Of a DNA stretch of 64,000 bases, positions 1 through 64,000 are shown in pieces. How positions within the stretch are numbered: the stretch's first letter is position 1; every line of letters starts with the position of its first letter. The notes under the pieces are model-generated. The model saw only the letters and a list, made by a program, of their open reading frames with translations. It had not been told where the DNA came from and did not search any database. The stretch is from Thermoanaerobaculia bacterium (GTDB lineage Bacteria; Acidobacteriota; Thermoanaerobaculia; Multivoradales; UBA5704), in the NCBI GenBank assembly GCA_044226625.1, contig JBGAGQ010000002.1:32001-96000 (forward strand), written 5' to 3'. The translations under genes were made by a program, and so were the position numbers.

Positions 1-465
1 CTGAATCTGGTTCTCGATCAGTCGCGTCATCGGCGCAAGGAAGTAGACGACCACGGCGGTTATTGCCGCGGCACGACGAGCCAGATCTTGATGGGAAAGA
101 TCGAGCTCAAGCTGCGCCACATTCTGGATATCTTGGAGGTCTGCGAAGTCGAGCCCCGCGTCTTCTTTCGCGCGGTGACGGCCGACTTCGATCATTCGGT
201 GGCGGGGCTTCCCCCGCTGGAGGAGCAGATCCGAGAGGCCGCGCGAAGCTACGGCCTCGATCCGAAAACGGCGATCGCTGAGGCGGATCGCCGCTTAGGG
301 ACAGGGACGGGTACGGAAATTCCGATCGAGGATCTGGTCGCCATGGTGAGCCGCCACGTCGCTCTCGCGCTCGAAGACAAGCGGGTCGAAGAGGAGAAAG
401 GGCGCAAGGCATCGAAACGCTCCGCCACGAAACGTGCGCCGATGGCCCGCAAAGCGGGGAAGTAG
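1..465 (+). CDS. Helix-turn-helix (XRE-like) transcriptional regulator, 5'-truncated by window edge
   Basis: Frame 1 is open from base 1 (LNLVLDQSRHRRKEVDDHGGYCRGTTSQILMGKIELKLRHILDILEVCEVEP...). The 'SQIL.GKIELKLRHILDIL' segment resembles the end of an XRE-type HTH. Basic C-terminal tail; stop TAG at 463-465. Confidence 0.55.
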   Translation: MNLVLDQSRHRRKEVDDHGGYCRGTTSQILMGKIELKLRHILDILEVCEVEPRVFFRAVTADFDHSVAGLPPLEEQIREAARSYGLDPKTAIAEADRRLGTGTGTEIPIEDLVAMVSRHVALALEDKRVEEEKGRKASKRSATKRAPMARKAGK

Positions 466-474
466 GATCACGCG

Positions 475-951
475 ATGTCTACGGCACCTCCGGCATTCGA
501 AAAGCGGCGCGTCGACGGCTTCATCGTGACGACCGATCCCGGGCGCTTCGACCTCGACGCAATCCACGGTTTTCTCTCCGGCTCCTATTGGGCGGAAGGG
601 ATTCCGCGCGAAACGGTCGCGGCTTCGATCCGTGGCTCGCTCGGCTTTGGGCTGTTCGATCCGGAGGGGCGGCAGGTGGGCTTCGCCCGGGCGATCACGG
701 ACGGGGCGACGTTCGCCTATCTGGCCGACGTCTACGTTCTCGAAGAGCTGCGCGGGCGTGGGCTCGGGACCTTTCTCATGGAGTGCGTGATGGAGCATCC
801 GTCGCTTCAAGGGCTCCGCCGATGGGCGCTCGTCACCCGGGACGCTCATGCGCTGTACCGGCGATTTGGCTTCTCGGACCTGGCGCGCCCCGAGGGGTGG
901 ATGGAGATCGCGCGGCCGGGCATTTACCGGCGCGAGGGGGGCGAGCGATGA
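475..951 (+). CDS. GNAT family N-acetyltransferase
   Basis: 158 aa; 'QVGFARAITDGATFAYLADVYVLEELRGRGLG' acetyl-CoA motif A and 'DAHALYRRFGF' motif B. Confidence 0.92.
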   Translation: MSTAPPAFEKRRVDGFIVTTDPGRFDLDAIHGFLSGSYWAEGIPRETVAASIRGSLGFGLFDPEGRQVGFARAITDGATFAYLADVYVLEELRGRGLGTFLMECVMEHPSLQGLRRWALVTRDAHALYRRFGFSDLARPEGWMEIARPGIYRREGGER

Positions 952-1556
952 GGGTCCTCGAACCGGTCGTCCTGCGCGGCCGCTCGATTCGCCTCGAGCC
1001 GCTGACTCTCGACCACGCCCCGGCACTCTTCCGGCATGCGAGCGCGGAGATCTTCGAGTGGATGATCGATTGGCCGCTCGACGAGAGCTACGAGGCGTAC
1101 CTCGAATGGGAGCGCCGGGGGCTCGAGATCCCGAGCTCGCTGCTGTTCGCGATGGTGCTCGAAGCGACCGGCGAGCCGATCGGCTCGACCGCCTTCCTGG
1201 ACGCGCGCCCGTCGAACCGGGCGATCGAGATCGGCCGCACGTGGATCGGCAAGGACCGCCAGGGCGCGAGCGCGAACCCGGAGAGCAAGCTCCTCCTGCT
1301 CACTCACGCTTTCGAGACGTACGGCGCGCTCCGGGTCCAGATGAAGACGGATTCCCGCAATCTCCATAGCCAGCGCGCGATCGCCAAGCTGGGCGCGGTC
1401 CGGGAAGGGACTCTCCGGAACTACCAGATCCGTGCCGACGACACGCCGCGCGACACGGTGATGTACTCGGTCACCGCGGCGGAATGGCCCGCGGTGAAGG
1501 CCGGGCTCGAACGGCGCGTTTCGACCCTCGCGAGAGCCGGTTCGGCCGCGGAGTAG
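948..1556 (+). CDS. GNAT N-acetyltransferase, RimJ/RimL type
   Basis: Likely start ATG 948 overlapping the upstream stop (ATGA); MRVLEPVVLRGRSIRLEPL...IEIGRTWI...NPESKLLLLTHAFE...RNLHSQRAIAKLGAVREGTLR...RDTVMYS. Confidence 0.9.
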   Translation: MRVLEPVVLRGRSIRLEPLTLDHAPALFRHASAEIFEWMIDWPLDESYEAYLEWERRGLEIPSSLLFAMVLEATGEPIGSTAFLDARPSNRAIEIGRTWIGKDRQGASANPESKLLLLTHAFETYGALRVQMKTDSRNLHSQRAIAKLGAVREGTLRNYQIRADDTPRDTVMYSVTAAEWPAVKAGLERRVSTLARAGSAAE

Positions 1557-1612
1557 TACCGCTCGAATCTCCCTCCGCCTACCGTCGTGCACCCCGGCTA
1601 GAATAGGCGCCC

Positions 1613-3303
<1,691 letters not shown>

Positions 3304-3307
<4 letters not shown>

Positions 3308-6300
3308 GGCGGTCGCCCGCGAGCGCGGTCCGTTTCGTCCTTCTCTTCGTGGGCCTCGCCGCCCCGCTCCTTCCTCCTTTCGTCGCGGCGTTGGTGCTCG
3401 GCGTTCTCGCCGCGGGGGGCCTCCTCGCTCTCCGGCCGCCGGCCCGGGAGCGGTGGATCAGTCTCGCCGCCTCCGCGCTCGCGGTCTCCGCTCTGGTCTG
3501 GCAAGGATGGATCGACCGTGGCGCCGACCTGCCGGACGAGGCGGTGCGCGCCCGGGCGTCGCGGGCGTTCGCGCGGCTGTTCGAGGACCTAGACCGGGAA
3601 GCGACGGAGGCGGTCGGATCGCTCGTGGGGGCGGACACCGACGCCCGGCGCTTCGCCGCCCTCGCCGCCCTGGCGCGTCGCGAGGCGGGGTGGCGCGGCG
3701 AGCTCGAGCGCGCCCTGGGGGGCTGGGACAAGGGGCGCCGATCGATTCTACTGCTCGATCCCGACGGACAGGCGGTCGCCTGGGCGGGGGACGGGCTGCT
3801 GCACGAGCTCGCGCCGGAGGCCTATCCGAGACGCGGACGCCGCGCGGCGGCGAGCTTCGGCTCGGCCACTCTCTTCTCGATCCTGCCGCTCGACGGCGCG
3901 TCGCGGCCTTGGCGCGTGGTGGTCGGCGCGAGCTTCCCGACAGACGAGCTGCCGTTCCACCGCTCCTGGCGAGAGCGGCGGTGGGCAGTGATCGGCGCGG
4001 ACACGTCCGTTTCGAGAGAGCGCGCCACGCCGCTCGAATTGCCGACCGGATCGCCTCACCTCGCGATGGAGCTCGCGGGCTCGAGCCACGTGCCCTCGCC
4101 GCGTCACGGGCTCTCGCCCGGCGCGCGGATCGCCTGGGGGGCGATCGGCCTTTCGATCCTGGCGCTCGCCGTGCTGCGCAGTTCGGGTCGGGCGCTGCCG
4201 AGCGCGACCGCGGCGATCGAGATCTCGCGCCGTCCGGTGGTTCCGCTCGCGCTCGGCGGCGCGCTCGCCCTGGCGGCGGCGGCGGGCGCCGACCGCACGG
4301 CGATCGCGCTCCTGGCCGTGGGACTGCTGGCGGCGACGCTCGGCTTGGCGCTCGGTGCGAGACGAAGTCCGCCGTCCCCGCTCGTCCTCGAGTGGAACCG
4401 TCAAGTACCCGGTCTGCCTCGATTCGTCGGGGCTCTCGCCGGAGCGGCGAGCGTCTTTCTACTCATCGTCGCGGCGCTCCTCGCGCAACGCTACGCCGGG
4501 CCGATGGAGCTCGGGACGAGCCTGCTCGGAGGCGCGAGCTCCACCTCCTGGCGCGTCGCCCTGGCGCTCGCCACGCTCGGCCTCCTCTTCGCCGCGGGTC
4601 GGCTCGCGGCGGGCGGGCCGGAGCGCCAGCGCTGGGGGTGGATCGCCTTCGCTCTCGCGCTCGCGAGCGGCGCGGCGGCGGATTCCGCGGGACTCGCCGT
4701 TCCCGGCCTCGCCGCGGCGGGGGCCGCCGCCGCGCTGTGGGCGGGACCGCGGGGCGGCGCCCGCGGCGACTCGAGAGGGGATGACGGACGGCCGCGATGG
4801 GGAGCGCTCGCGGGGCTCGTCGCCCTGTCCGCCTTGATCGCGGGCGGCGTCGGGGAGGTCGCCCATCGCGCGCGCCAGCGCGCCCAGCTCGGCGACGAGC
4901 TGCCGGCCCGCCTCGCACCGCCACGTCCCGCGGAGATCTCGGCGCTCCGGCGCCGGATCGAGGAAGAATTGCGCTCGGCCGACCTCGATCGTCTCGCCCT
5001 CTCCGGCCCCTCGCGTCTCGAACGGGAAGATCTCGCCTTCGCGCTCTGGCGCAGTTCGCCGCTCGCGCGGCGCGGCGCTCTTTCAGCCCTCTCGATCGAG
5101 CCGCTCGACCGCTCGCCCAGGTCGGTCTTCGCGTTCGGTCTGCCCCTCGACGGGGATCAGCGCCTCGATCGGTCGAGCGAACGGTGGCGCTCGCTCGATC
5201 TTCCACCCTGGCGAGAGAGCCTGATCGAAGGAGAGGTGAAACTCTCCTGGGGGGGGACGCGCTGGGCCCGGGCGCGCTATACGTTCCTGCCGCGCCCCGG
5301 CTTCGAGCGAGCCGACGAACGGCCGCTCGGAGAGATCGACGCCGGCTTGCTGCGCGGCGGCCCCGCCGCGGCGACGGTCGCCCACCTTCCCGCGCCGGTC
5401 GAGTTCGCTCTCTACGACGCGAGCGGCAAGGCGCTGGTTTCTCCCTGGGATTCCTCGCCTCCTCTGCCCGTTCCGTTGCGCGCCGCCCACGAGACGCTCG
5501 CGCCGCGCGTCGCGACGCCCCGCGGCCCCGCGCTCGGTTTGGTCCGACCGGCGGACGGCCGGGCCGGCGGTTGGTCGGTCCTCTATCTTCCCCGGCTCGG
5601 CCCGGCGGCGGCGCTCGAACGGGTGGGCAACGCCGCAGTCGGCGTGCTGCTCCTTTTCGCGGGCGCGGGGTTGATCGCCCTCGTCGTAGTCCTGCCGCGT
5701 GCCGCGGTGCGGGAGCTCCTGGCGCGCACGGTGCGGTCGTATTCGCGCCGGCTGCTTCTGGTTTACGGCGTCCTCCTGCTCCTGCCCCTCGTTCTGTTGA
5801 ACGCCGTGCTCGTGCAGGGGGTCGAGCGGCGCCTCGCCGAGCAGCAACGGGCGGCAGGAGAAGCCGCGCTAGCGTCGGCCCAAAGCCTCCTCGCCGAGGT
5901 GCTCGCCTCGCTCGCGACCGGCTTTTCGGTCGAGACGACGCTCGACGACCGCCAGCTCGGCCGCATCGCGGGCCTGGTCCATCACGAGGTGAACCTCTAT
6001 TGGGTGGCCAAGGTTTACGCCTCGAGCAAGCATGAGCTGTTCACGGCCGGCCTCTTGCCGGAGCGCATCCCGGGCGACATCTACGCCGCGCTCGCGCTCG
6101 GCGGGGACGGGGTTTCGTCGCGCGTCAACCGAGCGTCGGGCAGCGCCCAATACCTGGAGATCTACGCCCCGGTCCGGCCGCCCGGCGGCACGGCGGCGGC
6201 TGCGCCGCGTCTCTTCCTCTCCGCGCCGCTGCTGGCCCAGCAGGAAGAGGCCGCGGCAGAGGTCGAACGGCTGCGGCGACGCGCGCTGCTGGTCACCGCG

Positions 6301-7626
6301 GCGCTGATCGGCCTGATGATCGCCGTCGGCTCCCGCCTAGCTCAAAGTTTCACCCACCCGATTCGCGAGCTGGTAGCCGGCACCGCGCGCATCGCGGCCG
6401 GGGCGCCCACGCTCGGTTACGCCCCGGCGGAGCTTGAGCTCGCGGCGCTCGCTCGGGCGATCGACGAGATGGCGCGCCGGATCGCCGAAGCGCGCGAAGG
6501 CCTCGTGCGGGAAAAACAGGTGGTCGAGCGGATGATCGAAAACATCACCTCGGGCGTGGTGTCCCTCGACTCGGCGGGACGGGTCTTGCTGCACAACCGG
6601 GTGGCGGCGGACCTTCTGGGCGTCGCCGTGGGGGAGCGGCTCGAGCGCTCGCTCCGCGCCGAACGGCTGGCGCCGGTGCGCGCGTTCCTACGCGAGACCC
6701 GGGTGGGCGAGGCGGCGCGGCGGACGATCCGGTTGGCGCCTCCGCCGGCCGCGCCTTCGCCCGTTGGGGCCGACGAGCGGACGCCGCGCGATCCGTCGTC
6801 CGCCGGCACCGCCGACGCGACAGGCGAGCGCGAATGGACGATCCTTCGCGTTCCGGTGCCCGGCCTCGGCGAGCCGACCGAGCTGCTCGTCGTGGAGGAC
6901 GCGACCGAGGAGCTGCGTGCCCAGCGACTGCTCGCCTGGGCCGAGATGGCCCGAATCATCGCCCACGAGATCAAGAACCCGCTGACGCCGATCCGCCTTT
7001 CGACCGAGCACCTGCGCGAGGTCTGGCGCCGCGATCCCGACCATTTCGAGCCGGTGTTCGAGCGCTGCACCACGAACATCCTCGCCCAGGTGGACGAGCT
7101 GCGGCAGATCGCCCTGGAGTTTTCGACCTACAGCTCGATCCCGCGCATCGATCCGTCGCCGGCCGACCTCGTCGCCGCGATGGGGGAGCTGATCGAGGGG
7201 TACCGAGCGGCGCCGCCGCCAGGGGTCGAGGTGGTGTTCGATCCGCGCGTTCCGAGCCTACCTGCGCGCGTCGACTCGCGGCTGCTCGGTCGGGCGGTGC
7301 GCAACCTGATCGAGAACGCGATCCGCGCCTCGGCGGGAGGGGGGAAGGTGACGCTGCGGCTCGAGGCCGAGAGCTCGCGGACGGGGCCGCAAGCGAAGAT
7401 CGCCGTGCTGGACGAAGGGTCGGGGGTGGAACCGGATCTTCTGCCGCGGATCTTCGATCCGTATTTCTCCACCCACGACACCGGCACCGGGCTCGGTTTG
7501 CCGATCGCCCGCCGGATCGCCGAGGAGCACGGCGGCGAGATCGCGGCGCGGAACCGCCACGATCCTTCCGGCAATCGGTGTGGCCTCGAGGTCGTGATCA
7601 CCCTTCCCGCGTCGACTGCGGACTGA
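3304..7626 (+). CDS. Large multi-TM sensor histidine kinase (NtrY-like HAMP-PAS-HisKA-HATPase C-terminus)
   Basis: Probable GTG start 3304 overlapping the hutU stop (GTGA). Many hydrophobic helices, HAMP '[16 protein letters not shown]', H-box '[17 protein letters not shown]', N-box 'NLIENA', G-boxes 'DEGSG' and 'GTGLGL', F-box 'IFDPYFST'. Confidence 0.9.
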
Positions 7627-9567
7627 TCAGGGGAGCAGATAACCCCAGGGCCCGCGCCAGAACCGCCGGATCGAGAACGGTCGGCGGTCGCGCCGGACCT
7701 CGATGCGGTGAGCGCCCGCCGGCACCTCGAGGCCGAGGAACAGCACGTCGGCGCGGAACGAGCGGGCGGGCCGCCCGTCGACGAGCACGCGCCAGCGCGA
7801 GGTGTAGAGGTCGGTGAGCACCAGCCAGCCGCCGCCCGGGCTGGTGACGTCGGCCACCAACGCGTTGGGAGCGACCTGGCGGAGGACGACGGCTCCCCCT
7901 TCCGGCCGGCGCTCTTCGCCCTTCTCCTTCGCCGTTCCGATCCGCAGCAGCGTCGACCTCGGGTCGAAGCCGGGGGCGACGAGCGCCGCCGTCTCCTCGT
8001 GGAGCGAGCCCAGCGAGATCCTTCGGCTCACCAGCACTGCGGCCGGCAGCGGTTGGGGAAGGGAGGGGGCGGCCGGGGCCGCGCGGAGTTGGAACAGCCC
8101 CGGTCCGAACGCGGGCTCGGTGAGGAGGCCCTGGCGCGCGAGCGCCGCCCGAGTCTCCTCCTTCGGGCAGTAGCAGACGAGCGGCGTGCCCCGGGCGACC
8201 AGCTCGTCGCGGGCTCCGAGGCGGAACGGCTCCCCTCCCGAGAGATGACGGCGGAGCCGATCGGTGAGGAGCGGCACCGCGAGCCCCGCCTGGGGGACCG
8301 CCGCGAGCCGCAGGGCGCCGTCTTTCCTTCGCCAGATTTGGTACTGCAACGCCATGCTGCGCGGATAGTCGAACGAGACGAGGACGGCGTTCGACGGCAC
8401 CGCGTCGACGACCGCGGCGGTCTCGCGCTCGATCGCCGGGCTCTCGCGGGGAGGAATCGCCGCGCCGAACAGAACCGGAGAGATTGCCACGGCCGCCGCC
8501 GCCAGCGGGGAGAAAGCGCGCGAGGGGATGCGCTCGAGGCTTCGGTGCAGGCCGAGCGCGAGGGTCAGCCCGATCCCGAGGTGCACCGGCAGCAGAAACA
8601 CGTCGAGGTCGGGCACGGTGTAGAACCAGGTGAACCCGAGGTTTCCCGCGAGCAGGACCGCGATCGCCAACCGGTTCCGCCGATTCCCCCGGGCGGCGAA
8701 CCCGAGCAGTGCGAGCGCCAGCAGCCAGCCCTCGTTGTGCCAGAGATTCCGGGCGGTCCACGGGAGCCTCTCGCGGACGATCGTCTCGAGCTTGGGGAGC
8801 CCGACGTTCGCGCGATGTTGCGCGCCGGAGAGTCCGTCCCAGAGCTGCGCCGCGGAGCTCGCTTGCATCTCGATCGCCGAGGTGGCGGGGGCGTAGGTGC
8901 GCCAGACGACATAAGCGAACGGGGCGAGCGCGAGGACGGCGAACAGAGGAAGCCAGACGAGGAGACGGCGCCACGGGAGTGTTCGGAAGCCCGCGAGGAG
9001 GAGCAGGGCGGGAAAGCTGCAGACGATCGTCGGATGATGCGACAGGCCGAGCGACCCGAACGCACAAGCAGCCACCAACCAGGCCACCTTTCGATCGGCG
9101 CGAAACCGCAACAGGCAGAACAGGGCGCCCGCGATCCATTGCAGATGCAGCGGGTAGACCTCCGCCTCGGAGGCCGCGTTGCGGATCGCCGGCAGCATGC
9201 CGAACGCGGTGGCCGCCGCGAAGGTGGGGAGGCGGGCGGCGCCCATCGCCTCGGCCGAGCGGGCGAGAAGCGCAACCGTCGCCGCGATCGCGAGGGCGGA
9301 GACCAGGTTCGCCGATGCCGCCCAGGAAAGGAAGGGAAGGAGGCGGGACGCGAGGTGGAGCAGCAGGACGTAGACGGGGTAGCCGGGCGCATGCGCCGTT
9401 CCGAGCGTGGCCCCGATCAGCTGGAATTTCGCGGTGTCGGCGAGCCCCACGCCCGATTCGAGGCTCGCCCCGTAGACCCCGAAGCACAGGACGCCCGCGG
9501 CGAGAGGCGCGAGCCATGGGCCGCGCGAAAAGGGCTCGCCTGGAGTCGTGGGGGAGGGGTCGGACAT
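7627..9567 (-). CDS. DUF2723/TMEM260-like membrane glycosyltransferase (GT-C type) with YfhO-like C-terminal segment
   Basis: Start at ATG 9567 (MSDPSP...). Motifs 'DTAKFQ...LGTAHAPGYPVY', 'AEVYPL', 'GLSHHPT' and multiple TM helices; C-terminus 'GGGWLVLTDLYTSRWRVLVDG...ADVLFLGLEVPAGAHRIE' is YfhO-like. Confidence 0.75.
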   Translation of the reverse strand: MSDPSPTTPGEPFSRGPWLAPLAAGVLCFGVYGASLESGVGLADTAKFQLIGATLGTAHAPGYPVYVLLLHLASRLLPFLSWAASANLVSALAIAATVALLARSAEAMGAARLPTFAAATAFGMLPAIRNAASEAEVYPLHLQWIAGALFCLLRFRADRKVAWLVAACAFGSLGLSHHPTIVCSFPALLLLAGFRTLPWRRLLVWLPLFAVLALAPFAYVVWRTYAPATSAIEMQASSAAQLWDGLSGAQHRANVGLPKLETIVRERLPWTARNLWHNEGWLLALALLGFAARGNRRNRLAIAVLLAGNLGFTWFYTVPDLDVFLLPVHLGIGLTLALGLHRSLERIPSRAFSPLAAAAVAISPVLFGAAIPPRESPAIERETAAVVDAVPSNAVLVSFDYPRSMALQYQIWRRKDGALRLAAVPQAGLAVPLLTDRLRRHLSGGEPFRLGARDELVARGTPLVCYCPKEETRAALARQGLLTEPAFGPGLFQLRAAPAAPSLPQPLPAAVLVSRRISLGSLHEETAALVAPGFDPRSTLLRIGTAKEKGEERRPEGGAVVLRQVAPNALVADVTSPGGGWLVLTDLYTSRWRVLVDGRPARSFRADVLFLGLEVPAGAHRIEVRRDRRPFSIRRFWRGPWGYLLP

Positions 9568-9664
9568 GGGGCGGGAGTGTACAGCGCCCCTGTGCTGCGA
9601 ACCGAGTCCGATGGTTCGTGGTTCGATCAGGCGATTCACGCCCTTCTGGTAAAGAATGCGGGCC

Positions 9665-10993
9665 ATGCTCTCTCGAACCCTGTCGGTCCTCTTCCCGTGG
9701 CTCCTCGTCGGCGCGATCGGCCTGCAGGCCGACGAGCCGCGGAGTCCTCGCCTCCAAGATCTTCAGAAAGCGATCGCCGCGGGTGATCCCTCGGCGCTCG
9801 CCCGGTTCTGGGCCCAAGTCGGCAAAGAGGGAACGCCTCTCGTGGAGCCCGCCGAAAGGGTTACCGGCGCAAGCTGGGAAGAGGAGCTGCTCGTCACCTA
9901 TCTCTATCGCGGTGGTGACGAGACGAGGAACGTCGTGCTCGTCGCCTCCGCCGCGGACCTCGCCACGGCCGAGGGGATCGACGCCGCCCGGCTCGAGCGG
10001 ATGGCCTTGACCGATCTCTGGTTCCTTTCGCGAAGGATGGGAAGCGATGCGCGCTTCGATTACTCCTTCTCGGTGAACGACAGCCTCGAGCCCTTGAGCC
10101 GCGCGACCCCGGAACAGGAGGAAGCGCGATTCGCCACGCTGATCCCCGATCCGTTGAACCCTCGACGGTCGGTCGATCCGCAGTCTTCCCTGGTCGAGCT
10201 GCCGAAGGCGCCGCCGCAGCCCTGGACCGAAGTCCGACCGGGAACGCCCAGGGGTGGCCTGGAGGAACGGACCCTCCGAAGCACCTGGCTCGACAACGAG
10301 CGGATCGTGCGGGTCTACACTCCTCCCGGCTACGACCCGAAGGGAGCCCCTTACCCGCTCGTGGTGTTCTTCGACGGCCGCACCTATACCGACGCGATCC
10401 CTACGCCGACGATTCTCGACAATCTCTTGGCCGCGCGGCGAATCGAGCCGCTCGTCGCGGTCTTCGTCGGAAATCCGAGCGCCGAGGCCCGTACCAACGA
10501 GCTATCCTGCAACCCTTGGTTCACGATGTTCTTACTCGACGATCTGGAACCTTTGATCCGGCAGGGCTGGAACGTCCAGATCGACCCCGCGCGCAGGGCG
10601 GTCGTCGGATCGAGTCTCGGAGGTCTGGCGGCCGCCTGCATGGCCTTCTTCTCTCCGGGCGACTTCGGGAACGTGCTCACGATGTCGGGCTCGTTTTATT
10701 GGCAGTTTCTCGGCGAAGCCGAGCCCGAAAGTCTTGTCCGCAGGGTCGCGCAAGCGGGGAAAGAGAGAGTCCGCTTCTACATCGAAGCGGGGAAGATGGA
10801 AGACCGCCCGCGGCCGAACAGCCCGAGCCTTCTCACCTCGAACCGTCATCTGCGCGACGTCCTGATCGCGAAGGGATACTCGGTCGAGTATCACGAGTTC
10901 AACGGCGGCCATTCGATCCTCAATTGGCGGGGGTCGGTCGCGAATGGGCTCGAAGCGCTGTTTCCCGCGCGCGACCGGCCGGTCACCCCCTAG
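9665..10993 (+). CDS. Secreted enterochelin-esterase (Fes)-like alpha/beta hydrolase
   Basis: N-terminal signal peptide (MLSRTLSVLFPWLLVGAIGLQA), 'DPLNPR' linker, nucleophile 'GSSLGG', catalytic His 'EFNGGH'. Alternative start at 9656. Confidence 0.85.
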   Translation: MLSRTLSVLFPWLLVGAIGLQADEPRSPRLQDLQKAIAAGDPSALARFWAQVGKEGTPLVEPAERVTGASWEEELLVTYLYRGGDETRNVVLVASAADLATAEGIDAARLERMALTDLWFLSRRMGSDARFDYSFSVNDSLEPLSRATPEQEEARFATLIPDPLNPRRSVDPQSSLVELPKAPPQPWTEVRPGTPRGGLEERTLRSTWLDNERIVRVYTPPGYDPKGAPYPLVVFFDGRTYTDAIPTPTILDNLLAARRIEPLVAVFVGNPSAEARTNELSCNPWFTMFLLDDLEPLIRQGWNVQIDPARRAVVGSSLGGLAAACMAFFSPGDFGNVLTMSGSFYWQFLGEAEPESLVRRVAQAGKERVRFYIEAGKMEDRPRPNSPSLLTSNRHLRDVLIAKGYSVEYHEFNGGHSILNWRGSVANGLEALFPARDRPVTP

Positions 10994-11140
10994 CTCCACC
11001 CCCAGCTTTCGGGGCGCACGGAAAGAAGAAGTTTCATGCGCTCCCAATCGTGCAGGCTTTGTGATCCATTTTCCCGCCGCTTCTCGCCTTGGGACTCAAT
11101 GGGGTTTCACATCGAGACCGTCTCTCGAGGGAAGGATCCA

Positions 11141-14100
11141 ATGCGTTCGATGGGATCGGCTGGGGTTCGATCGTTTTTGACGTTGTGCTGTCTCTTCGTG
11201 GCGACGGCCCTTTCGGGCCAGTCGGTCGCTTTCCTCGACGCACAGGGACTGCCGTTCACGGCGCCCTATCTCGAAGGGTCGCGCGCCTATCTTCGGGTGG
11301 TCGATCCGGGTGCTTCCGGCACGGTGGCGCTCTCGGTTTCGGCGGTCCGCTCCGGTGACTTCGAGCCCGTGCTGCTCGGCGAGACCGGCCTCGGCACGGG
11401 GGTGTTCGAAGGCTGGATCTCCCTCTCGATCGGCGCGCCGGCCGCGGACGGACTGCTCCAAACCTCGCGCGACGCGAGCCAGTATCCATGGACCTTCGAC
11501 GACCTCGTCGCCACCTACGGCGGATCGAGCGCGGGCGCGGCGACGGTCGGCTCGACCGTGGTGACGCTCGATGGGGGCGGGGCGACGGTCGCGAGCTTCC
11601 GGGTCGGCGAGCTGATCTACGTGCGGGTCGCCGACGCTTTGCGCGACTCGACCCCCGGAAACGACACCGCCGTCGTGACGCTCTCGACCACCGTCGGCTC
11701 GTGGAGCGAGTACGAGGATCTCGTCCTCACCGAGAGCGGCGGCGACACCGGGATCTTCGTCGGGGCGATCCAGACCGCCCCTGGCGATCAGCCGGTACAG
11801 AACGACGGCACCTTGGTGGTCCGTCCGGGCGCCGCAGTTTGGGTTCAGCACGACGACGCGAACGGCGAGACCTACTCCGCGCTCCAGCTTTCGATTCTGC
11901 CGAATGAACCGCTCACTCTCTCGTTCGTCGACGCCCCGGGCCAGCCGGCCGGGACGTTTCAGGAGTTCGGCCCGGTCGAGCTCCGGGCGACCGACAGCGA
12001 TCTGGCGGGGCAGTGGTGGGGAGTCACGGTACGGACCTCTTCCGACCTGCGCGGCGACGAGGAGTTCGTGGAGCTCCACGAAGAACCCTTCTTCTCCGGG
12101 ATCTTTCGCGGCGTGGTGACGCTCGGAGGGCGCCTCGCCGGAGCGCCGACGGCGAACGACGGCTTGCTCGAAGTGACGGAGATCGCCGGCACTTCCGTTC
12201 AGCGCGACACGATTCGCGCCGAGCTGCTCGATTGCTCGGCGCCTCCTTGCCCGACCGCGACCGCATCGATGACCGGAAGCTCGCTGCGGATCTCCGACGC
12301 CCTGGGCGCCGACCTCGATTCGATCGTCCCGCCGCGCTCGATCACGTTCGAAGCGCGCGACCGTTCGGTGCCGTTCGACGCGCCGGTCACGGCGACGATT
12401 TCAAGCCAGGGCGATTCCGAGACGTTGAACCTGGTGCCCGCCTGGCAAGATCCCGTGGCACCGCAACTAGGCCGGTTTCGCGGCAGCTTGCAGGTCGAGA
12501 TCGGGAGCGCCGTGCCGGGCGACGGCCGCCTTCAAGTCTTGGCCGAAGACGTCGTCCTCGCGAGTCGGCCCGACCCGCTCGGTCTGACCGTGGCGACCGA
12601 CCAAGCGGTCGTGGCCGCGGGCGGCGAGAATCAGCCTCCCGTTGCGACGGGCGACTTCGCGATCACCGACGAGGACACGGTGCTCACGATCTCTCTGCTC
12701 GGCAACGACCTCGACCCCGAAGGGCAGCCGATCACGCTCGACGCGCTGTTCCCGCCGAGCCGCGGTACCGCGACGATCGTCGACCCCGCGGCGGGGACCG
12801 TGCTCTACACACCGGACCCGAACGCCAACGGACTCGATTCTTTCGTCTATCGGATCCGGGATTCCGAAGGAGCGACCGGCCTCGGCTACGTCGACGTCAC
12901 GATCCGGTCGGTGAACGATCCGCCGGTCGCGTCGAACGACGCGGTCACGACGGCCGAGGACACGCTGGTGTCGGTCTACCCGCTCGCAAACGACGCCGAC
13001 CCGGAAGGAGACACGCTCTGGATCTCCTCGGTCCAGCAGGGCGCCCACGGCCAAGTCGGCGCGACGGCGACGATGTTCAACTACCTGCCCGCCGCCAACT
13101 ACAACGGCACCGAAACCTTGACGTACACCATGAACGACGGTAACGGCGGAACCTCCTCGGCGACAGTGACGATCACGATCACGCCGGTGCCCGATCCTCC
13201 GGTCGCGGTCGTCGACAACGTAACGTTTGCCGAGGATACGGTCGCGACGATCAGTCCGTTGCTGAACGACCTCGATCCGGACGGCGACTCGATCGTCCTC
13301 CTTTCGGTGACGACCGCGTTCCATGGCACGCTCGCGCTTACCGGCATTGGGACGGTGACCTACACGCCGGTCGCGAACTACAGCGGCACCGATCGTTTCG
13401 ATTACACGATCCAGGATTCGACCGGTCGAACCGCGACCGCTCGGGTGAACCTCACCCTCACGCCGGTGAACGATCCGCCCGACGCGGTGAACGACAGCGT
13501 GAGCGTGAACGAGGACGGCTCGACGACGGTGTTCGTGAAGAGCAACGACACGGATCCGGACGGCGATCTCACGTTCATCCAGAGCGTCACCCAGGGAGCC
13601 CACGGCGCGGTCGTGCTTTCGGGCGGCCTGCCGGTCTATACCCCGACGCCAAACTATTTCGGGCCGGATGCCTTCACCTACACCTTGAGCGACGGCAAGG
13701 GAGGGACCGACGCCGCGACGGTCTCGGTCACGGTAAATCCCGTTCCCGACGGGCCGATCGGCGTGGCCGACGCGGCCTCGACTCCGGAAGACACGTCCGT
13801 GGTGGTGAACGTGCTCGCGAACGACAGCGACGCGGACGGCAACACCCTCACGGTATTTGGCGTCACGCAGCCCGCCCACGGTTCGGCGAACTTCACATCG
13901 AGCAGCGTCCGCTACGTCCCGAGCGCCAACTACAGCGGACCGGACACGTTCACCTATTCGATCAACGACGGGACCGGACGCTCGTACCTCGGCATTACCG
14001 TGTCGATCACCGTGACGCCGGTGAACGACCCGCCGATCGCGGGGAACGATGCCGCGTCGGTGGCCGAGGATGGTTCCGTGGGCGTACCGGTGCTAGCAAA

Positions 14101-16201
14101 CGATAGCGATCTCGACGGCGACACGCTCGTCGTGACCGCCGTGACGCAGGGCGCGCACGGTACGGTGAGCTTTGCGGGCGGCTCGGTGACGTATGTCCCT
14201 TCGGCGAACTACAGCGGTGGGGATTCGTTCGCCTACACGATCGGCGACGGCAACGGTGGGAGCGGGACGGCGACGGTTTCGGTGACGGTGACCGCGGTGA
14301 ACGACTCACCGAATGGAGGGGACGATTTCGCATCGGTCGCCGAGGATGGCTCCACGAGCGTCTCCGTGCTCGCGAACGATTCGGACGCTGACGGCGACAC
14401 GCTCGTGGTGACCGCCGTGACGCAGGGCGTGCACGGTACGGTGAGCTTTACGGGCGCCTCGGTGACTTATATCCCTTCGGCGAATTACAACGGTGGGGAT
14501 ACGTTCACCTACACGATCGTCGACGGGAACGGTGGGAGCGCGACGGCGACGGTCTCGGTGACAGTGACCGCCGTGAACGACTCACCGAATGGAGGGGACG
14601 ATTTCGTGTCGGTGGCCGAGGATGGTTCCGCCAGCGTTTCGGTGCTCGGGAACGATTCGGACCCCGACGGCGACACGCTGGTGGTGACCGCTGTGACGCA
14701 GAGCGCGCACGGTACGGTGAGCTTTGCGGGCGGCTTGGTCACCTATATCCCTTCGGCGAACTACAACGGCTCGGATTCGTTCACCTACACGATAAGCGAC
14801 GGCAATGGTGGTGCTTCGACGGCGACGGTGTCGATCATGGTGACCGCGGCAAACGACGCACCGCTTGCAGGGAATGACGTGGCCTCAGTGGTAGAAGACG
14901 GCTCGGTCAACGTCGCCGTTCTTGCGAACGACTCGGATTTAGAGGGCGATTCGCTCACGATGACCGCGGTCTCGCAGCCCGCGCACGGCACGGTGAGCTT
15001 TGCGGGCGGCTCGGTGACCTACGTCCCGTCGGCGAACTACAACGGCTCGGATTCGTTTACCTACACGATTTCCGATGGCCAGGGCGGAGCGGCGAACGGC
15101 ACGGTTTCGGTGACGGTCAGCTCCGTGAACGACCCGCCGGATGCGGTGAACGATTCGGCGACGCTCAACGAGGCGAGCGGGGGTATTGCGCTGGCGGTGC
15201 TCGCGAACGATTCCGATCTCGACGGGGCTTTGACGGTGGTGAGCGTTTCGACCCCCGCCCATGGAACCGCGACGCGCAACGCGGACAACACGATCACCTA
15301 CGTGCCGGTCGCGAGCTACAGCGGCCCGGACGTCTTCACCTACACGGTCAGCGATAGATTCGTGACGGACACGGCGACGGTGGCGATCCAGGTCAAGGAC
15401 GTGATCGGTCGAGTCGCGCTGCTCGCGACCCACAGCGTGTGGATGCAGATCGGTTCGGATTTGCTGTCCGGGGACATCGTCGCCAACGAGGTCGGGGCCG
15501 CGCCGTTCTTGAACGTTACGGAGGTGAGCATCGCCGGGAGCGCGACGACCGCGGCCGGCTGGGACGTGATCGGCAACCGGGTAACGATCGCGGCTGGAGC
15601 CACGGTGGCGAGCGACGTCTACTCGAACCAGCTGTTCAATACCGGGACGGTGAACGGCTCGCTCTACTCGCCGCCGGCGCTGCCGGTTTTCGTTCCGCTT
15701 CCGTCTTTCCAAGCCTCGAGCCCTGGCACGACCGACGTGAGCGTCGCAACGAACGGCACGCGCACGCTCGCGCCGGGGAGCTACCGCGATTTGATCGTGG
15801 GCAAGCGCGGGACCGTCACGTTCACCGGCGGTATCTACCACTTCAGGAACATCACCCTGTCGGGAAGTGAGGCGAAGCTCTACTTCTCCGCTGCGAGCGA
15901 GGTACGGGTCCAGAACAAGATCAGCACGAACAGCCTAGCGGTCATCAAGCCGGCGACCGGGGCCCCGATCACCGCCTCCTCGATCGTCTTTTACGTCGGG
16001 GGTATCAACGGGACCGCAGGCGGTCTCACCGAGGCCCCGAAAGCGGTGGAGATCGGGATCGACAGCCTCTTCTCGGCCAACCTCTATGTACCGAACGGCT
16101 CGATCTGGCTCAAGGACCGGACGCTCGCGACCGGCGCCTTCGTTGGCAAGGACGTTCGAGTGGGGCCGGATGTCCAGGTGACGTTGAACAGCGCCTGGTA
16201 G
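11141..16201 (+). CDS. Large secreted adhesin: N-terminal 'ETG..TG.F.G' repeats, 10 cadherin-like/Ig (tandem-95 type) repeats, C-terminal beta-rich domain
   Basis: Signal peptide MRSMGSAGVRSFLTLCCLFVATALSG; ten 'N(D/Q)PP.A..D....EDT/G...L.ND.D.DGD.L...Y.P.ANY.G.D.FTYTI.DG' units from about 12630 to 15390. Confidence 0.88.
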   Translation: MRSMGSAGVRSFLTLCCLFVATALSGQSVAFLDAQGLPFTAPYLEGSRAYLRVVDPGASGTVALSVSAVRSGDFEPVLLGETGLGTGVFEGWISLSIGAPAADGLLQTSRDASQYPWTFDDLVATYGGSSAGAATVGSTVVTLDGGGATVASFRVGELIYVRVADALRDSTPGNDTAVVTLSTTVGSWSEYEDLVLTESGGDTGIFVGAIQTAPGDQPVQNDGTLVVRPGAAVWVQHDDANGETYSALQLSILPNEPLTLSFVDAPGQPAGTFQEFGPVELRATDSDLAGQWWGVTVRTSSDLRGDEEFVELHEEPFFSGIFRGVVTLGGRLAGAPTANDGLLEVTEIAGTSVQRDTIRAELLDCSAPPCPTATASMTGSSLRISDALGADLDSIVPPRSITFEARDRSVPFDAPVTATISSQGDSETLNLVPAWQDPVAPQLGRFRGSLQVEIGSAVPGDGRLQVLAEDVVLASRPDPLGLTVATDQAVVAAGGENQPPVATGDFAITDEDTVLTISLLGNDLDPEGQPITLDALFPPSRGTATIVDPAAGTVLYTPDPNANGLDSFVYRIRDSEGATGLGYVDVTIRSVNDPPVASNDAVTTAEDTLVSVYPLANDADPEGDTLWISSVQQGAHGQVGATATMFNYLPAANYNGTETLTYTMNDGNGGTSSATVTITITPVPDPPVAVVDNVTFAEDTVATISPLLNDLDPDGDSIVLLSVTTAFHGTLALTGIGTVTYTPVANYSGTDRFDYTIQDSTGRTATARVNLTLTPVNDPPDAVNDSVSVNEDGSTTVFVKSNDTDPDGDLTFIQSVTQGAHGAVVLSGGLPVYTPTPNYFGPDAFTYTLSDGKGGTDAATVSVTVNPVPDGPIGVADAASTPEDTSVVVNVLANDSDADGNTLTVFGVTQPAHGSANFTSSSVRYVPSANYSGPDTFTYSINDGTGRSYLGITVSITVTPVNDPPIAGNDAASVAEDGSVGVPVLANDSDLDGDTLVVTAVTQGAHGTVSFAGGSVTYVPSANYSGGDSFAYTIGDGNGGSGTATVSVTVTAVNDSPNGGDDFASVAEDGSTSVSVLANDSDADGDTLVVTAVTQGVHGTVSFTGASVTYIPSANYNGGDTFTYTIVDGNGGSATATVSVTVTAVNDSPNGGDDFVSVAEDGSASVSVLGNDSDPDGDTLVVTAVTQSAHGTVSFAGGLVTYIPSANYNGSDSFTYTISDGNGGASTATVSIMVTAANDAPLAGNDVASVVEDGSVNVAVLANDSDLEGDSLTMTAVSQPAHGTVSFAGGSVTYVPSANYNGSDSFTYTISDGQGGAANGTVSVTVSSVNDPPDAVNDSATLNEASGGIALAVLANDSDLDGALTVVSVSTPAHGTATRNADNTITYVPVASYSGPDVFTYTVSDRFVTDTATVAIQVKDVIGRVALLATHSVWMQIGSDLLSGDIVANEVGAAPFLNVTEVSIAGSATTAAGWDVIGNRVTIAAGATVASDVYSNQLFNTGTVNGSLYSPPALPVFVPLPSFQASSPGTTDVSVATNGTRTLAPGSYRDLIVGKRGTVTFTGGIYHFRNITLSGSEAKLYFSAASEVRVQNKISTNSLAVIKPATGAPITASSIVFYVGGINGTAGGLTEAPKAVEIGIDSLFSANLYVPNGSIWLKDRTLATGAFVGKDVRVGPDVQVTLNSAW
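14024..15125 (+). repeat. Four highly similar 276-bp intragenic tandem repeats (cadherin-like units 6-9)
   Basis: 'aacgactcaccgaatggaggggacgatttc' at 14300 and 14576 (period 276); 'cacggtacggtgagcttt' recurs in successive units. Confidence 0.85.
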
Positions 16202-16270
16202 CGGCCTTCGGGGGTGCGGGCCGTCGAAGAGCCCGGACCGCCATCCTGGGCAGATTTGAGGGTCCGACGT

Positions 16271-16299
16271 CGGGCCACCTCTTCCTCGGAGGTGGCCCG
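16271..16299 (+). terminator. GC-rich hairpin downstream of adhesin gene (possible terminator or stabilising stem)
   Basis: cgggccacctc-N7-gaggtggcccg, perfect 11-bp stem; no U-tract. Confidence 0.45.
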
Positions 16300-16396
16300 G
16301 TGGGGCGAATCTCACACCCCTCCTCGCGTTCGGTGTCCCATCCATCAAGGCGAACCTCCTCGCACCGTCTGGGTTGAATCTCGGCGCATGCGAAGG

Positions 16397-16413
16397 TGGC
16401 ACGAATTGGGCAA
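16397..16413 (+). promoter_or_regulatory. Possible sigma-54 (-24/-12) promoter upstream of carrier gene A
   Basis: TGGCACGAATTGGGCAA has a perfect TGGCAC and GG-N10-GC spacing, but the -12 element deviates from TTGC. Confidence 0.25.
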
Positions 16414-16485
16414 GAATTCGATAGCAATCGAATTCCTCGTCGAGGTACCGTCGGGTCTTCTTTGTCGTATTGGAGGGTGTCTTAG

Positions 16486-19400
16486 ATGCCGGGGAGTGGG
16501 GCGTGGTCATTCGCGGGCCGTCACTTCGGGAGGACGGCGCTGTTCATTCTCGGTTCGGCAAGGATCTTTATGGGAGTCGGTGCGTCAGCCCAGACGGTCT
16601 CACTCCCCGCGACGGCCGACACCTATCTGCGCCAGAGCGCGGCGAACCAGAACCAGGGCCAGGACGTCCTGCTGCACATCCAGCAGAGCGGACACAACCG
16701 GACGCTCGTGGCGATGGACCCCGCTGCGATCGCGGCGGCGGTGGGTACGGGCCATTTGGCCTCGGCGACGCTCGAGCTCTACGTCACCGACAGTACGGCC
16801 TGGGGGACGGCGGGCCGCACGGTCGAGCTCCATCGGATGACGGCGTCTTGGACCGAGAACGGCGCGACCTGGAACTGCGCGGTCGACACGAATCCCGCCA
16901 ACGGCGCGCCGAACTGCTCGACGCAGTGGGATGGCGGGACGTTCGACGACGAGCCGACCGATTCGGTCCTCCACGTCAATACGACGAGCGGCTACGTCGC
17001 CTGGAACGTGACGGAGGACGTTCGGTCGTTCCTCGCCGGGACGCCGAACTACGGCTGGCTCGCCAAGCTCTCGGACGAAACGCTCGGTGGCAACGTGGAT
17101 TACGCGTCGCGGCAGGGGAGCGTGGCCGTCCAGCGTCCGCGGTTGGTGCTGGTGGTCGAAAGCCCTGCTTTCGATCAGGTGCCGCCCACGATCGCGATCG
17201 AGAGCCCTGTCCATCCCTTCGTGATCAACGACACGACGCCCGCGATCTCGATCGCCTACGCCGATTTCGGCAGCGGACTCGCGCTCACGACTCTCGACGT
17301 GAAGGTGGACGGCGTGGCGGCGGTTTGCACGGCGGGCGCTTCGTCGGCGAGCTGCGAGCCGGCGACGCTCGGCGAGGGAGCGCACACGATCGTCGCCACG
17401 GTGCGCGACGTGGCGGGGAACGAAGCGACCGCGACGCGCGGCTTCACCCTGCTGATCGGTCCCGGTCTGCGGACGGCGACGTTTGTCGCGACGGCCGACA
17501 CGACGCTCAAGAAGAGCTCGGCGAACCAGAACTACGGAGATGAGCCGACGCTGCGGCTGCGGCAGAGCGGCAAGAACCGTTCGATCGTGCGATTCGGGAC
17601 GGCCGAGGTGTTGCAGCTGGTGAACCAGGGGACGCTTCGCTCGGCGAGCCTCGAGCTTTTTCTCGGCGTAAGCAGCGGCTGGGGCAAGAGCGGCCGAAAC
17701 GTCGATGCCCACCGGCTGACCGCGGATTGGAGCGAGGGGGGAGCGACCTGGAACTGCGCGATCGATTCGATCCCGAGCAACGGCGCGCCGAACTGCGCGA
17801 CGCAATGGGTCGGTGGCACGTTCGCCGCGGCGCCGACGGCGACGGTACTGCACACCAACGGCCAGTCCGGAACCGTCTCTTTCGACGTCACCGCGGATCT
17901 CGCGGCGGTCGTGGCGGGAGGAACCGACTTCGGCTGGTTGGTGAAGAAGACCGACGAGACGAAGAGCGGCAAGGCGGATTACGCGTCGCGGGAAGCGGGA
18001 GCCGCGACCGCGCCCCGGCTGGTGGTGCTGTTCGAGGTGCCGTCCGGGGGCGACGCCACGCCGCCCGACATCGCGATCGTGCGCCCGGCCGGTACGGTTT
18101 ACAACCAGCATCCGGTGGTCGTCGGCCTGCGCCTCGCCGACGCGGGGTCGGGGATCGACTTCGAAAGTCTCACGGTATCCGTGGGTGGAGTCGACGTCTC
18201 GTCGTACTGCGGTGGCACGGCAGAGGGCTCGGAGTGTCGGTTCTCCGCTCCGGCGCCGGGTCCTCTCGAAATCGCGGCGAGCGTTCGCGATCGAGCCGGC
18301 AACTCGGCTTCGGCTTCGGCCACGTTCGATCTGGTCGACGACCCGAGCCCTCCGGCGATAGACGTCGTCTCGCCGCTTTCGACTTCCCTCACCGAGGGGG
18401 AGATTCCCGCGACGTTCGAGGTGAGCCTCGACGACGCCGGTTCGGGGATCGCACCGGGAAGTTTCGTGGTCACGCTCGATGGCTCCGACCTCTCGGGGTG
18501 CACCCTCGAAACCGCCGGTGCCTCCTGCGCTTTGCCGTCGAATCTCGGCTTGGGAGGGCATCCGCTCGAAGCTTTCGTCCGCGACCGCGCCGACAACCAA
18601 TCCTCCGTCTTCCTGGAGCTCAACGTCGGACCCGAGCCCCACGCGCCAGAGATCGCGGTGACCGGTCCCACCGGGGATCTGATCCACGGACGGACGTTGC
18701 CGGAGCTGGTCATCGAGTACGCAGACGCGCAGAGCGGCATCGACCCCACCTCGTTCCGCCTCGAAGTGGACGGCGTCGAGGCGACCGCCGGATGCGCGGC
18801 CGGTCCGACGTCGGCGACCTGCCCGTCGCGACCGCTCGATCCAGGTCGCCATTCGATCGTCGCCGCGATCTCCGATCACCGCGGCAACGTGGGCTCCGCG
18901 AATCGACAGCTGGAGCTCTCGATCGAGCTTGCGGTTTCGATCACCGAACCGTCGGAAGCGATGTTGGTCCGCAGCGAGACCGTTCGCTTGGCGGGAACCG
19001 TCTCGCCGCTCGCCACGTCGGTGACGGTCGGCTCGATCCCGGCGAGCCTGTCCGGCGGTACCTGGGTGGTCGAGAACCTGCCGTTGCGGGAAGGGGGCAA
19101 CACTCTCACGGTCGTCGCCCGCTCTCCCGCGGGCGGGATCGGATCGGCGACGGCGACGGTGGTCCGAGATACCGAGGCGCCGCGGGTGGTCATCCAGTCG
19201 CCTGCGGACGGCTCGATCTCGTCGGCAGCCGAGGTCTTCGTGAGTGGCGAGGTCATCGATCCCGCTTCGAGCAACGTCGAGCATCCGCCGCTCACCGTGA
19301 CGGTCAACGGCGAGCCCGCGACGGTCGACCTGCGAAGCTTCGTCCTGCCCGAGGAGCTGCTTCATCCGGGCGAGAATCGGATCGAGGTCGAGGCGACGGA

Positions 19401-22400
19401 CACGGCGGGAAACGTCGGCCGGGCTTCCGTCACGGTCTCTTATCTGGCGGACGCTCCTGCGCACGTCGAGCCGATCTCGGGAAATTTTCAGGACGCGGAG
19501 ATCCGACAGGCCGTTCCCGAGCCTCTGGTGGTTCGGGTCGCGGACGCCTTCGGTCGCTCGTTGCCCGGCCGCTCGGTCGAGTTTCGGGTGTCGCGCGGGG
19601 ACGGTTCGGTCGTTTCGTACCCCGACCGAGGCCGGAAGCTGTCGGTGCTCACCGACGAAAACGGTCTGGCCGAGGTGCGCTTCGAGCTCGGCTCCCGTGC
19701 GGGCGCCGGAAACCACGAGGTCACGGTGACCCTGCCCGGAATCCCGGGGGCGGCGGTCTTCTGCGCTTCGGCGCGGGCCGCGAAGGCGAAATGGATCCAG
19801 CCGATCGTCGGCAACGACTTCTCTGGAGAGCGGACCGGCACCGCCGGACGGCCGCTTCCGAAGCCCTTGCTGGTTCAGGTTTTCGACGAGCGTGGCAATC
19901 CGGTCTCGGGAGTCGAGGCCACGTTCGACGCGATCGCCGGTGGGGGGAGCTTCGACGGTCTGCCGCAGGTGCGCCGGGTCACCGATCGCGAAGGGAAGGC
20001 GAGCGCGGTCTATATCCTCGGCCCAGGCGAAGGGACGAACAACAACGTGGTCTCGGCGACGTTTGCGACGAACGAGGCGGCGCCCGCGGTCTTCAGGATC
20101 AGCGGCCGCGTGCCGGGACCTGCCGAGCAGACCTCCGTCTCGGGCATCCTGCTCGATCCGGAGGACGGCCCGATCCCGGGCGCGCGAATTCACGTCGGGA
20201 CTCTCGAAACCCGGACCGACGCCGAAGGGCGTTTTCACCTGACGGGGGTGCCGGTGGGCACCATCCATCTGGAGATCGACGGCTCGACGGTCACCCGGCC
20301 GGGCACTTGGCCGCCGCTCGGCTACGAGCTGGTCACGGTCGCGGGGCGGGACAACGGGGTCGGCAAGCCGCTTCGCTTGCCGCAGATCGACAGCGCGGGC
20401 AAGATGCGGGTCGGCGGCGACCATGACGTGACGATCCCGATCCGCGGGGTGGCGGGAGCGACACTCACGGTCTTCGCCCATTCGGTGACGTTTCCGGATG
20501 GCAGCCACGAGGGCGACGTGGCGTTCACGCAGGTGCCGGCGCAGAAGGTGCCGATGATCGCGCCGATGAACGCCGGATTCATGTTGGCCTGGACGATCCA
20601 GCCGGCGGGCGTCCGCTTCGAACCTCCCGCCCAGGTCTCGATCCCGAATTTCGGTCTCCCCGGAGGAGGCGCCAACGTGCCCGGGATGACCGGCGAGATC
20701 TTCTCTTTCGACCACGATCTCGGAGAGTTCGTGAGCGCGGGCACCGCGTCGATCACCGAGGATGGCCGGATGATGCGCTCGAATCCTGGCATGGGGATCA
20801 CTAAGACCGGCTGGGGTGGCTGCCCGCATCCTCCGGCACCGCCCGCGAGCGCCTGCGGCGAGGGTACCTGCAACGACTGTCTCGGAAACCAGCCGATCGC
20901 GAAGGCAAAGCTCGGACCCGTCGTGGCCAGGGCCAACGGGCGGGACATGCCGAGGTTGGTCCGGAAAGGTGAGCCGGTCAGCTTCACCCTCGACGTCACG
21001 AACCCGCCGTCCTGCGCGCTCGACGTGACGTGGACCTTCGGCGAAGGCTCGCCCGTGAAAGGGGATCCCGGGAGCCCTTACTCCGCGAGCCACACCTTCG
21101 CGAAGGAAGGCGCTTTCACCGTCCAGGTGGAAGCGAAGTGTCCGGAATGCGACGACGGGCCGCAGATCGACACGATCGATCTGGGAGTAATCGACCCGGC
21201 GCCGAGCGAGCTCACGTTCAAAGGAGCCGGTTTCCACGAAGTCCTCCAAGACACCGGGGCCGGAGCCTATAAAGCGCCTCACTGGAAGGACATGAGCAGC
21301 CCGCCGAACGGCACCGCCGAGGACATGGGAGATCACCGCTTTCCGGTCATCTATAAGCGGGGCAGCATGCCGATCGTGGACTTGAAGGTGGACGCCAAAG
21401 CGGCGGGACTGACCGCGACTCTGGTCGCGGACGTGCGGATCCGCGGCGGCGTGACGAGCCCCGCGCTCCATTTCCCCGCGAAGAAGGTCTCTCTCGAAGG
21501 CCGGCTGCTCACGTTGAAAGACCTGGCCTCGGATGCCGCGCTTCCCAACGCGATCGACCGGCTGGATCCGTTCGAGATCTCCTGGGAGATCTCGTTCGAT
21601 GCCGGAAACAGCTGGGAAGATCTGGGCAAGACTTCGAATCGAATCTACGTCACCCTCGACGACCCCCTCCCAGCCGCGGCGGCTTCGCTGTACGAGACGG
21701 TGGTCGACATCGGCAGCCGTAATGCGGCCCACCAGAGCTCGCCCGGTTCGGCGGTCACTGCGATTTTCGAAGATTTCATGGACCGCGTCGTGACTCGAAA
21801 GGAACGCGACGGCTTCAACAGGCCCGACGGCAAGACGATGCAATATTGGTCGACCGACCGCGACCTCAATGAAGTGATTCGGACCGGGGGTTGCCAGCTG
21901 CTCTCGAGGATGATCAATCCCAAGAGCGGCGCCGCCGCGAATCTCAACGGAATCGGAACCTGCCAGGCCTGGGCGGCGCTGCTGCACAGGTCGATCCAAG
22001 CGATGGGCATCGAAGGCTCCCAAGTCTTCGAGGTCAAGCCCGACGTGACCAAGGTACCGAAAGCGTCGTCGATGCTCATCAGCAAGTGGCTGTTCGCGCC
22101 GTTGGTTCGGCCGGGAGCGAACAGGACGCTCGATTCGGAGCCCGACGTATCCCGGGACGAGGTCGATTGCAGCCATGGTCAAACCGGAATCAACCCCGAC
22201 AAGGTCTGTATCTATCCCGGAGAGGATCGCGCCATCGACTCGAACGTCCTGCCGGACGACGTCGTCTCGGACCTTGGGGCGCATCCCGGCGAGCCCTATC
22301 CGTACCGGCTCTTCGATCGAGTCATCTATCGAAAGGGCGATGTGTTCGATCTCGGGAACCATGCGGCGCAAGGAACCGCGGACTCTCCGAGCATCTTCGA

Positions 22401-22599
22401 CAATCACTTCATCATGACGTTCCAGACCCAGGGCGTTTACGACCCGTCGTACGGCCGATGGTTCGCCGATCCGGTGGAGTTCGGCAACCAGTCCGTCGAC
22501 GGTTTCATCATGGAACAGAAAACCCCGGGGCTGCCCACGAGCGCGCGGAAGAAGAGCCAAACCGACAACGAGCTTCTCTTCGTTCCACAGGGCTTCTGA
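16486..22599 (+). CDS. Secreted multidomain protein A: 2x DNRLRE-type domains, Cys-paired Ig repeats, carboxypeptidase-regulatory-like domain, PKD, C-terminal transglutaminase/papain-like domain (putative polymorphic toxin)
   Basis: RBS GGAGG upstream and signal peptide ending ASA|QTV. DNRLRE-like 'ADTYLRQ..ANQN...SATLELY...RPRLV'. Catalytic-like 'GTCQAWAALL' (Cys codon 21961), 'FDNHFIM' (~22396), 'YDPSYG' (~22438). Confidence 0.82.
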   Translation: MPGSGAWSFAGRHFGRTALFILGSARIFMGVGASAQTVSLPATADTYLRQSAANQNQGQDVLLHIQQSGHNRTLVAMDPAAIAAAVGTGHLASATLELYVTDSTAWGTAGRTVELHRMTASWTENGATWNCAVDTNPANGAPNCSTQWDGGTFDDEPTDSVLHVNTTSGYVAWNVTEDVRSFLAGTPNYGWLAKLSDETLGGNVDYASRQGSVAVQRPRLVLVVESPAFDQVPPTIAIESPVHPFVINDTTPAISIAYADFGSGLALTTLDVKVDGVAAVCTAGASSASCEPATLGEGAHTIVATVRDVAGNEATATRGFTLLIGPGLRTATFVATADTTLKKSSANQNYGDEPTLRLRQSGKNRSIVRFGTAEVLQLVNQGTLRSASLELFLGVSSGWGKSGRNVDAHRLTADWSEGGATWNCAIDSIPSNGAPNCATQWVGGTFAAAPTATVLHTNGQSGTVSFDVTADLAAVVAGGTDFGWLVKKTDETKSGKADYASREAGAATAPRLVVLFEVPSGGDATPPDIAIVRPAGTVYNQHPVVVGLRLADAGSGIDFESLTVSVGGVDVSSYCGGTAEGSECRFSAPAPGPLEIAASVRDRAGNSASASATFDLVDDPSPPAIDVVSPLSTSLTEGEIPATFEVSLDDAGSGIAPGSFVVTLDGSDLSGCTLETAGASCALPSNLGLGGHPLEAFVRDRADNQSSVFLELNVGPEPHAPEIAVTGPTGDLIHGRTLPELVIEYADAQSGIDPTSFRLEVDGVEATAGCAAGPTSATCPSRPLDPGRHSIVAAISDHRGNVGSANRQLELSIELAVSITEPSEAMLVRSETVRLAGTVSPLATSVTVGSIPASLSGGTWVVENLPLREGGNTLTVVARSPAGGIGSATATVVRDTEAPRVVIQSPADGSISSAAEVFVSGEVIDPASSNVEHPPLTVTVNGEPATVDLRSFVLPEELLHPGENRIEVEATDTAGNVGRASVTVSYLADAPAHVEPISGNFQDAEIRQAVPEPLVVRVADAFGRSLPGRSVEFRVSRGDGSVVSYPDRGRKLSVLTDENGLAEVRFELGSRAGAGNHEVTVTLPGIPGAAVFCASARAAKAKWIQPIVGNDFSGERTGTAGRPLPKPLLVQVFDERGNPVSGVEATFDAIAGGGSFDGLPQVRRVTDREGKASAVYILGPGEGTNNNVVSATFATNEAAPAVFRISGRVPGPAEQTSVSGILLDPEDGPIPGARIHVGTLETRTDAEGRFHLTGVPVGTIHLEIDGSTVTRPGTWPPLGYELVTVAGRDNGVGKPLRLPQIDSAGKMRVGGDHDVTIPIRGVAGATLTVFAHSVTFPDGSHEGDVAFTQVPAQKVPMIAPMNAGFMLAWTIQPAGVRFEPPAQVSIPNFGLPGGGANVPGMTGEIFSFDHDLGEFVSAGTASITEDGRMMRSNPGMGITKTGWGGCPHPPAPPASACGEGTCNDCLGNQPIAKAKLGPVVARANGRDMPRLVRKGEPVSFTLDVTNPPSCALDVTWTFGEGSPVKGDPGSPYSASHTFAKEGAFTVQVEAKCPECDDGPQIDTIDLGVIDPAPSELTFKGAGFHEVLQDTGAGAYKAPHWKDMSSPPNGTAEDMGDHRFPVIYKRGSMPIVDLKVDAKAAGLTATLVADVRIRGGVTSPALHFPAKKVSLEGRLLTLKDLASDAALPNAIDRLDPFEISWEISFDAGNSWEDLGKTSNRIYVTLDDPLPAAAASLYETVVDIGSRNAAHQSSPGSAVTAIFEDFMDRVVTRKERDGFNRPDGKTMQYWSTDRDLNEVIRTGGCQLLSRMINPKSGAAANLNGIGTCQAWAALLHRSIQAMGIEGSQVFEVKPDVTKVPKASSMLISKWLFAPLVRPGANRTLDSEPDVSRDEVDCSHGQTGINPDKVCIYPGEDRAIDSNVLPDDVVSDLGAHPGEPYPYRLFDRVIYRKGDVFDLGNHAAQGTADSPSIFDNHFIMTFQTQGVYDPSYGRWFADPVEFGNQSVDGFIMEQKTPGLPTSARKKSQTDNELLFVPQGF
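16591..18030 (+). repeat. Copy 1 of duplicated N-terminal block (partner ~23808-25245)
   Basis: Long near-identical DNA stretches, e.g. 'gacgtcctgctgcacatccagcagagc' at 16663 and 23880 (offset 7217). Confidence 0.9.
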
Positions 22600-22603
22600 C
22601 GCG

Positions 22604-23587
22604 ATGGGTCCCTCCATGATCGCCTGTTATTTCGCGGCCCTGCTGATCCTCGCGCCTCCGGCTCCGGCCGGGGCCACGAGAGAGCCGGAGATTCTCTCCA
22701 GCCAAAGCGCAGGCGCCGAGGGGAAGGTTTGGGTGCTGGAGCTTCGCGAAAGCCGGGAATCGGGCTCCCGATTCGAGCTTTTCCAGCGTTTCCGGAACGG
22801 CAAGAAATCGCCGACGTTGTGGTCGAAAGAGGTCTCCGTCATGACCCGGCCGTACGTCGAATATTGGCGTGCGACCTTTGCCGTAAACCCGGACGGCGGG
22901 TCGGCTTGGGTCGCCTCCCTCCGCTCGACGAGCGGGACGTTGGCGATCGATCTGGATCTCCTCGTCTCGGGCGGTTCTCCGACGGCAACTCGCCGCATCG
23001 ACATCCGTCGTGCGAGCTCCGGCGTTTGTCGTCCCGAGCTCTTTTCGATCGTCGCGACCGGTGAGGAGGCGCTGATCGGGCTTCGCTGCGGTGGACCGAC
23101 GCGATGGATCGGATATTCGGAGCGAGAGCACGACTGGTTCCAGCTGGGTCCGGAGCGACGAAAGGTTGCGGGCCGTTCCGGCAGCGGCAAACTGGTCGAC
23201 GGTTGGCCGAAGGATGACGGCGTGCCCATCGATCCCAACGCCGACTGGCCGCCGCCGAAGATCGCCATCGTCGAGCCGTCGCGGGAAGTCGTTTCCGATC
23301 CGAATTTCTCGAGCGTCGTCCTGTCTTATGAGGATCCCGACGATCCGATCGATCCTTCGTCGCTCAAGGTCGGAATCGACGGCGTTCCTCTGTCCTGCAC
23401 CTTCGGCTTCGCCAAGATCACCTGCGCCGTCGAGAACCTCGAAGAGGGCTTTCACACCCTCTCGGCGGAGATCCGTAGCCGATCCGATTATTGGGCCACT
23501 ACGGCGTTCAACTTCATCTATCGACCGGACGCGGGGTCTCCGCCGTCGGCGGTCGGTGGCGGACCGCCGGTTGGAACGGTTCCTTGA
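22604..23587 (+). CDS. Secreted hypothetical protein with a C-terminal Ig repeat like those of proteins A/B; candidate immunity protein for A
   Basis: Starts 4 nt after the A stop; signal peptide (MIACYFAALLILAPPAPAGA). C-terminal 'PPKIAIVEP...IDPSSLKVGIDG..LSC.......C....LEEGFHTLSAEIR'. Confidence 0.7.
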   Translation: MGPSMIACYFAALLILAPPAPAGATREPEILSSQSAGAEGKVWVLELRESRESGSRFELFQRFRNGKKSPTLWSKEVSVMTRPYVEYWRATFAVNPDGGSAWVASLRSTSGTLAIDLDLLVSGGSPTATRRIDIRRASSGVCRPELFSIVATGEEALIGLRCGGPTRWIGYSEREHDWFQLGPERRKVAGRSGSGKLVDGWPKDDGVPIDPNADWPPPKIAIVEPSREVVSDPNFSSVVLSYEDPDDPIDPSSLKVGIDGVPLSCTFGFAKITCAVENLEEGFHTLSAEIRSRSDYWATTAFNFIYRPDAGSPPSAVGGGPPVGTVP

Positions 23588-23726
23588 CCCCTCGCTCGCT
23601 GCCGCCGTGGTCGTCCTCGACCGTACCGATCGGCGCCGTATGACACCGATCAAGATTTCGATAGCCCCGTGGCGAGGTGTAGGGCTACCTTCCATGCTCG
23701 GTCTGTCGGTCTTGGGAGGGCGTCCT

Positions 23727-26700
23727 ATGGCGGGTTCCGGATTGCGAAGGGCGGTGGGTCTTCTTGCGGCCGCGGTGGCCCTCCTCGCGGGCGGGAGGGC
23801 GTCGGCTCAAACGGTCTCGATCCCCGCGACGGCTGATACCTACCTGCGCCAAAGCTCGGCGAATCAAAACCAAGGCCAAGACGTCCTGCTGCACATCCAG
23901 CAGAGCGGCCACAACCGGACGCTCGTGGCGATGGACCCCGCGGCGATCGCTTCCGCCGTGGGGACCGGGCACCTGGCCTCGGCGACGCTCGAGCTCTACG
24001 TCACCGACAGCACGGCGTGGGGGACGGCGGGCCGCACGGTCGACCTCCACCGGATGACGGCGCCTTGGACCGAGAACGGCGCGACCTGGAACTGCGCGGT
24101 CGACACGAATCCCGCCAACGGCTCTCCGAATTGCGCGACGCAGTGGGACGGCGGAACGTTCGACGACGAGCCGAGCGACTCGGTCCTCCACCTGAATACG
24201 ACGAGCGGCTACGTCGCCTGGAACGTGACGGAGGACGTTCGGTCGTTCCTCGCCGGGACGCCGAACTACGGCTGGCTCGCGAAGCTCTCGGACGAGACGC
24301 TCGGTGGCAATGTGGATTACGCGTCGCGGCAGGGGAGCGTGGCCGTCCAGCGTCCGCGGTTGGTGCTGGTGGTCGAAAGCCCTACTTTCGATCAGGTGCC
24401 GCCCACGATCGCGATCGAGAGCCCCGACCATCCGTTCGTGATCAACGATGCGACGCCCGCGATCTCGATCGCCTACGCCGATTTCGGCAGCGGACTCGCG
24501 CTTACGACGCTCGACGTGAAGGTGGACGGCATGGCGGCGGTTTGCACGGCGGGCGCTTCGTCGGCGACGTGTGAGCCGGCGGCGCTCGGCGAAGGCACGC
24601 ATACGATCGTCGCCAAGGTGCGCGACGCAGCGGGGAACGAAGCGACCGCGACGCGCGGCTTCACCCTTCTGATCGGTCCGGGTCTGCGGACGGCGACGTT
24701 CGTCGCGACGGCCGACACGACCCTCAAGAAGAGCTCGGCGAACCAGAACTACGGCGGCGAGGCGACGTTGCGGCTGCGGCAGAGCGGCAAGAACCGTTCG
24801 CTCGTGCGTTTCAATACGACCGAGGTCTTACAGCTGGTTAGCCAGGGCACGCTCCGCTCTGCGTTTTTGGAGCTGACGCTCCAGGTGAGCAGCGGATGGG
24901 GGACGGCGGGGCGGCCGATCGACGTGCACCGGCTGACCGGGGACTGGAATGAGGCGGGCGCGACCTGGAACTGCGGGATCGACTCGATCCCGACCAACGG
25001 CGCGCCGAACTGCGCAACCCAGTGGGCGGGCGGTACGTTCGCCACACCGACGGCGACGGTGGTGCACAGGAACGGGCAGCTGGGGACCGTATCGTTCGAC
25101 GTGACCTCGGACCTCGCGGCCATCGTGGCGGGGGGGAGCGACTACGGCTGGTTGGTGAAAAAGACGGACGAGACGAAGAGCGGGCGGGCGGACTACGCAT
25201 CGCGCGAGACTGGAGCGGCGAACGCGCCGCGCCTGGTCGTGGTGGTCGACGTGCCGGACGGCGGGGGCGATACGACGCCGCCGACGATCGCGATTACGGC
25301 GCCAACGTCGGCGCTGATCTTCAACGTTTCGACCCCGGAGATTCGAGTGGAGTACTCCGATGTGGGTTCGGGGCTCGCCCTGGCGAGCCTGCGCGTCTCG
25401 ATCGACGGCTCGGTCCTCACGGGCTGCTCGGTCGGTGCCGCGGCCGCGACCTGCGCGCCGAGCTCCTTGGCGGACGGTAGCCACCTCGTCGAGGCCGAGA
25501 TCGCCGACGCGGCCGGAAACCGTGGCTCGGCTGGTGCGAGCTTCACGATCACGCGGGACGACGATCCGCCGACGATCGACATCGTGGCGCCGGAAGGAAC
25601 GCTTTTCAACCCCTCCGCGACCGAGATCAGCGTCGAATTCACCGACGAGCTATCGGGGATCGACGTTGGCGGTCTCGCCGTCTCGATCGACGGCGCGACG
25701 CTCGGGGGGTGCGCCGTCACCGAGTCGACCGCGACTTGCGCCGCGGGATCGCTCGCCGCGGGTACCCACGTGATCCGCGCCGAAGTTCACGATGGCGCCG
25801 GTAACCTCGCGAGCGCGGTCGAGAACGTGGAGATCGTGCGCGATACGGAGGCTCCAATCCTTGCGATCACGTCGCCGCCTGTGGCTGGGAGCACCGCCGG
25901 TGCCGTGAGCGACCTCGAGGTCACGTTCGCCGACGCGGGCTCTGGGGTGGCGATCGAGACGTTCCGCGCGACCGTGGACGGCGTCGTGCTGTCGAGCTGC
26001 GCCACGTCGCTCAGCGGTGCGGCCTGTACGCTTTCGAGCCTCGGACCGGGCAGCCATTCGATCGCGGTCGAGATCGCAGACCAGGCGGGCAATCATGGAA
26101 CCGCCAGTCGTGACCTCTCGGTGGCGCCGGAGCGGGTCGCGCCGTTCCTGCGGATTCTCGCGCCGACGGGAGCTCCCATCGACGGTGGACAGATCCCCGC
26201 CATCGAGCTCGCCTACGGCGATGCGCAAAGCGGTATCGATTCCGCCTCGCTCCGCGTCACGCTCGACGAGCGGGACGTCACCTCGTCTTGCCAGGCGGGG
26301 TTGACCTCGGCCCACTGTGGCCCGCAATTCGTTGGTTCCGGCGCGCATACGATCGTCGCCGAAATCTCCGACACGTTGGGAAATCCGGCGCGGGCGCTGC
26401 TCGACGTGACCACTTCCTTGGCGCTTTCGCTCGCGATCACCGCGCCGGAAAGCGGTGCGATCGTTCGAGAACCGACAGTTCGTCTGGCAGGGACCGTTTC
26501 GCCGCAGGCGACATCCGTGTCAGTGGGCGACGTACCGGCGCAGGTGAGCGGAGGCCTTTGGGTCCTACCGGCGATGCCGATCCGCGAGGGGGGCAATACC
26601 CTCACCGTCGTCGCTCGGTCGCCACAGGGAGGCGTCGGAACCGCGACCGTCGCGATCATCCGCGACTCCGAAGCACCTCGGGTAGCGATCCTCACTCCAC

Positions 26701-29700
26701 GCGACGGTTTCGTCACCAGCGCCTCGCAGATCGTCGTCTCGGGCGATCTGGTCGACGCGGTCTCGACTTCGTCGAAACAGCGCGCGCTCAAGGTTCTGGT
26801 CAACGAGCGCGAGGCGACGGTCGAGCGGAAGAGCTTCGTGCTCACCGACCACTTGCTGCTGCCGGGTGAGAATCGGATCGAGGTGACGGCGGAAGACGAG
26901 GCGGGCAACGTCGGCCGCTCGGCGGTCACGGTGCGCTACGTGCCCGATGCGCTGGCGCGGATCGAGGAGATCTCCGGCAATTTCCAGGAGGCCGAGAGCC
27001 GCGACACGCTCGACCAACCGCTGGTGGTGCGGGTGGTCGACTTCCTCGGGCGTCCGCTCGCGGGGCGGACGGTCGATTTCGCGGTCACGCGAGGCGACGG
27101 CGCGGTGCTGTCGTTCCCGGACGCCGCGCGCCGGCTCTCGGCGGTGACCGACGAAGAAGGGCTCGCGGCGATGCGCTTCGCGCTCGGCACGCGGGCCGGC
27201 GCGGGCAACCACGAGGTGACGGTGAGCTCGGTGGGGATTCCGGGCTCGGTGCTGTTTTGCGCCTCGGCGCGGCCGAAAGCGGCCAAGGACATCCACCCGA
27301 TCGTTGCGACCGACTTCCAGGGGGCAAAGACGGGCCCGGCGGGGCAGGCTCTGCCGAAGCCGCTGTTCGTCCAAGTGTTTGACGGCTTCGGCAATCCGGT
27401 GGCGGGGCAGGCGGTGGTGTTCCGTTCGGTCGAAGGGGGCGGCACGTTCGCCGGCGCCTCCGAGCTGCGGGCGACGACCGATGACGAAGGCAAGGCCGGA
27501 GCGGTGCTCACGCTCGGTCCCGACGAGGGGATCAACAACAACCGGGTGGAAGCGAGCCTGGAGGGCTCGACGGTGCTGCCGGCGGCGTTCGTGATCAGCG
27601 GCATGATTCCAGGGCCGGCGGAGCTGACCGCGCTTTCCGGGATCGTTCTCGATCCGAGCGACGCGCCGGTGCCCGGAGCGCGGATCCACATCGGCTCGAA
27701 CGTGACGCTCACGGACGCCGAAGGGCGGTTTCGCTTGAACGGCGTGCCGGTGGGCACGGTGCACGTCGAGATCGACGGCTCGACGGTGACGCGTCCGGGG
27801 ACCTGGCCGCCGCTCGGCTACGAGCTGGTGATGATCTCCGGGCGGGTGAACGACCTGGGCAAGCCGATGCGTCTGCCGCAGATCGACGACGCGGGAAAGA
27901 AACGTGTCGGCGGCGACCAGGACGTGACGATTCCTATCCAAGGCGTGGCGGGCGCGACGCTCACGGTTTACGCCCACTCGGTTACGTTCCCGGACGGGAG
28001 CCACGAAGGGGACGTGGCGTTCACCCAGGTGCCTGCGCAAAAGGTGCCGATGGTGGCGCCGCAGGACGCGGGATTCATGTTGGCTTGGACGATTCAACCG
28101 GCGGGGGTTCGTTTCGATCCGCCGGCGCGGGTGTCGATCCCGAACTTCGGGGCTCCGGGAGGCGGCGGCAATCCGCCGGGATTGACCGGAGAGATCTTCT
28201 CGTTCGATCACGATCTCGGGGAGTTCATCAGCGCGGGGACGGCTTCGATCACGGAAGACGGCCGGATGATGATGTCGAACCCGGGAATGGGGATCTCGAA
28301 GACGGGCTGGGGGGGCTGTCCGCATCCGCCGGCGCCGCCGGCGCAGGCCTGCGGCTCGGGAACCTGCACGATCTGCCCCGCGGATGGCGGTCCGCCGGTA
28401 TCGAACTGCGGGGCCTGTCAGGTATGCACGGATCAAGGCTGTCGAGATCGCAAGATCGACAGCGTCACCGCCGAAGGTGAACCGATCGATCCGGACGCGC
28501 CGGCCGGTGCCTCTTTACTTCAGCCGAACGACGGTGGCGGAGACGGCCAGGCGCAGGAGCCGGTCTATGTCGGGGAAGGGGAGCCTCTGCGTCTGCTGTC
28601 GGACCGGCTCCGAGGCGATTGCCCTTCCGGGCAGATCAACGCGACTTGGTCGTTCGGCGACGGTTCCGAACCCAAGGATGGGCGAACGGTCGAGCACACC
28701 TATGACGAAGAGGGCGAACACATGGCCGAAGTGCGCCTGGAGTGCGTCTGCCCCACGACGCTCAAGGCGGCTGGGCCTCCGGTGACCGACTCGATCGGCA
28801 TTCAGGTCGTCAAAGCGATGGATGGCTTCTACAAAATGATCGAGAAGGAAGAGAAGCTCACCATCGTCGACAAGGACGAGGACGGAGACGGCAAGAAGGA
28901 CAACTTCTTCCGGGTCCTGGGGGGCGCGCGGTTGCGTCTCGAGCTCAATCCGCCGGCCGTACTTCAGGCGCAGGTTACGGAGTACCGGTGGCAGGTCGAC
29001 GAAGAAGACGGTCACGGCGGCTTCTACGACGGCTACAGCCCTAATGCCAACGGGCTGCATGACGAGCAGCTCAAGGGACCGGACTTGCGCCAAATCTACT
29101 GGCAATCGCCGGATGGCGTGAACAAAGACTTTTTCATCGACGTGTACCTCAAGCTGCGCGATGTCGAGGCTCCTCTGCACCTTCGCCGCCGGGTCAAGAC
29201 GCGCGTTCTAGCGGCCGGCGTCGAAGATGGCGACGATGTGAAGATGCTTCAATCGCAACTGCGTCTCTTCGGCTTCACCGGCGGCACGACGCCCGGCTAT
29301 GCGGGAACGCCGATCAACCCGGACGGCAACTTCGGCGGAAAGACGACGCGCGGCGTGATGCGCTTTCAAGACGTCGATGATCTCGCGACTTCCGGCGTGG
29401 TGATGGATGACACGTTGATCCAGCTCGCTCGGCACTGGCGGGATTTCTACTATGCCTATGAAGCGTTTCCCAACGATCCGAGGATCGACAAGTTCCATTC
29501 GGACTTCGAAACTTGGGTGACCGCCGCCGCGGACGATCTCGCCATGACCTACACCGACGCCGTGGTCCAGATTCTGCGTCCTGGAACGGCGGGGGACGAC
29601 GGGCGCAAGGACTTGATCCGGGCGTGGGCAAGGCAGGAGTCCGACCAGGGTCAGTGGGGCTACGGCGGTCACAACTTCCGTATCACCATGGGGGCCGCGG

Positions 29701-30458
29701 ACGAGGAAGGAAGTATCGGGTTCGATCAGATCGTCAACACCCACAAGTACGGAACGCTTAACATTGCCTCGATCGAGGATCTGAACCTCTACCACCCGAA
29801 GGACAACGTTCGGGGGTTCGCCGTCTTCTCTGCCGACCACGATGCCGAGGCCAAGAGCGGCGGGGGATTCCACAAAGGTTTCGGCGACGGCAGCTACACG
29901 ACCAGCGGCCATCCGACGGACTATCCCCGGCTTGCGAACTACACCGACGATACCAGGGCGATCCTGTTGAAATCGGTGATGGCGTACAACCGCGGGTCGG
30001 GGGACAGCGCCGCACTGCGTGAACCGTGGGCGGACATGTTGAGGAACTACGACGCCTTGCCGGCGAACACGAAGATGCACGGCCGGCGGTCGGCGATGCG
30101 TTACGCGCTGGACGTGACCGCGAGAGGCGGCGTGGGCCACGGTTGTTTCAACTGGATCGAGAAGGTGATCACCACCGGCCCCGACGACAAGTGCGACTCG
30201 ACCCGAGCCGGCTCGGACGTCAGCGTGGCGACCCTGCAACCTGGAGTGAAAAATCAGGTCTGCATCTATCCGGGAGTTCAAACTCTCAACCTTGGCAACC
30301 GCCAGCACGACGTCCGGCGCATCGCCAACCTCCATTCTGCGGCCGACGCCAACGACCACATGACGACATGGACCTACTCCTATTGCGAATCGGAATGGCT
30401 CGCGCTGACGACCTGGGAAGTCCGTCGCTTGCAACAACTTCCCGCCATCTTGCCGTGA
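23727..30458 (+). CDS. Secreted multidomain protein B: paralog of A with peptidoglycan-binding domain + lytic transglycosylase (SLT-like) C-terminus (putative polymorphic toxin)
   Basis: RBS GGGAGGG, ATG 23727, signal MAGSGLRRAVGLLAAAVALLAGGRASA|QTV. PG-binding 'GDDVKMLQSQL...DGNFGGKTTRGVMRFQ...SGVV'; SLT-like motifs 'LIRAWARQES', 'GSIGFDQI', 'NLYHPKDNV', 'MAYNRG'. Confidence 0.83.
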   Translation: MAGSGLRRAVGLLAAAVALLAGGRASAQTVSIPATADTYLRQSSANQNQGQDVLLHIQQSGHNRTLVAMDPAAIASAVGTGHLASATLELYVTDSTAWGTAGRTVDLHRMTAPWTENGATWNCAVDTNPANGSPNCATQWDGGTFDDEPSDSVLHLNTTSGYVAWNVTEDVRSFLAGTPNYGWLAKLSDETLGGNVDYASRQGSVAVQRPRLVLVVESPTFDQVPPTIAIESPDHPFVINDATPAISIAYADFGSGLALTTLDVKVDGMAAVCTAGASSATCEPAALGEGTHTIVAKVRDAAGNEATATRGFTLLIGPGLRTATFVATADTTLKKSSANQNYGGEATLRLRQSGKNRSLVRFNTTEVLQLVSQGTLRSAFLELTLQVSSGWGTAGRPIDVHRLTGDWNEAGATWNCGIDSIPTNGAPNCATQWAGGTFATPTATVVHRNGQLGTVSFDVTSDLAAIVAGGSDYGWLVKKTDETKSGRADYASRETGAANAPRLVVVVDVPDGGGDTTPPTIAITAPTSALIFNVSTPEIRVEYSDVGSGLALASLRVSIDGSVLTGCSVGAAAATCAPSSLADGSHLVEAEIADAAGNRGSAGASFTITRDDDPPTIDIVAPEGTLFNPSATEISVEFTDELSGIDVGGLAVSIDGATLGGCAVTESTATCAAGSLAAGTHVIRAEVHDGAGNLASAVENVEIVRDTEAPILAITSPPVAGSTAGAVSDLEVTFADAGSGVAIETFRATVDGVVLSSCATSLSGAACTLSSLGPGSHSIAVEIADQAGNHGTASRDLSVAPERVAPFLRILAPTGAPIDGGQIPAIELAYGDAQSGIDSASLRVTLDERDVTSSCQAGLTSAHCGPQFVGSGAHTIVAEISDTLGNPARALLDVTTSLALSLAITAPESGAIVREPTVRLAGTVSPQATSVSVGDVPAQVSGGLWVLPAMPIREGGNTLTVVARSPQGGVGTATVAIIRDSEAPRVAILTPRDGFVTSASQIVVSGDLVDAVSTSSKQRALKVLVNEREATVERKSFVLTDHLLLPGENRIEVTAEDEAGNVGRSAVTVRYVPDALARIEEISGNFQEAESRDTLDQPLVVRVVDFLGRPLAGRTVDFAVTRGDGAVLSFPDAARRLSAVTDEEGLAAMRFALGTRAGAGNHEVTVSSVGIPGSVLFCASARPKAAKDIHPIVATDFQGAKTGPAGQALPKPLFVQVFDGFGNPVAGQAVVFRSVEGGGTFAGASELRATTDDEGKAGAVLTLGPDEGINNNRVEASLEGSTVLPAAFVISGMIPGPAELTALSGIVLDPSDAPVPGARIHIGSNVTLTDAEGRFRLNGVPVGTVHVEIDGSTVTRPGTWPPLGYELVMISGRVNDLGKPMRLPQIDDAGKKRVGGDQDVTIPIQGVAGATLTVYAHSVTFPDGSHEGDVAFTQVPAQKVPMVAPQDAGFMLAWTIQPAGVRFDPPARVSIPNFGAPGGGGNPPGLTGEIFSFDHDLGEFISAGTASITEDGRMMMSNPGMGISKTGWGGCPHPPAPPAQACGSGTCTICPADGGPPVSNCGACQVCTDQGCRDRKIDSVTAEGEPIDPDAPAGASLLQPNDGGGDGQAQEPVYVGEGEPLRLLSDRLRGDCPSGQINATWSFGDGSEPKDGRTVEHTYDEEGEHMAEVRLECVCPTTLKAAGPPVTDSIGIQVVKAMDGFYKMIEKEEKLTIVDKDEDGDGKKDNFFRVLGGARLRLELNPPAVLQAQVTEYRWQVDEEDGHGGFYDGYSPNANGLHDEQLKGPDLRQIYWQSPDGVNKDFFIDVYLKLRDVEAPLHLRRRVKTRVLAAGVEDGDDVKMLQSQLRLFGFTGGTTPGYAGTPINPDGNFGGKTTRGVMRFQDVDDLATSGVVMDDTLIQLARHWRDFYYAYEAFPNDPRIDKFHSDFETWVTAAADDLAMTYTDAVVQILRPGTAGDDGRKDLIRAWARQESDQGQWGYGGHNFRITMGAADEEGSIGFDQIVNTHKYGTLNIASIEDLNLYHPKDNVRGFAVFSADHDAEAKSGGGFHKGFGDGSYTTSGHPTDYPRLANYTDDTRAILLKSVMAYNRGSGDSAALREPWADMLRNYDALPANTKMHGRRSAMRYALDVTARGGVGHGCFNWIEKVITTGPDDKCDSTRAGSDVSVATLQPGVKNQVCIYPGVQTLNLGNRQHDVRRIANLHSAADANDHMTTWTYSYCESEWLALTTWEVRRLQQLPAILP
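23808..25245 (+). repeat. Copy 2 of duplicated N-terminal block (partner ~16591-18030)
   Basis: See copy 1. A second homologous block links ~18630-20870 with ~26130-28367. Confidence 0.9.
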
Positions 30459-30465
30459 GGAAACG

Positions 30466-31341
30466 ATGATGATCCCCGGTCTCCGAATGCTCGCTTCCGG
30501 GCTCGTGCTGGCGGTCGCGCCGGCTGTCGTGGCTCCGGCGCCTCAAAGCGATAGTGGTTACTCCTTGCCGCGGGTCGCAGAGACCTCTGCGTCACGCGGC
30601 AACGCGAGCCCCCCTTCCGTCGCGGCGATCCACCCCGCTACCGATTCGGTCGCATCGATCGAGATTCTCAATCCCGCCGCCGGACGGTGGCGGCTGGTCC
30701 TTCGATCAGGCCAGACCGAGAGCGTTCTGAGCGAGGTTCCAAAGGACGAGGCGGAATACGTGGTGTCGGGGCCTTTTCTCGCCAGCTTTCCGGTCGGTCC
30801 CTCGTCCGGCCTGGAGGCCTTCGTCTGGCAGTACGTGGTCGGATCGGGATTGCGTTACGAGGATTACCGCACGACCTACCTCGTGCTGTGCTTGCTGGAT
30901 CGCGGCCACCCGATCGGTTCGTGCCAGACGCAGAAAGTGGCCGAAACATCGATCCATAAGGAAGTCCACTCTCAGCCGGAGGACGTCTGGCTGTATTGGT
31001 CGGCGGATGCGGATCGGCCCACGCGGGCGACCGAAAGTGACGTCCGGCTTCTCGTGCGCGACGGCGACGGCGACGGATTCGACGACCTCGTGATCTGGCG
31101 GCGAACGTGCGGCGCGCTCGCGATCGCCGACTCGGCCGCGCGCGAGCGCGACCCCAAGACGTTCGAGGGCAAAGTCGAGTGCAACCTCGATTTCGTCCTC
31201 GAACGCGACGAACGACTTTGGATGCGTTTCGATCCGACCCACCGGACGTTCGAGGCGCCGACTTTGAACGACAAGCTGCCGGTTCCGAACCGCGATCTCT
31301 GGAATCGGCTGCCGAACGTCGGACACCTTTCGGTGCGGTGA
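30466..31341 (+). CDS. Secreted hypothetical protein; candidate immunity protein for B
   Basis: Starts 7 nt after the B stop with RBS GAGGA; signal peptide; one 'DGDGDGFDDLVI' Ca-binding/FG-GAP-like loop; four Cys; no visible similarity to 22604-23587. Confidence 0.72.
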   Translation: MMIPGLRMLASGLVLAVAPAVVAPAPQSDSGYSLPRVAETSASRGNASPPSVAAIHPATDSVASIEILNPAAGRWRLVLRSGQTESVLSEVPKDEAEYVVSGPFLASFPVGPSSGLEAFVWQYVVGSGLRYEDYRTTYLVLCLLDRGHPIGSCQTQKVAETSIHKEVHSQPEDVWLYWSADADRPTRATESDVRLLVRDGDGDGFDDLVIWRRTCGALAIADSAARERDPKTFEGKVECNLDFVLERDERLWMRFDPTHRTFEAPTLNDKLPVPNRDLWNRLPNVGHLSVR

Positions 31342-31517
31342 TGACCTGCTTGGGGTCTGTCGGTCGGAGGCGAACACGCCTACGCCTACGTTCGATCTCA
31401 ACGCCGGGTCCCTGGTGAGGGTCGAATGGGAACGTGCTGGCGGTGGCGAGCCGTAGTTGGGCGGGAGCGTTCTCGCAGTCGAAATTCTTTGGCGTGTTGC
31501 GTGATGGAGGATTGATC

Positions 31518-34500
31518 GTGGACAAGTCGACGACGAGAGTGGATGCGATCGCGAGAGCTGGGGCCCGGTGGGCGACGAGCCTGCTGGTCCTATTCGGCCT
31601 TTCTTTCCCCGCCGCCGCCCAGCTCGGCACCGCCTGCACCGCCGAGGTGCTGAGCCGCACCGTTCGCGTCAACGCCGACGGCTCGTTCTTCTTCTCGAAC
31701 CTGCCCACGGAGGACGGCAACTTCCGCGTCCGCCTCACCTGCACGCCCGACGGATCGCCGGTGGTCCACGGCGCCACGCCATTCTTCCAACTGGTCGCGA
31801 ACCAGACCGTTGCGGTCGGCCCGGTCGCCTTCGGCGCGGTGCCGCCGATCCCGGCGGTGCTCGAGCTGAACCTGGAGAAGACGAAACTCACCGAAAAGGG
31901 GGAGCGCCTTTTCCTCGGCACGACGGGGATCCTGGGCGACGGCACGGAGCTCGACTTCTCGCCGGTCGAGATGGGAACCGAGTTTTGGTCGAGCGATCCG
32001 CGGCTCGCCAACATCGAGCTGATCCCCGTGGCGCCCGGACGGACCGTCGCCTACCTCAAGGCCAACGAGCGCGGCCGTGTGCTGATCGCCGCGCGGGTCG
32101 AAGGGGTGTTGACCGCCGTCGAGATCGATCTCGAGCTGCCGAACGACGCCGACCGCGACGGCATGACCGACGAGTACGAGATCGCCAAGGGGTTCAACCC
32201 GAACAATCCGGCCGACGCGCTCGAGGATCCGGACGGTGACAACCTCTCGAACCTCCAGGAGTTCGAGCTCGGAACCGACCCGAGGAATACGGACACCGAC
32301 GCCGACGGCCTGGCCGACGATCGCGAGATCGAGCTGGGCACGCTCCCGACGAATCCCGACAGCGACGGCGACGGCTTCGTCGACAGCCAGGAGATCGACC
32401 ACGGCACCAACCCGTTGCTCGGCGACAGCGACGGCGACGGACTGCTCGACGGGCTGGAGATCGCCATCGAGAGCGATCCGCTGGTGGCCAACCTCACCAC
32501 CGTGGTCGTCGGCCGGGTCGTCGATTCGGAGGGGGTGGCGGTCCAGGGGGCGGCCGCGGCGGCGTATGGCCGCATCGTCGGCACAACGGATCGGGGAGGA
32601 GCGTTCACGCTCGGCCGGGTGCCGGCCGACCGCGGACCGATCGCGGTCTTCGCGCGCGCTCTTCGTGGCGGTTCGGCGCTCGAAGGCAACTCGGCACCCA
32701 CCGCGCCAATCGCCGGCGCGACGACCGACGTCGGAACCATCCAGGTCGTTCCGATGAGCTCTCGCGTTTCGGGACGCGTTCTCGACGCGTTCGGCCGCAA
32801 CGCGGTGCCGGGGGTGCGCGTGGTCGCGCGTTCGACGTTCGACGTGCGCCAGACCAACACCGACGCGACGGGCGTCTTCACGTTCGATCGCATGGTGCCC
32901 GGGATGATCCGCATCGAGGCGACCGATCCCCGCACCGGTCTTCGCGGCCGCGCCGACGTCCATCTGGAGCCCGACGGCGAAGCGGTCGCGACGATCGTCC
33001 TCGGCAGCTTCGGCTCGATCGAGGGGCGCGCGCTCGGACGCGACGCCGTCACCCCGGCCGGGCCGGGGGTGATCGTCCGCCGGATGATCGGCGTGAACGT
33101 GGCAGAGACGACGACCACCGGCGCCGACTCGACGTATCGCTTCGCCTTCGTGCCCCTCGGCGGCTACACGGTCGAGACGTCGAACAGCCAGGGCGACCGC
33201 GGGCGGACTCCCGTGATCATTCAGGCGACCTCGCAAACCGTGGTCGCCGACATCGCCTTCCTCGGCCGCGGTACCGTCAACGGCGTCGTCGAGACCGAGA
33301 CCGGCCAGCCGGTTCCGGGAGCGCCGGTCGAGCTGTCCGGCAATTCGATCTTCGAGCAGCGCCTCTCGACCTTCAGCGCGGCGGACGGCACGTTCTCCCT
33401 GTCGGGTGTCTTCGTCGGCAGGTTCGCCGTGTCGGCGACGAATCCGGCCAATGGGCTCGCGGGTACCGCCTCGGGCGAAATCCGCAACGAGGCCGATCAC
33501 GACGCGGTGACGATCGTCGTCCGGGCGACTGGGACGCTGGTCGGCACGGTCTTCGATTTCGACGGGACGACCCCGGTCGCCGGCGCCTCGGTGAGCGTGG
33601 GCATCCGCTCGACCACGACCGATGCGTCGGGGAATTACCGCCTCGAGCTCCTGCCGCTGCGTGGCTACACCGTCTCGGCGAGCCATCCGACATTGCCGAG
33701 CTGCGGCTCGGCCTCGACCGCGCTCACCGAACCGAACCAGACCGTCCAACGAGACATCACACTGCGCGGCACGGCGGACCTGCGCGTCCACGTCGTCTAT
33801 GCCGACGGCTCGCCCGCTTCGGCGGCGGCCCTCTCTCTGGGCGGAGGCTTCTGCACCGTCGAGCGCCACGGCACGGCGGACGCCCAGGGCGAGATCGTGT
33901 TCGCGCCATTGCCGGTCGGCTCGTTTTCCGTCGAGGCGCTCGGGCCGATCGGCTCGGTCCGGGGCTCGGTGAGCACGGAGCTCCTACCGGGCGAGCACGG
34001 CGAGGTCACGATCGAGCTCGAACCGGTCGGAACGATCGCGGGTCACGTGTTCCAATCCGACGGCGTCACCCCGGTGGCGGGGATGACTGTGAACCTGGTC
34101 GGCGGCGGTCGATCCCAACGCTCCGCCGCGGACGGCTCGTTCCGCTTCGATTTAGTGAAGGTCGCCGGGAGCCCGTATACCCTCCAAGCCCTCGACGCCC
34201 AGAACGTCGTGCTCGCCGAGGAGACCGGCGTCGTCCTTCATCGCCAGGGTGAGCTCGTGGAGCGCAACCTCGTGCTGATTCCGTTGGGGACCGTCACCGG
34301 TACTGTCTACGGCGTCGACGGCGTGCCCAAAGGAGGCGTCGTGGTGGGGGTGAGCGGTGCGCTCGGACGGATTCCGACCCGCTTCGCGACCTCGGACGTC
34401 AACGGCATCTATCGCGCGACGCGGGTGGCGGCGGTCGGAGCGGTGACCGCCTCGGCGCGCGACGCGCTCGGCTTCACCGGCTCGGGCACCGGCACGCTCG

Positions 34501-37500
34501 TCGGCGAGAACGCGGTCGCGACGGTCGACGTCCATTTGAACGGCGAGGCGCTCGTCGCCGAGCTCTACGACGCCAACAACTACGTCTACCCGATCGAATT
34601 CCCGAACGGCGGCGTGCGCGACGGCGAGCTCGGCCTGTTCAACGTCGACCGCAAGGATGAAAGGGGGGGATTGCGCCTCGAGCTCGGGACCGGCGGCTCG
34701 TTCCACCGTTTCCTCGGCAACCGCACGCTGGTAACCCTGGACCGGCACGAGGCGATCGTCGAAGGGGACGACGCGGCGACCGGCCTCCACGTGAAGCGCC
34801 GCGCCCGCGTGCCGCAGGACGGCTATTTCGTTCGCTATATCGAGGAGCTTTCGAACCCGACCGCGCAGCCGATCACCGTCGATCTGCGCCTCGCGACGTA
34901 CATGCGCTTCGTCGCGAATACCCGCGGCAGCGGGCGCTTCTTCGATCCGCAGGCGATCACCGCGACCTCCTCAGGTGACGCCGAGCTCGCAGTGGGCGGC
35001 GCGAGCCCGGATCGCTGGGTGGCGTTCGACGTCAACCTGAGCGGCCGCGCTTACTTCGACGAGGTCTATCCGAGCTTCGGCCACGTTTTCGACGGGCCGG
35101 GTGGACGGGTCGCCGTGTCGACCTCGAGCTACGACTTCCTGTTCGGCGCGAACAATCCGATCGGCACCGAGTCGTACACCCGGCTCCTCGAGCGGTGGTC
35201 GAACTTGACCATTCCGCCGGGCGAGCGCGCCCTGTTGCTCCACTTCGGCATCCAGGAGACGGGGCCTCAAGCGGTACGGACCGCCGCCGAGCGGCTGGTC
35301 CAGCTGCCGCCGGAGGCGTATGAAGGGCTCGACGCCTCCGATCTCGAACGGGTCATGAACTTCGCGATGAATCCGGCGGGAACGAGCACCCTGCCCGCCT
35401 TGCCGCCGCTCGACGGCGTCATCGCCGGCCGCGTGCTCGAAGGCGATCATGCGACGCCCGTTCCAGGGGCCGCGATCACCTACCAGAGCGAGCATCCGCT
35501 GTTCCAGAGGAAATACGTCGTCGGCGCCGACAGCGCGGGCGCTTATCGCGTAGCCGGCACGGCGGTGAACCTGGGCGGCCGCCGCGTGGTGCCGCGCACG
35601 TCGTTCATGGAGATCGCCCGAAATACCCGGACGCAGCAGTTCACGCCGACCTTGCGCGGCGAGTTCCCGGGCGGCGCTCCGAGCGTCAATCTCGACCTCG
35701 TCTTCACCGGCACCGGCTCGGTGATCGGGACGGTCAAGCGCACGGACGGCAACGTGGTGAGCTTCGGCGACGTCGTGATCCGTGCCCGGCAGCAGCTGAT
35801 CAACCTTTCGGCCGGCCTGCCGGCCGCCGGGACCTTCCGCTTCCTGGGCCTGCCGCCCGACGTCTACTCGTTGGTCGCGACCCAGCCCCACCCGCAGGGG
35901 ACCGGCTTGAAGGGCGCCGCCTCGGCGCGCATCACCGGCGACGGCAGCGAGGTGCTCGCCAACATCACCCTCGATCCGGTCGGCGGCGTCTTCGGCACGG
36001 TGCGGGCCGGCGACGGCAACGTCGCGCCGAACCTCGAAGTCATGATGACCTCGCCGACGGCTCCTGAGTTCCTGCGGATGGTGCGCACCGACACGGGAGG
36101 GGCGTACCGCTTCTTCGACGCCCCGGTGGGCAGCTACGTCCTCACCGTGGTCGAGCCGATCACCCACATCCCTAGCCGGGTCGGCGTAACCATCCCGGAG
36201 AACCAGAACGTCGCGCAGGACATCGAGCTGTTCGGGATCGGCGATATCCAGGTCGTCGCCCGGTACAGCGACGGCACCCCCGTGCCCCAGGGCCTCGTGC
36301 GCCTCCAAGTCGCGCCGCTCGGGCCGAACCCGGTACCGGTCGGCAAGACCGACGCCTCCGGCCGGTTGCTGATCGAAGACGTGCCGACGGGAGCCTTCGG
36401 CATCGAGGTGCGGCATCCGCGCACACCGGAGTCAGCGGGCAGCGCGAGCGGCAACCTGCTCCACGGCGGCGACCTCGTGACGGTCGAGATCACCGTCCCG
36501 GTCGACCACGCGCCGACCGTCGAGATGGTGAGCCCCCTTCCGGGACTGCAGGTCGTTCGCGGCCAGAGCGTCCTGATTCAGGCCAACGCCCTCGACGACT
36601 TCAAGGTCGCGAGCGTCGAGTTCGCGATCAACGGCGTCAAGGTCGGCGCGGTCGGCACCTCGCCGTATCGCGTGACCGTGCCGATCGACGCGCCCGCGGG
36701 GAGCCCGGCCGAGGTGCGCGCGACGGCGATCGACAGCGGCGGCAATCGGACCACGGCGGCCGTGACCATCCAAGTCGTCGCCGACACCCATCCGCCCACC
36801 GTCTCGATCACCCGACCGCTCTCCGGCACCTCGGCGGTCGAGGGGACGCCGGTGCTCGTCGAGGCGGCGCCCGCCGACGACATCCGCGTCGCCCGGGTCG
36901 AGCTGCGGGCGAATGGCGCGCTGATCAAGACGCTCCAGGGCCCTCCCTATCAGGCTACCTACGACGTGCCGTCCGACCTGGCGCCGACCGCCACGGTGCT
37001 GGTGCCGATCGCGGCGACGGTTTACGACGGCGCGGGCAACCAGCAGACCGCCTCGGTGATCCTGCGGGTGCTGCCCGACCGCGCGCCGACGATCACCGTG
37101 ACCGACGCGCCGGCCGACAACGTCGAGCTGCCGGAGGGGGCCACGATCCACTTCGCCGCGACGGCCACCGACGACGTGAGGGTGGAGGTCGACCTCTATC
37201 TGAACGGCCAGAAGATCCAGACCCGAGGCGGCGCGCCGTTCGCGTTCAACGCGAAGCTACCGAGCCTCTCGGCCGGCGCGCCGAATCCGGTCACCTATCA
37301 GTTGATCGCCCGCGACTCCCAGGGGCAGACCACGGCCGCGCCGGCGATCCACGTCCGGATCAAGGCCGACGCGCCGCCCACGATCTCGCTCACCGCGCCG
37401 GCGGACGGTGCCGACGTGATCGAGGGATCGACCGTCGCAATCGACGCCGCCGCGACCGACGACGTCTCGCTCGCCAAGGTCGAGCTGTACGTCGCGGACG

Positions 37501-40500
37501 AGAAGATCGCCTCGCTCGTCGCGCCGCCCTACCACGCGGCGTTCCAGGTCGCTTCCGGCATCGAAGGATCGCGGCTGGAGATCCGCGCCGTCGCGACCGA
37601 CGCCTCGGGACAGACCGCCGAGGCGACCGCGACGCTCACGCGGCGCGACGACGCTACGCCTCCCGCCGTGTCCATCACCTCGCCGGCCGACGGCGCGAGC
37701 GTTGCGCTCGGCGCCACCGATGTGATCCTGGCGATCGACAACTCGTCGGCGAGTAGCGTTACGACCGGGGTCGACTACACCGGCGACGGCACGGCGGAGA
37801 CGATCTTGGGAGCCGAGATCTATGCCGCGCGCCAGGTGCTCGCGCGGTTGACTCCGACCGTATCGCGCGTGGCGATCGTGCGGGCCGGGGTTCCGGCCTC
37901 GGCCTATCTGGGGCTCACCGCCGACTTCGAGCTGGTCGATCAGCGGCTCGGCGATCTGCTCGCCGGCGGCACTTCCGGCGGCTCGAACCTCGACACGACG
38001 CTCGCGGTCTGCTGGGGAGAGCTCGGAAGCATTCGCGCCCGGCGGACGGCGAGCCCGCTCACGATCCTGTTCGCGACCGGCGGCAGCGCCGCTTCCGAGG
38101 CGGAGCTCGGCCGGGCGGTCGACGCGGGAGAGCGGATCCACGCGCTCGATTTCGGCGCGATCGCCAGCCCGAACCTCGTCGCGATCGCGACCGCGACCGG
38201 CGGTGCCTCGGCGCGCGTGCGGAGCGTGGCGGACCTCGGCAACGCCCTGCCGCTCATCCTTTCCTCCGGCGACCAGATCGCGATCAGCGCCGACGCGACG
38301 GACGACGTGGCGGTGCGTGCGGTGACGTTCTCGATCGTTTCGGCCGACGGTAGCTTCGACCGGACGTTCGTCGACGAGGCCCCGCCGTTCGCGGCGAGCT
38401 TCACCGCGCCCACGATCCAACAGCCGCTCGGCCTTACGGTCACAGCGACGGCGCGCGATTTCGGCGGCAACGACGTGAGCTCCCCGCCGGTCTCGGTGAC
38501 GCTCGCGCCGGGCGTCGCCTCGCCGCAGCTCGTTCGGCTTCAGCCGGCGGCGGGCACGATCGGGACGACGGTCCAGGTGATCGGCCGCGCGTTCGCCCCG
38601 AATCCGGCGGACGATGCGGTGCGCTTCGCCGGCGGCACTTCGGGCGTGCCGGCGACGGTCTCCTCGGGTAACAAGTTCTCGCTCACCGTCACCGTTCCGG
38701 CCGGCGCCGCGAGCGGTCCGGTGACCGTCACCGTCGACGGCGAGACCAGCAACGGTGTCGCCTTCTCGCTCGACAGCGACGGCGACGGGTTGACCGACGA
38801 GCAGGAGGTCGCGCTCGGCACGAATCCGAACGATCGCGACACCGACGACGACGGCCTCGAAGACGGTGCCGAGGTGAACGCGCATCACACGAACCCGCTG
38901 CTCGCCGACAGCGATGGCGATGGTTTGAACGACGGCTTCGAGGTCCGGAACGGCTTCGATCCGCTGGCGGGCGGCGAGCAAGGGCTCGATCCGGACGCCG
39001 ATGGGCTCACCAACCTCGAAGAGCAGACGGCGGGGACCGATCCGAACCGCGCCGACACCGACCACGACGGCCTCACCGATGGTGCCGAGGTCCATACCCA
39101 CCACACCAACCCGACGCTCTTCGACACCGATACCGGAGGCGTCGACGACGGAACCGAGATCCAGAACGGCACGAACCCGCTCGACTCGACCGACGACGCG
39201 GTCAGCTTGCCGCGGACGCTCCGCGACGGCGCGGGTGTCGATTGGCAGGTCCGCGAGCACATGGGGAGCCAGGGCGATCCGGGCGACGGCGGCTTCGCCA
39301 TCTACTCGAGCGGCTTCTTCGTCCGGGGCGCGTTCGACCTGATCACCGACGACCTCACGAACAATCGACCGCGCCTGCTGTTCGGCAGCAATACCCTCAA
39401 CCGGGCGATCCCGGAGGACGGCGGTCGCGAGCTCCGGCTCGGGCCGGTCGTCCGTTCGGGCTTGAACGTTTCACGAAAGATCTTCGTCCCGTCCGACGAC
39501 TCCTTCGTCCGCTATCTGGAGATCTTCGAGAATCCGACCGAAAACCCGGTTCCGGTACGCGCTGAGATCACGAGCAAGGTCGGCACCGAGGCGAAGACCG
39601 AGGTCGTCGCCACCAGCTCGGGCGGGACCACGTTCGGGCTCCACGACCGCTTCATCGTCACCGACGATGCGGACGGCACGGGTCACGCGGCGGTCGCCCA
39701 CGTCATCGCGGGCCCGAACGCCAAGTCGCTTCCGGCCGAGGTCTACTCGACGCGCCTGGAGTCGGCGGAGCCGGGGGACGACGTCATCGACTACGCCTAT
39801 CGGTTCGTCGTGCCGCCGGGCGAAACCCGGGCGATCCTGCACTTCGGGGTGAAGAATCCGACGCGCGCCGCGGTGCGGACGAAGGTCGATCAGCTGCTCA
39901 CGCTGTCCGGCCGCGCGCTCTCGGGCCTTTCGGCGTCCGAGCAGGCGGCGGTGATCAACTTCTTCGCCTACGCCGACGCCGACCAGGACGGCCTCGCCGA
40001 CTCCGACGAGGCGGCCCACGGCGCGGATCCGGGTGATTCGGACAGCGACGACGACGAGCTCTCGGACGGCTTCGAGGTCCGATACGGGTTCGATCCGGCC
40101 GCGGCGGGCGAGCAGCATCTGGATCCGGACGGCGACGGGCTCGACAACCTCGCCGAGCAGGACGCGCTCGCCGATCCGACGAAGGCCGACACCGACGGCG
40201 ATGGACTCACCGACGCCGCAGAGGTTGCGGCCGGCACCGAAGCTTCGCTCGCCGACAGCGACTTCGACGATCTCTCCGACAGCGCGGAGATCTCGACCCA
40301 CGGCACCGATCCGAAGCGTCACGACAGCGACGGCGGTGGCGTGCCCGACGGTCCGGAGATCGTGGGCGCGACGGATCCCCAGGATCCGGAGGACGACCGG
40401 CGCGTGATCGTTCCGCCGGTCGAAACCGACGGCGCCCGGTGGCGCTGGGACCTCACGTCTGACGCGCGGTTCCGCAACGGCTCCGACGGCGCCTTCGCCG

Positions 40501-43500
40501 ACTCCGGCTCGGTGGGATTCTCGGGAGGCTTCGAGAGCTCGATCGACGGTCTGCGCCACCCCTCCGAGAGCGGCGACCAGATCTACGGTGAGGACGGGGT
40601 GCGCGAGATCGTCTACGCGAAAACGGGTTACATCCAGCCGAAGCGCACGGCCCTGTGGACGCGGAAGATCTTCATTCCCAAGGACGACTCCTTCGCTCGC
40701 ATCCTCGACATCTTCGAGCCCCCGTTTGCGGCACCGGTGGACGTGGAGCTCGAGGTCCGCTCGACCCTCGGCTCGGGCTCGAGCACGGTGTTGGTCAAGA
40801 CCGGCAGCGGCGACCTCCAGTTCCTTCCCGACGACGATTGGATCGTCACCGACGATCTCGACGCCGTCGGTCGGCCGGCGATCGCCCACGTGCTCGCCGG
40901 ACCGACGGGCGACCTCCGTCCGGAGTTGGTGTCGACCTCGGCTCCGGGCGGCGGCCAGGTGCGGTGGACCTATCGCCTGCACATCCCCGCGGGGGAGAGG
41001 CGCGCCCTGCTCTCCTTCGGCGTGCAGCGCAAGACCCGCGCCGAGGCGCTGGCGGTGGCCGACCGCCTCGCCCGGCTCGCTCCGCAGGCGCCGTTCGGCC
41101 TCGCGGCCCTGTCCGGTCTCTCGCCCGCGGAGCAGGGCGAGATCGTCAACTTCTTCGCCTATCCCGACGCCGATCTCGACCGCCTCTCGGACGCGGACGA
41201 GGCGCGGCTCGGCACCGATCCGAATGATCCCGACACCGACGGTGACGGTATGACCGACGGCTTCGAGGTCTCGGGAGGTCTCGATCCGACGAGCCCCGGT
41301 GACGCTCACGCCGATCCGGACGGCGACGGTCTCGACAACCTCGGCGAGTTCGCCGCGCATTCGCTTCCGAACGATCCCGACACGGACGACGACGGGCTAT
41401 CGGACGGCGACGAGGTGCTCACCTACCACTCGAACCCGATCGTCGGCGACACCGACGGCGACGGCCTCGTCGACGGCGTGGAGGTCCATACTCATCACAC
41501 GAGCCCGACGCTCGCCGACACCGACGGCGGCGGCCGCAGCGACGGCGACGAAGTGCGCGACGGCACCGATCCGCTGAACCCGGCGGACGACTTCGGTTCT
41601 CGAGCGCTCCCGACCGAGATGCTCGATCGCGACGGCTTCCGCTGGGATGTCCAGAAGAACGGCTCGATCCTTGCTGGCAGCCTCGCGTTCTCCGGCGCGG
41701 CACGTCTCGAGGTCAACGGCCTTGCGTTCCCCGAGTTCGCCGACGCGCGAACCGAGCCGGGCGGACGTGAGCTGCTGATCGGTCCATGGCGGCCCACCTC
41801 CGGCGTGAACCAGGGTCTCCAAGTGACGCGCAAGGTCTTCGTGCCGAGCGACGACACCTTCGCCCGGTACCTCGAATCGATCGAGAACACGACCGACGCG
41901 CCGGTCGTCGCCCGACTCGTCGTGCGCACCCAGGAGCGGGGGGCTGTCCAGGTCCTCACGACCTCGTCCGGCGACACGACGTTCGATCGGGCGGACCGAT
42001 GGCTCTCGCTCGACGACGACGACGGCGGATCGGGGGACCTCCAACCGCCGGTCGCCCTCGCGCTCGCCGGCCCCGCGGCGCGGCTCCGTCCGGACGAGGC
42101 GTCGCAGTCGCCCGCCCTCTCGACCTTCGCCTATGAGGTGCGGATCCCGCCCCACAGCCGCGCGATCGTGATGCATTTCCTCACCCAGCAGGGGAGCCGG
42201 GAGGAGGCGGCGGCCAAGGGCGCCGACCTCGAGCACCTGCGCGGCTCGGCTCGCGCCGGCCTCGAGCCCGACGAGCCGGCCGAGATCGAGAACTTCTTCG
42301 CCTTCGCGGATCTCGATTTCGACGGTCTCGCCGATACCGACGAGGCGACCGCGGGCACCGATCCCGCGAATCCCGACGGCGACGGCGACGGATTGCTCGA
42401 CGGATTCGAGGCGCGATATGGATTCGACCCGCTCACGGCGGGGGAGCAGCATCAAGATCCGGACGGCGACGGCCTCGACAACCTTGCCGAGCAGTCGGCC
42501 GGGACCGACCCCAGCCTCGCCGACACCGACGGCGACGGGCTGTCGGACGGCGCCGAGGTCTCGGTCCATCACACCGATCCCCTCGACGACGATTCCGACG
42601 AAGGGGGTCGCGGCGACGCGACCGAGATCCAGGTCGACGGCACCGACCCAGCCGACGGGGCGGACGATCTCCGGCCCGCCACGCCCACGGCCTTCGGTAC
42701 CGCCGACGGCCTCGGTTATCGCTGGATCCTGTCGGAAACGCAGGGCTACGTTTTCACCGGGCCGACGAACGTCTTCTCTCCGGGCTCCCAGCTCGAAGTG
42801 GACAATCAGTCGTTCTACGAGCCCGTAAAGAAGCCGCTCGGCTCGCCGGACCAGCGCCTCTGGTCGTTCGGGCCGATCGACCTTTCGTCGGGACTGCTCG
42901 CGTCGCGCAAGGTCTACGTGCCGGGGGACAGCGGCTTCGCCCGCTACGTCGAGGTTTTGGAAAACCCCACCGCCGGGCCGATCTCCGCGGTCGTCCAGGT
43001 GAACGACCAGTTTTCGGTCGGCTACTCCTACCTCGGCACTAGCAGCGGCGACGCAGCGCTCGACGCGGGAGACTCCTGGGCGTTGTTCGACGATGGTGAC
43101 GGCAGCGGGGCTCCCGCCTATCTCTCCCTCTTCGCCGGTCCGGGCGGCAAGGTGAAGCCGTTGTTCGCGCGCACCGACGTGCCCGGCGGAAGCCAGAACC
43201 AGTTCTACTACCGGATCACCATACCGCCGGGAGGAAAGGCCGCGCTGCTGCATTTCCTCTTGCTGCGTGGCAGCCGGTCCGACGCGGCGACCGCCGCGTC
43301 CGACCTCTCGCGGCTGCCGCAGACCGCCCTCGCGCACCTCACGGCGGTCGACCAGGCGGCGATCGCCAACTTCTTCGCCTATCTGGACAGCGACGGCGAC
43401 CTCCTGTCCGACGATGACGAGGCGCGGCTGGGCACCGATCCGAACCGCGCGGATACCGACGGCGACGGCATCACCGACGGTTACGAGGTGGCGCATGGGC

Positions 43501-46500
43501 TCAATCCGCTGTCGGCGGCCGACGGCGCGGCCGATCCCGACGGCGACGGCCTCGCAAACCTCGAGGAGGCGACCGCCCGGACCGATCCCCACGTCGCCGA
43601 CACCGACGGCGACGGTCTCTTGGACGGCGCCGAGGTCCATACCCATGCGACCGATCCGACGAAAGCCGACACCGACACGGACGGTCTCCGCGATGGGCGC
43701 GAGATCGAGCTCGGCACGAACCCGAAGCTCGCCGACACCGACGGCGGCGGGGCGACCGACGGCGAAGAGATCGAGGACGGCACCGATCCCCTGGTCGCCG
43801 CCGACGACGCGGGCGCGATCGTGCTCGATCCGGACGTCGCCGATCCGATCGCGCAAGGAGCGTCCGCCGCGGTCGACCGCGACAGAAACGTGCATCTGAT
43901 CTGGCACGACCAGAACTCCTGCGCCTTCCGGTATTCGCTGCGCGACCGCCTCGGCCGGGCGAAGATCGCCGCCACCACGCTGACCCAGACGTGCAACGGG
44001 AGCAAGCCGTCGTTAGCGATCGACGGCCGCGGGGTCGTCCACCTCACCTGGTCGGAAGACGACGGCGGAGGCACCGCGCGTCTCTGGTACGCCCGGGTCG
44101 ACCCCTCGCGCGACGACCGCGACGGCTCGGCCGCGGACCCGGCGGCGATCCTCACGATCGCGCCCCGCTGGGTCGCGGCCGCCCCGGCCGCGACGAGCAG
44201 CGACCTGCGACCGATCGTGGTCGCCGACGACGTCGGCGTATCCCACGTCGCTTGGTTCGAAGAGCGGAGGGAGCGCAACGCCGAGGGAAGCTTCCTCACC
44301 CGGGACTTCCTCCACGCGACGCGGATCTCCGCGGGCACGAGGCTAGAGATCTCCGACCGTCTCCTGGACGTCGCGCCCTATTTCGATACCGCTCGCTTCG
44401 CTGCGGCTCTGGACGACGGCGGCGACCTGCATCTCGCGACCGGTTCCTATCGCGCTCCGGACTCGCAGGAGGCGATGCCAGGACTTTGGTACTGGATGCT
44501 GGACGGCCGGTCCAACGAGCTCAAGATCGCCGCGACCCGGCTCGTCGTTGAAGACACGCCGGCGGGCCTCGCGCGGCTTCTCGCGCGCGGCGACCGAGTG
44601 AGCGCGGTCTTCCGCTCCGGCTCGGACTCCCGGCAGGTCCTGCGCGTCGAGGTCGAGCCGGGACGCGACGATCGGAGCGGCGACGCCGCGGATCCCAGCG
44701 TGATCGTCGTCTCTGGCCCCACCGAGCTGCCGAGTCCCGAGCCGGGACCGACGACGGCCGGCACGGGCCTCGCCGGCGCGGCGTTCGACCGCGACGGCGC
44801 GGCGTACCTCGCGTTCAATTCCTCCGACCTTTTCGACAACAGTTCTGTCGACCTCCTGGCCGAGGCGCTCGGGAGCGACGGCTCGACGCTGTTCCCGGCA
44901 CGCTCGGTCCGTCGCCGCGCGGTCTATCTCGGGGGCGAGGAGATCTCCGGCGCGGCGGTGGCGGGGACCTGTTACGTACCGTGGGTCCGCCGCGAGCCGA
45001 CGTTCGAGAACCGGCTGGTCCTCTCGGTGGTGAACCCCGATGCCGACGGCGACGGCCTCGCGAACCTCGGCGAAGAAACCGCGGGGACCGACCCGCGCGC
45101 GGTAGACACCGATCACGACGGCCTACGCGACGGTTTCGAGGTCCGCTACGCCTTCAACCCGCTCGCCGCGGGGGAGGCCGGTGGGGATCCCGACGCCGAC
45201 GCGCTCACCAACGCCCAGGAGCAGGCGGCCGGCACGGATCCGCGCCGCGCCGACACGGACGGCGACGGCCTCTCGGACGGCCAGGAGGTCAATGTCCTCC
45301 ACACCGATCCGACCCGGCGCGATACCGACCGCGACGGGCTGGACGACCGCGACGAGACTTTGCGCGGGAGCGATCCGAACGACGTCGACAGCGACGGCGA
45401 CGGACTTCCCGACGGCGTGGAGGTCGAGCGCGGAACGAATCCGACTTCGCCCGCCGACGGCGCCTTCGACGAGGACGGCGACGGCCTCTCGGCAGGGGAG
45501 GAGTACGCCGCCGGGACCGATCCGACGGCCCCCGACACGGACCACGACGGTCTCTCGGACGGCGACGAGGTCCACGTCCATCACACCGATCCGACGCTCG
45601 ACGACAGCGACCGCGACGGCCTCGCGGACGCCTATGAGATCGCGACGTCCCACACCGACCCGAACCTCTGGGACGGCGACGGCGGGGGCCGGAGCGACGG
45701 GCAGGAAGTCCGCTTCGACGGCACGAATCCGAGCGTCGCGGGCGACGACCTCGCGGCGACTTGGATCAACGAGTATCCGTACGTCTATGGCCAGACCGTC
45801 GAGCGCGACGCCGCGGGTAACAGCCACGTCTTCTGGCTCGGCGGCGACTATGGGGAGCTCACATACTCGATGATCTCTCCTTCGGGCGCGACGTTGATCA
45901 ACGACACCGAGCTGTTCGACACCCAGGCCTTCCCCGACCGGCCGAAGTCGGCTGTCGGTCCGGACGGACGGCTCCACCTCGTTTGGTTCGAGCAGGAGGC
46001 GCTCCACCACCTGGCGATCGATCCGTCGCTCGACGACCGCGACGGCTCGGCGGCCGACCCGGCGACGATCCGGGTCCAGGGGCCGACGACGATCGGCGAT
46101 CCCGCGAGCACCTTCGAGCGGGTCGACGAGGAGATCGCGGTCGGTCCCGACGGTCGGGTCCATCTCGCCTGGGTCGAGCTCGCCACCCGCGGTTGCTGCG
46201 GTAACAGCGAGGCGTTCGACCAGATCCATTACCAGCAGCTCGACGCGGCGGGCAACGTCCGCCTAGCCGACCGCGCGGTGTACGAGTGCAAGGCTGTGAG
46301 GCAACAGGGAAGCGAGCAGCTCGCGCCCACGGTGGCGCCGCGAAGCCATTTTGCAAGCGGTAGTCCGACGCTTCCGAACCTGGCCGTGGCCGCCGACGGT
46401 TCGGTTCACCTTCTCTTCACCTGCGAAGGACCGACCGACGGCCAGGGTCTCCATGAGTTGATGCTCGACGGGGCGACCGGCGCCGTGAGGATCGGCGCCA

Positions 46501-47009
46501 CGAACTTGGTGCCCGCGAGCGGCGAGAACGTCGTGCGCGCCCGGGCTCGAGTCGCCGCCGACGGTTCGGTCGTGGTGACGTTCGACCGCGGTACGACCTC
46601 TCGCGAGGTCCAGTTGATCCGCTTCCAGCCGGCGCTCGACGATCGCGACGGCTCGCCGGCGAACCCAGCGACGATCGTCACCCTGGGACCGGTGACAGTG
46701 ACGCCTCGGGATGAAATTCCCTCCGACCACTCCGACCTAGCGCTCGACGCCACGGGCCGTCCGATCGTCACCTTCTTCGAGCATCCTTTCTATCGCCTGG
46801 ACTCCGGCTTGCCCAAGCTCGTGGTCGCGGAAACGAACGGAGTTCCGCTCGCGCCGCCGATCGACCTCAGCTCGAGGCAACTCGTCGAAACCGTAAGCAC
46901 CGAGGTGCTGCCGGTCTCGGCCGGCGGCTCGGGGATCTCGACCGCCATCCTCGGCTACGATCCGGACACGTTCGAGAGCCGGATCCTATTGCTGCGGTTT
47001 ACCCCCTGA
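31518..47009 (+). CDS. Giant (~5,160 aa) secreted repeat protein: TSP3-like DxDxDG Ca-binding repeats, carboxypeptidase-regulatory-like repeats, Ig domains, vWA-like, IPT/TIG, five copies of an unknown ~230-270-aa domain, two propeller-like C-terminal domains
   Basis: RBS GGAGG then GTG 31518; signal ending AAA|QLG. Dozens of 'DTDGDGLxDGxE...GTDP' units; Ig 'P.V.ITSP..G......A.A.DD..V..VE'; vWA-like 'DVILAIDNSSAS' (~37720); IPT 'LQPAAGTIGTTVQVIG...PAGAASGPVTV' (~38520-38765). Confidence 0.88.
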   Translation: MDKSTTRVDAIARAGARWATSLLVLFGLSFPAAAQLGTACTAEVLSRTVRVNADGSFFFSNLPTEDGNFRVRLTCTPDGSPVVHGATPFFQLVANQTVAVGPVAFGAVPPIPAVLELNLEKTKLTEKGERLFLGTTGILGDGTELDFSPVEMGTEFWSSDPRLANIELIPVAPGRTVAYLKANERGRVLIAARVEGVLTAVEIDLELPNDADRDGMTDEYEIAKGFNPNNPADALEDPDGDNLSNLQEFELGTDPRNTDTDADGLADDREIELGTLPTNPDSDGDGFVDSQEIDHGTNPLLGDSDGDGLLDGLEIAIESDPLVANLTTVVVGRVVDSEGVAVQGAAAAAYGRIVGTTDRGGAFTLGRVPADRGPIAVFARALRGGSALEGNSAPTAPIAGATTDVGTIQVVPMSSRVSGRVLDAFGRNAVPGVRVVARSTFDVRQTNTDATGVFTFDRMVPGMIRIEATDPRTGLRGRADVHLEPDGEAVATIVLGSFGSIEGRALGRDAVTPAGPGVIVRRMIGVNVAETTTTGADSTYRFAFVPLGGYTVETSNSQGDRGRTPVIIQATSQTVVADIAFLGRGTVNGVVETETGQPVPGAPVELSGNSIFEQRLSTFSAADGTFSLSGVFVGRFAVSATNPANGLAGTASGEIRNEADHDAVTIVVRATGTLVGTVFDFDGTTPVAGASVSVGIRSTTTDASGNYRLELLPLRGYTVSASHPTLPSCGSASTALTEPNQTVQRDITLRGTADLRVHVVYADGSPASAAALSLGGGFCTVERHGTADAQGEIVFAPLPVGSFSVEALGPIGSVRGSVSTELLPGEHGEVTIELEPVGTIAGHVFQSDGVTPVAGMTVNLVGGGRSQRSAADGSFRFDLVKVAGSPYTLQALDAQNVVLAEETGVVLHRQGELVERNLVLIPLGTVTGTVYGVDGVPKGGVVVGVSGALGRIPTRFATSDVNGIYRATRVAAVGAVTASARDALGFTGSGTGTLVGENAVATVDVHLNGEALVAELYDANNYVYPIEFPNGGVRDGELGLFNVDRKDERGGLRLELGTGGSFHRFLGNRTLVTLDRHEAIVEGDDAATGLHVKRRARVPQDGYFVRYIEELSNPTAQPITVDLRLATYMRFVANTRGSGRFFDPQAITATSSGDAELAVGGASPDRWVAFDVNLSGRAYFDEVYPSFGHVFDGPGGRVAVSTSSYDFLFGANNPIGTESYTRLLERWSNLTIPPGERALLLHFGIQETGPQAVRTAAERLVQLPPEAYEGLDASDLERVMNFAMNPAGTSTLPALPPLDGVIAGRVLEGDHATPVPGAAITYQSEHPLFQRKYVVGADSAGAYRVAGTAVNLGGRRVVPRTSFMEIARNTRTQQFTPTLRGEFPGGAPSVNLDLVFTGTGSVIGTVKRTDGNVVSFGDVVIRARQQLINLSAGLPAAGTFRFLGLPPDVYSLVATQPHPQGTGLKGAASARITGDGSEVLANITLDPVGGVFGTVRAGDGNVAPNLEVMMTSPTAPEFLRMVRTDTGGAYRFFDAPVGSYVLTVVEPITHIPSRVGVTIPENQNVAQDIELFGIGDIQVVARYSDGTPVPQGLVRLQVAPLGPNPVPVGKTDASGRLLIEDVPTGAFGIEVRHPRTPESAGSASGNLLHGGDLVTVEITVPVDHAPTVEMVSPLPGLQVVRGQSVLIQANALDDFKVASVEFAINGVKVGAVGTSPYRVTVPIDAPAGSPAEVRATAIDSGGNRTTAAVTIQVVADTHPPTVSITRPLSGTSAVEGTPVLVEAAPADDIRVARVELRANGALIKTLQGPPYQATYDVPSDLAPTATVLVPIAATVYDGAGNQQTASVILRVLPDRAPTITVTDAPADNVELPEGATIHFAATATDDVRVEVDLYLNGQKIQTRGGAPFAFNAKLPSLSAGAPNPVTYQLIARDSQGQTTAAPAIHVRIKADAPPTISLTAPADGADVIEGSTVAIDAAATDDVSLAKVELYVADEKIASLVAPPYHAAFQVASGIEGSRLEIRAVATDASGQTAEATATLTRRDDATPPAVSITSPADGASVALGATDVILAIDNSSASSVTTGVDYTGDGTAETILGAEIYAARQVLARLTPTVSRVAIVRAGVPASAYLGLTADFELVDQRLGDLLAGGTSGGSNLDTTLAVCWGELGSIRARRTASPLTILFATGGSAASEAELGRAVDAGERIHALDFGAIASPNLVAIATATGGASARVRSVADLGNALPLILSSGDQIAISADATDDVAVRAVTFSIVSADGSFDRTFVDEAPPFAASFTAPTIQQPLGLTVTATARDFGGNDVSSPPVSVTLAPGVASPQLVRLQPAAGTIGTTVQVIGRAFAPNPADDAVRFAGGTSGVPATVSSGNKFSLTVTVPAGAASGPVTVTVDGETSNGVAFSLDSDGDGLTDEQEVALGTNPNDRDTDDDGLEDGAEVNAHHTNPLLADSDGDGLNDGFEVRNGFDPLAGGEQGLDPDADGLTNLEEQTAGTDPNRADTDHDGLTDGAEVHTHHTNPTLFDTDTGGVDDGTEIQNGTNPLDSTDDAVSLPRTLRDGAGVDWQVREHMGSQGDPGDGGFAIYSSGFFVRGAFDLITDDLTNNRPRLLFGSNTLNRAIPEDGGRELRLGPVVRSGLNVSRKIFVPSDDSFVRYLEIFENPTENPVPVRAEITSKVGTEAKTEVVATSSGGTTFGLHDRFIVTDDADGTGHAAVAHVIAGPNAKSLPAEVYSTRLESAEPGDDVIDYAYRFVVPPGETRAILHFGVKNPTRAAVRTKVDQLLTLSGRALSGLSASEQAAVINFFAYADADQDGLADSDEAAHGADPGDSDSDDDELSDGFEVRYGFDPAAAGEQHLDPDGDGLDNLAEQDALADPTKADTDGDGLTDAAEVAAGTEASLADSDFDDLSDSAEISTHGTDPKRHDSDGGGVPDGPEIVGATDPQDPEDDRRVIVPPVETDGARWRWDLTSDARFRNGSDGAFADSGSVGFSGGFESSIDGLRHPSESGDQIYGEDGVREIVYAKTGYIQPKRTALWTRKIFIPKDDSFARILDIFEPPFAAPVDVELEVRSTLGSGSSTVLVKTGSGDLQFLPDDDWIVTDDLDAVGRPAIAHVLAGPTGDLRPELVSTSAPGGGQVRWTYRLHIPAGERRALLSFGVQRKTRAEALAVADRLARLAPQAPFGLAALSGLSPAEQGEIVNFFAYPDADLDRLSDADEARLGTDPNDPDTDGDGMTDGFEVSGGLDPTSPGDAHADPDGDGLDNLGEFAAHSLPNDPDTDDDGLSDGDEVLTYHSNPIVGDTDGDGLVDGVEVHTHHTSPTLADTDGGGRSDGDEVRDGTDPLNPADDFGSRALPTEMLDRDGFRWDVQKNGSILAGSLAFSGAARLEVNGLAFPEFADARTEPGGRELLIGPWRPTSGVNQGLQVTRKVFVPSDDTFARYLESIENTTDAPVVARLVVRTQERGAVQVLTTSSGDTTFDRADRWLSLDDDDGGSGDLQPPVALALAGPAARLRPDEASQSPALSTFAYEVRIPPHSRAIVMHFLTQQGSREEAAAKGADLEHLRGSARAGLEPDEPAEIENFFAFADLDFDGLADTDEATAGTDPANPDGDGDGLLDGFEARYGFDPLTAGEQHQDPDGDGLDNLAEQSAGTDPSLADTDGDGLSDGAEVSVHHTDPLDDDSDEGGRGDATEIQVDGTDPADGADDLRPATPTAFGTADGLGYRWILSETQGYVFTGPTNVFSPGSQLEVDNQSFYEPVKKPLGSPDQRLWSFGPIDLSSGLLASRKVYVPGDSGFARYVEVLENPTAGPISAVVQVNDQFSVGYSYLGTSSGDAALDAGDSWALFDDGDGSGAPAYLSLFAGPGGKVKPLFARTDVPGGSQNQFYYRITIPPGGKAALLHFLLLRGSRSDAATAASDLSRLPQTALAHLTAVDQAAIANFFAYLDSDGDLLSDDDEARLGTDPNRADTDGDGITDGYEVAHGLNPLSAADGAADPDGDGLANLEEATARTDPHVADTDGDGLLDGAEVHTHATDPTKADTDTDGLRDGREIELGTNPKLADTDGGGATDGEEIEDGTDPLVAADDAGAIVLDPDVADPIAQGASAAVDRDRNVHLIWHDQNSCAFRYSLRDRLGRAKIAATTLTQTCNGSKPSLAIDGRGVVHLTWSEDDGGGTARLWYARVDPSRDDRDGSAADPAAILTIAPRWVAAAPAATSSDLRPIVVADDVGVSHVAWFEERRERNAEGSFLTRDFLHATRISAGTRLEISDRLLDVAPYFDTARFAAALDDGGDLHLATGSYRAPDSQEAMPGLWYWMLDGRSNELKIAATRLVVEDTPAGLARLLARGDRVSAVFRSGSDSRQVLRVEVEPGRDDRSGDAADPSVIVVSGPTELPSPEPGPTTAGTGLAGAAFDRDGAAYLAFNSSDLFDNSSVDLLAEALGSDGSTLFPARSVRRRAVYLGGEEISGAAVAGTCYVPWVRREPTFENRLVLSVVNPDADGDGLANLGEETAGTDPRAVDTDHDGLRDGFEVRYAFNPLAAGEAGGDPDADALTNAQEQAAGTDPRRADTDGDGLSDGQEVNVLHTDPTRRDTDRDGLDDRDETLRGSDPNDVDSDGDGLPDGVEVERGTNPTSPADGAFDEDGDGLSAGEEYAAGTDPTAPDTDHDGLSDGDEVHVHHTDPTLDDSDRDGLADAYEIATSHTDPNLWDGDGGGRSDGQEVRFDGTNPSVAGDDLAATWINEYPYVYGQTVERDAAGNSHVFWLGGDYGELTYSMISPSGATLINDTELFDTQAFPDRPKSAVGPDGRLHLVWFEQEALHHLAIDPSLDDRDGSAADPATIRVQGPTTIGDPASTFERVDEEIAVGPDGRVHLAWVELATRGCCGNSEAFDQIHYQQLDAAGNVRLADRAVYECKAVRQQGSEQLAPTVAPRSHFASGSPTLPNLAVAADGSVHLLFTCEGPTDGQGLHELMLDGATGAVRIGATNLVPASGENVVRARARVAADGSVVVTFDRGTTSREVQLIRFQPALDDRDGSPANPATIVTLGPVTVTPRDEIPSDHSDLALDATGRPIVTFFEHPFYRLDSGLPKLVVAETNGVPLAPPIDLSSRQLVETVSTEVLPVSAGGSGISTAILGYDPDTFESRILLLRFTP

Positions 47010-47018
47010 TTTGCCTTC

Positions 47019-47044
47019 GTGGGCCGGGCCACCGCCCGGCTCAC
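47019..47044. terminator. Hairpin between convergent genes (probable bidirectional terminator)
   Basis: gtgggccgggc-cacc-gcccggctcac, 11-bp stem with one G:U, lying between stops at 47009 and 47067. Confidence 0.6.
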
Positions 47045-47066
47045 CTTGGCGCAAAGGGGGGCGGGG

Positions 47067-49607
47067 TCAGGGACAGGGAACGTTGACGTTGAACGGTTCC
47101 CACTCCTGTGCGACGAGCAGGGAGTCCTTTTCCGTACTGCCGTTGGCGAACGTTGCGCCGCCGCCCAGGCTGAGATGATAGAGGCCGGATCCGCTCGGCA
47201 AGGAATCACGAAAGACCACAAGGGAGATCTGGCCGCAGGCATTCGCGGGGAAATTGCACTGCGCCGCTCCCGCCGTGGTCTGGCAGAACTCCGGTTGGGT
47301 GACGCTGGCGATGTGAAGCGTCAGATGCCCGGAAGCCGTGGTCGCCGAAACGATGCCCTCCGGAATGACCACGATGTCGGACTTGGTGGATAACACCTCT
47401 TCGTCGTTGAGGAGCGAAAGCTCGGCGGGATAGCGACCCGGCGACGAAAAGCTGTGAGTGATCGAGGTCGGGGACGGCAGCGCTATCTGCTCGCCGTCGA
47501 TCGTCCATCGGTACGTGTCGACGAGATGTACCAAGTCCGAGCTCGCCCGCGGATCGAGCTTCACCACGACTTGCGGGTAGGCGGACACCAACGTGGCGAC
47601 GGAAAAGCGAGCGACCGGACTCCAGGAAGGAGCGCCGCTCACCAACTGAAAGATCTCCGAGCGCGCCTCGAACTCGCGAGCCGTTCCGCACTGTACGAGA
47701 AGGTTGGCGCCGAGGTTCGGAAGGCCGGGCGGCAACTGAACCCGCACTCCGTCGGCAAATGACTGTACCCCGGCGAGAAGGATGGGCGCCCGGCCCGGTA
47801 TCTCCAGCGAAACCGTGGGCGGATCGCAGCGCACCGTCGATAGGGGAGCGGTGCCATCGAACGACCAAACCACCGTCCGCTGGGTCCCCGAGAGCCATCG
47901 GGCGAGCGGCGAAGGATGGTCGATCTGAAAGGGACCCAAGGGATCGACGACGACTTCGACCTTGGAAAACGCAAAGCCTCCCTGGCCGTTTCGCGCCGTG
48001 ATCCAGAAATTCATCGTCCCACCGGGGGGAGGAGGCAGCTCGCCGTCTTCGGGATGTGCCGGATCTTTCGGAAACGTCCGGCGCTCCGCCGCTTCCGCCG
48101 GAAACGAGCGAAACAGGGGAGGTGCTCCGTAGTCGTGCTGTTCCCAGGTATAGGTCACATTGCCCCCTGTTGCGCTCTTCTCCAGGGCAAAGGCCATCCC
48201 CTTGGGGATCGTGATCCTCTCGGGAGTTCCCGTCGGCGCGAACTGAGGGGGGCTGATCGACGAAAGGACCTGACCGCAGCCCGACCCGGACGCGGTGGAA
48301 ACGTGATTGCGGATCGATTCCAGGCTGTCGGCGTGGAAGTATAGGTCGGGGAAACACTGCAGGGTGTCCGGTGCCAGGCAGCGGCCGGCATAACTCATGA
48401 TCGTCGAGCCGCCAAGCGGTTCGAAGGCGGTCAAGGCATTGACGCTCCCCTCGCAATAGGAGTCCGAGGCGTGGAACGTGTGCTGGGCTCCCAACTGGTG
48501 GCCCATTTCATGGAGGAAGGCGTGGAAGAAGCGGTCGCGCGTCGAGTCCCAGCCGGTTGCATCGGGATCGTCGGGGGCTCCAGTGGTGACTCCATATGCC
48601 TTGTAGTACGGGGAGCCACAAACGCCGACGCCCGACAAGCCCGCCGAGGCATTGCAATCGCCGGTTCCACAAGGCTTCGAGAAGGCATGCCCGAGATCGT
48701 ATCCGTCGGGACCCAGCACGCCGGGATGATCCAGGTACGATTGGTTCTTGGTAAAGAGATCTTGTTGGCAAGCTACTAGATCGGCAGGAGTCGAGCACTC
48801 CGGAAGTTGGAGCCGAATCGCCGAACGGCGTAAGGAAATCCCGAGCTGTTGCTCGAAGATCATGCTCGCCTGACTCAGTAGGGACGCCATCAGCCGCACC
48901 GTATGGGCCCGCGACCCGAGGGGGTTATAGAACGAGGGGGTCGCCGACAGGGCGACTCGAATCTCTCGCCGATCGGACGACATGGAGATTTCTTCGCGAG
49001 AGATCTCGCCGATCCGCTCGATCCCCGAATCTTGTGGGGTCGAACAGTAAAAAGGTAGAACGGTTGCCGTTCCGGAAGGCTTGGAGCCCGGAAGGTAGCG
49101 GGTCATTCGAGAGAGACCCGGATCGTCGCGATCGGAATCGATGCGGGTGGAACGCCCCTTCGCGAGGACCATCCCGGAGAAACCCGAGTCCCAAAGGACC
49201 AGGTCAGCCCTCTCGTCGGGCCGATCGAGACCAACCCCCCTGAAAGTACGGATCTCTGGAAATTCGGCGGCCGCCGAATCGGCAAGGATCGAGGTGCGAA
49301 CGAAGGCGAACCGGTGGCGGCCGCCGTCCCAATCGGGGAGCGCGATCACGAGAGCGTCCTTCGAGCCCTGTCCCGACTCGAGCGGAGCGAAATCGAGCCG
49401 GCGAGAGAGCTCCGAGGAATCGACCCGAAAGAGTACGAGGGATCGAGGCCCGGGGGCGCTCTCGACCCTCCCCGCGCCGGGCGCTTCGACGAAGAGGTCC
49501 GCGGGCTCCGGGCTCGAAGCCGCGATTGGAATCGGCATCGAGAGAACGAAAAAGGCGGCGAGCCAGCCGATCGCCGAAGGAAGACGTGAGGCAGACATGG
49601 TTTCCAT
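47067..49607 (-). CDS. Secreted reprolysin-like (M12B/metzincin) zinc metallopeptidase with prodomain and PKD-like C-terminal domain
   Basis: RBS GGGAGAAG before ATG 49607; signal peptide; 'HEMGHQLGAQH' zinc motif; Met-turn 'STIMSY'; 'YDLGHAF'; 'TYTWEQHD...PLFRS'. Confidence 0.88.
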   Translation of the reverse strand: METMSASRLPSAIGWLAAFFVLSMPIPIAASSPEPADLFVEAPGAGRVESAPGPRSLVLFRVDSSELSRRLDFAPLESGQGSKDALVIALPDWDGGRHRFAFVRTSILADSAAAEFPEIRTFRGVGLDRPDERADLVLWDSGFSGMVLAKGRSTRIDSDRDDPGLSRMTRYLPGSKPSGTATVLPFYCSTPQDSGIERIGEISREEISMSSDRREIRVALSATPSFYNPLGSRAHTVRLMASLLSQASMIFEQQLGISLRRSAIRLQLPECSTPADLVACQQDLFTKNQSYLDHPGVLGPDGYDLGHAFSKPCGTGDCNASAGLSGVGVCGSPYYKAYGVTTGAPDDPDATGWDSTRDRFFHAFLHEMGHQLGAQHTFHASDSYCEGSVNALTAFEPLGGSTIMSYAGRCLAPDTLQCFPDLYFHADSLESIRNHVSTASGSGCGQVLSSISPPQFAPTGTPERITIPKGMAFALEKSATGGNVTYTWEQHDYGAPPLFRSFPAEAAERRTFPKDPAHPEDGELPPPPGGTMNFWITARNGQGGFAFSKVEVVVDPLGPFQIDHPSPLARWLSGTQRTVVWSFDGTAPLSTVRCDPPTVSLEIPGRAPILLAGVQSFADGVRVQLPPGLPNLGANLLVQCGTAREFEARSEIFQLVSGAPSWSPVARFSVATLVSAYPQVVVKLDPRASSDLVHLVDTYRWTIDGEQIALPSPTSITHSFSSPGRYPAELSLLNDEEVLSTKSDIVVIPEGIVSATTASGHLTLHIASVTQPEFCQTTAGAAQCNFPANACGQISLVVFRDSLPSGSGLYHLSLGGGATFANGSTEKDSLLVAQEWEPFNVNVPCP

Positions 49608-49718
49608 GGACTTCTCCCTGAGCGTCATGAGGCTCCTCGTGGAGCCTCGCGGTGTCCTGCTCAAGGTTGATCCCGGCCCCGACCGAAAGGGTTAGATAGG
49701 CCCCGCTCCACCGCTGTA

Positions 49719-49750
49719 ACACCCTTGCCAAAAAATTCGCCGAAGGGTGT
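49719..49750. promoter_or_regulatory. Inverted repeat in divergent promoter region (possible operator)
   Basis: acaccctt-N16-aagggtgt around an A-tract, between the divergent starts at 49607 and 49870. Confidence 0.3.
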
Positions 49751-49869
49751 AGGGCACCTCGGCGCGCGGAGCGTTTCGTGGATCGGATTCGCGGAAGCGC
49801 TCGGCGGCGAAAGGATCGATCGAACCGCATCGATCGAGCCGCTTGGGGGCTCGCCTGAAAGGACGGCCG

Positions 49870-52800
49870 ATGGCGGAGAAACTCGTTCGGTTGGATTTCT
49901 CTCTCGGGCGGCTACTCGACGCGATCGCCCCTCGGGGACCGCGCGAGCTACGCGTCGCGGTTCGGCGGCCGGACGATCTACTGGTCTTCGATCTCCGGGT
50001 CGATCGCCTGGAGCTGCGAGGGGGCGAAGAGCCGCGGCTCGTCCGCTCCGGGGCGGGGCTGGCCCGGTTGATCCTCGAGCTTCCGCCGCAGAGCTTTGGG
50101 GAGGAAGCGTTCCTCGAGGTCCCGGCTCCCGAGACCGACGTCGACAGAGAGCCGGCGAACTTGAAGAAGCGTAACGTGCCGGTCGGCGCGACCGAGCCGG
50201 TGCCGCCACTCCCCTCCGCGCGGATCCGCATGTCCGGCCCGAGCCGACTCGCGTTTCTGATGCCCGAAGCGGTCGACGAGCTGCCGTTCACGCTGGAGGC
50301 CGTGCTCGGGGCGATGCGCACCTGGCCGCTCGCCCTCGATCTGTGCGCCGTGCCCGATCCGAATCCGCGTCTCGACGGGCGCTTCGACGGCCTGCATCTT
50401 TCCGATCTCTCGTCCTCGGCCGGCTGGCTCTCGACGGTCCACGTGCTCTCCTCGGCCCTCGAAGCGGCAGGGGCCCACGGCTTCGAGCGCGCCCTGAAGG
50501 CCGCGGCGCGGCGGGTCGCCGAGCGGTCCGCCGGAGGGCTCGCCGGCGAACGCGAGCGTAGGGGCGCCGCTCGGGGAGGCGAATCGGACTTCGGTCTGGA
50601 TGCGTTTTCCGACGTGATGCTTCGCGCGCTCGACGTCGAGATCGATCCGCTGCTCGGGAAGTTTCCGCTCCTTCGAGAAGGGCCTCATCACCGGGCCGCC
50701 ATCGCCGCCCTGGCGCTCGCCTCGGCGGGCTCTCTCGCCGATCTCGCGGGGCCGCTCGAGGATCTCGACCTGACGGCGAAAATCCCGTGGCTGCCACTGC
50801 TGCTCGAGCCACACGAGCCCTCCGGCAAAGTGACCGCGATCGAGCTGCCGTACCGCCTGATCCTGACGCCGATCGAGGCGGCACGGTTCCGGCACCGGGC
50901 CGCGCCGTTCGTCCACGCCGGCCGGACGGAGCTCTGGCATACGCGCCTCGCGACCGCGGCGGGGGAGGCCGGTCCCGACGGCACGTCGAAGGTGCGCGCG
51001 TTCTGGTCGCCCGACGTTCCGCTGCCCGCTCCCGAGCCGTTCCGATCGAGCCTCGCCCCTCTCGATCGAAAGATGCTGGTCCAGCTGATGGCGGGTTTCC
51101 AGGAGATCCGGGCCGACCGTGCTCCCTACAAACCGCGCGCGGCGAAGGCCGACCGACTCCATCTGTCGGCGCTCGGCGGTCTGCTCGACTCCGAAGGGAA
51201 TTGGGACAAGCGGCCGGGCACCGTCGACATCGAGCAGTGGCGGCACCTCGCGACGCTCGGTCGCGACCATTACGTCCGCGTGGTCTACGCCGGACGCCTC
51301 TATCCGTTCGGGCACAGCGCCTCGCTGGTCAAGGTGACCGAGCGAAAATTCGAGGCGCTCGACGCGCGCGCGCCCAGACGCCGGGCCGCCGTGCTGCGCC
51401 AGCGGTTTTTCCTCGTCGTTCGCGAGCGGGTCCGGCTCTACGACGGCTCGCGGCACCCGTACGAGGGACGCAACTTCCCGTTCACCCGCGTGGAGATCCT
51501 CACCCGCGTCACCCCGGACCTGCGGGACCCGGGCAAGCCGGGCACCGTGAGCGCGCTCGTTCCGGCCCCGGGCGACGTGATCTTCGACCCGGCTCTACCG
51601 GTCGTCCCGCGGATGGCGTTCTGGCCGGTCGCCGCGGACGGGACGTTCCGTTTCGAGATCCGGACCCTCGATCCATGCGGACACGAGGCATCGTTCAACC
51701 TGCCGCTTCTCTTCGTCGGCGAGACCGCGAACCGGTTGAAGCCCGTCGAGATCCGCCGCGCCTACGACGAGCCGGGGACCGTATCGCGGCGGATCGCCTC
51801 GCTCGGCGGAGCGACCGTCTGCTACGTGCCTTGCAGCCCCGGCACGCTCGGCACCCCCTGCCTGCCGACCGAAGCGCTCACCTTTTGGGCGGGCGATACG
51901 ACGGACGTTCGGCCGCTCGACGCGAACGTCTATCCGGAGGTCTCGCTCACCGACTTTTCGATGTCGGTGTTCGAAAAGCTGCTCGGCCGAAAGGCGTCGG
52001 CCCGGGCGCGCTATGCCGACGCGTATCGCGACCACGGGTTCGGCGGCGACAACCCGGGCGAGGTCTTTCTTGCGCTCGATCCTGCCCTGCCTCTGCGCTT
52101 CGGCGGCGGCGCGGGGGAGGCCAAGAGCGACGCGCTCGGCGCGATCGCGGCGCCGCAGATGGCGATCTTCGGTCTCTCGCGCATCATGGGGCCGGTGGCC
52201 TCCAAGCCGAGCGGCGGCTCGGTCGATACGGCGGTGGCCGGGACGTTCGATCCGAAGGAGTTCTTCGACGGCGCCACAATCCTCGGCGGCGTCGATCTCG
52301 GGACGATCTTCGACGGGGCGAAAAATCTCGCGGGCGACGACGTGCCGAAATTCCTCCACCGCGAGCTGCCCGACCGGCTGGAGGCTTCGTTCTCGTGGGA
52401 CTCCGAGGTGAAGCGCTCCGATCCGCTCAAGCTCCTGATCCCGCGGGCCGACGGCGCGTCGCCCACCCGGCTCATGATGAAGGGGATCTCCTCGGCGCCG
52501 CTGTCCGACCCCTCGGGCGCCACCTATCGCGCGACCGCCTCGCTCGACAACTTCAAGATCAACCTGTTCGGCTGCATCATCCTCTGGTTCGAAGAGCTTC
52601 GATTCGACGCGCAGAAGGGGCGCAGGCCCGATGTCGTGGTGCAGCTCAAGGCGGGGGAGGACGGGGTGCGGTTCGGCGGACCGCTCGAGTTCGTGAACAC
52701 CCTCCGCCAGGTGATCCCGGCGAACGGCTTCTCTGACCCGCCCGCGCTCTCGGTGACGCCGAGCGGCATCGAGGCGGGCTACTCGCTCAACCTTCCCACC

Positions 52801-53415
52801 CTGGGCGTGGGGGTTTTCACCCTCTCGAACGCCTCGCTCGGCGCCGCGTTCGCCTTGCCGTTCGACTCGCGGCCCGCCGCCGTTCGTTTCAATTTCTCCG
52901 ATCGGGCGCACCCGTTCAGCCTGACCGTCTCGGCGCTCGGTGGGGGTGGATTCTTCGCGATCGGCGTGACCGCCCGGGGGGTGAACGAGATCGAGGCGGC
53001 GCTGGAGGTCGGGGCGGCCCTCGCGATCGACCTCGGCGTCGCCTCGGGGTTCGTCGAGGCGAAGGTGGGGATCTATTTCCATTGGCTCGAGCCGACCCCC
53101 GGCAAGGGCTCGGTCGAGCTCGCGGGGTATGTGCGGCTCTACGGCGAGCTCTCGGTGCTCTCTCTCGTGTCGGTTTCTCTCACCTTCTACCTCCAGCTCG
53201 CCTACCGGAAGGACCAGGCGGTCCACCGCTCTTCCGTCTGGGGGGAGGCGACGCTCACCGTCGAGATCGAGCTGCTGTTCTTCAGCTTCGACGTCTCGGT
53301 CACCTGTCGCCGCGAGCTCGGGGGAGCCGAATCGGATCCCAAGTTCATCGACCTGATGCCGAGCTCCCGCGCTTGGAGCGCCTATTGCGACGCGTTCGCC
53401 GAAGAGGGGATCTGA
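49870..53415 (+). CDS. Large hypothetical protein (~1,180 aa) with beta-strand-rich C-terminus (DUF6603-like, tentative)
   Basis: Long ORF with coding-like GC bias, ATG 49870, no signal peptide; C-terminus of alternating-hydrophobic strands 'GGGGFFAIGV...EAALEVGAALAIDLGVASG.VEAKVGIYF'. Confidence 0.75.
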   Translation: MAEKLVRLDFSLGRLLDAIAPRGPRELRVAVRRPDDLLVFDLRVDRLELRGGEEPRLVRSGAGLARLILELPPQSFGEEAFLEVPAPETDVDREPANLKKRNVPVGATEPVPPLPSARIRMSGPSRLAFLMPEAVDELPFTLEAVLGAMRTWPLALDLCAVPDPNPRLDGRFDGLHLSDLSSSAGWLSTVHVLSSALEAAGAHGFERALKAAARRVAERSAGGLAGERERRGAARGGESDFGLDAFSDVMLRALDVEIDPLLGKFPLLREGPHHRAAIAALALASAGSLADLAGPLEDLDLTAKIPWLPLLLEPHEPSGKVTAIELPYRLILTPIEAARFRHRAAPFVHAGRTELWHTRLATAAGEAGPDGTSKVRAFWSPDVPLPAPEPFRSSLAPLDRKMLVQLMAGFQEIRADRAPYKPRAAKADRLHLSALGGLLDSEGNWDKRPGTVDIEQWRHLATLGRDHYVRVVYAGRLYPFGHSASLVKVTERKFEALDARAPRRRAAVLRQRFFLVVRERVRLYDGSRHPYEGRNFPFTRVEILTRVTPDLRDPGKPGTVSALVPAPGDVIFDPALPVVPRMAFWPVAADGTFRFEIRTLDPCGHEASFNLPLLFVGETANRLKPVEIRRAYDEPGTVSRRIASLGGATVCYVPCSPGTLGTPCLPTEALTFWAGDTTDVRPLDANVYPEVSLTDFSMSVFEKLLGRKASARARYADAYRDHGFGGDNPGEVFLALDPALPLRFGGGAGEAKSDALGAIAAPQMAIFGLSRIMGPVASKPSGGSVDTAVAGTFDPKEFFDGATILGGVDLGTIFDGAKNLAGDDVPKFLHRELPDRLEASFSWDSEVKRSDPLKLLIPRADGASPTRLMMKGISSAPLSDPSGATYRATASLDNFKINLFGCIILWFEELRFDAQKGRRPDVVVQLKAGEDGVRFGGPLEFVNTLRQVIPANGFSDPPALSVTPSGIEAGYSLNLPTLGVGVFTLSNASLGAAFALPFDSRPAAVRFNFSDRAHPFSLTVSALGGGGFFAIGVTARGVNEIEAALEVGAALAIDLGVASGFVEAKVGIYFHWLEPTPGKGSVELAGYVRLYGELSVLSLVSVSLTFYLQLAYRKDQAVHRSSVWGEATLTVEIELLFFSFDVSVTCRRELGGAESDPKFIDLMPSSRAWSAYCDAFAEEGI

Positions 53416-53417
53416 GA

Positions 53418-56400
53418 ATGGCCCGCCAATCGCTACTCTGGACCGCGTTGCCGAACGGCCTTTCCGAGGATGGCGCGGGCGTGCTCGTCTCGGTAATGGT
53501 CTCGCCCCGGCTCGACCCGGAAGGGGATCCCAACCTCCTGAGCAGCTTCGACAAGGACTGGCTCGACTGGCCGGGGACGCTTCGCGCCGCGACGTTCCGG
53601 ATCTCCTATGCCGGAACGGCGATCGAGATCCCTGCGGCCCAGAGGACCGGGCCGAGCCGGGTGGACACGCATTCTTTCGGAGCGTTCGACTCCGCGGTCT
53701 GGAGCGCGGTCTTCCGTCCCGACCTGCCGGTGGCCCCTTATCGGTTCACCGATCTGTCGGACCACGCGGTCGTCTCGTTCGACGCGGTGGAGGTCGGCGA
53801 GCGGATCCGCGATCTCTACGCTCGTCTCGCGACGTCGCCGAGCACGTCCCATGGGGAATTGCCGACCGCCACGGAGTTGGTCGACGACCCCGCCTGGCGC
53901 GAGCTGATCGATGCCGTAACGACGCTCGACCGCGACGACACGACGGTCGACTACCGGACCGGCCTGCGGAAGCCCGACCGGATGTACGAGGGGTACCGGA
54001 AGGGCCGGCTTCCGCTCGCCTACACCCGCTACGCCGAGCTCGGGAAGCTCGCCCTGTTCCACACTCCGGCGCAGAAACCCACCCCCGTGGTCGACCGTCC
54101 ACGCACCGACGATCCCCGCATCGGGGCGAGCTGGATGGAGCACGAGAGGAAACCCCTGCCGACCCCGGCCGAGCTCGCCGAGCGGCTCGATTTCCATCGC
54201 GTCGTCTCGGCGATGAATTCCTACCCGACGCTCCTGCGCAAGCTCGGCCTGGTGGTCGACCTGATCCTCGACCGCTCCCTCCTCGCCCCCGCCGCCGACG
54301 CGCCCTTGGTCGCCGAGGTGCTCTTTCCCGAGGGCGCGCTCTCGGTGCCGAGCGCGCCGAGCGTCTCGCCGGTCACCCACGCCCGGCTCTCGGCCCGCGG
54401 GTTCCGCGCGGTCTCGAATCCGAGCCCGCCGGCCGGGGCGTTTCGCGTTCAGCGGGGACTCGTCGATCTCGATCCAAAGCGGTTCTCGGTACTCGAAGCC
54501 GACGTCGACGGCGGAGCGCTCAAGCTGCTCGGCTTCGCCCGCTCGCTCCGACGCTACGTGGGCGACCTCGAATCGCGGGCGAACCCGGTGACCCGGTTCG
54601 AGGAGCAGACCGGTGCGCCGAGCCTTCGCGGTGCGGGGATGACGCTCGTCCAGACCGGACGCGGCGGCATGCTCGAAGAGCGCTTCGAAGCCAATCGGAA
54701 GAAGAACGAAGCGGCCGAGAAGGCGTTCGCCGATCAGCCCGTCTCAGCGCCCGAACTCTGGGCCGAGGACCTCGTACGCGGCTTCCGGTTCGACGTGTGG
54801 GACCGGACGACCGGGCTCTGGCGCTCTCTCTGCCGACGCCGCGCGCGATATGAGCTTGCGAACGGCGTGGAGGTCGAGCCGGAAGCGGGGGAGGAGGAGG
54901 GGACGATTCGGCTCGGCGCGTCCCGTTCGCCCGAACCCGAGACCAACCCGGTCGTCCATCTGCACGAGGCCGTGGTCAGCTGGAACGGCTGGAGCCTCGC
55001 CGCTCCCCAGCCCGGCCGGGCGATCCTCCCCGACGACGGCTTCGATCCGACGAGCGAAGCGACCCTGGCCGAGGCGCCCCCGGGTATCGAGTTCCGATCG
55101 CTTCTTCAGCCGGTTCGAGGGTCGCTGCCGCGGCTCCGCTTCGGACGTGAATATTGGCTGAGGGCGCGGACCGTCGATCTGGCGGGCAATTCGCTCGCGC
55201 CGCGGACGTCGGACTTCGGGACCGAGCAGCCGGGGCAGCGCGCGCGCCCGTTCCTCCGTTACGAGCCGGTGGCCGCCCCGGTCCTCGCCCTGGTTCGCCC
55301 GGAAGGGGGAGCGACGGAGATCCCGCGGGAAGGGGAGTCGATGCACCGGATCGCGATCCGGAGTCGGAACGACGCGCCGGCCGACAATGCGAGCCCCACG
55401 CCGGAGGTCGCGCGCCGCTTCGCCGTGCCGCCGCAGGTGAGCGTGCGCGAGGCCGAGCTGCACGGCCGCCTCGACACGGACGGTCGGGTCGACGCGAACC
55501 TCTTCGACCTGCTCGCGCACGTGAAAGACCGCGACGCGCACGATCCGGAGGCGACGCTGGTCGAGGAGACTCTGTTCACCTCCGGTCCGCTCGACCCCGC
55601 GCCGGTCGCTTCGCAATGGGCCGTCTATCGGGACGGCCGGAGCCTCACCTACCTCCCCGATCCTCTCGCCGAGGCGGCCGCCGTGCGGATTTTCGGTCAT
55701 CCGGATCTTCCCGACGGCGAGAGTTTGGAGATCCCACTCTATCCGGAAGCCGATGGCGACCCCGCGGTCGCCTGGCCCGAAGCCGCGCCCTGGAAGATCG
55801 AGCTCTTCGAGCAACCCGGCGCCACCCTCACCTTCGACCGCGAAACCCGGACGCTCCGCATCCCCCTTGCGAAGGGCGATCGGGCGACGCTCCGCGTGTC
55901 GATGCGCCTGTCGAAACAGGCGCTTCGGGAGGTGATGGGGATCTGGCGCTGGATCCCCGCGGCCGATCGTGACGCGCTCGAAGCGATGGCGCTCCGTGGC
56001 GAGCACTGGATGCTCACCCCTTGGCGCACGGTGGAGCTCGTTCACGCGGTCCAGCGGCCTCTCCTTGCCCCGGAGATTCTGCGGCTCCAGGTCGACCGCG
56101 ACTTCGGCGCGACCGCGGCGACGCCCTCGTTTCTGGCGAGCTGCAGCTTGAAGAGCACCGATCGGGTGGAGCTCCACGCCGAATGGCACGAGCCGAGCGA
56201 CGATCCGGAGGCGGCGGCGAGCCGCGACATAGGCATCGACCGCGCGCGCGGCGACGTGGCCTTCGCGGTGAAGATCACCGATCCCAAGTCCTACGCGACT
56301 TCGGGGCCCGCGCCGGGGACCCCTGAGCACGACATCCCGGCCGCCGACCGCATCGAAGTCGGCTCGTTCCACCGTCGCGGGGAGCGGCGACGCCACGAGT

Positions 56401-57752
56401 TCGCCGACACCCGCTACCGGCGGATCGAGTACTGGCTCGAAGGAACCACCCGATTCCGCGAGTACCTTCCGGCCGACCTGCTGCTCGAGGGCGGTGGCCC
56501 CGAGACGACCGACGAGCACGTGAAAGTCGTCGGCCCGCGGAGGGTCGAGTGGATCAAGAGCTCGGCGCCGCCTCCCGCGCCGGGGATCCTCTACGTCGTG
56601 CCGACTTTTGGCTGGGTTCGGACGGAAGACGAACGGGGCAACGCTTCGAGCTGGCGCCGCGGGGGTGGCCTGCGCGTCTATTTCGAGCGGCCGTGGAACG
56701 TCTCGGGTTACGGGGAAATGCTCGCCGTGGTCCTTCCTCCGGCGGACTTCGCGGGCGATCCCGATCGCGAGCCGGCATCGAGCCCGCTCAAGAATCAGGT
56801 AACCCAGTGGGGCAACGACCCGATCTGGGATTCGGCGTTCGTTTCCGGCCTCGCGCCGAAGCGGGAAAGCTTCCCGCTCGCGCGCACCGGACCCGACCTC
56901 ACGGCCGCCTGGCTACCCGCGGGTGCGCCGGTGACCGAAGCCGATCAACCCCCCGCGCCGTTCCAGGTCCGGGACCTCCGCACGCCGAACGGAGCCCCGG
57001 TCGAGGTGGCGCCGCACGACGCCTTCTACGATCCGGACCGCAAGCTCTGGTACTGCGACATCGAGGTGAGCCAAGGAGCCTCTTACTGGCCGTTCCTCCG
57101 CCTCGCGCTCGCGCGCTACCAGCCGGTCTCAGTCCCGGGGGCGCATCTCTCTCAGGTCGTGCTCGCGGATTTCATGCCACTCACGGCCGACCGCTGGCTG
57201 AGCGTCAACCGGACCGACGATCCGCGGCGGCGGACCGTCTCGGTGTCCGGTTTCACCTCTGACGATTCGAGCGGCCACCGGGAGTCGCCCTCGATCTCTC
57301 CGTCCGGGGTGATCGAGGTCTGGGTCGAGCGGCTCGAGCCGGAACTCGGAGAAGACTTCGGCTGGCGCCGGGAGACCGGCGCGGTCGTTCAACCCAAGGC
57401 TTCAATCGCTGGAGCCGTCGCGGGCGGGCTCGCCGAGCAGGCGTTCGAACGGACGTCCGCCCTCGCCGGCCGCTTCGTCCCCGCCGATCGCCTCTCGCAG
57501 GGCCTGGAGCTCTACCGGGATCGCCGCTACGCCGAGCTCGCCTCCGAACGGCTAGTGGAGGAGATCTTCCCGTTCCTGTTCCTCTGGCGCGGGGAGGTAA
57601 CCCTCCCGGCAGGCGCGCGCGATGGTGAGAGATACCGGCTGGTGATCGCCGAGTACGAGGAGTACCTCGTCGACGATCGGGAGTCCGACGATCCGTCGGC
57701 GACGCAGAAGGGCCGCCGGCTGGTGTTCGTGGAGCACGTGGAGCTGAGGTAG
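53418..57752 (+). CDS. Large hypothetical protein (~1,440 aa), coupled to upstream gene
   Basis: ATG 2 nt after the upstream stop, with RBS GAGGGG; FN3-like 'PRLRFGREYWLRARTVDLAGNS'; 'RRGGGLRVYFERPW', 'WYCDIE...RLALARYQP'; no signal peptide. Confidence 0.78.
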   Translation: MARQSLLWTALPNGLSEDGAGVLVSVMVSPRLDPEGDPNLLSSFDKDWLDWPGTLRAATFRISYAGTAIEIPAAQRTGPSRVDTHSFGAFDSAVWSAVFRPDLPVAPYRFTDLSDHAVVSFDAVEVGERIRDLYARLATSPSTSHGELPTATELVDDPAWRELIDAVTTLDRDDTTVDYRTGLRKPDRMYEGYRKGRLPLAYTRYAELGKLALFHTPAQKPTPVVDRPRTDDPRIGASWMEHERKPLPTPAELAERLDFHRVVSAMNSYPTLLRKLGLVVDLILDRSLLAPAADAPLVAEVLFPEGALSVPSAPSVSPVTHARLSARGFRAVSNPSPPAGAFRVQRGLVDLDPKRFSVLEADVDGGALKLLGFARSLRRYVGDLESRANPVTRFEEQTGAPSLRGAGMTLVQTGRGGMLEERFEANRKKNEAAEKAFADQPVSAPELWAEDLVRGFRFDVWDRTTGLWRSLCRRRARYELANGVEVEPEAGEEEGTIRLGASRSPEPETNPVVHLHEAVVSWNGWSLAAPQPGRAILPDDGFDPTSEATLAEAPPGIEFRSLLQPVRGSLPRLRFGREYWLRARTVDLAGNSLAPRTSDFGTEQPGQRARPFLRYEPVAAPVLALVRPEGGATEIPREGESMHRIAIRSRNDAPADNASPTPEVARRFAVPPQVSVREAELHGRLDTDGRVDANLFDLLAHVKDRDAHDPEATLVEETLFTSGPLDPAPVASQWAVYRDGRSLTYLPDPLAEAAAVRIFGHPDLPDGESLEIPLYPEADGDPAVAWPEAAPWKIELFEQPGATLTFDRETRTLRIPLAKGDRATLRVSMRLSKQALREVMGIWRWIPAADRDALEAMALRGEHWMLTPWRTVELVHAVQRPLLAPEILRLQVDRDFGATAATPSFLASCSLKSTDRVELHAEWHEPSDDPEAAASRDIGIDRARGDVAFAVKITDPKSYATSGPAPGTPEHDIPAADRIEVGSFHRRGERRRHEFADTRYRRIEYWLEGTTRFREYLPADLLLEGGGPETTDEHVKVVGPRRVEWIKSSAPPPAPGILYVVPTFGWVRTEDERGNASSWRRGGGLRVYFERPWNVSGYGEMLAVVLPPADFAGDPDREPASSPLKNQVTQWGNDPIWDSAFVSGLAPKRESFPLARTGPDLTAAWLPAGAPVTEADQPPAPFQVRDLRTPNGAPVEVAPHDAFYDPDRKLWYCDIEVSQGASYWPFLRLALARYQPVSVPGAHLSQVVLADFMPLTADRWLSVNRTDDPRRRTVSVSGFTSDDSSGHRESPSISPSGVIEVWVERLEPELGEDFGWRRETGAVVQPKASIAGAVAGGLAEQAFERTSALAGRFVPADRLSQGLELYRDRRYAELASERLVEEIFPFLFLWRGEVTLPAGARDGERYRLVIAEYEEYLVDDRESDDPSATQKGRRLVFVEHVELR

Positions 57753-57784
57753 AGGGAAGGCGAGGGAGAGCCAACGGCTCGAGA

Positions 57785-57811
57785 GGCCCGCCCCGATTCG
57801 CGGGGCGGGCC
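57785..57811. terminator. Hairpin between convergent genes (probable bidirectional terminator)
   Basis: ggcccgccccg-attcg-cggggcgggcc, perfect 11-bp stem between the stop at 57752 (+) and the stop at 57821 (-). Confidence 0.7.
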
Positions 57812-57820
57812 GGACCCGCG

Positions 57821-58000
57821 TCAGCAGCTGGTGCAGTTCGTCCAACGGAACGTCGCGCACTGTCCGATCGATTCGATGGGACAAATGCAGTCGCTCCGTT
57901 GGCTCCCGACCCCGCCCTGGGCCGCTTGGAGAGCGCGCCGGCTCAAGGACAGTAAGGTTTCACGATGGAGTCCGAGCTTCTTGGCCTGTTTCGTCTTCAT
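57821..58000 (-). CDS. 59-aa RiPP (lanthipeptide-like) precursor peptide with double-glycine leader; absent from ORF track
   Basis: Hand translation: MKTKQAKKLGLHRETLLSLSRRALQAAQGG|VGSQRSDCICPIESIGQCATFRWTNCTSC*. RBS GGAGG 4 nt upstream of ATG and terminator hairpin directly downstream; core has 5 Cys and 7 Ser/Thr. Confidence 0.8.
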   Translation of the reverse strand: MKTKQAKKLGLHRETLLSLSRRALQAAQGGVGSQRSDCICPIESIGQCATFRWTNCTSC

Positions 58001-58134
58001 GAGACCTCCGGAGTTGATGGTTCGCTAACTCTATCCCGGTCCGCGGAGTGAGAGTTCCTTGCTCCGATTGACGGCATCCACGTCTGCGCATGTCCGCGGG
58101 CCTCGCGTCTACGCCTGCCGTCCGGGAGAGACGA

Positions 58135-58809
58135 CTAGACAGGTAAGTGCCATCGCAGTCCGTAGGGAAGCTCGCGCGGTCCGAAGAGAAAGTGAAGAAC
58201 GCGGCGCTGGTTCGTTCCGACCGCCTTCGAGGAGGCGTGAAGTAAAAGCGGTCGCAGGAGAAGGGCGCCGCCCCGCTCCACAGAACAGATGACGGCTGCC
58301 TCTGCCTGGCGAAGGGCGTCCACGGTCGCTCGCTCGATCCGCCCCTGTCGGTGTGACCCCGCGATCACCTGGAGCGGACCATCGTTCGGTCCGCAGGGAT
58401 CCAGATGGAGACGTAGAGCCACCAGCCGCTCCAAGATTTCGGGTGGAGGCTGAACGAACAGCGTTCCTTCTTTCGTGGACCAGCCGCGAAGCTCGGTCGC
58501 TTCGACCCGCTCCGCCACCGGGATGCTCAAGTCCTGATGGAACGGAACGAGCCAATTGCGAGAAGCGGACTTCGCAAAGTAGGTGCACTGCGTCGCGACG
58601 TAATCCGAGGGAACGAGATTCTCGACCTGGGTGCTTTCCCGAATCCGAACCGACAGCGCGGTGCACCAATCGAGCGAAAGGAGAGACCGCGAACCGGCGG
58701 ACTCCGCCAGGTCGTCGGTGATCCTCCCGAGAATCTCCTCGCATTCGGCCTCGCTGAGAAGACCGGGAAGGACTTCGAATCCGCGCGAGGAAAACGAGTC
58801 CGTCAGCAT
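58135..58809 (-). CDS. Phytanoyl-CoA dioxygenase (PhyH) family 2OG-Fe(II) oxygenase
   Basis: Likely start ATG 58809 (MLTDSFSSRGFEVLPGLLS); HxD 'PFHQD', 'NDGPLQVIAGSH', distal His 'LLHAS', 'RRVLH'. Confidence 0.88.
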   Translation of the reverse strand: MLTDSFSSRGFEVLPGLLSEAECEEILGRITDDLAESAGSRSLLSLDWCTALSVRIRESTQVENLVPSDYVATQCTYFAKSASRNWLVPFHQDLSIPVAERVEATELRGWSTKEGTLFVQPPPEILERLVALRLHLDPCGPNDGPLQVIAGSHRQGRIERATVDALRQAEAAVICSVERGGALLLRPLLLHASSKAVGTNQRRVLHFLFGPRELPYGLRWHLPV

Positions 58810-58862
58810 GGATGGCGCATCAGGTGATGTGACGGGGGTGTTTCGCGGTTTCGCTGGTGCCT

Positions 58863-59921
58863 TTACGGGTTCAGCCACCGTGCCGCCGCGTCCGAGCCGA
58901 GGACCCGGCGCCCCTCCTGACAGCGCGGGTCCTGCCCGGTTCGTCGTGCCAGCGCTTCGAGGGCATAGTCGCGGAGGCGAACGTCCGGCACGGTCGTGGT
59001 CTTCGGCTGCAGGTAGGCCTTGAGCAGCGGCAGGTCGGCCTCCGTTCCGAGGGCACCGGCCATCAGGACCATTCGCTCGCGCACCCACCACCAGAATTCG
59101 TCGTCGAGGGGGAGGTTTGAAAAGAGGCGCGAGAACTCCTTGTGAAGCTCCACTGGCGGAGGTGAGGAAGGGGTGTTATCGGGCTGCTTGAAGGCGTCGT
59201 TTAGAAAACTGGCCGCCGCGCTGGAGCGGGCGAAACGGCCCGACCTACCGGGCGAGGCGTAGCCCGCCCAATGTTCCGAAACCCGAATCGGCGGGTCGCC
59301 CGCCTCCACGATGTCCGCCGAGACGACGAAGTCGACATCCGAGCCTCCGTCGACTCCGCCGATCCTTCCGAACACCATTCCGGAGTCGACGAGCTCCTCG
59401 TACGGGTCGTCGAGGTACTTCTTCTCGAACACGCGGACGAACAGCGCCGCGCGCGCGGCGAGCAGCGCTGCCCGGGCCGACTCCACGGGCACGCTCCAGG
59501 TCTTACAGTCGACGATCGAGACGCGAGAAGGTGGGCACACCCAGTTGCCGTCTTGGCCGAGCCGCAGTACGCATTCGGTCGTGGTAGCCCGGTCGCCTTC
59601 GATCTTCGCGTGCTGCAACCAAAGATGAGCTCCGGCCGGATTCCCGTTCGAATCGAAAGCCACCAGCGCGTGCCCGGAGCCGTTCACCCAGGTGGCCTCG
59701 ACCGGCTGGCCGCGCTTCGCGATCTCGTCGCGGGGCGGCTCGGCGTCCCAAGTCTTGCTCCCGGCGAACTGCTCGATGACCTGGCGGACCTTCTCGGTGG
59801 CTTGTGTGTAGAGCGGGTTTGGACCCGGCGCCGGGCCCTCGTCCGCCGCGGCCGACCCGGCGAACGTCGACAGCGCCGCGAGGAGGACGAAGCTCCCTCG
59901 ACAGCCTTTCGTGATGTCCAT
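58863..59921 (-). CDS. Secreted hypothetical protein with HEAT-like C-terminal helices
   Basis: 352 aa; signal peptide (…LLAALSTFAGSAAA|DE); C-terminal 'WVRERMVLMAGALG...LRDYALEALARRTG'. Confidence 0.65.
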   Translation of the reverse strand: MDITKGCRGSFVLLAALSTFAGSAAADEGPAPGPNPLYTQATEKVRQVIEQFAGSKTWDAEPPRDEIAKRGQPVEATWVNGSGHALVAFDSNGNPAGAHLWLQHAKIEGDRATTTECVLRLGQDGNWVCPPSRVSIVDCKTWSVPVESARAALLAARAALFVRVFEKKYLDDPYEELVDSGMVFGRIGGVDGGSDVDFVVSADIVEAGDPPIRVSEHWAGYASPGRSGRFARSSAAASFLNDAFKQPDNTPSSPPPVELHKEFSRLFSNLPLDDEFWWWVRERMVLMAGALGTEADLPLLKAYLQPKTTTVPDVRLRDYALEALARRTGQDPRCQEGRRVLGSDAAARWLNP

Positions 59922-60064
59922 GGGAAGGTGATTCTAGACCGCTTGACGATTCCCCGACTTCAGATTCTGTTTCCCTAGCGAAGGAGCGACTCTTCGACTC
60001 CGCGGGGGCATTCCAGGCGACCTGAAGCGCTGCGGTAACATGCGCCCGCTTTCTGAGACCGCTT

Positions 60065-61117
60065 ATGCCAACGCCTGCCGCTCGCTCCCTCCCTCCCGGC
60101 CAAACGGTCACCCAGAAGTTTCCGCTCGTGGGCGAGCAGGCGCCGTCCCAAGAGGCGCTCGATCTCGCGCGATGGGAGCTTGTGGTCGAGGGCCTCGTCG
60201 AGAGGCCGCTCCGTCTCTCGTACGCGGAGGTTCTCGCGCTGCCGCAGGACGAGATTGTGGCGGACATCCACTGCGTCACGAGTTGGAGCCACTTCGACAT
60301 GCGGCTGGGGGGCACCCGCCTCGCTGTCCTCCTCGAACGGACACGACCTAAGCCGGAGGCAGCGTTCATTCGGTTCGAGGCGTATTCGGTCCGCCGGCAC
60401 GACACGTCGCTACCGCTCGAGCTAGCGCTCGCGGACACCTGGCTGATCCACTCCCGGAACGGCGAGCCGCTCTCCACGGAGCATGGCTATCCGCTCCGCA
60501 CGGTGACACCGTCGCGCTACTTTTACAAGAGCCTCAAGTGGGTGCATCGGATCGAGCTCCTCGCCAAGGATCGCCTGGGGTACTGGGAGCGCGAGTCGAG
60601 CTACCACAACGAGGCCGACCCTTGGCCCGGCGACCAGCGGTTCGTGAGTGGATCGCTACCGCCGGAGAGGCTCGCGGCGCTTCGCGAAGCGGAGAGCTTC
60701 GTCCCGTACCGCGGGCCGAAGAAGGTCATCCTGAGCGCCGACCTCCGCGATTGGAGGCCGAGGACTCGCGATCTGGGAGACCTTCACCTCAAGAACTGCG
60801 ATCTCCGGGGCGCCCACCTCGACGGCGCGAACCTCGAGCGGGCGAACTTGAGCCTCTCGGATCTCCGCGGCGCGAGCCTCACCGGAGCGAACCTCCGCGG
60901 CGCCGACCTTGAAGGGGCGAACTTGGCCGGTGCCAACCTCACCGGAGCGGATCTCCGGGAGACGGCGCTCTCCGCGACGAAGTTCTTCGAAACCGGAGCG
61001 GACGGAGCGCGATCGGGAGCTAGAGTTGAAGGGATGCGCTGGGACGGGGCGCGCGAGATCCTGGAGGCGCAGGATGCCTATTTGAGGCAGGCGGCAAGCC
61101 GAGACGCCGCCTTCTGA
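60065..61117 (+). CDS. Sulfite-oxidase-family molybdopterin-dependent oxidoreductase (YuiH/MsrP-like) fused to pentapeptide repeats
   Basis: 'LPPGQ', 'DIHCVTSWS' (Mo-ligating Cys), 'EHGYPLR...YFYKSLKWV...GYWE'; A(N/D)LxG repeats at about 60790-60975. Confidence 0.88.
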
Positions 61118-61141
61118 TCGCTCTCCCGCCGTGACGGCTCT

Positions 61142-61402
61142 TTAGATCTCGCTCGGCTTCGGCTTGCGGACGACTCTCAAAGACTCCCGATCGCAAGCGC
61201 CGAACGCTTGGAAATTCCGGCGCGCCTCCGTGAGGCTCAGGCTGCCGTTCGGCCCGCCGCGGACGAACTCGGCATCCGCGTCGTCCTGCCCGTCATCCTC
61301 CCAATTGCAGACGGGACAGATCTCGAAACCACCGCGATCGTCCAGCGTGCGAAAGCCGCAACAAGGGCAGGGGACGCGCTGCCGAGGCTCTGAGTCTTGC
61401 AT
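61142..61402 (-). CDS. CPCC-family cysteine-rich protein
   Basis: ATG 61402: MQDSEPRQRVPCPCCGFRTL...FEICPVCNWEDDGQ...GGPNGSLSLTEARRNF..FGAC. Confidence 0.85.
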   Translation of the reverse strand: MQDSEPRQRVPCPCCGFRTLDDRGGFEICPVCNWEDDGQDDADAEFVRGGPNGSLSLTEARRNFQAFGACDRESLRVVRKPKPSEI

Positions 61403-61430
61403 GGCTCTTTCCGAAAAAGCTCTACGTCCC

Positions 61431-62435
61431 TCAGTACTCCAACTTCCTTTTCGCCCCGACGATCGCCTCGTCGATCCTCTCGATCGAGAGATTCTCCGCT
61501 CCGCGTCCAGCCGGGTAGAACGGCCGCCCGTACATCGAAAACGTTTCCGTCCGCAGATGGGCGATCGTCTGGTGGCCGCGGCGGGTCGCTCGTTCGTGTC
61601 GAAGGGCGGAGATGTCGATCGGGGCGACGACGATCTTCTCACCCGGACCGGGGTCGGCTTGGGCGAGGAGGCGTCCTTCGAAATCGACCACCATGCTGCC
61701 GCCCGGCCAGGAGAACGGGGGATAGTGCGACAGGCTCGCCGCCTGGTTCGAGGCGACGACGTAGGCGACGTTCTCGATCGCACGGCAGCGGTTGACCACC
61801 GTCCACCAGTCCATCGGCGCGGTGGCGCCCCAAGGGTCCATGTAGGCGGAGACGCGGATCAGCACCTCCGCGCCGTTCGCCGTGAGCTGGCGGAGCGTCT
61901 CGGGGAACAGCCAGTCGTAGCAGATCGCGGCTCCGAGCTTCCCGATGGGTGTCTCCACCACCGGATAGATCTCCTCGGCATAGCCCGGCAGGTCGTGCGG
62001 GCTCGCGTGGACCTCCCATGGAATCCAGGGGTTCACCTTTCGATACTTGGCGAGGATGCCTCCTGGCCCGATCAAGCAGGTCGTGTTGAAAACCACGGGG
62101 CCGTAGGCGTCGTCTCGTTCGAGAAACGTCCCCGTCTGGATGTAGACATCGAGCTCCTTGGCTTTCTCGACGTAGCGCTCCGTGTGCTCGTTCGGAATCG
62201 GGATCGCGAGCTTGTCGAGCAGCTCTTGGGCTGTCGTATAGACCGGAGCCGCGTGGGCGAACTCCGGGAACGCGAGGAGCTTGACCGGCAGGAACGGCGC
62301 GTAGCCGCCGACCGCCTGATCGACCATCGTGAGCATCCGGTCGACGTGGCGCTTGATCCCGCGCCGGTCCGGCGGATTCGGAAAATCGACCTGGCAGGCG
62401 GCGGCGGCGTAGCGGAGGGGTTGGGGGTCGGTCAT
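61431..62435 (-). CDS. Nitrilase-related carbon-nitrogen hydrolase
   Basis: Glu-Lys-Cys triad motifs 'FPEF', 'YRKV', 'ICYD.LFPE'; 'RAIEN..YVV..N'. Confidence 0.9.
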   Translation of the reverse strand: MTDPQPLRYAAAACQVDFPNPPDRRGIKRHVDRMLTMVDQAVGGYAPFLPVKLLAFPEFAHAAPVYTTAQELLDKLAIPIPNEHTERYVEKAKELDVYIQTGTFLERDDAYGPVVFNTTCLIGPGGILAKYRKVNPWIPWEVHASPHDLPGYAEEIYPVVETPIGKLGAAICYDWLFPETLRQLTANGAEVLIRVSAYMDPWGATAPMDWWTVVNRCRAIENVAYVVASNQAASLSHYPPFSWPGGSMVVDFEGRLLAQADPGPGEKIVVAPIDISALRHERATRRGHQTIAHLRTETFSMYGRPFYPAGRGAENLSIERIDEAIVGAKRKLEY

Positions 62436-62744
62436 AGGTCGTCCGTGCCACGCCGGGAAGCGCGGGGCGGCGACACCCTGTGACAGCAGCGGGCGAGGAT
62501 CCGCTAGAGAGTTTACTCCAAAGGCGGAAAGCGTCCCAACGTTTTGAACCCGGCCCGGGGTCCTGAAAGGGGCTCATGCCGATCCTCGGCTTCTGAGCGC
62601 ACCCCCGGAGATCCGGACCGTCTCATCTCCGTACGACCTATCTCGGCACTTTATCGCGCGTGCAGGTCTTGCGTCCGTCAAATAGACTGCAGTGTAGTTC
62701 GAAGCCCATTCGCCAAGGCCGCGAGGGGAGGGTCCAACCTGAAT

Positions 62745-64000
62745 TTGGGTTCCGGAACCGTTCGTGGGATATGCCACGCAGGCTTGTGGCTCATGGTCGG
62801 AGCACGTCTATCTACCTGCGCACCGGCGAAAATCAGCGATCCCCTTCTGGAGGGCGCTGCCCTTTCCGTGCCCCGCCCGGTCGAAGGACGCCTTTCGTCG
62901 AACCCGCGCCACGCCCCCTGGCCGTCGCCCAAGCGCCCCGGAGTACCCCCACCGATACCGCCGGTTGAAACGAAGAATGGGAGGCCCGAAGACCTTCGCC
63001 GGACGGGGTTGCTCTATCTTCATAGAGGCCAGTTCTCGCTCGCGGTGCGTTCGTTGGAGCGGGCGGTGGAGGGGAGACCGAGCGCGAGAGATCTGAGTGA
63101 TCTTTCGGCGGCCTACCTGGCGCTTTCCGCGACCGATCCCTGGCTTTTGGTCGACGCGCTCGCGGCGGCGACCCAAGCTGCCGAGCTTGCGCCGCAAGAT
63201 CCTGCGGTCCGTTTCAATCAGGCTCTGGTGGAGGAGAAGCTTTCTCTCATCACGTCTGCCCGAAATCACTGGCGACTCGCGCTGATGCTCGAGGGGGACG
63301 CCCGGTGGCGGGACGAAGCGGGCGAGCGGCTTCGCTACCTCGAGCGCCCAACCACCGCGCGCCGTTGGGAGGTAGAGAAACCTCGGATCGTTGCCTCCGG
63401 ACCGTCGCTGGATGCGATCTCGGCGGATCGCACCGTTCGCGAGTTTCCCCGCGAGATCCGGCGGCTGCTCGAAACGCTCTGGCTGCCGAAAGCGGCAAAC
63501 TCGCCGGACGATCCTTCCGCGCGAACCTCCTTCGCTACCGTGAAGCTCTGGGCCGACGCGTTCGCGAGACGCGGCGAGCCACTCTTCACCGAAAGCGTCG
63601 CCACCATCGAAAAGCCGAAGGATGCGGACTCAGCGCGCAGACAGGACGAAGGTCTGGAGCTCTACGCCGAGGGGGTGAAGGTTCAATCCGATTGCTCGCT
63701 CGCCGAGCCAAAATTCGAGCGCGCCGAAGCGCTTCTCGCGAAGGTGGGGAATCCGATGCACAATGCGGCGCGGATCGAGCGTCTCGTCTGCGTCTACCGG
63801 CGTCGGCCCCAAGACGCGGAGCGGCCATTTCACGATCTCGTTCACCTTCCCTATCCGACGCTCGCTTCTAAGGCCGAAAGGATGGCTGGGCTCTGTGCGA
63901 TCTCGGACGGGCGAACCTCCGAGGCGATTGCACATTACCTCCGGGCGACGCATCTGCTGGCCGACAGCGGCGCGCCGGAGGTGCTCTATCTCGAAGGAAT
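62745..64000 (+). CDS. TPR-repeat protein (probable N-terminus of a CHAT-domain protein), 3'-truncated; absent from ORF track
   Basis: Hand translation is open to the window end: ...PRPVEGRLSS...GLLYLHRGQFSLAVRSLERA...DLSDLSAAYL...ALAAATQAAELAPQDPAVRFNQALVEEKL...ARNHW...WRDEAGERL. Start uncertain (TTG 62745 after GGGGAGGG, or ATG 62793). The CHAT domain itself is not visible in the window. Confidence 0.7.
   Translation, partial: MGSGTVRGICHAGLWLMVGARLSTCAPAKISDPLLEGAALSVPRPVEGRLSSNPRHAPWPSPKRPGVPPPIPPVETKNGRPEDLRRTGLLYLHRGQFSLAVRSLERAVEGRPSARDLSDLSAAYLALSATDPWLLVDALAAATQAAELAPQDPAVRFNQALVEEKLSLITSARNHWRLALMLEGDARWRDEAGERLRYLERPTTARRWEVEKPRIVASGPSLDAISADRTVREFPREIRRLLETLWLPKAANSPDDPSARTSFATVKLWADAFARRGEPLFTESVATIEKPKDADSARRQDEGLELYAEGVKVQSDCSLAEPKFERAEALLAKVGNPMHNAARIERLVCVYRRRPQDAERPFHDLVHLPYPTLASKAERMAGLCAISDGRTSEAIAHYLRATHLLADSGAPEVLYLEG

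Follow-up and report, generated by a model that had tools for sequence, protein, structure and literature searches.

Two tandem genes with one stalk and different tips

Here we describe two tandem genes, A and B, in a 64,000-nucleotide stretch of DNA (hereafter the window; all features of the two genes given below are on its plus strand), together with the domain that precedes their C-terminal tips. Gene A (16486-22599) is an ORF of 2037 aa that begins with a signal-peptide-like N terminus, followed by two CBM96/DNRLRE domains, Big_13-type Ig repeats, Glucodextran_B, Big_1, CarboxypepD_reg, the ZU5-like domain, a Pro/Cys linker, PKD and a unique tip. The CarboxypepD_reg-like domain (20134-20280; Pfam PF13620, E 4.7e-08) lies directly 5′ of the ZU5/GAIN-B-like β-sandwich (20386-20832; A residues ~1301-1449), which bears towards its end the KTGWGGC motif (20803-20823; the Trp is W1443, codon 20812-20814). 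The Pro/Cys-rich linker, CPHPPAPPASACGEGTCNDC (20821-20880; pLDDT <50 in the model described below), leads to the PKD domain (20953-21138; Pfam PF00801, E 2.7e-08) and to the variable tip (21199-22596), which matches no Pfam family. After a gap of 5 nt follows a small ORF (22604-23587; 327 aa) with a signal-peptide-like start and a C-terminal Ig-like repeat.

Gene B (23727-30458; 2243 aa from the called start) has the same stalk as A and a different tip. Its ZU5/GAIN-B-like domain spans 27882-28328 (Trp codon 28308-28310), its Pro/Cys linker (28317-28454) contains eight Cys and is longer than that of A, and its tip includes a PG_binding_1 domain (29229-29417; Pfam PF01471, E 1.3e-07 / 2e-08). 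A second small ORF (30466-31341; 291 aa), also with a signal-peptide-like start, follows after a gap of 8 nt. No secretion-system gene was found among the 12 flanking ORFs scanned.

The segment singled out by an earlier, sequence-only reading of this DNA (20560-20880) yields in frame 1 the peptide quoted there, A residues 1359-1465. It spans only the C-terminal ~90 residues of the ZU5-like domain, plus the linker. A tblastn search of the window with A residues ~1239-1479 returned a single further significant match, in ORF B (27705-28376; 85.3% identity over 224 aa, E 6e-114), in agreement with the B copy that had been placed at ~28070-28367; the remaining 10 matches listed had E values of 0.35-9.2. 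This search showed no orphan tip cassette and no third copy of the junction in the window, and the source genome has only three copies of the domain.

Over the ~150 residues of the ZU5-like domain, A and B are 85% identical. In their alignment, 71 and 70 columns are identical in the two 80-column blocks covering A residues 1301-1460, against 13 in the block after these, the identity falling off right after '...CPHPPAPPA.ACG.GTC'. These values bear out the description of the segment as the best-conserved late part of the two proteins, a description that is true of the late half only: the N-terminal ~320 residues are closer still (88-98% at the amino acid level). A and B are two tandem alleles of one design.

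Fold and distribution of the domain before the tips

An AF2 model of the domain was obtained with a pLDDT of 81.8 and a pTM of 0.76. A Foldseek search, as the sequence-only reading had suggested, matched this model first to ZU5, GAIN and FIIND entries; the best match was 3ud2_B (E 3e-3, probability 1.00), with nothing at E<=0.001. In the re-aligned Foldseek list, ranks 1-16 were all ZU5, GAIN or FIIND domains, the top nine being ankyrin ZU5 or GAIN, and carbohydrate-binding sandwiches reached about half the score of these entries. Two VIA-align lists differed in their entries, and in both the top five matches were ankyrin ZU5 structures or GAIN domains. The model can be superposed on solved ZU5 domains along the whole domain and also conforms to a GAIN-B-like fold. 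As modelled, the domain is a β-sandwich of the ZU5/GAIN-B/FIIND fold class.

Among 177,635 PDB sequences, those ranked first by a profile built from 29 relatives were ankyrin-3 ZU5A and ZU5B, though with an E value of 0.094 only. The 'P.G..F..P...P' strand is present, the profile's 'iqPaGatfdpPapvtfP' being aligned to both ankyrin-3 domains. Pfam ZU5 (PF00791) was the family matching most relatives, below threshold (4/29, best E 0.0011; 2/20, best E 0.0023). The window copy matched no Pfam family at E<=10 and did not reach the Pfam ZU5 threshold, and NCBIfam yielded no family for the domain or for either downstream ORF. The ZU5-like character originally proposed for the domain is upheld by the structure lists and by the aligned strand, at sub-threshold Pfam scores.

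In a library of 1.84 billion representatives (clusters at 50% identity), the domain family comprises 3,097 protein clusters at E<=0.001, of which 312 reach E<=1e-30, and its conservation therefore goes far beyond chance. The hosts are Acidobacteriota, Proteobacteria, Myxococcota and other diderm phyla; cultivated carriers include strains of Granulicella, Alteromonas, Microbulbifer and Glaciecola. By the family profile the domain is single-copy in 222/222 relatives, with one significant match per protein in a set of 91 proteins. CarboxypepD_reg (PF13620) lies upstream of it in all 20 relatives scanned, and the two are a conserved two-domain unit. Cys is absent from inside the domain in 172/222 relatives and has a median count of 8 in the 60 residues after the Trp; the Cys/Pro-rich linker noted earlier after the domain is indeed there in both A and B. 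Beyond the domain come the linker and 180-1,800 aa of PKD, enzyme, RHS or unassigned sequence. Half of the tails scanned (20/40) are without any Pfam family and 5/40 contain RHS repeats; the tails of relatives carry Peptidase_M15_3, Polysacc_deac_1, PLA2G12-like, Reprolysin_4 and RHS domains, with DUF6531-RHS tails among them. Sortase, SLH or other anchor families were absent from the 40 tails and from 20 full proteins scanned. The protein database lists PF27332.1 and PF26198.1 for relatives and not for A.

The likeness to ZU5 and GAIN might be convergent, the domain being a generic ligand- or carbohydrate-binding β-sandwich that is kept for binding and not for processing or tip exchange. The sub-threshold level of every sequence match to ZU5 would suit this explanation, but the occupation of ranks 1-16 by ZU5, GAIN and FIIND entries argues against it, as does the fact that two independent sequence searches put ZU5 first. 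Nor does a binding role alone explain the strict position of the domain between stalk and tip, in single copy throughout and with the linker always after it. We consider convergence very improbable.

The homology boundary and the exchangeable tips

Among paralogues and orthologues, protein and DNA homology stops 11-31 codons after the invariant Trp. P0011 and P0012 are paralogues encoded by the same contig; across the 300 aa that end at W+30 their identity is 83-100%, and from there on it is <=40%. Of the 17 pairs profiled, all non-orthologous ones, including A/B and P0009/P0012, drop likewise, and the presumed orthologous pairs P0008/P0011 (P0008 is gene B), P0016/P0017, P0016/P0019 and, in part, P0002/P0007 remain 40-90% identical past the boundary. 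By blastn of the window against a sister genome, A loses its homology to both genes at 20846 (W+11), and B its homology to the non-orthologous gene at 28402 (W+31). Homologous tails are found in 18/35 pairs with domains at least 90% identical, in 30/85 pairs at 80-90% and in 90/382 at 70-80%. Breakpoints at both levels thus cluster past the GW motif, as expected if this is the recombination or exchange site that had been suspected here.

Between A and B, the domain is 85-92% identical in protein and 78-84% in DNA, with four-fold sites matching at 4/12 to 13/22 per interval compared; at the 5′ ends of the genes, 15/16 and 18/18 four-fold sites match. By these sequences, the domain has been under strong purifying selection. 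The conserved junction is not a product of recent gene conversion, since the synonymous sites of the domain, unlike those of the 5′ ends, have largely diverged. This divergence implies that there was no recent tip exchange between A and B, so that 'recombination site' describes an evolutionary pattern for which any mechanism is only a candidate.

Tip A is also found on an unrelated PKD-repeat scaffold, and a Cys, a His and an Asp are invariant in its three known relatives; a search among proteins of 1,120-3,565 aa gave two relatives. Its AF2 model, built from a three-sequence alignment, has a pLDDT of 30.1, and a PDB sequence search with it returned nothing meaningful (best E 0.16). For tip B, the best PDB sequence match (E 0.06) lies in the PKD part only, and the one NCBIfam match is that of the PG-binding region to the SleB model, at E 0.001 and far under the cut-off. 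In tip B, ES, G.DQ and AYNxG resemble SLT motifs; Pfam gave no SLT match at E<=0.01, so we do not assign an SLT domain.

Abutting downstream ORFs are not confined to A and B. In 66/69 other loci, a same-strand ORF starts within -30 to +150 nt, and 52 of these 66 have a signal- or TM-like start. Homologous downstream ORFs occur in 33/65 locus pairs with homologous tails versus 51/2,015 other pairs, counts that lack independence because the genomes are related. Over its full length, the ORF after B shares 45.6% identity with the ORF after the orthologue of B in the sister genome (G266), and the ORF after A is unrelated to the one after the sister gene with a different tip. The small ORF after A is a candidate for a cognate partner of tip A, or for its immunity protein. 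Because homology ends after the Trp and the downstream ORF co-varies with the tip, the site qualifies as a module-exchange boundary. Judged by sequence, the combination of a constant stalk with unrelated C-terminal domains among close relatives is that of polymorphic toxins, and proteins of the A/B type behave like polymorphic surface effectors of diderm bacteria.

CarboxypepD_reg and the ZU5-like domain together close the constant part of a long adhesin-like stalk. The Pro-rich, usually eight-Cys linker comes next, and then the exchangeable C-terminal part, made up of PKD and tip in A and B and elsewhere of various enzyme- or toxin-like domains or a DUF6531-RHS region. We propose that the domain is a structural adaptor for presenting the tip, and that its conserved coding sequence and the linker form the 5′ boundary at which tip-plus-partner cassettes were swapped in evolution. 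Taken as a whole, an adaptor at an exchange boundary, probably without canonical self-cleavage in A and B, is the view that we favour with moderate confidence.

The GW turn, tip release and comparison with known systems

In the model, W1443 starts the last β-strand, and its G-W pair is the structural equivalent of the GAIN/FIIND/MAIN cleavage turn. The human NLRP1 ZU5 fragment, whose last residue is F1212, can be aligned as far as model residue 149, and rat NLRP1 851-978 aligns to model residues 11-162, which puts S969 close to residue 153 provided that the end has no gaps. The Trp is invariant in 222/222 relatives, the preceding Gly is kept in 220/222, and position -6 is Gly in 222/222. Position -2 is Ala in 126, Ser in 65 and Thr in 17, and W+1 is Gly in 137, His in 66 and Ser in 5 (n = 222). 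A and B read KTGWGGC here, consistent with the earlier remark that HFS is lacking; both carry a Thr at -4, another at -2 and a Cys at +3, which in A are T1439, T1441 and C1446. The GW turn had been put forward as a possible release site and does lie at the cleavage position, but His-X-Ser/Thr before the last strand is absent from A and B and not conserved among the 222 relatives. Since that turn is replaced by K-T-G-W-G-G-C, a canonical GAIN/MAIN/FIIND self-cut in A and B is improbable; their sequences leave canonical self-cleavage unsupported, and the absent residues suggest that the domain probably does without it. The further proposal of an analogue of the Rhs core end finds no support in the sequence, which has nothing like the Rhs aspartyl-protease core. 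We also rejected a reading of 'S[DN]PG' as an Rhs-like DPxG aspartyl-protease site: the motif lies in a β-turn within the sandwich, 11 residues before the Trp, and the homology break comes after the Trp.

A non-canonical self-cleaving module of the MAIN/GAIN/FIIND type is, in our judgement, unlikely. In such a module, H1410 would activate the Thr at -4 or -2 or the Cys at +3 (G-G/C-P, the slash marking the cut) for cleavage before the last strand, and this strand would hold the tip until force or contact freed it, or until the linker disulfides were reduced. The mapping of the GW turn onto the known cleavage position in the NLRP1 alignments speaks for it, as does a distal His in FDHD, 33 residues before the Trp (H1410 in A), which is kept in 220/222 relatives; NLRP1/CARD8 have a comparable distal catalytic His, 27 residues ahead of the cut (NLRP1 triad E1195/H1186/S1213). 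'WHGC', the only form with a His-x-nucleophile pattern, occurs in 31/217 near relatives and 5/80 wider loci, and 'WHCG' in 17/217 and 36/80; together with WGGC, they make up 52/80 wider loci. As described in the available text of a recent preprint (10.64898/2026.05.12.724683), bacterial GAIN-like domains self-cut at HFS and their fragments stay together, and the accessible part of an earlier survey (PMC3482391) predicts that RHS toxins and further surface proteins contain ZU5 autopeptidases, in keeping with the RHS repeats in our tails. The candidate nucleophile positions are, however, not conserved: Thr or Ser is found at -4 in 112/222 and at -2 in 82/222, Ser at W+1 in 5/222, and Cys at W+2 or W+3 in 106/217, with none there in 111/217. 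KTGW and KAGW alternate among close orthologues of A and B, and A and B have no His adjoining the Trp. Cys parity is a weak argument: with a Cys at +2 or +3 the commonest downstream count is 7 (total 8), the other group is also mostly odd, and an even total of 8 fits a disulfide role.

We give little credence to a separate protease or reductive step that would free the tip at an exposed Pro/Cys linker and leave the ZU5-like domain as a stable stump. The linker is predicted to be disordered (model residues 166-186, pLDDT <50), it is rich in Pro (median of 5 in W+1 to +15) as well as Cys, and a reprolysin-like metalloprotease gene is present at 47067-49664 on the opposite strand. But no protease gene is consistently linked, as judged from the neighbourhood in the window (the 79 other loci span just 3 kb per side), and matches of the Cys-rich linkers to the Dicty_CTDC repeat suggest a folded, disulfide-knotted spacer instead of a cleavage loop. 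A bolder combination, which we rate a long shot, would have the CarboxypepD_reg and ZU5-like pair, widespread in bacteria, correspond to the animal FAM171 ectodomain and perhaps be its source, and at the same time act as a reverse-polarity latch of the GAIN/FIIND type. It would be cut non-canonically beside the Trp by the distal His with Thr or Cys, its last strand and linker disulfides would hold the toxic tip, and contact or shear would free the tip onto a neighbour cell; were this true, polymorphic toxins would have a new route of delivery that dispenses with a dedicated secretion machine. According to the available text on FAM171A1/A2 (10.1101/2025.09.18.675241), their ectodomain has a carboxypeptidase-regulatory-like domain followed by a ZU5-like sandwich, the same two-domain order that is known here from sequence; unlike the A/B family, FAM171A1/A2 are trimer-forming type-I membrane proteins of animals. 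Every sequence match to FAM171 was sub-threshold (PDB 9y63, E 0.11 and 0.27; FAM171A1-2-B_N, PF10577, 3/29, best E 0.0037, and 1/20). The matching order is a lead on the origin of that animal architecture.

This analysis assigns a fold and a name to a very large domain family without an above-threshold Pfam or NCBIfam match, and the fixed position of that family offers a practical way to search little-studied soil and marine bacteria for new effector/immunity pairs. Like the Rhs/YD core end with its DPxG aspartyl autoprotease, the domain marks the border between a constant delivery part and a polymorphic tip; unlike it, the domain has another fold and no Rhs core. The best structural matches are eukaryotic ZU5 domains (ankyrin, UNC5, ZO-1; PF00791) and the FIIND of NLRP1/CARD8, all sharing the 'P.G..F..P...P' strand. 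As in the A/B domain, the ZU5 domains of ankyrin, UNC5 and ZO-1 are without a cleavage motif, and FIIND has a His ~30 residues upstream of the cleavage-equivalent turn. The A/B domain differs from both in being extracellular and bacterial, in its sub-threshold Pfam scores and in having no UPA or death domain and no S/H-F-S.

Among bacterial systems, the accessible part of Zhang et al. 2012 (PMC3482391) describes a ZU5-superfamily 'processing autopeptidase' of polymorphic toxins with a C-terminal CxH thiol-autopeptidase motif and SpvB/TcdB-TcaC-type export. Compared by description only, that class resembles the A/B family in its large secreted proteins, sometimes N-terminal to RHS, its polymorphic C termini and its small adjacent genes, and differs in that the A/B family has G-W-[GH] instead of CxH, a constant CarboxypepD_reg and no SpvB seen. 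MAIN domains (Microbial Autoproteolysis INducing; B. subtilis YfkN; Brogan & Rudner, 10.64898/2026.05.12.724683) are, as far as the available text of the preprint goes, GAIN-B-like and verified in surface-protein release; the words Acidobacter*, ZU5 and CarboxypepD are absent from it. On that description, the MAIN and A/B families share a GAIN-B/ZU5-type sandwich with a conserved motif in the turn before the last strand, and very large signal-peptide-bearing surface proteins with adhesion and enzyme or toxin domains, some with RHS. MAIN domains keep HX(S/T) and cut there, whereas the turn of the A/B family is K-[AST]-G-W-[GH]; MAIN hosts are mostly Bacillota, those of the A/B family diderm phyla. 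The order also differs, being cargo, MAIN and C-terminal wall anchor in the one and N-terminal stalk, then C-terminal variable cargo with no anchor after it in the other. Our verdict is that the domain belongs to the known bacterial ZU5/MAIN class as a variant with reversed polarity and without the motif, and thereby extends the MAIN class to such a form.

The junction domain of ORFs A and B

ORF A (16486–22599; 2037 aa) and ORF B (longest open frame 23091–30458; the database protein of 2243 aa corresponds to a start at 23727) share one domain order: a signal-peptide-like hydrophobic N-terminus, two CBM96/DNRLRE domains, Big_13-type Ig repeats, Glucodextran_B, Big_1, CarboxypepD_reg, the junction domain, PKD and a tip. 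The in-frame translation of 20560–20880 lies within ORF A and reproduces the peptide quoted in the sequence-only reading; it covers the C-terminal ~90 residues of the junction domain, which starts near 20386, and the linker. A tblastn search of the window with the A segment gave a single other significant match, at 27705–28376 in B (85.3% identity over 224 aa, E = 6e-114), the remaining 10 listed matches having E values of 0.35–9.2. In 80-column blocks, the A/B alignment contains 71 and 70 identities over A residues 1301–1460 and 13 in the next block, the collapse directly following CPHPPAPPA.ACG.GTC. Because the peptide, the single B match and the identity collapse all agree, the observation of a conserved late segment in A, copied in B and followed by a Cys/Pro linker, is correct.

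The 5′ thirds of the two genes (16600–17560, A codons ~41–360; 23840–24800, B codons ~245–565 of the long frame) are 89–98% identical in DNA, with 15/16 and 18/18 matching four-fold sites, and the remainder of both genes is far more diverged. These matches indicate recent homogenization, by gene conversion or duplication confined to the CBM96/Big_13 end. By contrast, the junction domain is 85–92% identical in protein and 78–84% in DNA, with only 4/12 to 13/22 four-fold sites matching; because the protein is kept while the DNA has diverged, unlike at the 5′ ends, this domain is, judging from the substitution pattern, under purifying selection. The same four-fold counts, set against the near-complete 5′ match, rule out the conserved junction as the trace of a recent A/B event.

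Giant surface proteins form an island at the A/B locus, where two more secreted-type giant ORFs adjoin the pair: 11036–16201 (1721 aa, 10 Big_9/cadherin-like repeats) and 31434–47009 (5191 aa, 6 CarboxypepD_reg, Big_7 and ≥23 bacterial TSP3 repeats). A scan of 12 ORFs around A/B found no secretion genes. Immediately beyond the giant genes, 47067–49664 on the minus strand encodes an 865-aa reprolysin-like (M12B) metalloprotease that also has a PKD domain; in one Verrucomicrobiota relative (L057), Reprolysin_4 is itself a tip that follows the junction domain.

Fold and distribution of the family

From a 29-sequence alignment drawn from genome loci, AlphaFold2 confidently predicted an all-beta junction domain of 11 strands (pLDDT 81.8, pTM 0.76) and a linker of pLDDT <50. 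Foldseek returned no match to this model at E ≤ 0.001; its best row was ankyrin ZU5 (3ud2_B, E = 3e-3, probability 1.00), with UNC5b, GAIN domains and NLRP1 next. VIA-align comparison with 48,161 representative chains scored highest for AnkB ZU5 (9.8; r.m.s.d. 3.4, 121 aligned), ZU5-ANK 3f59_A (9.3; r.m.s.d. 2.9, 124 aligned, both domains covered whole) and 3ud1 (9.2), then BAI3 GAIN (8.2), CD97 (7.8), CELSR1 (7.2), UNC5b (6.2), CARD8 (5.8), ZO-1 ZU5 (5.6), rNLRP1 FIIND (4.9) and Nup98 (3.9). The best PDB match of the family profile was ankyrin-3 (E = 0.094), with the ‘P.G..F..P...P’ strand aligned to ZU5A and ZU5B, and Pfam ZU5 was the family matching most relatives (4/29, best E = 0.0011), although these matches are sub-threshold and do not make the junction domain a formal ZU5 member. 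Placement of the predicted structure in the ZU5/GAIN-B fold class is nevertheless well supported, as the top structural rows and the sequence searches agree with the ZU5-like domain originally proposed.

The 186-aa junction piece (P0004) had no Pfam match at E ≤ 10 and no NCBIfam match at E ≤ 0.1. PF27332.1 and PF26198.1, both newer than the Pfam copy used for our scans, are listed in the protein database for many relatives (P0013, P0019, P0025 and P0041 among them), not for A. A word-indexed search with the piece found 91 proteins of 1,120–3,565 aa, and an exhaustive search 3,097 clusters at E ≤ 0.001 (1,705 at ≤1e-10, 312 at ≤1e-30). Within the phylum, a match was present in 21 of the 401 genomes searched; when one genome per species was scanned with a pattern, 310 of the 390 pattern matches were confirmed as relatives, and the best 80 of these 310 come from Acidobacteriota, Gemmatimonadota, Myxococcota, Verrucomicrobiota, Entotheonella, Nitrospirales, Methylomirabilota, Binatia and Alpha-, Gamma- and Zetaproteobacteria.

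The domain is single-copy in each of the 222 proteins retrieved, with a median of 343 residues downstream, and CarboxypepD_reg directly precedes it in all 20 relatives scanned. The linker is a Pro-rich stretch and then a Cys cluster (median 8 Cys in W+1 to +60, where W is the invariant Trp of KTGWGGC, W1443 in A), occasionally matched by the Dicty_CTDC repeat; the domain itself is free of Cys in 172/222. The window's own genome holds three copies, namely A, B and one of ‘WHCG’ type on contig 47 (16285–16743; L003). Adjacent same-contig pairs like A/B occur in the same-genus sister genome G266 (contig 95, 4016–4525 and 6600–7097) and at locus L086 (two frames), and tandem duplication of such genes seems common.

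The GW turn

GAIN, MAIN, FIIND and Nup98 domains are cleaved at a His/Ser-hydrophobic-Ser/Thr motif in the turn that leads into their last strand. The human NLRP1 ZU5 fragment, which ends at P1 residue F1212, aligns up to residue 149 of the junction model, and rat NLRP1 851–978, cut at F968|S969 with catalytic H942, aligns to residues 11–162. The GW junction proposed as a release site is thus at the right position, because these alignments place the equivalent bond of the model between residues ~149 and 154, in the I-T-K-T-G-W turn. The residues for cleavage, however, are missing there. Across 222 relatives W is invariant, preceded by G in 220 and with G at −6 in all, but W+1 is G in 137, H in 66 and S in 5, position −2 is A in 126, S in 65 and T in 17, and position −4 is T in 85, V in 35 and S in 27. 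The four-residue motif reads WGGC (49), WHGC (31), WHCG (17), WGGA (15) or WGGG (14) in 217 near relatives, and WHCG (36), WGGC (11) or WHGC (5) in 80 wider loci.

A non-canonical self-cleavage at this turn could draw on the His of FDHD. Conserved in 220/222, this His sits 33 residues upstream of W and resembles the distal catalytic His that NLRP1 has at −27 (triad E1195/H1186/S1213). In addition, positions −4 and −2 are Thr and +3 is Cys in both A and B, and Cys occupies W+2 or W+3 in 106/217. Given that the turn varies and the canonical chemistry is missing in these residue counts, and that KTGW and KAGW alternate among close orthologues of A and B, we regard self-cleavage as unlikely. Release of the tip by another protease within the linker is improbable, and that the domain is merely a convergent binding sandwich is very improbable. 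We favour a non-catalytic ZU5/GAIN-B-like adaptor, which probably closes the constant stalk as its last part. Diderm bacteria would exchange the tip-plus-partner cassettes of their polymorphic surface effectors at the boundary that this adaptor marks.

Exchange of tips, and known systems

Sliding identity anchored on W in 17 pairs revealed that non-orthologous proteins are 80–100% identical up to the W+0 to +30 window and 6–40% thereafter, as in P0011/P0012 (same contig; 83–100%, then ≤40%), P0009/P0012 (83–96%, then 13–33%) and A/B (83–96%, then ≤33%), whereas presumably orthologous pairs keep 40–90% (P0008/P0011, P0016/P0017, P0016/P0019, partly P0002/P0007). DNA homology of A to both tandem G266 genes (contig 52) stops at 20846 (W+11 codons), and that of B to its non-orthologous G266 gene at 28402 (W+31 codons); B matches its G266 orthologue throughout. 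Among 197 proteins compared from W+40, tails were homologous in 18/35 pairs with domain identity ≥90%, 30/85 at 80–90% and 90/382 at 70–80%. On these alignments the junction is an exchange boundary as an evolutionary pattern; the proposed recombination site holds in this sense, the conservation of the junction not stemming from any recent A/B event.

Tip B contains PG_binding_1. Tip A (21199–22596) has no Pfam family, and among long proteins just two relatives of it could be detected. One of them is a 1655-aa protein that carries ~11 PKD-like ‘DWGDG’ repeats and DUF11 but no junction domain; its C-terminus (P0230 residues 1216–1605) is 27% identical to tip A over 475 aa. Cys255, His403 and Asp415 (tip numbering) do not vary among the three members, which suggests an uncharacterized Cys-His-Asp enzyme borne by different scaffolds. 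Of 40 tails scanned, 5 have RHS repeats (4 with DUF6531) and 20 no Pfam family; other domains are PKD, Reprolysin_4, PLA2G12-like, DUF6973, Laminin_G_3, He_PIG and Big_2, and full-length relatives further carry Peptidase_M15_3, Polysacc_deac_1 and PG_binding_1.

Small ORFs with signal-peptide-like starts follow A (22604–23587; 327 aa, gap 5 nt) and B (30466–31341; 291 aa, gap 8 nt), neither with a Pfam or NCBIfam family. Along its entire length the post-B ORF shares 45.6% identity with the ORF that follows the G266 orthologue of B; the post-A ORF is unrelated to the one (567 aa) following the G266 gene whose tip differs. The C-terminal Ig-like module of the post-A ORF is 30–35% identical to Big_13-type repeats of the A, B and G266 genes, and because of this resemblance the protein may bind or mimic the stalk, instead of or besides an immunity role. 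In other phyla, 66 of 69 complete-tail loci have a same-strand ORF of at least 80 aa starting −30 to +150 nt from the gene, 52/66 with a signal/TM-like start, in 35 similarity clusters. Downstream ORFs were homologous in 33/65 tail-homologous pairs versus 51/2,015 others, counts that overstate independence because the genomes are related.

ZU5, GPS and Nup98 domains are united in the available text of Zhang et al. 2012 (PMC3482391). Literature on ZU5/Rhs or bacterial ZU5/GAIN autoproteolysis yielded no experimental study of a form like that of the junction family. The available text of Brogan & Rudner (bioRxiv 2026) describes microbial GAIN-B-like ‘MAIN’ domains, mainly of Bacillota, cut at HFS with the fragments staying together; cargo comes first in these proteins, MAIN next and a wall anchor last. 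Against that account, the junction family is alike in fold and kind of protein but lacks the HX(S/T) motif, has its cargo C-terminal rather than N-terminal with no anchor after it, and adds CarboxypepD_reg as a constant partner together with a Cys linker. Weak matches to FAM171 were found (Pfam FAM171A1-2-B_N in 3/29 relatives, best E = 0.0037; PDB 9y63, E = 0.11). The available text of a FAM171 preprint (bioRxiv 10.1101/2025.09.18.675241), in which the word ‘bacteria’ is absent, describes the animal FAM171A1/A2 ectodomains as a carboxypeptidase-regulatory-like and then a ZU5-like domain, a ‘novel architecture’. The CarboxypepD_reg and ZU5-like pair (20083–20850; relatives in alignment A4) has this same order, and may be a bacterial counterpart of this animal neuronal surface protein family.
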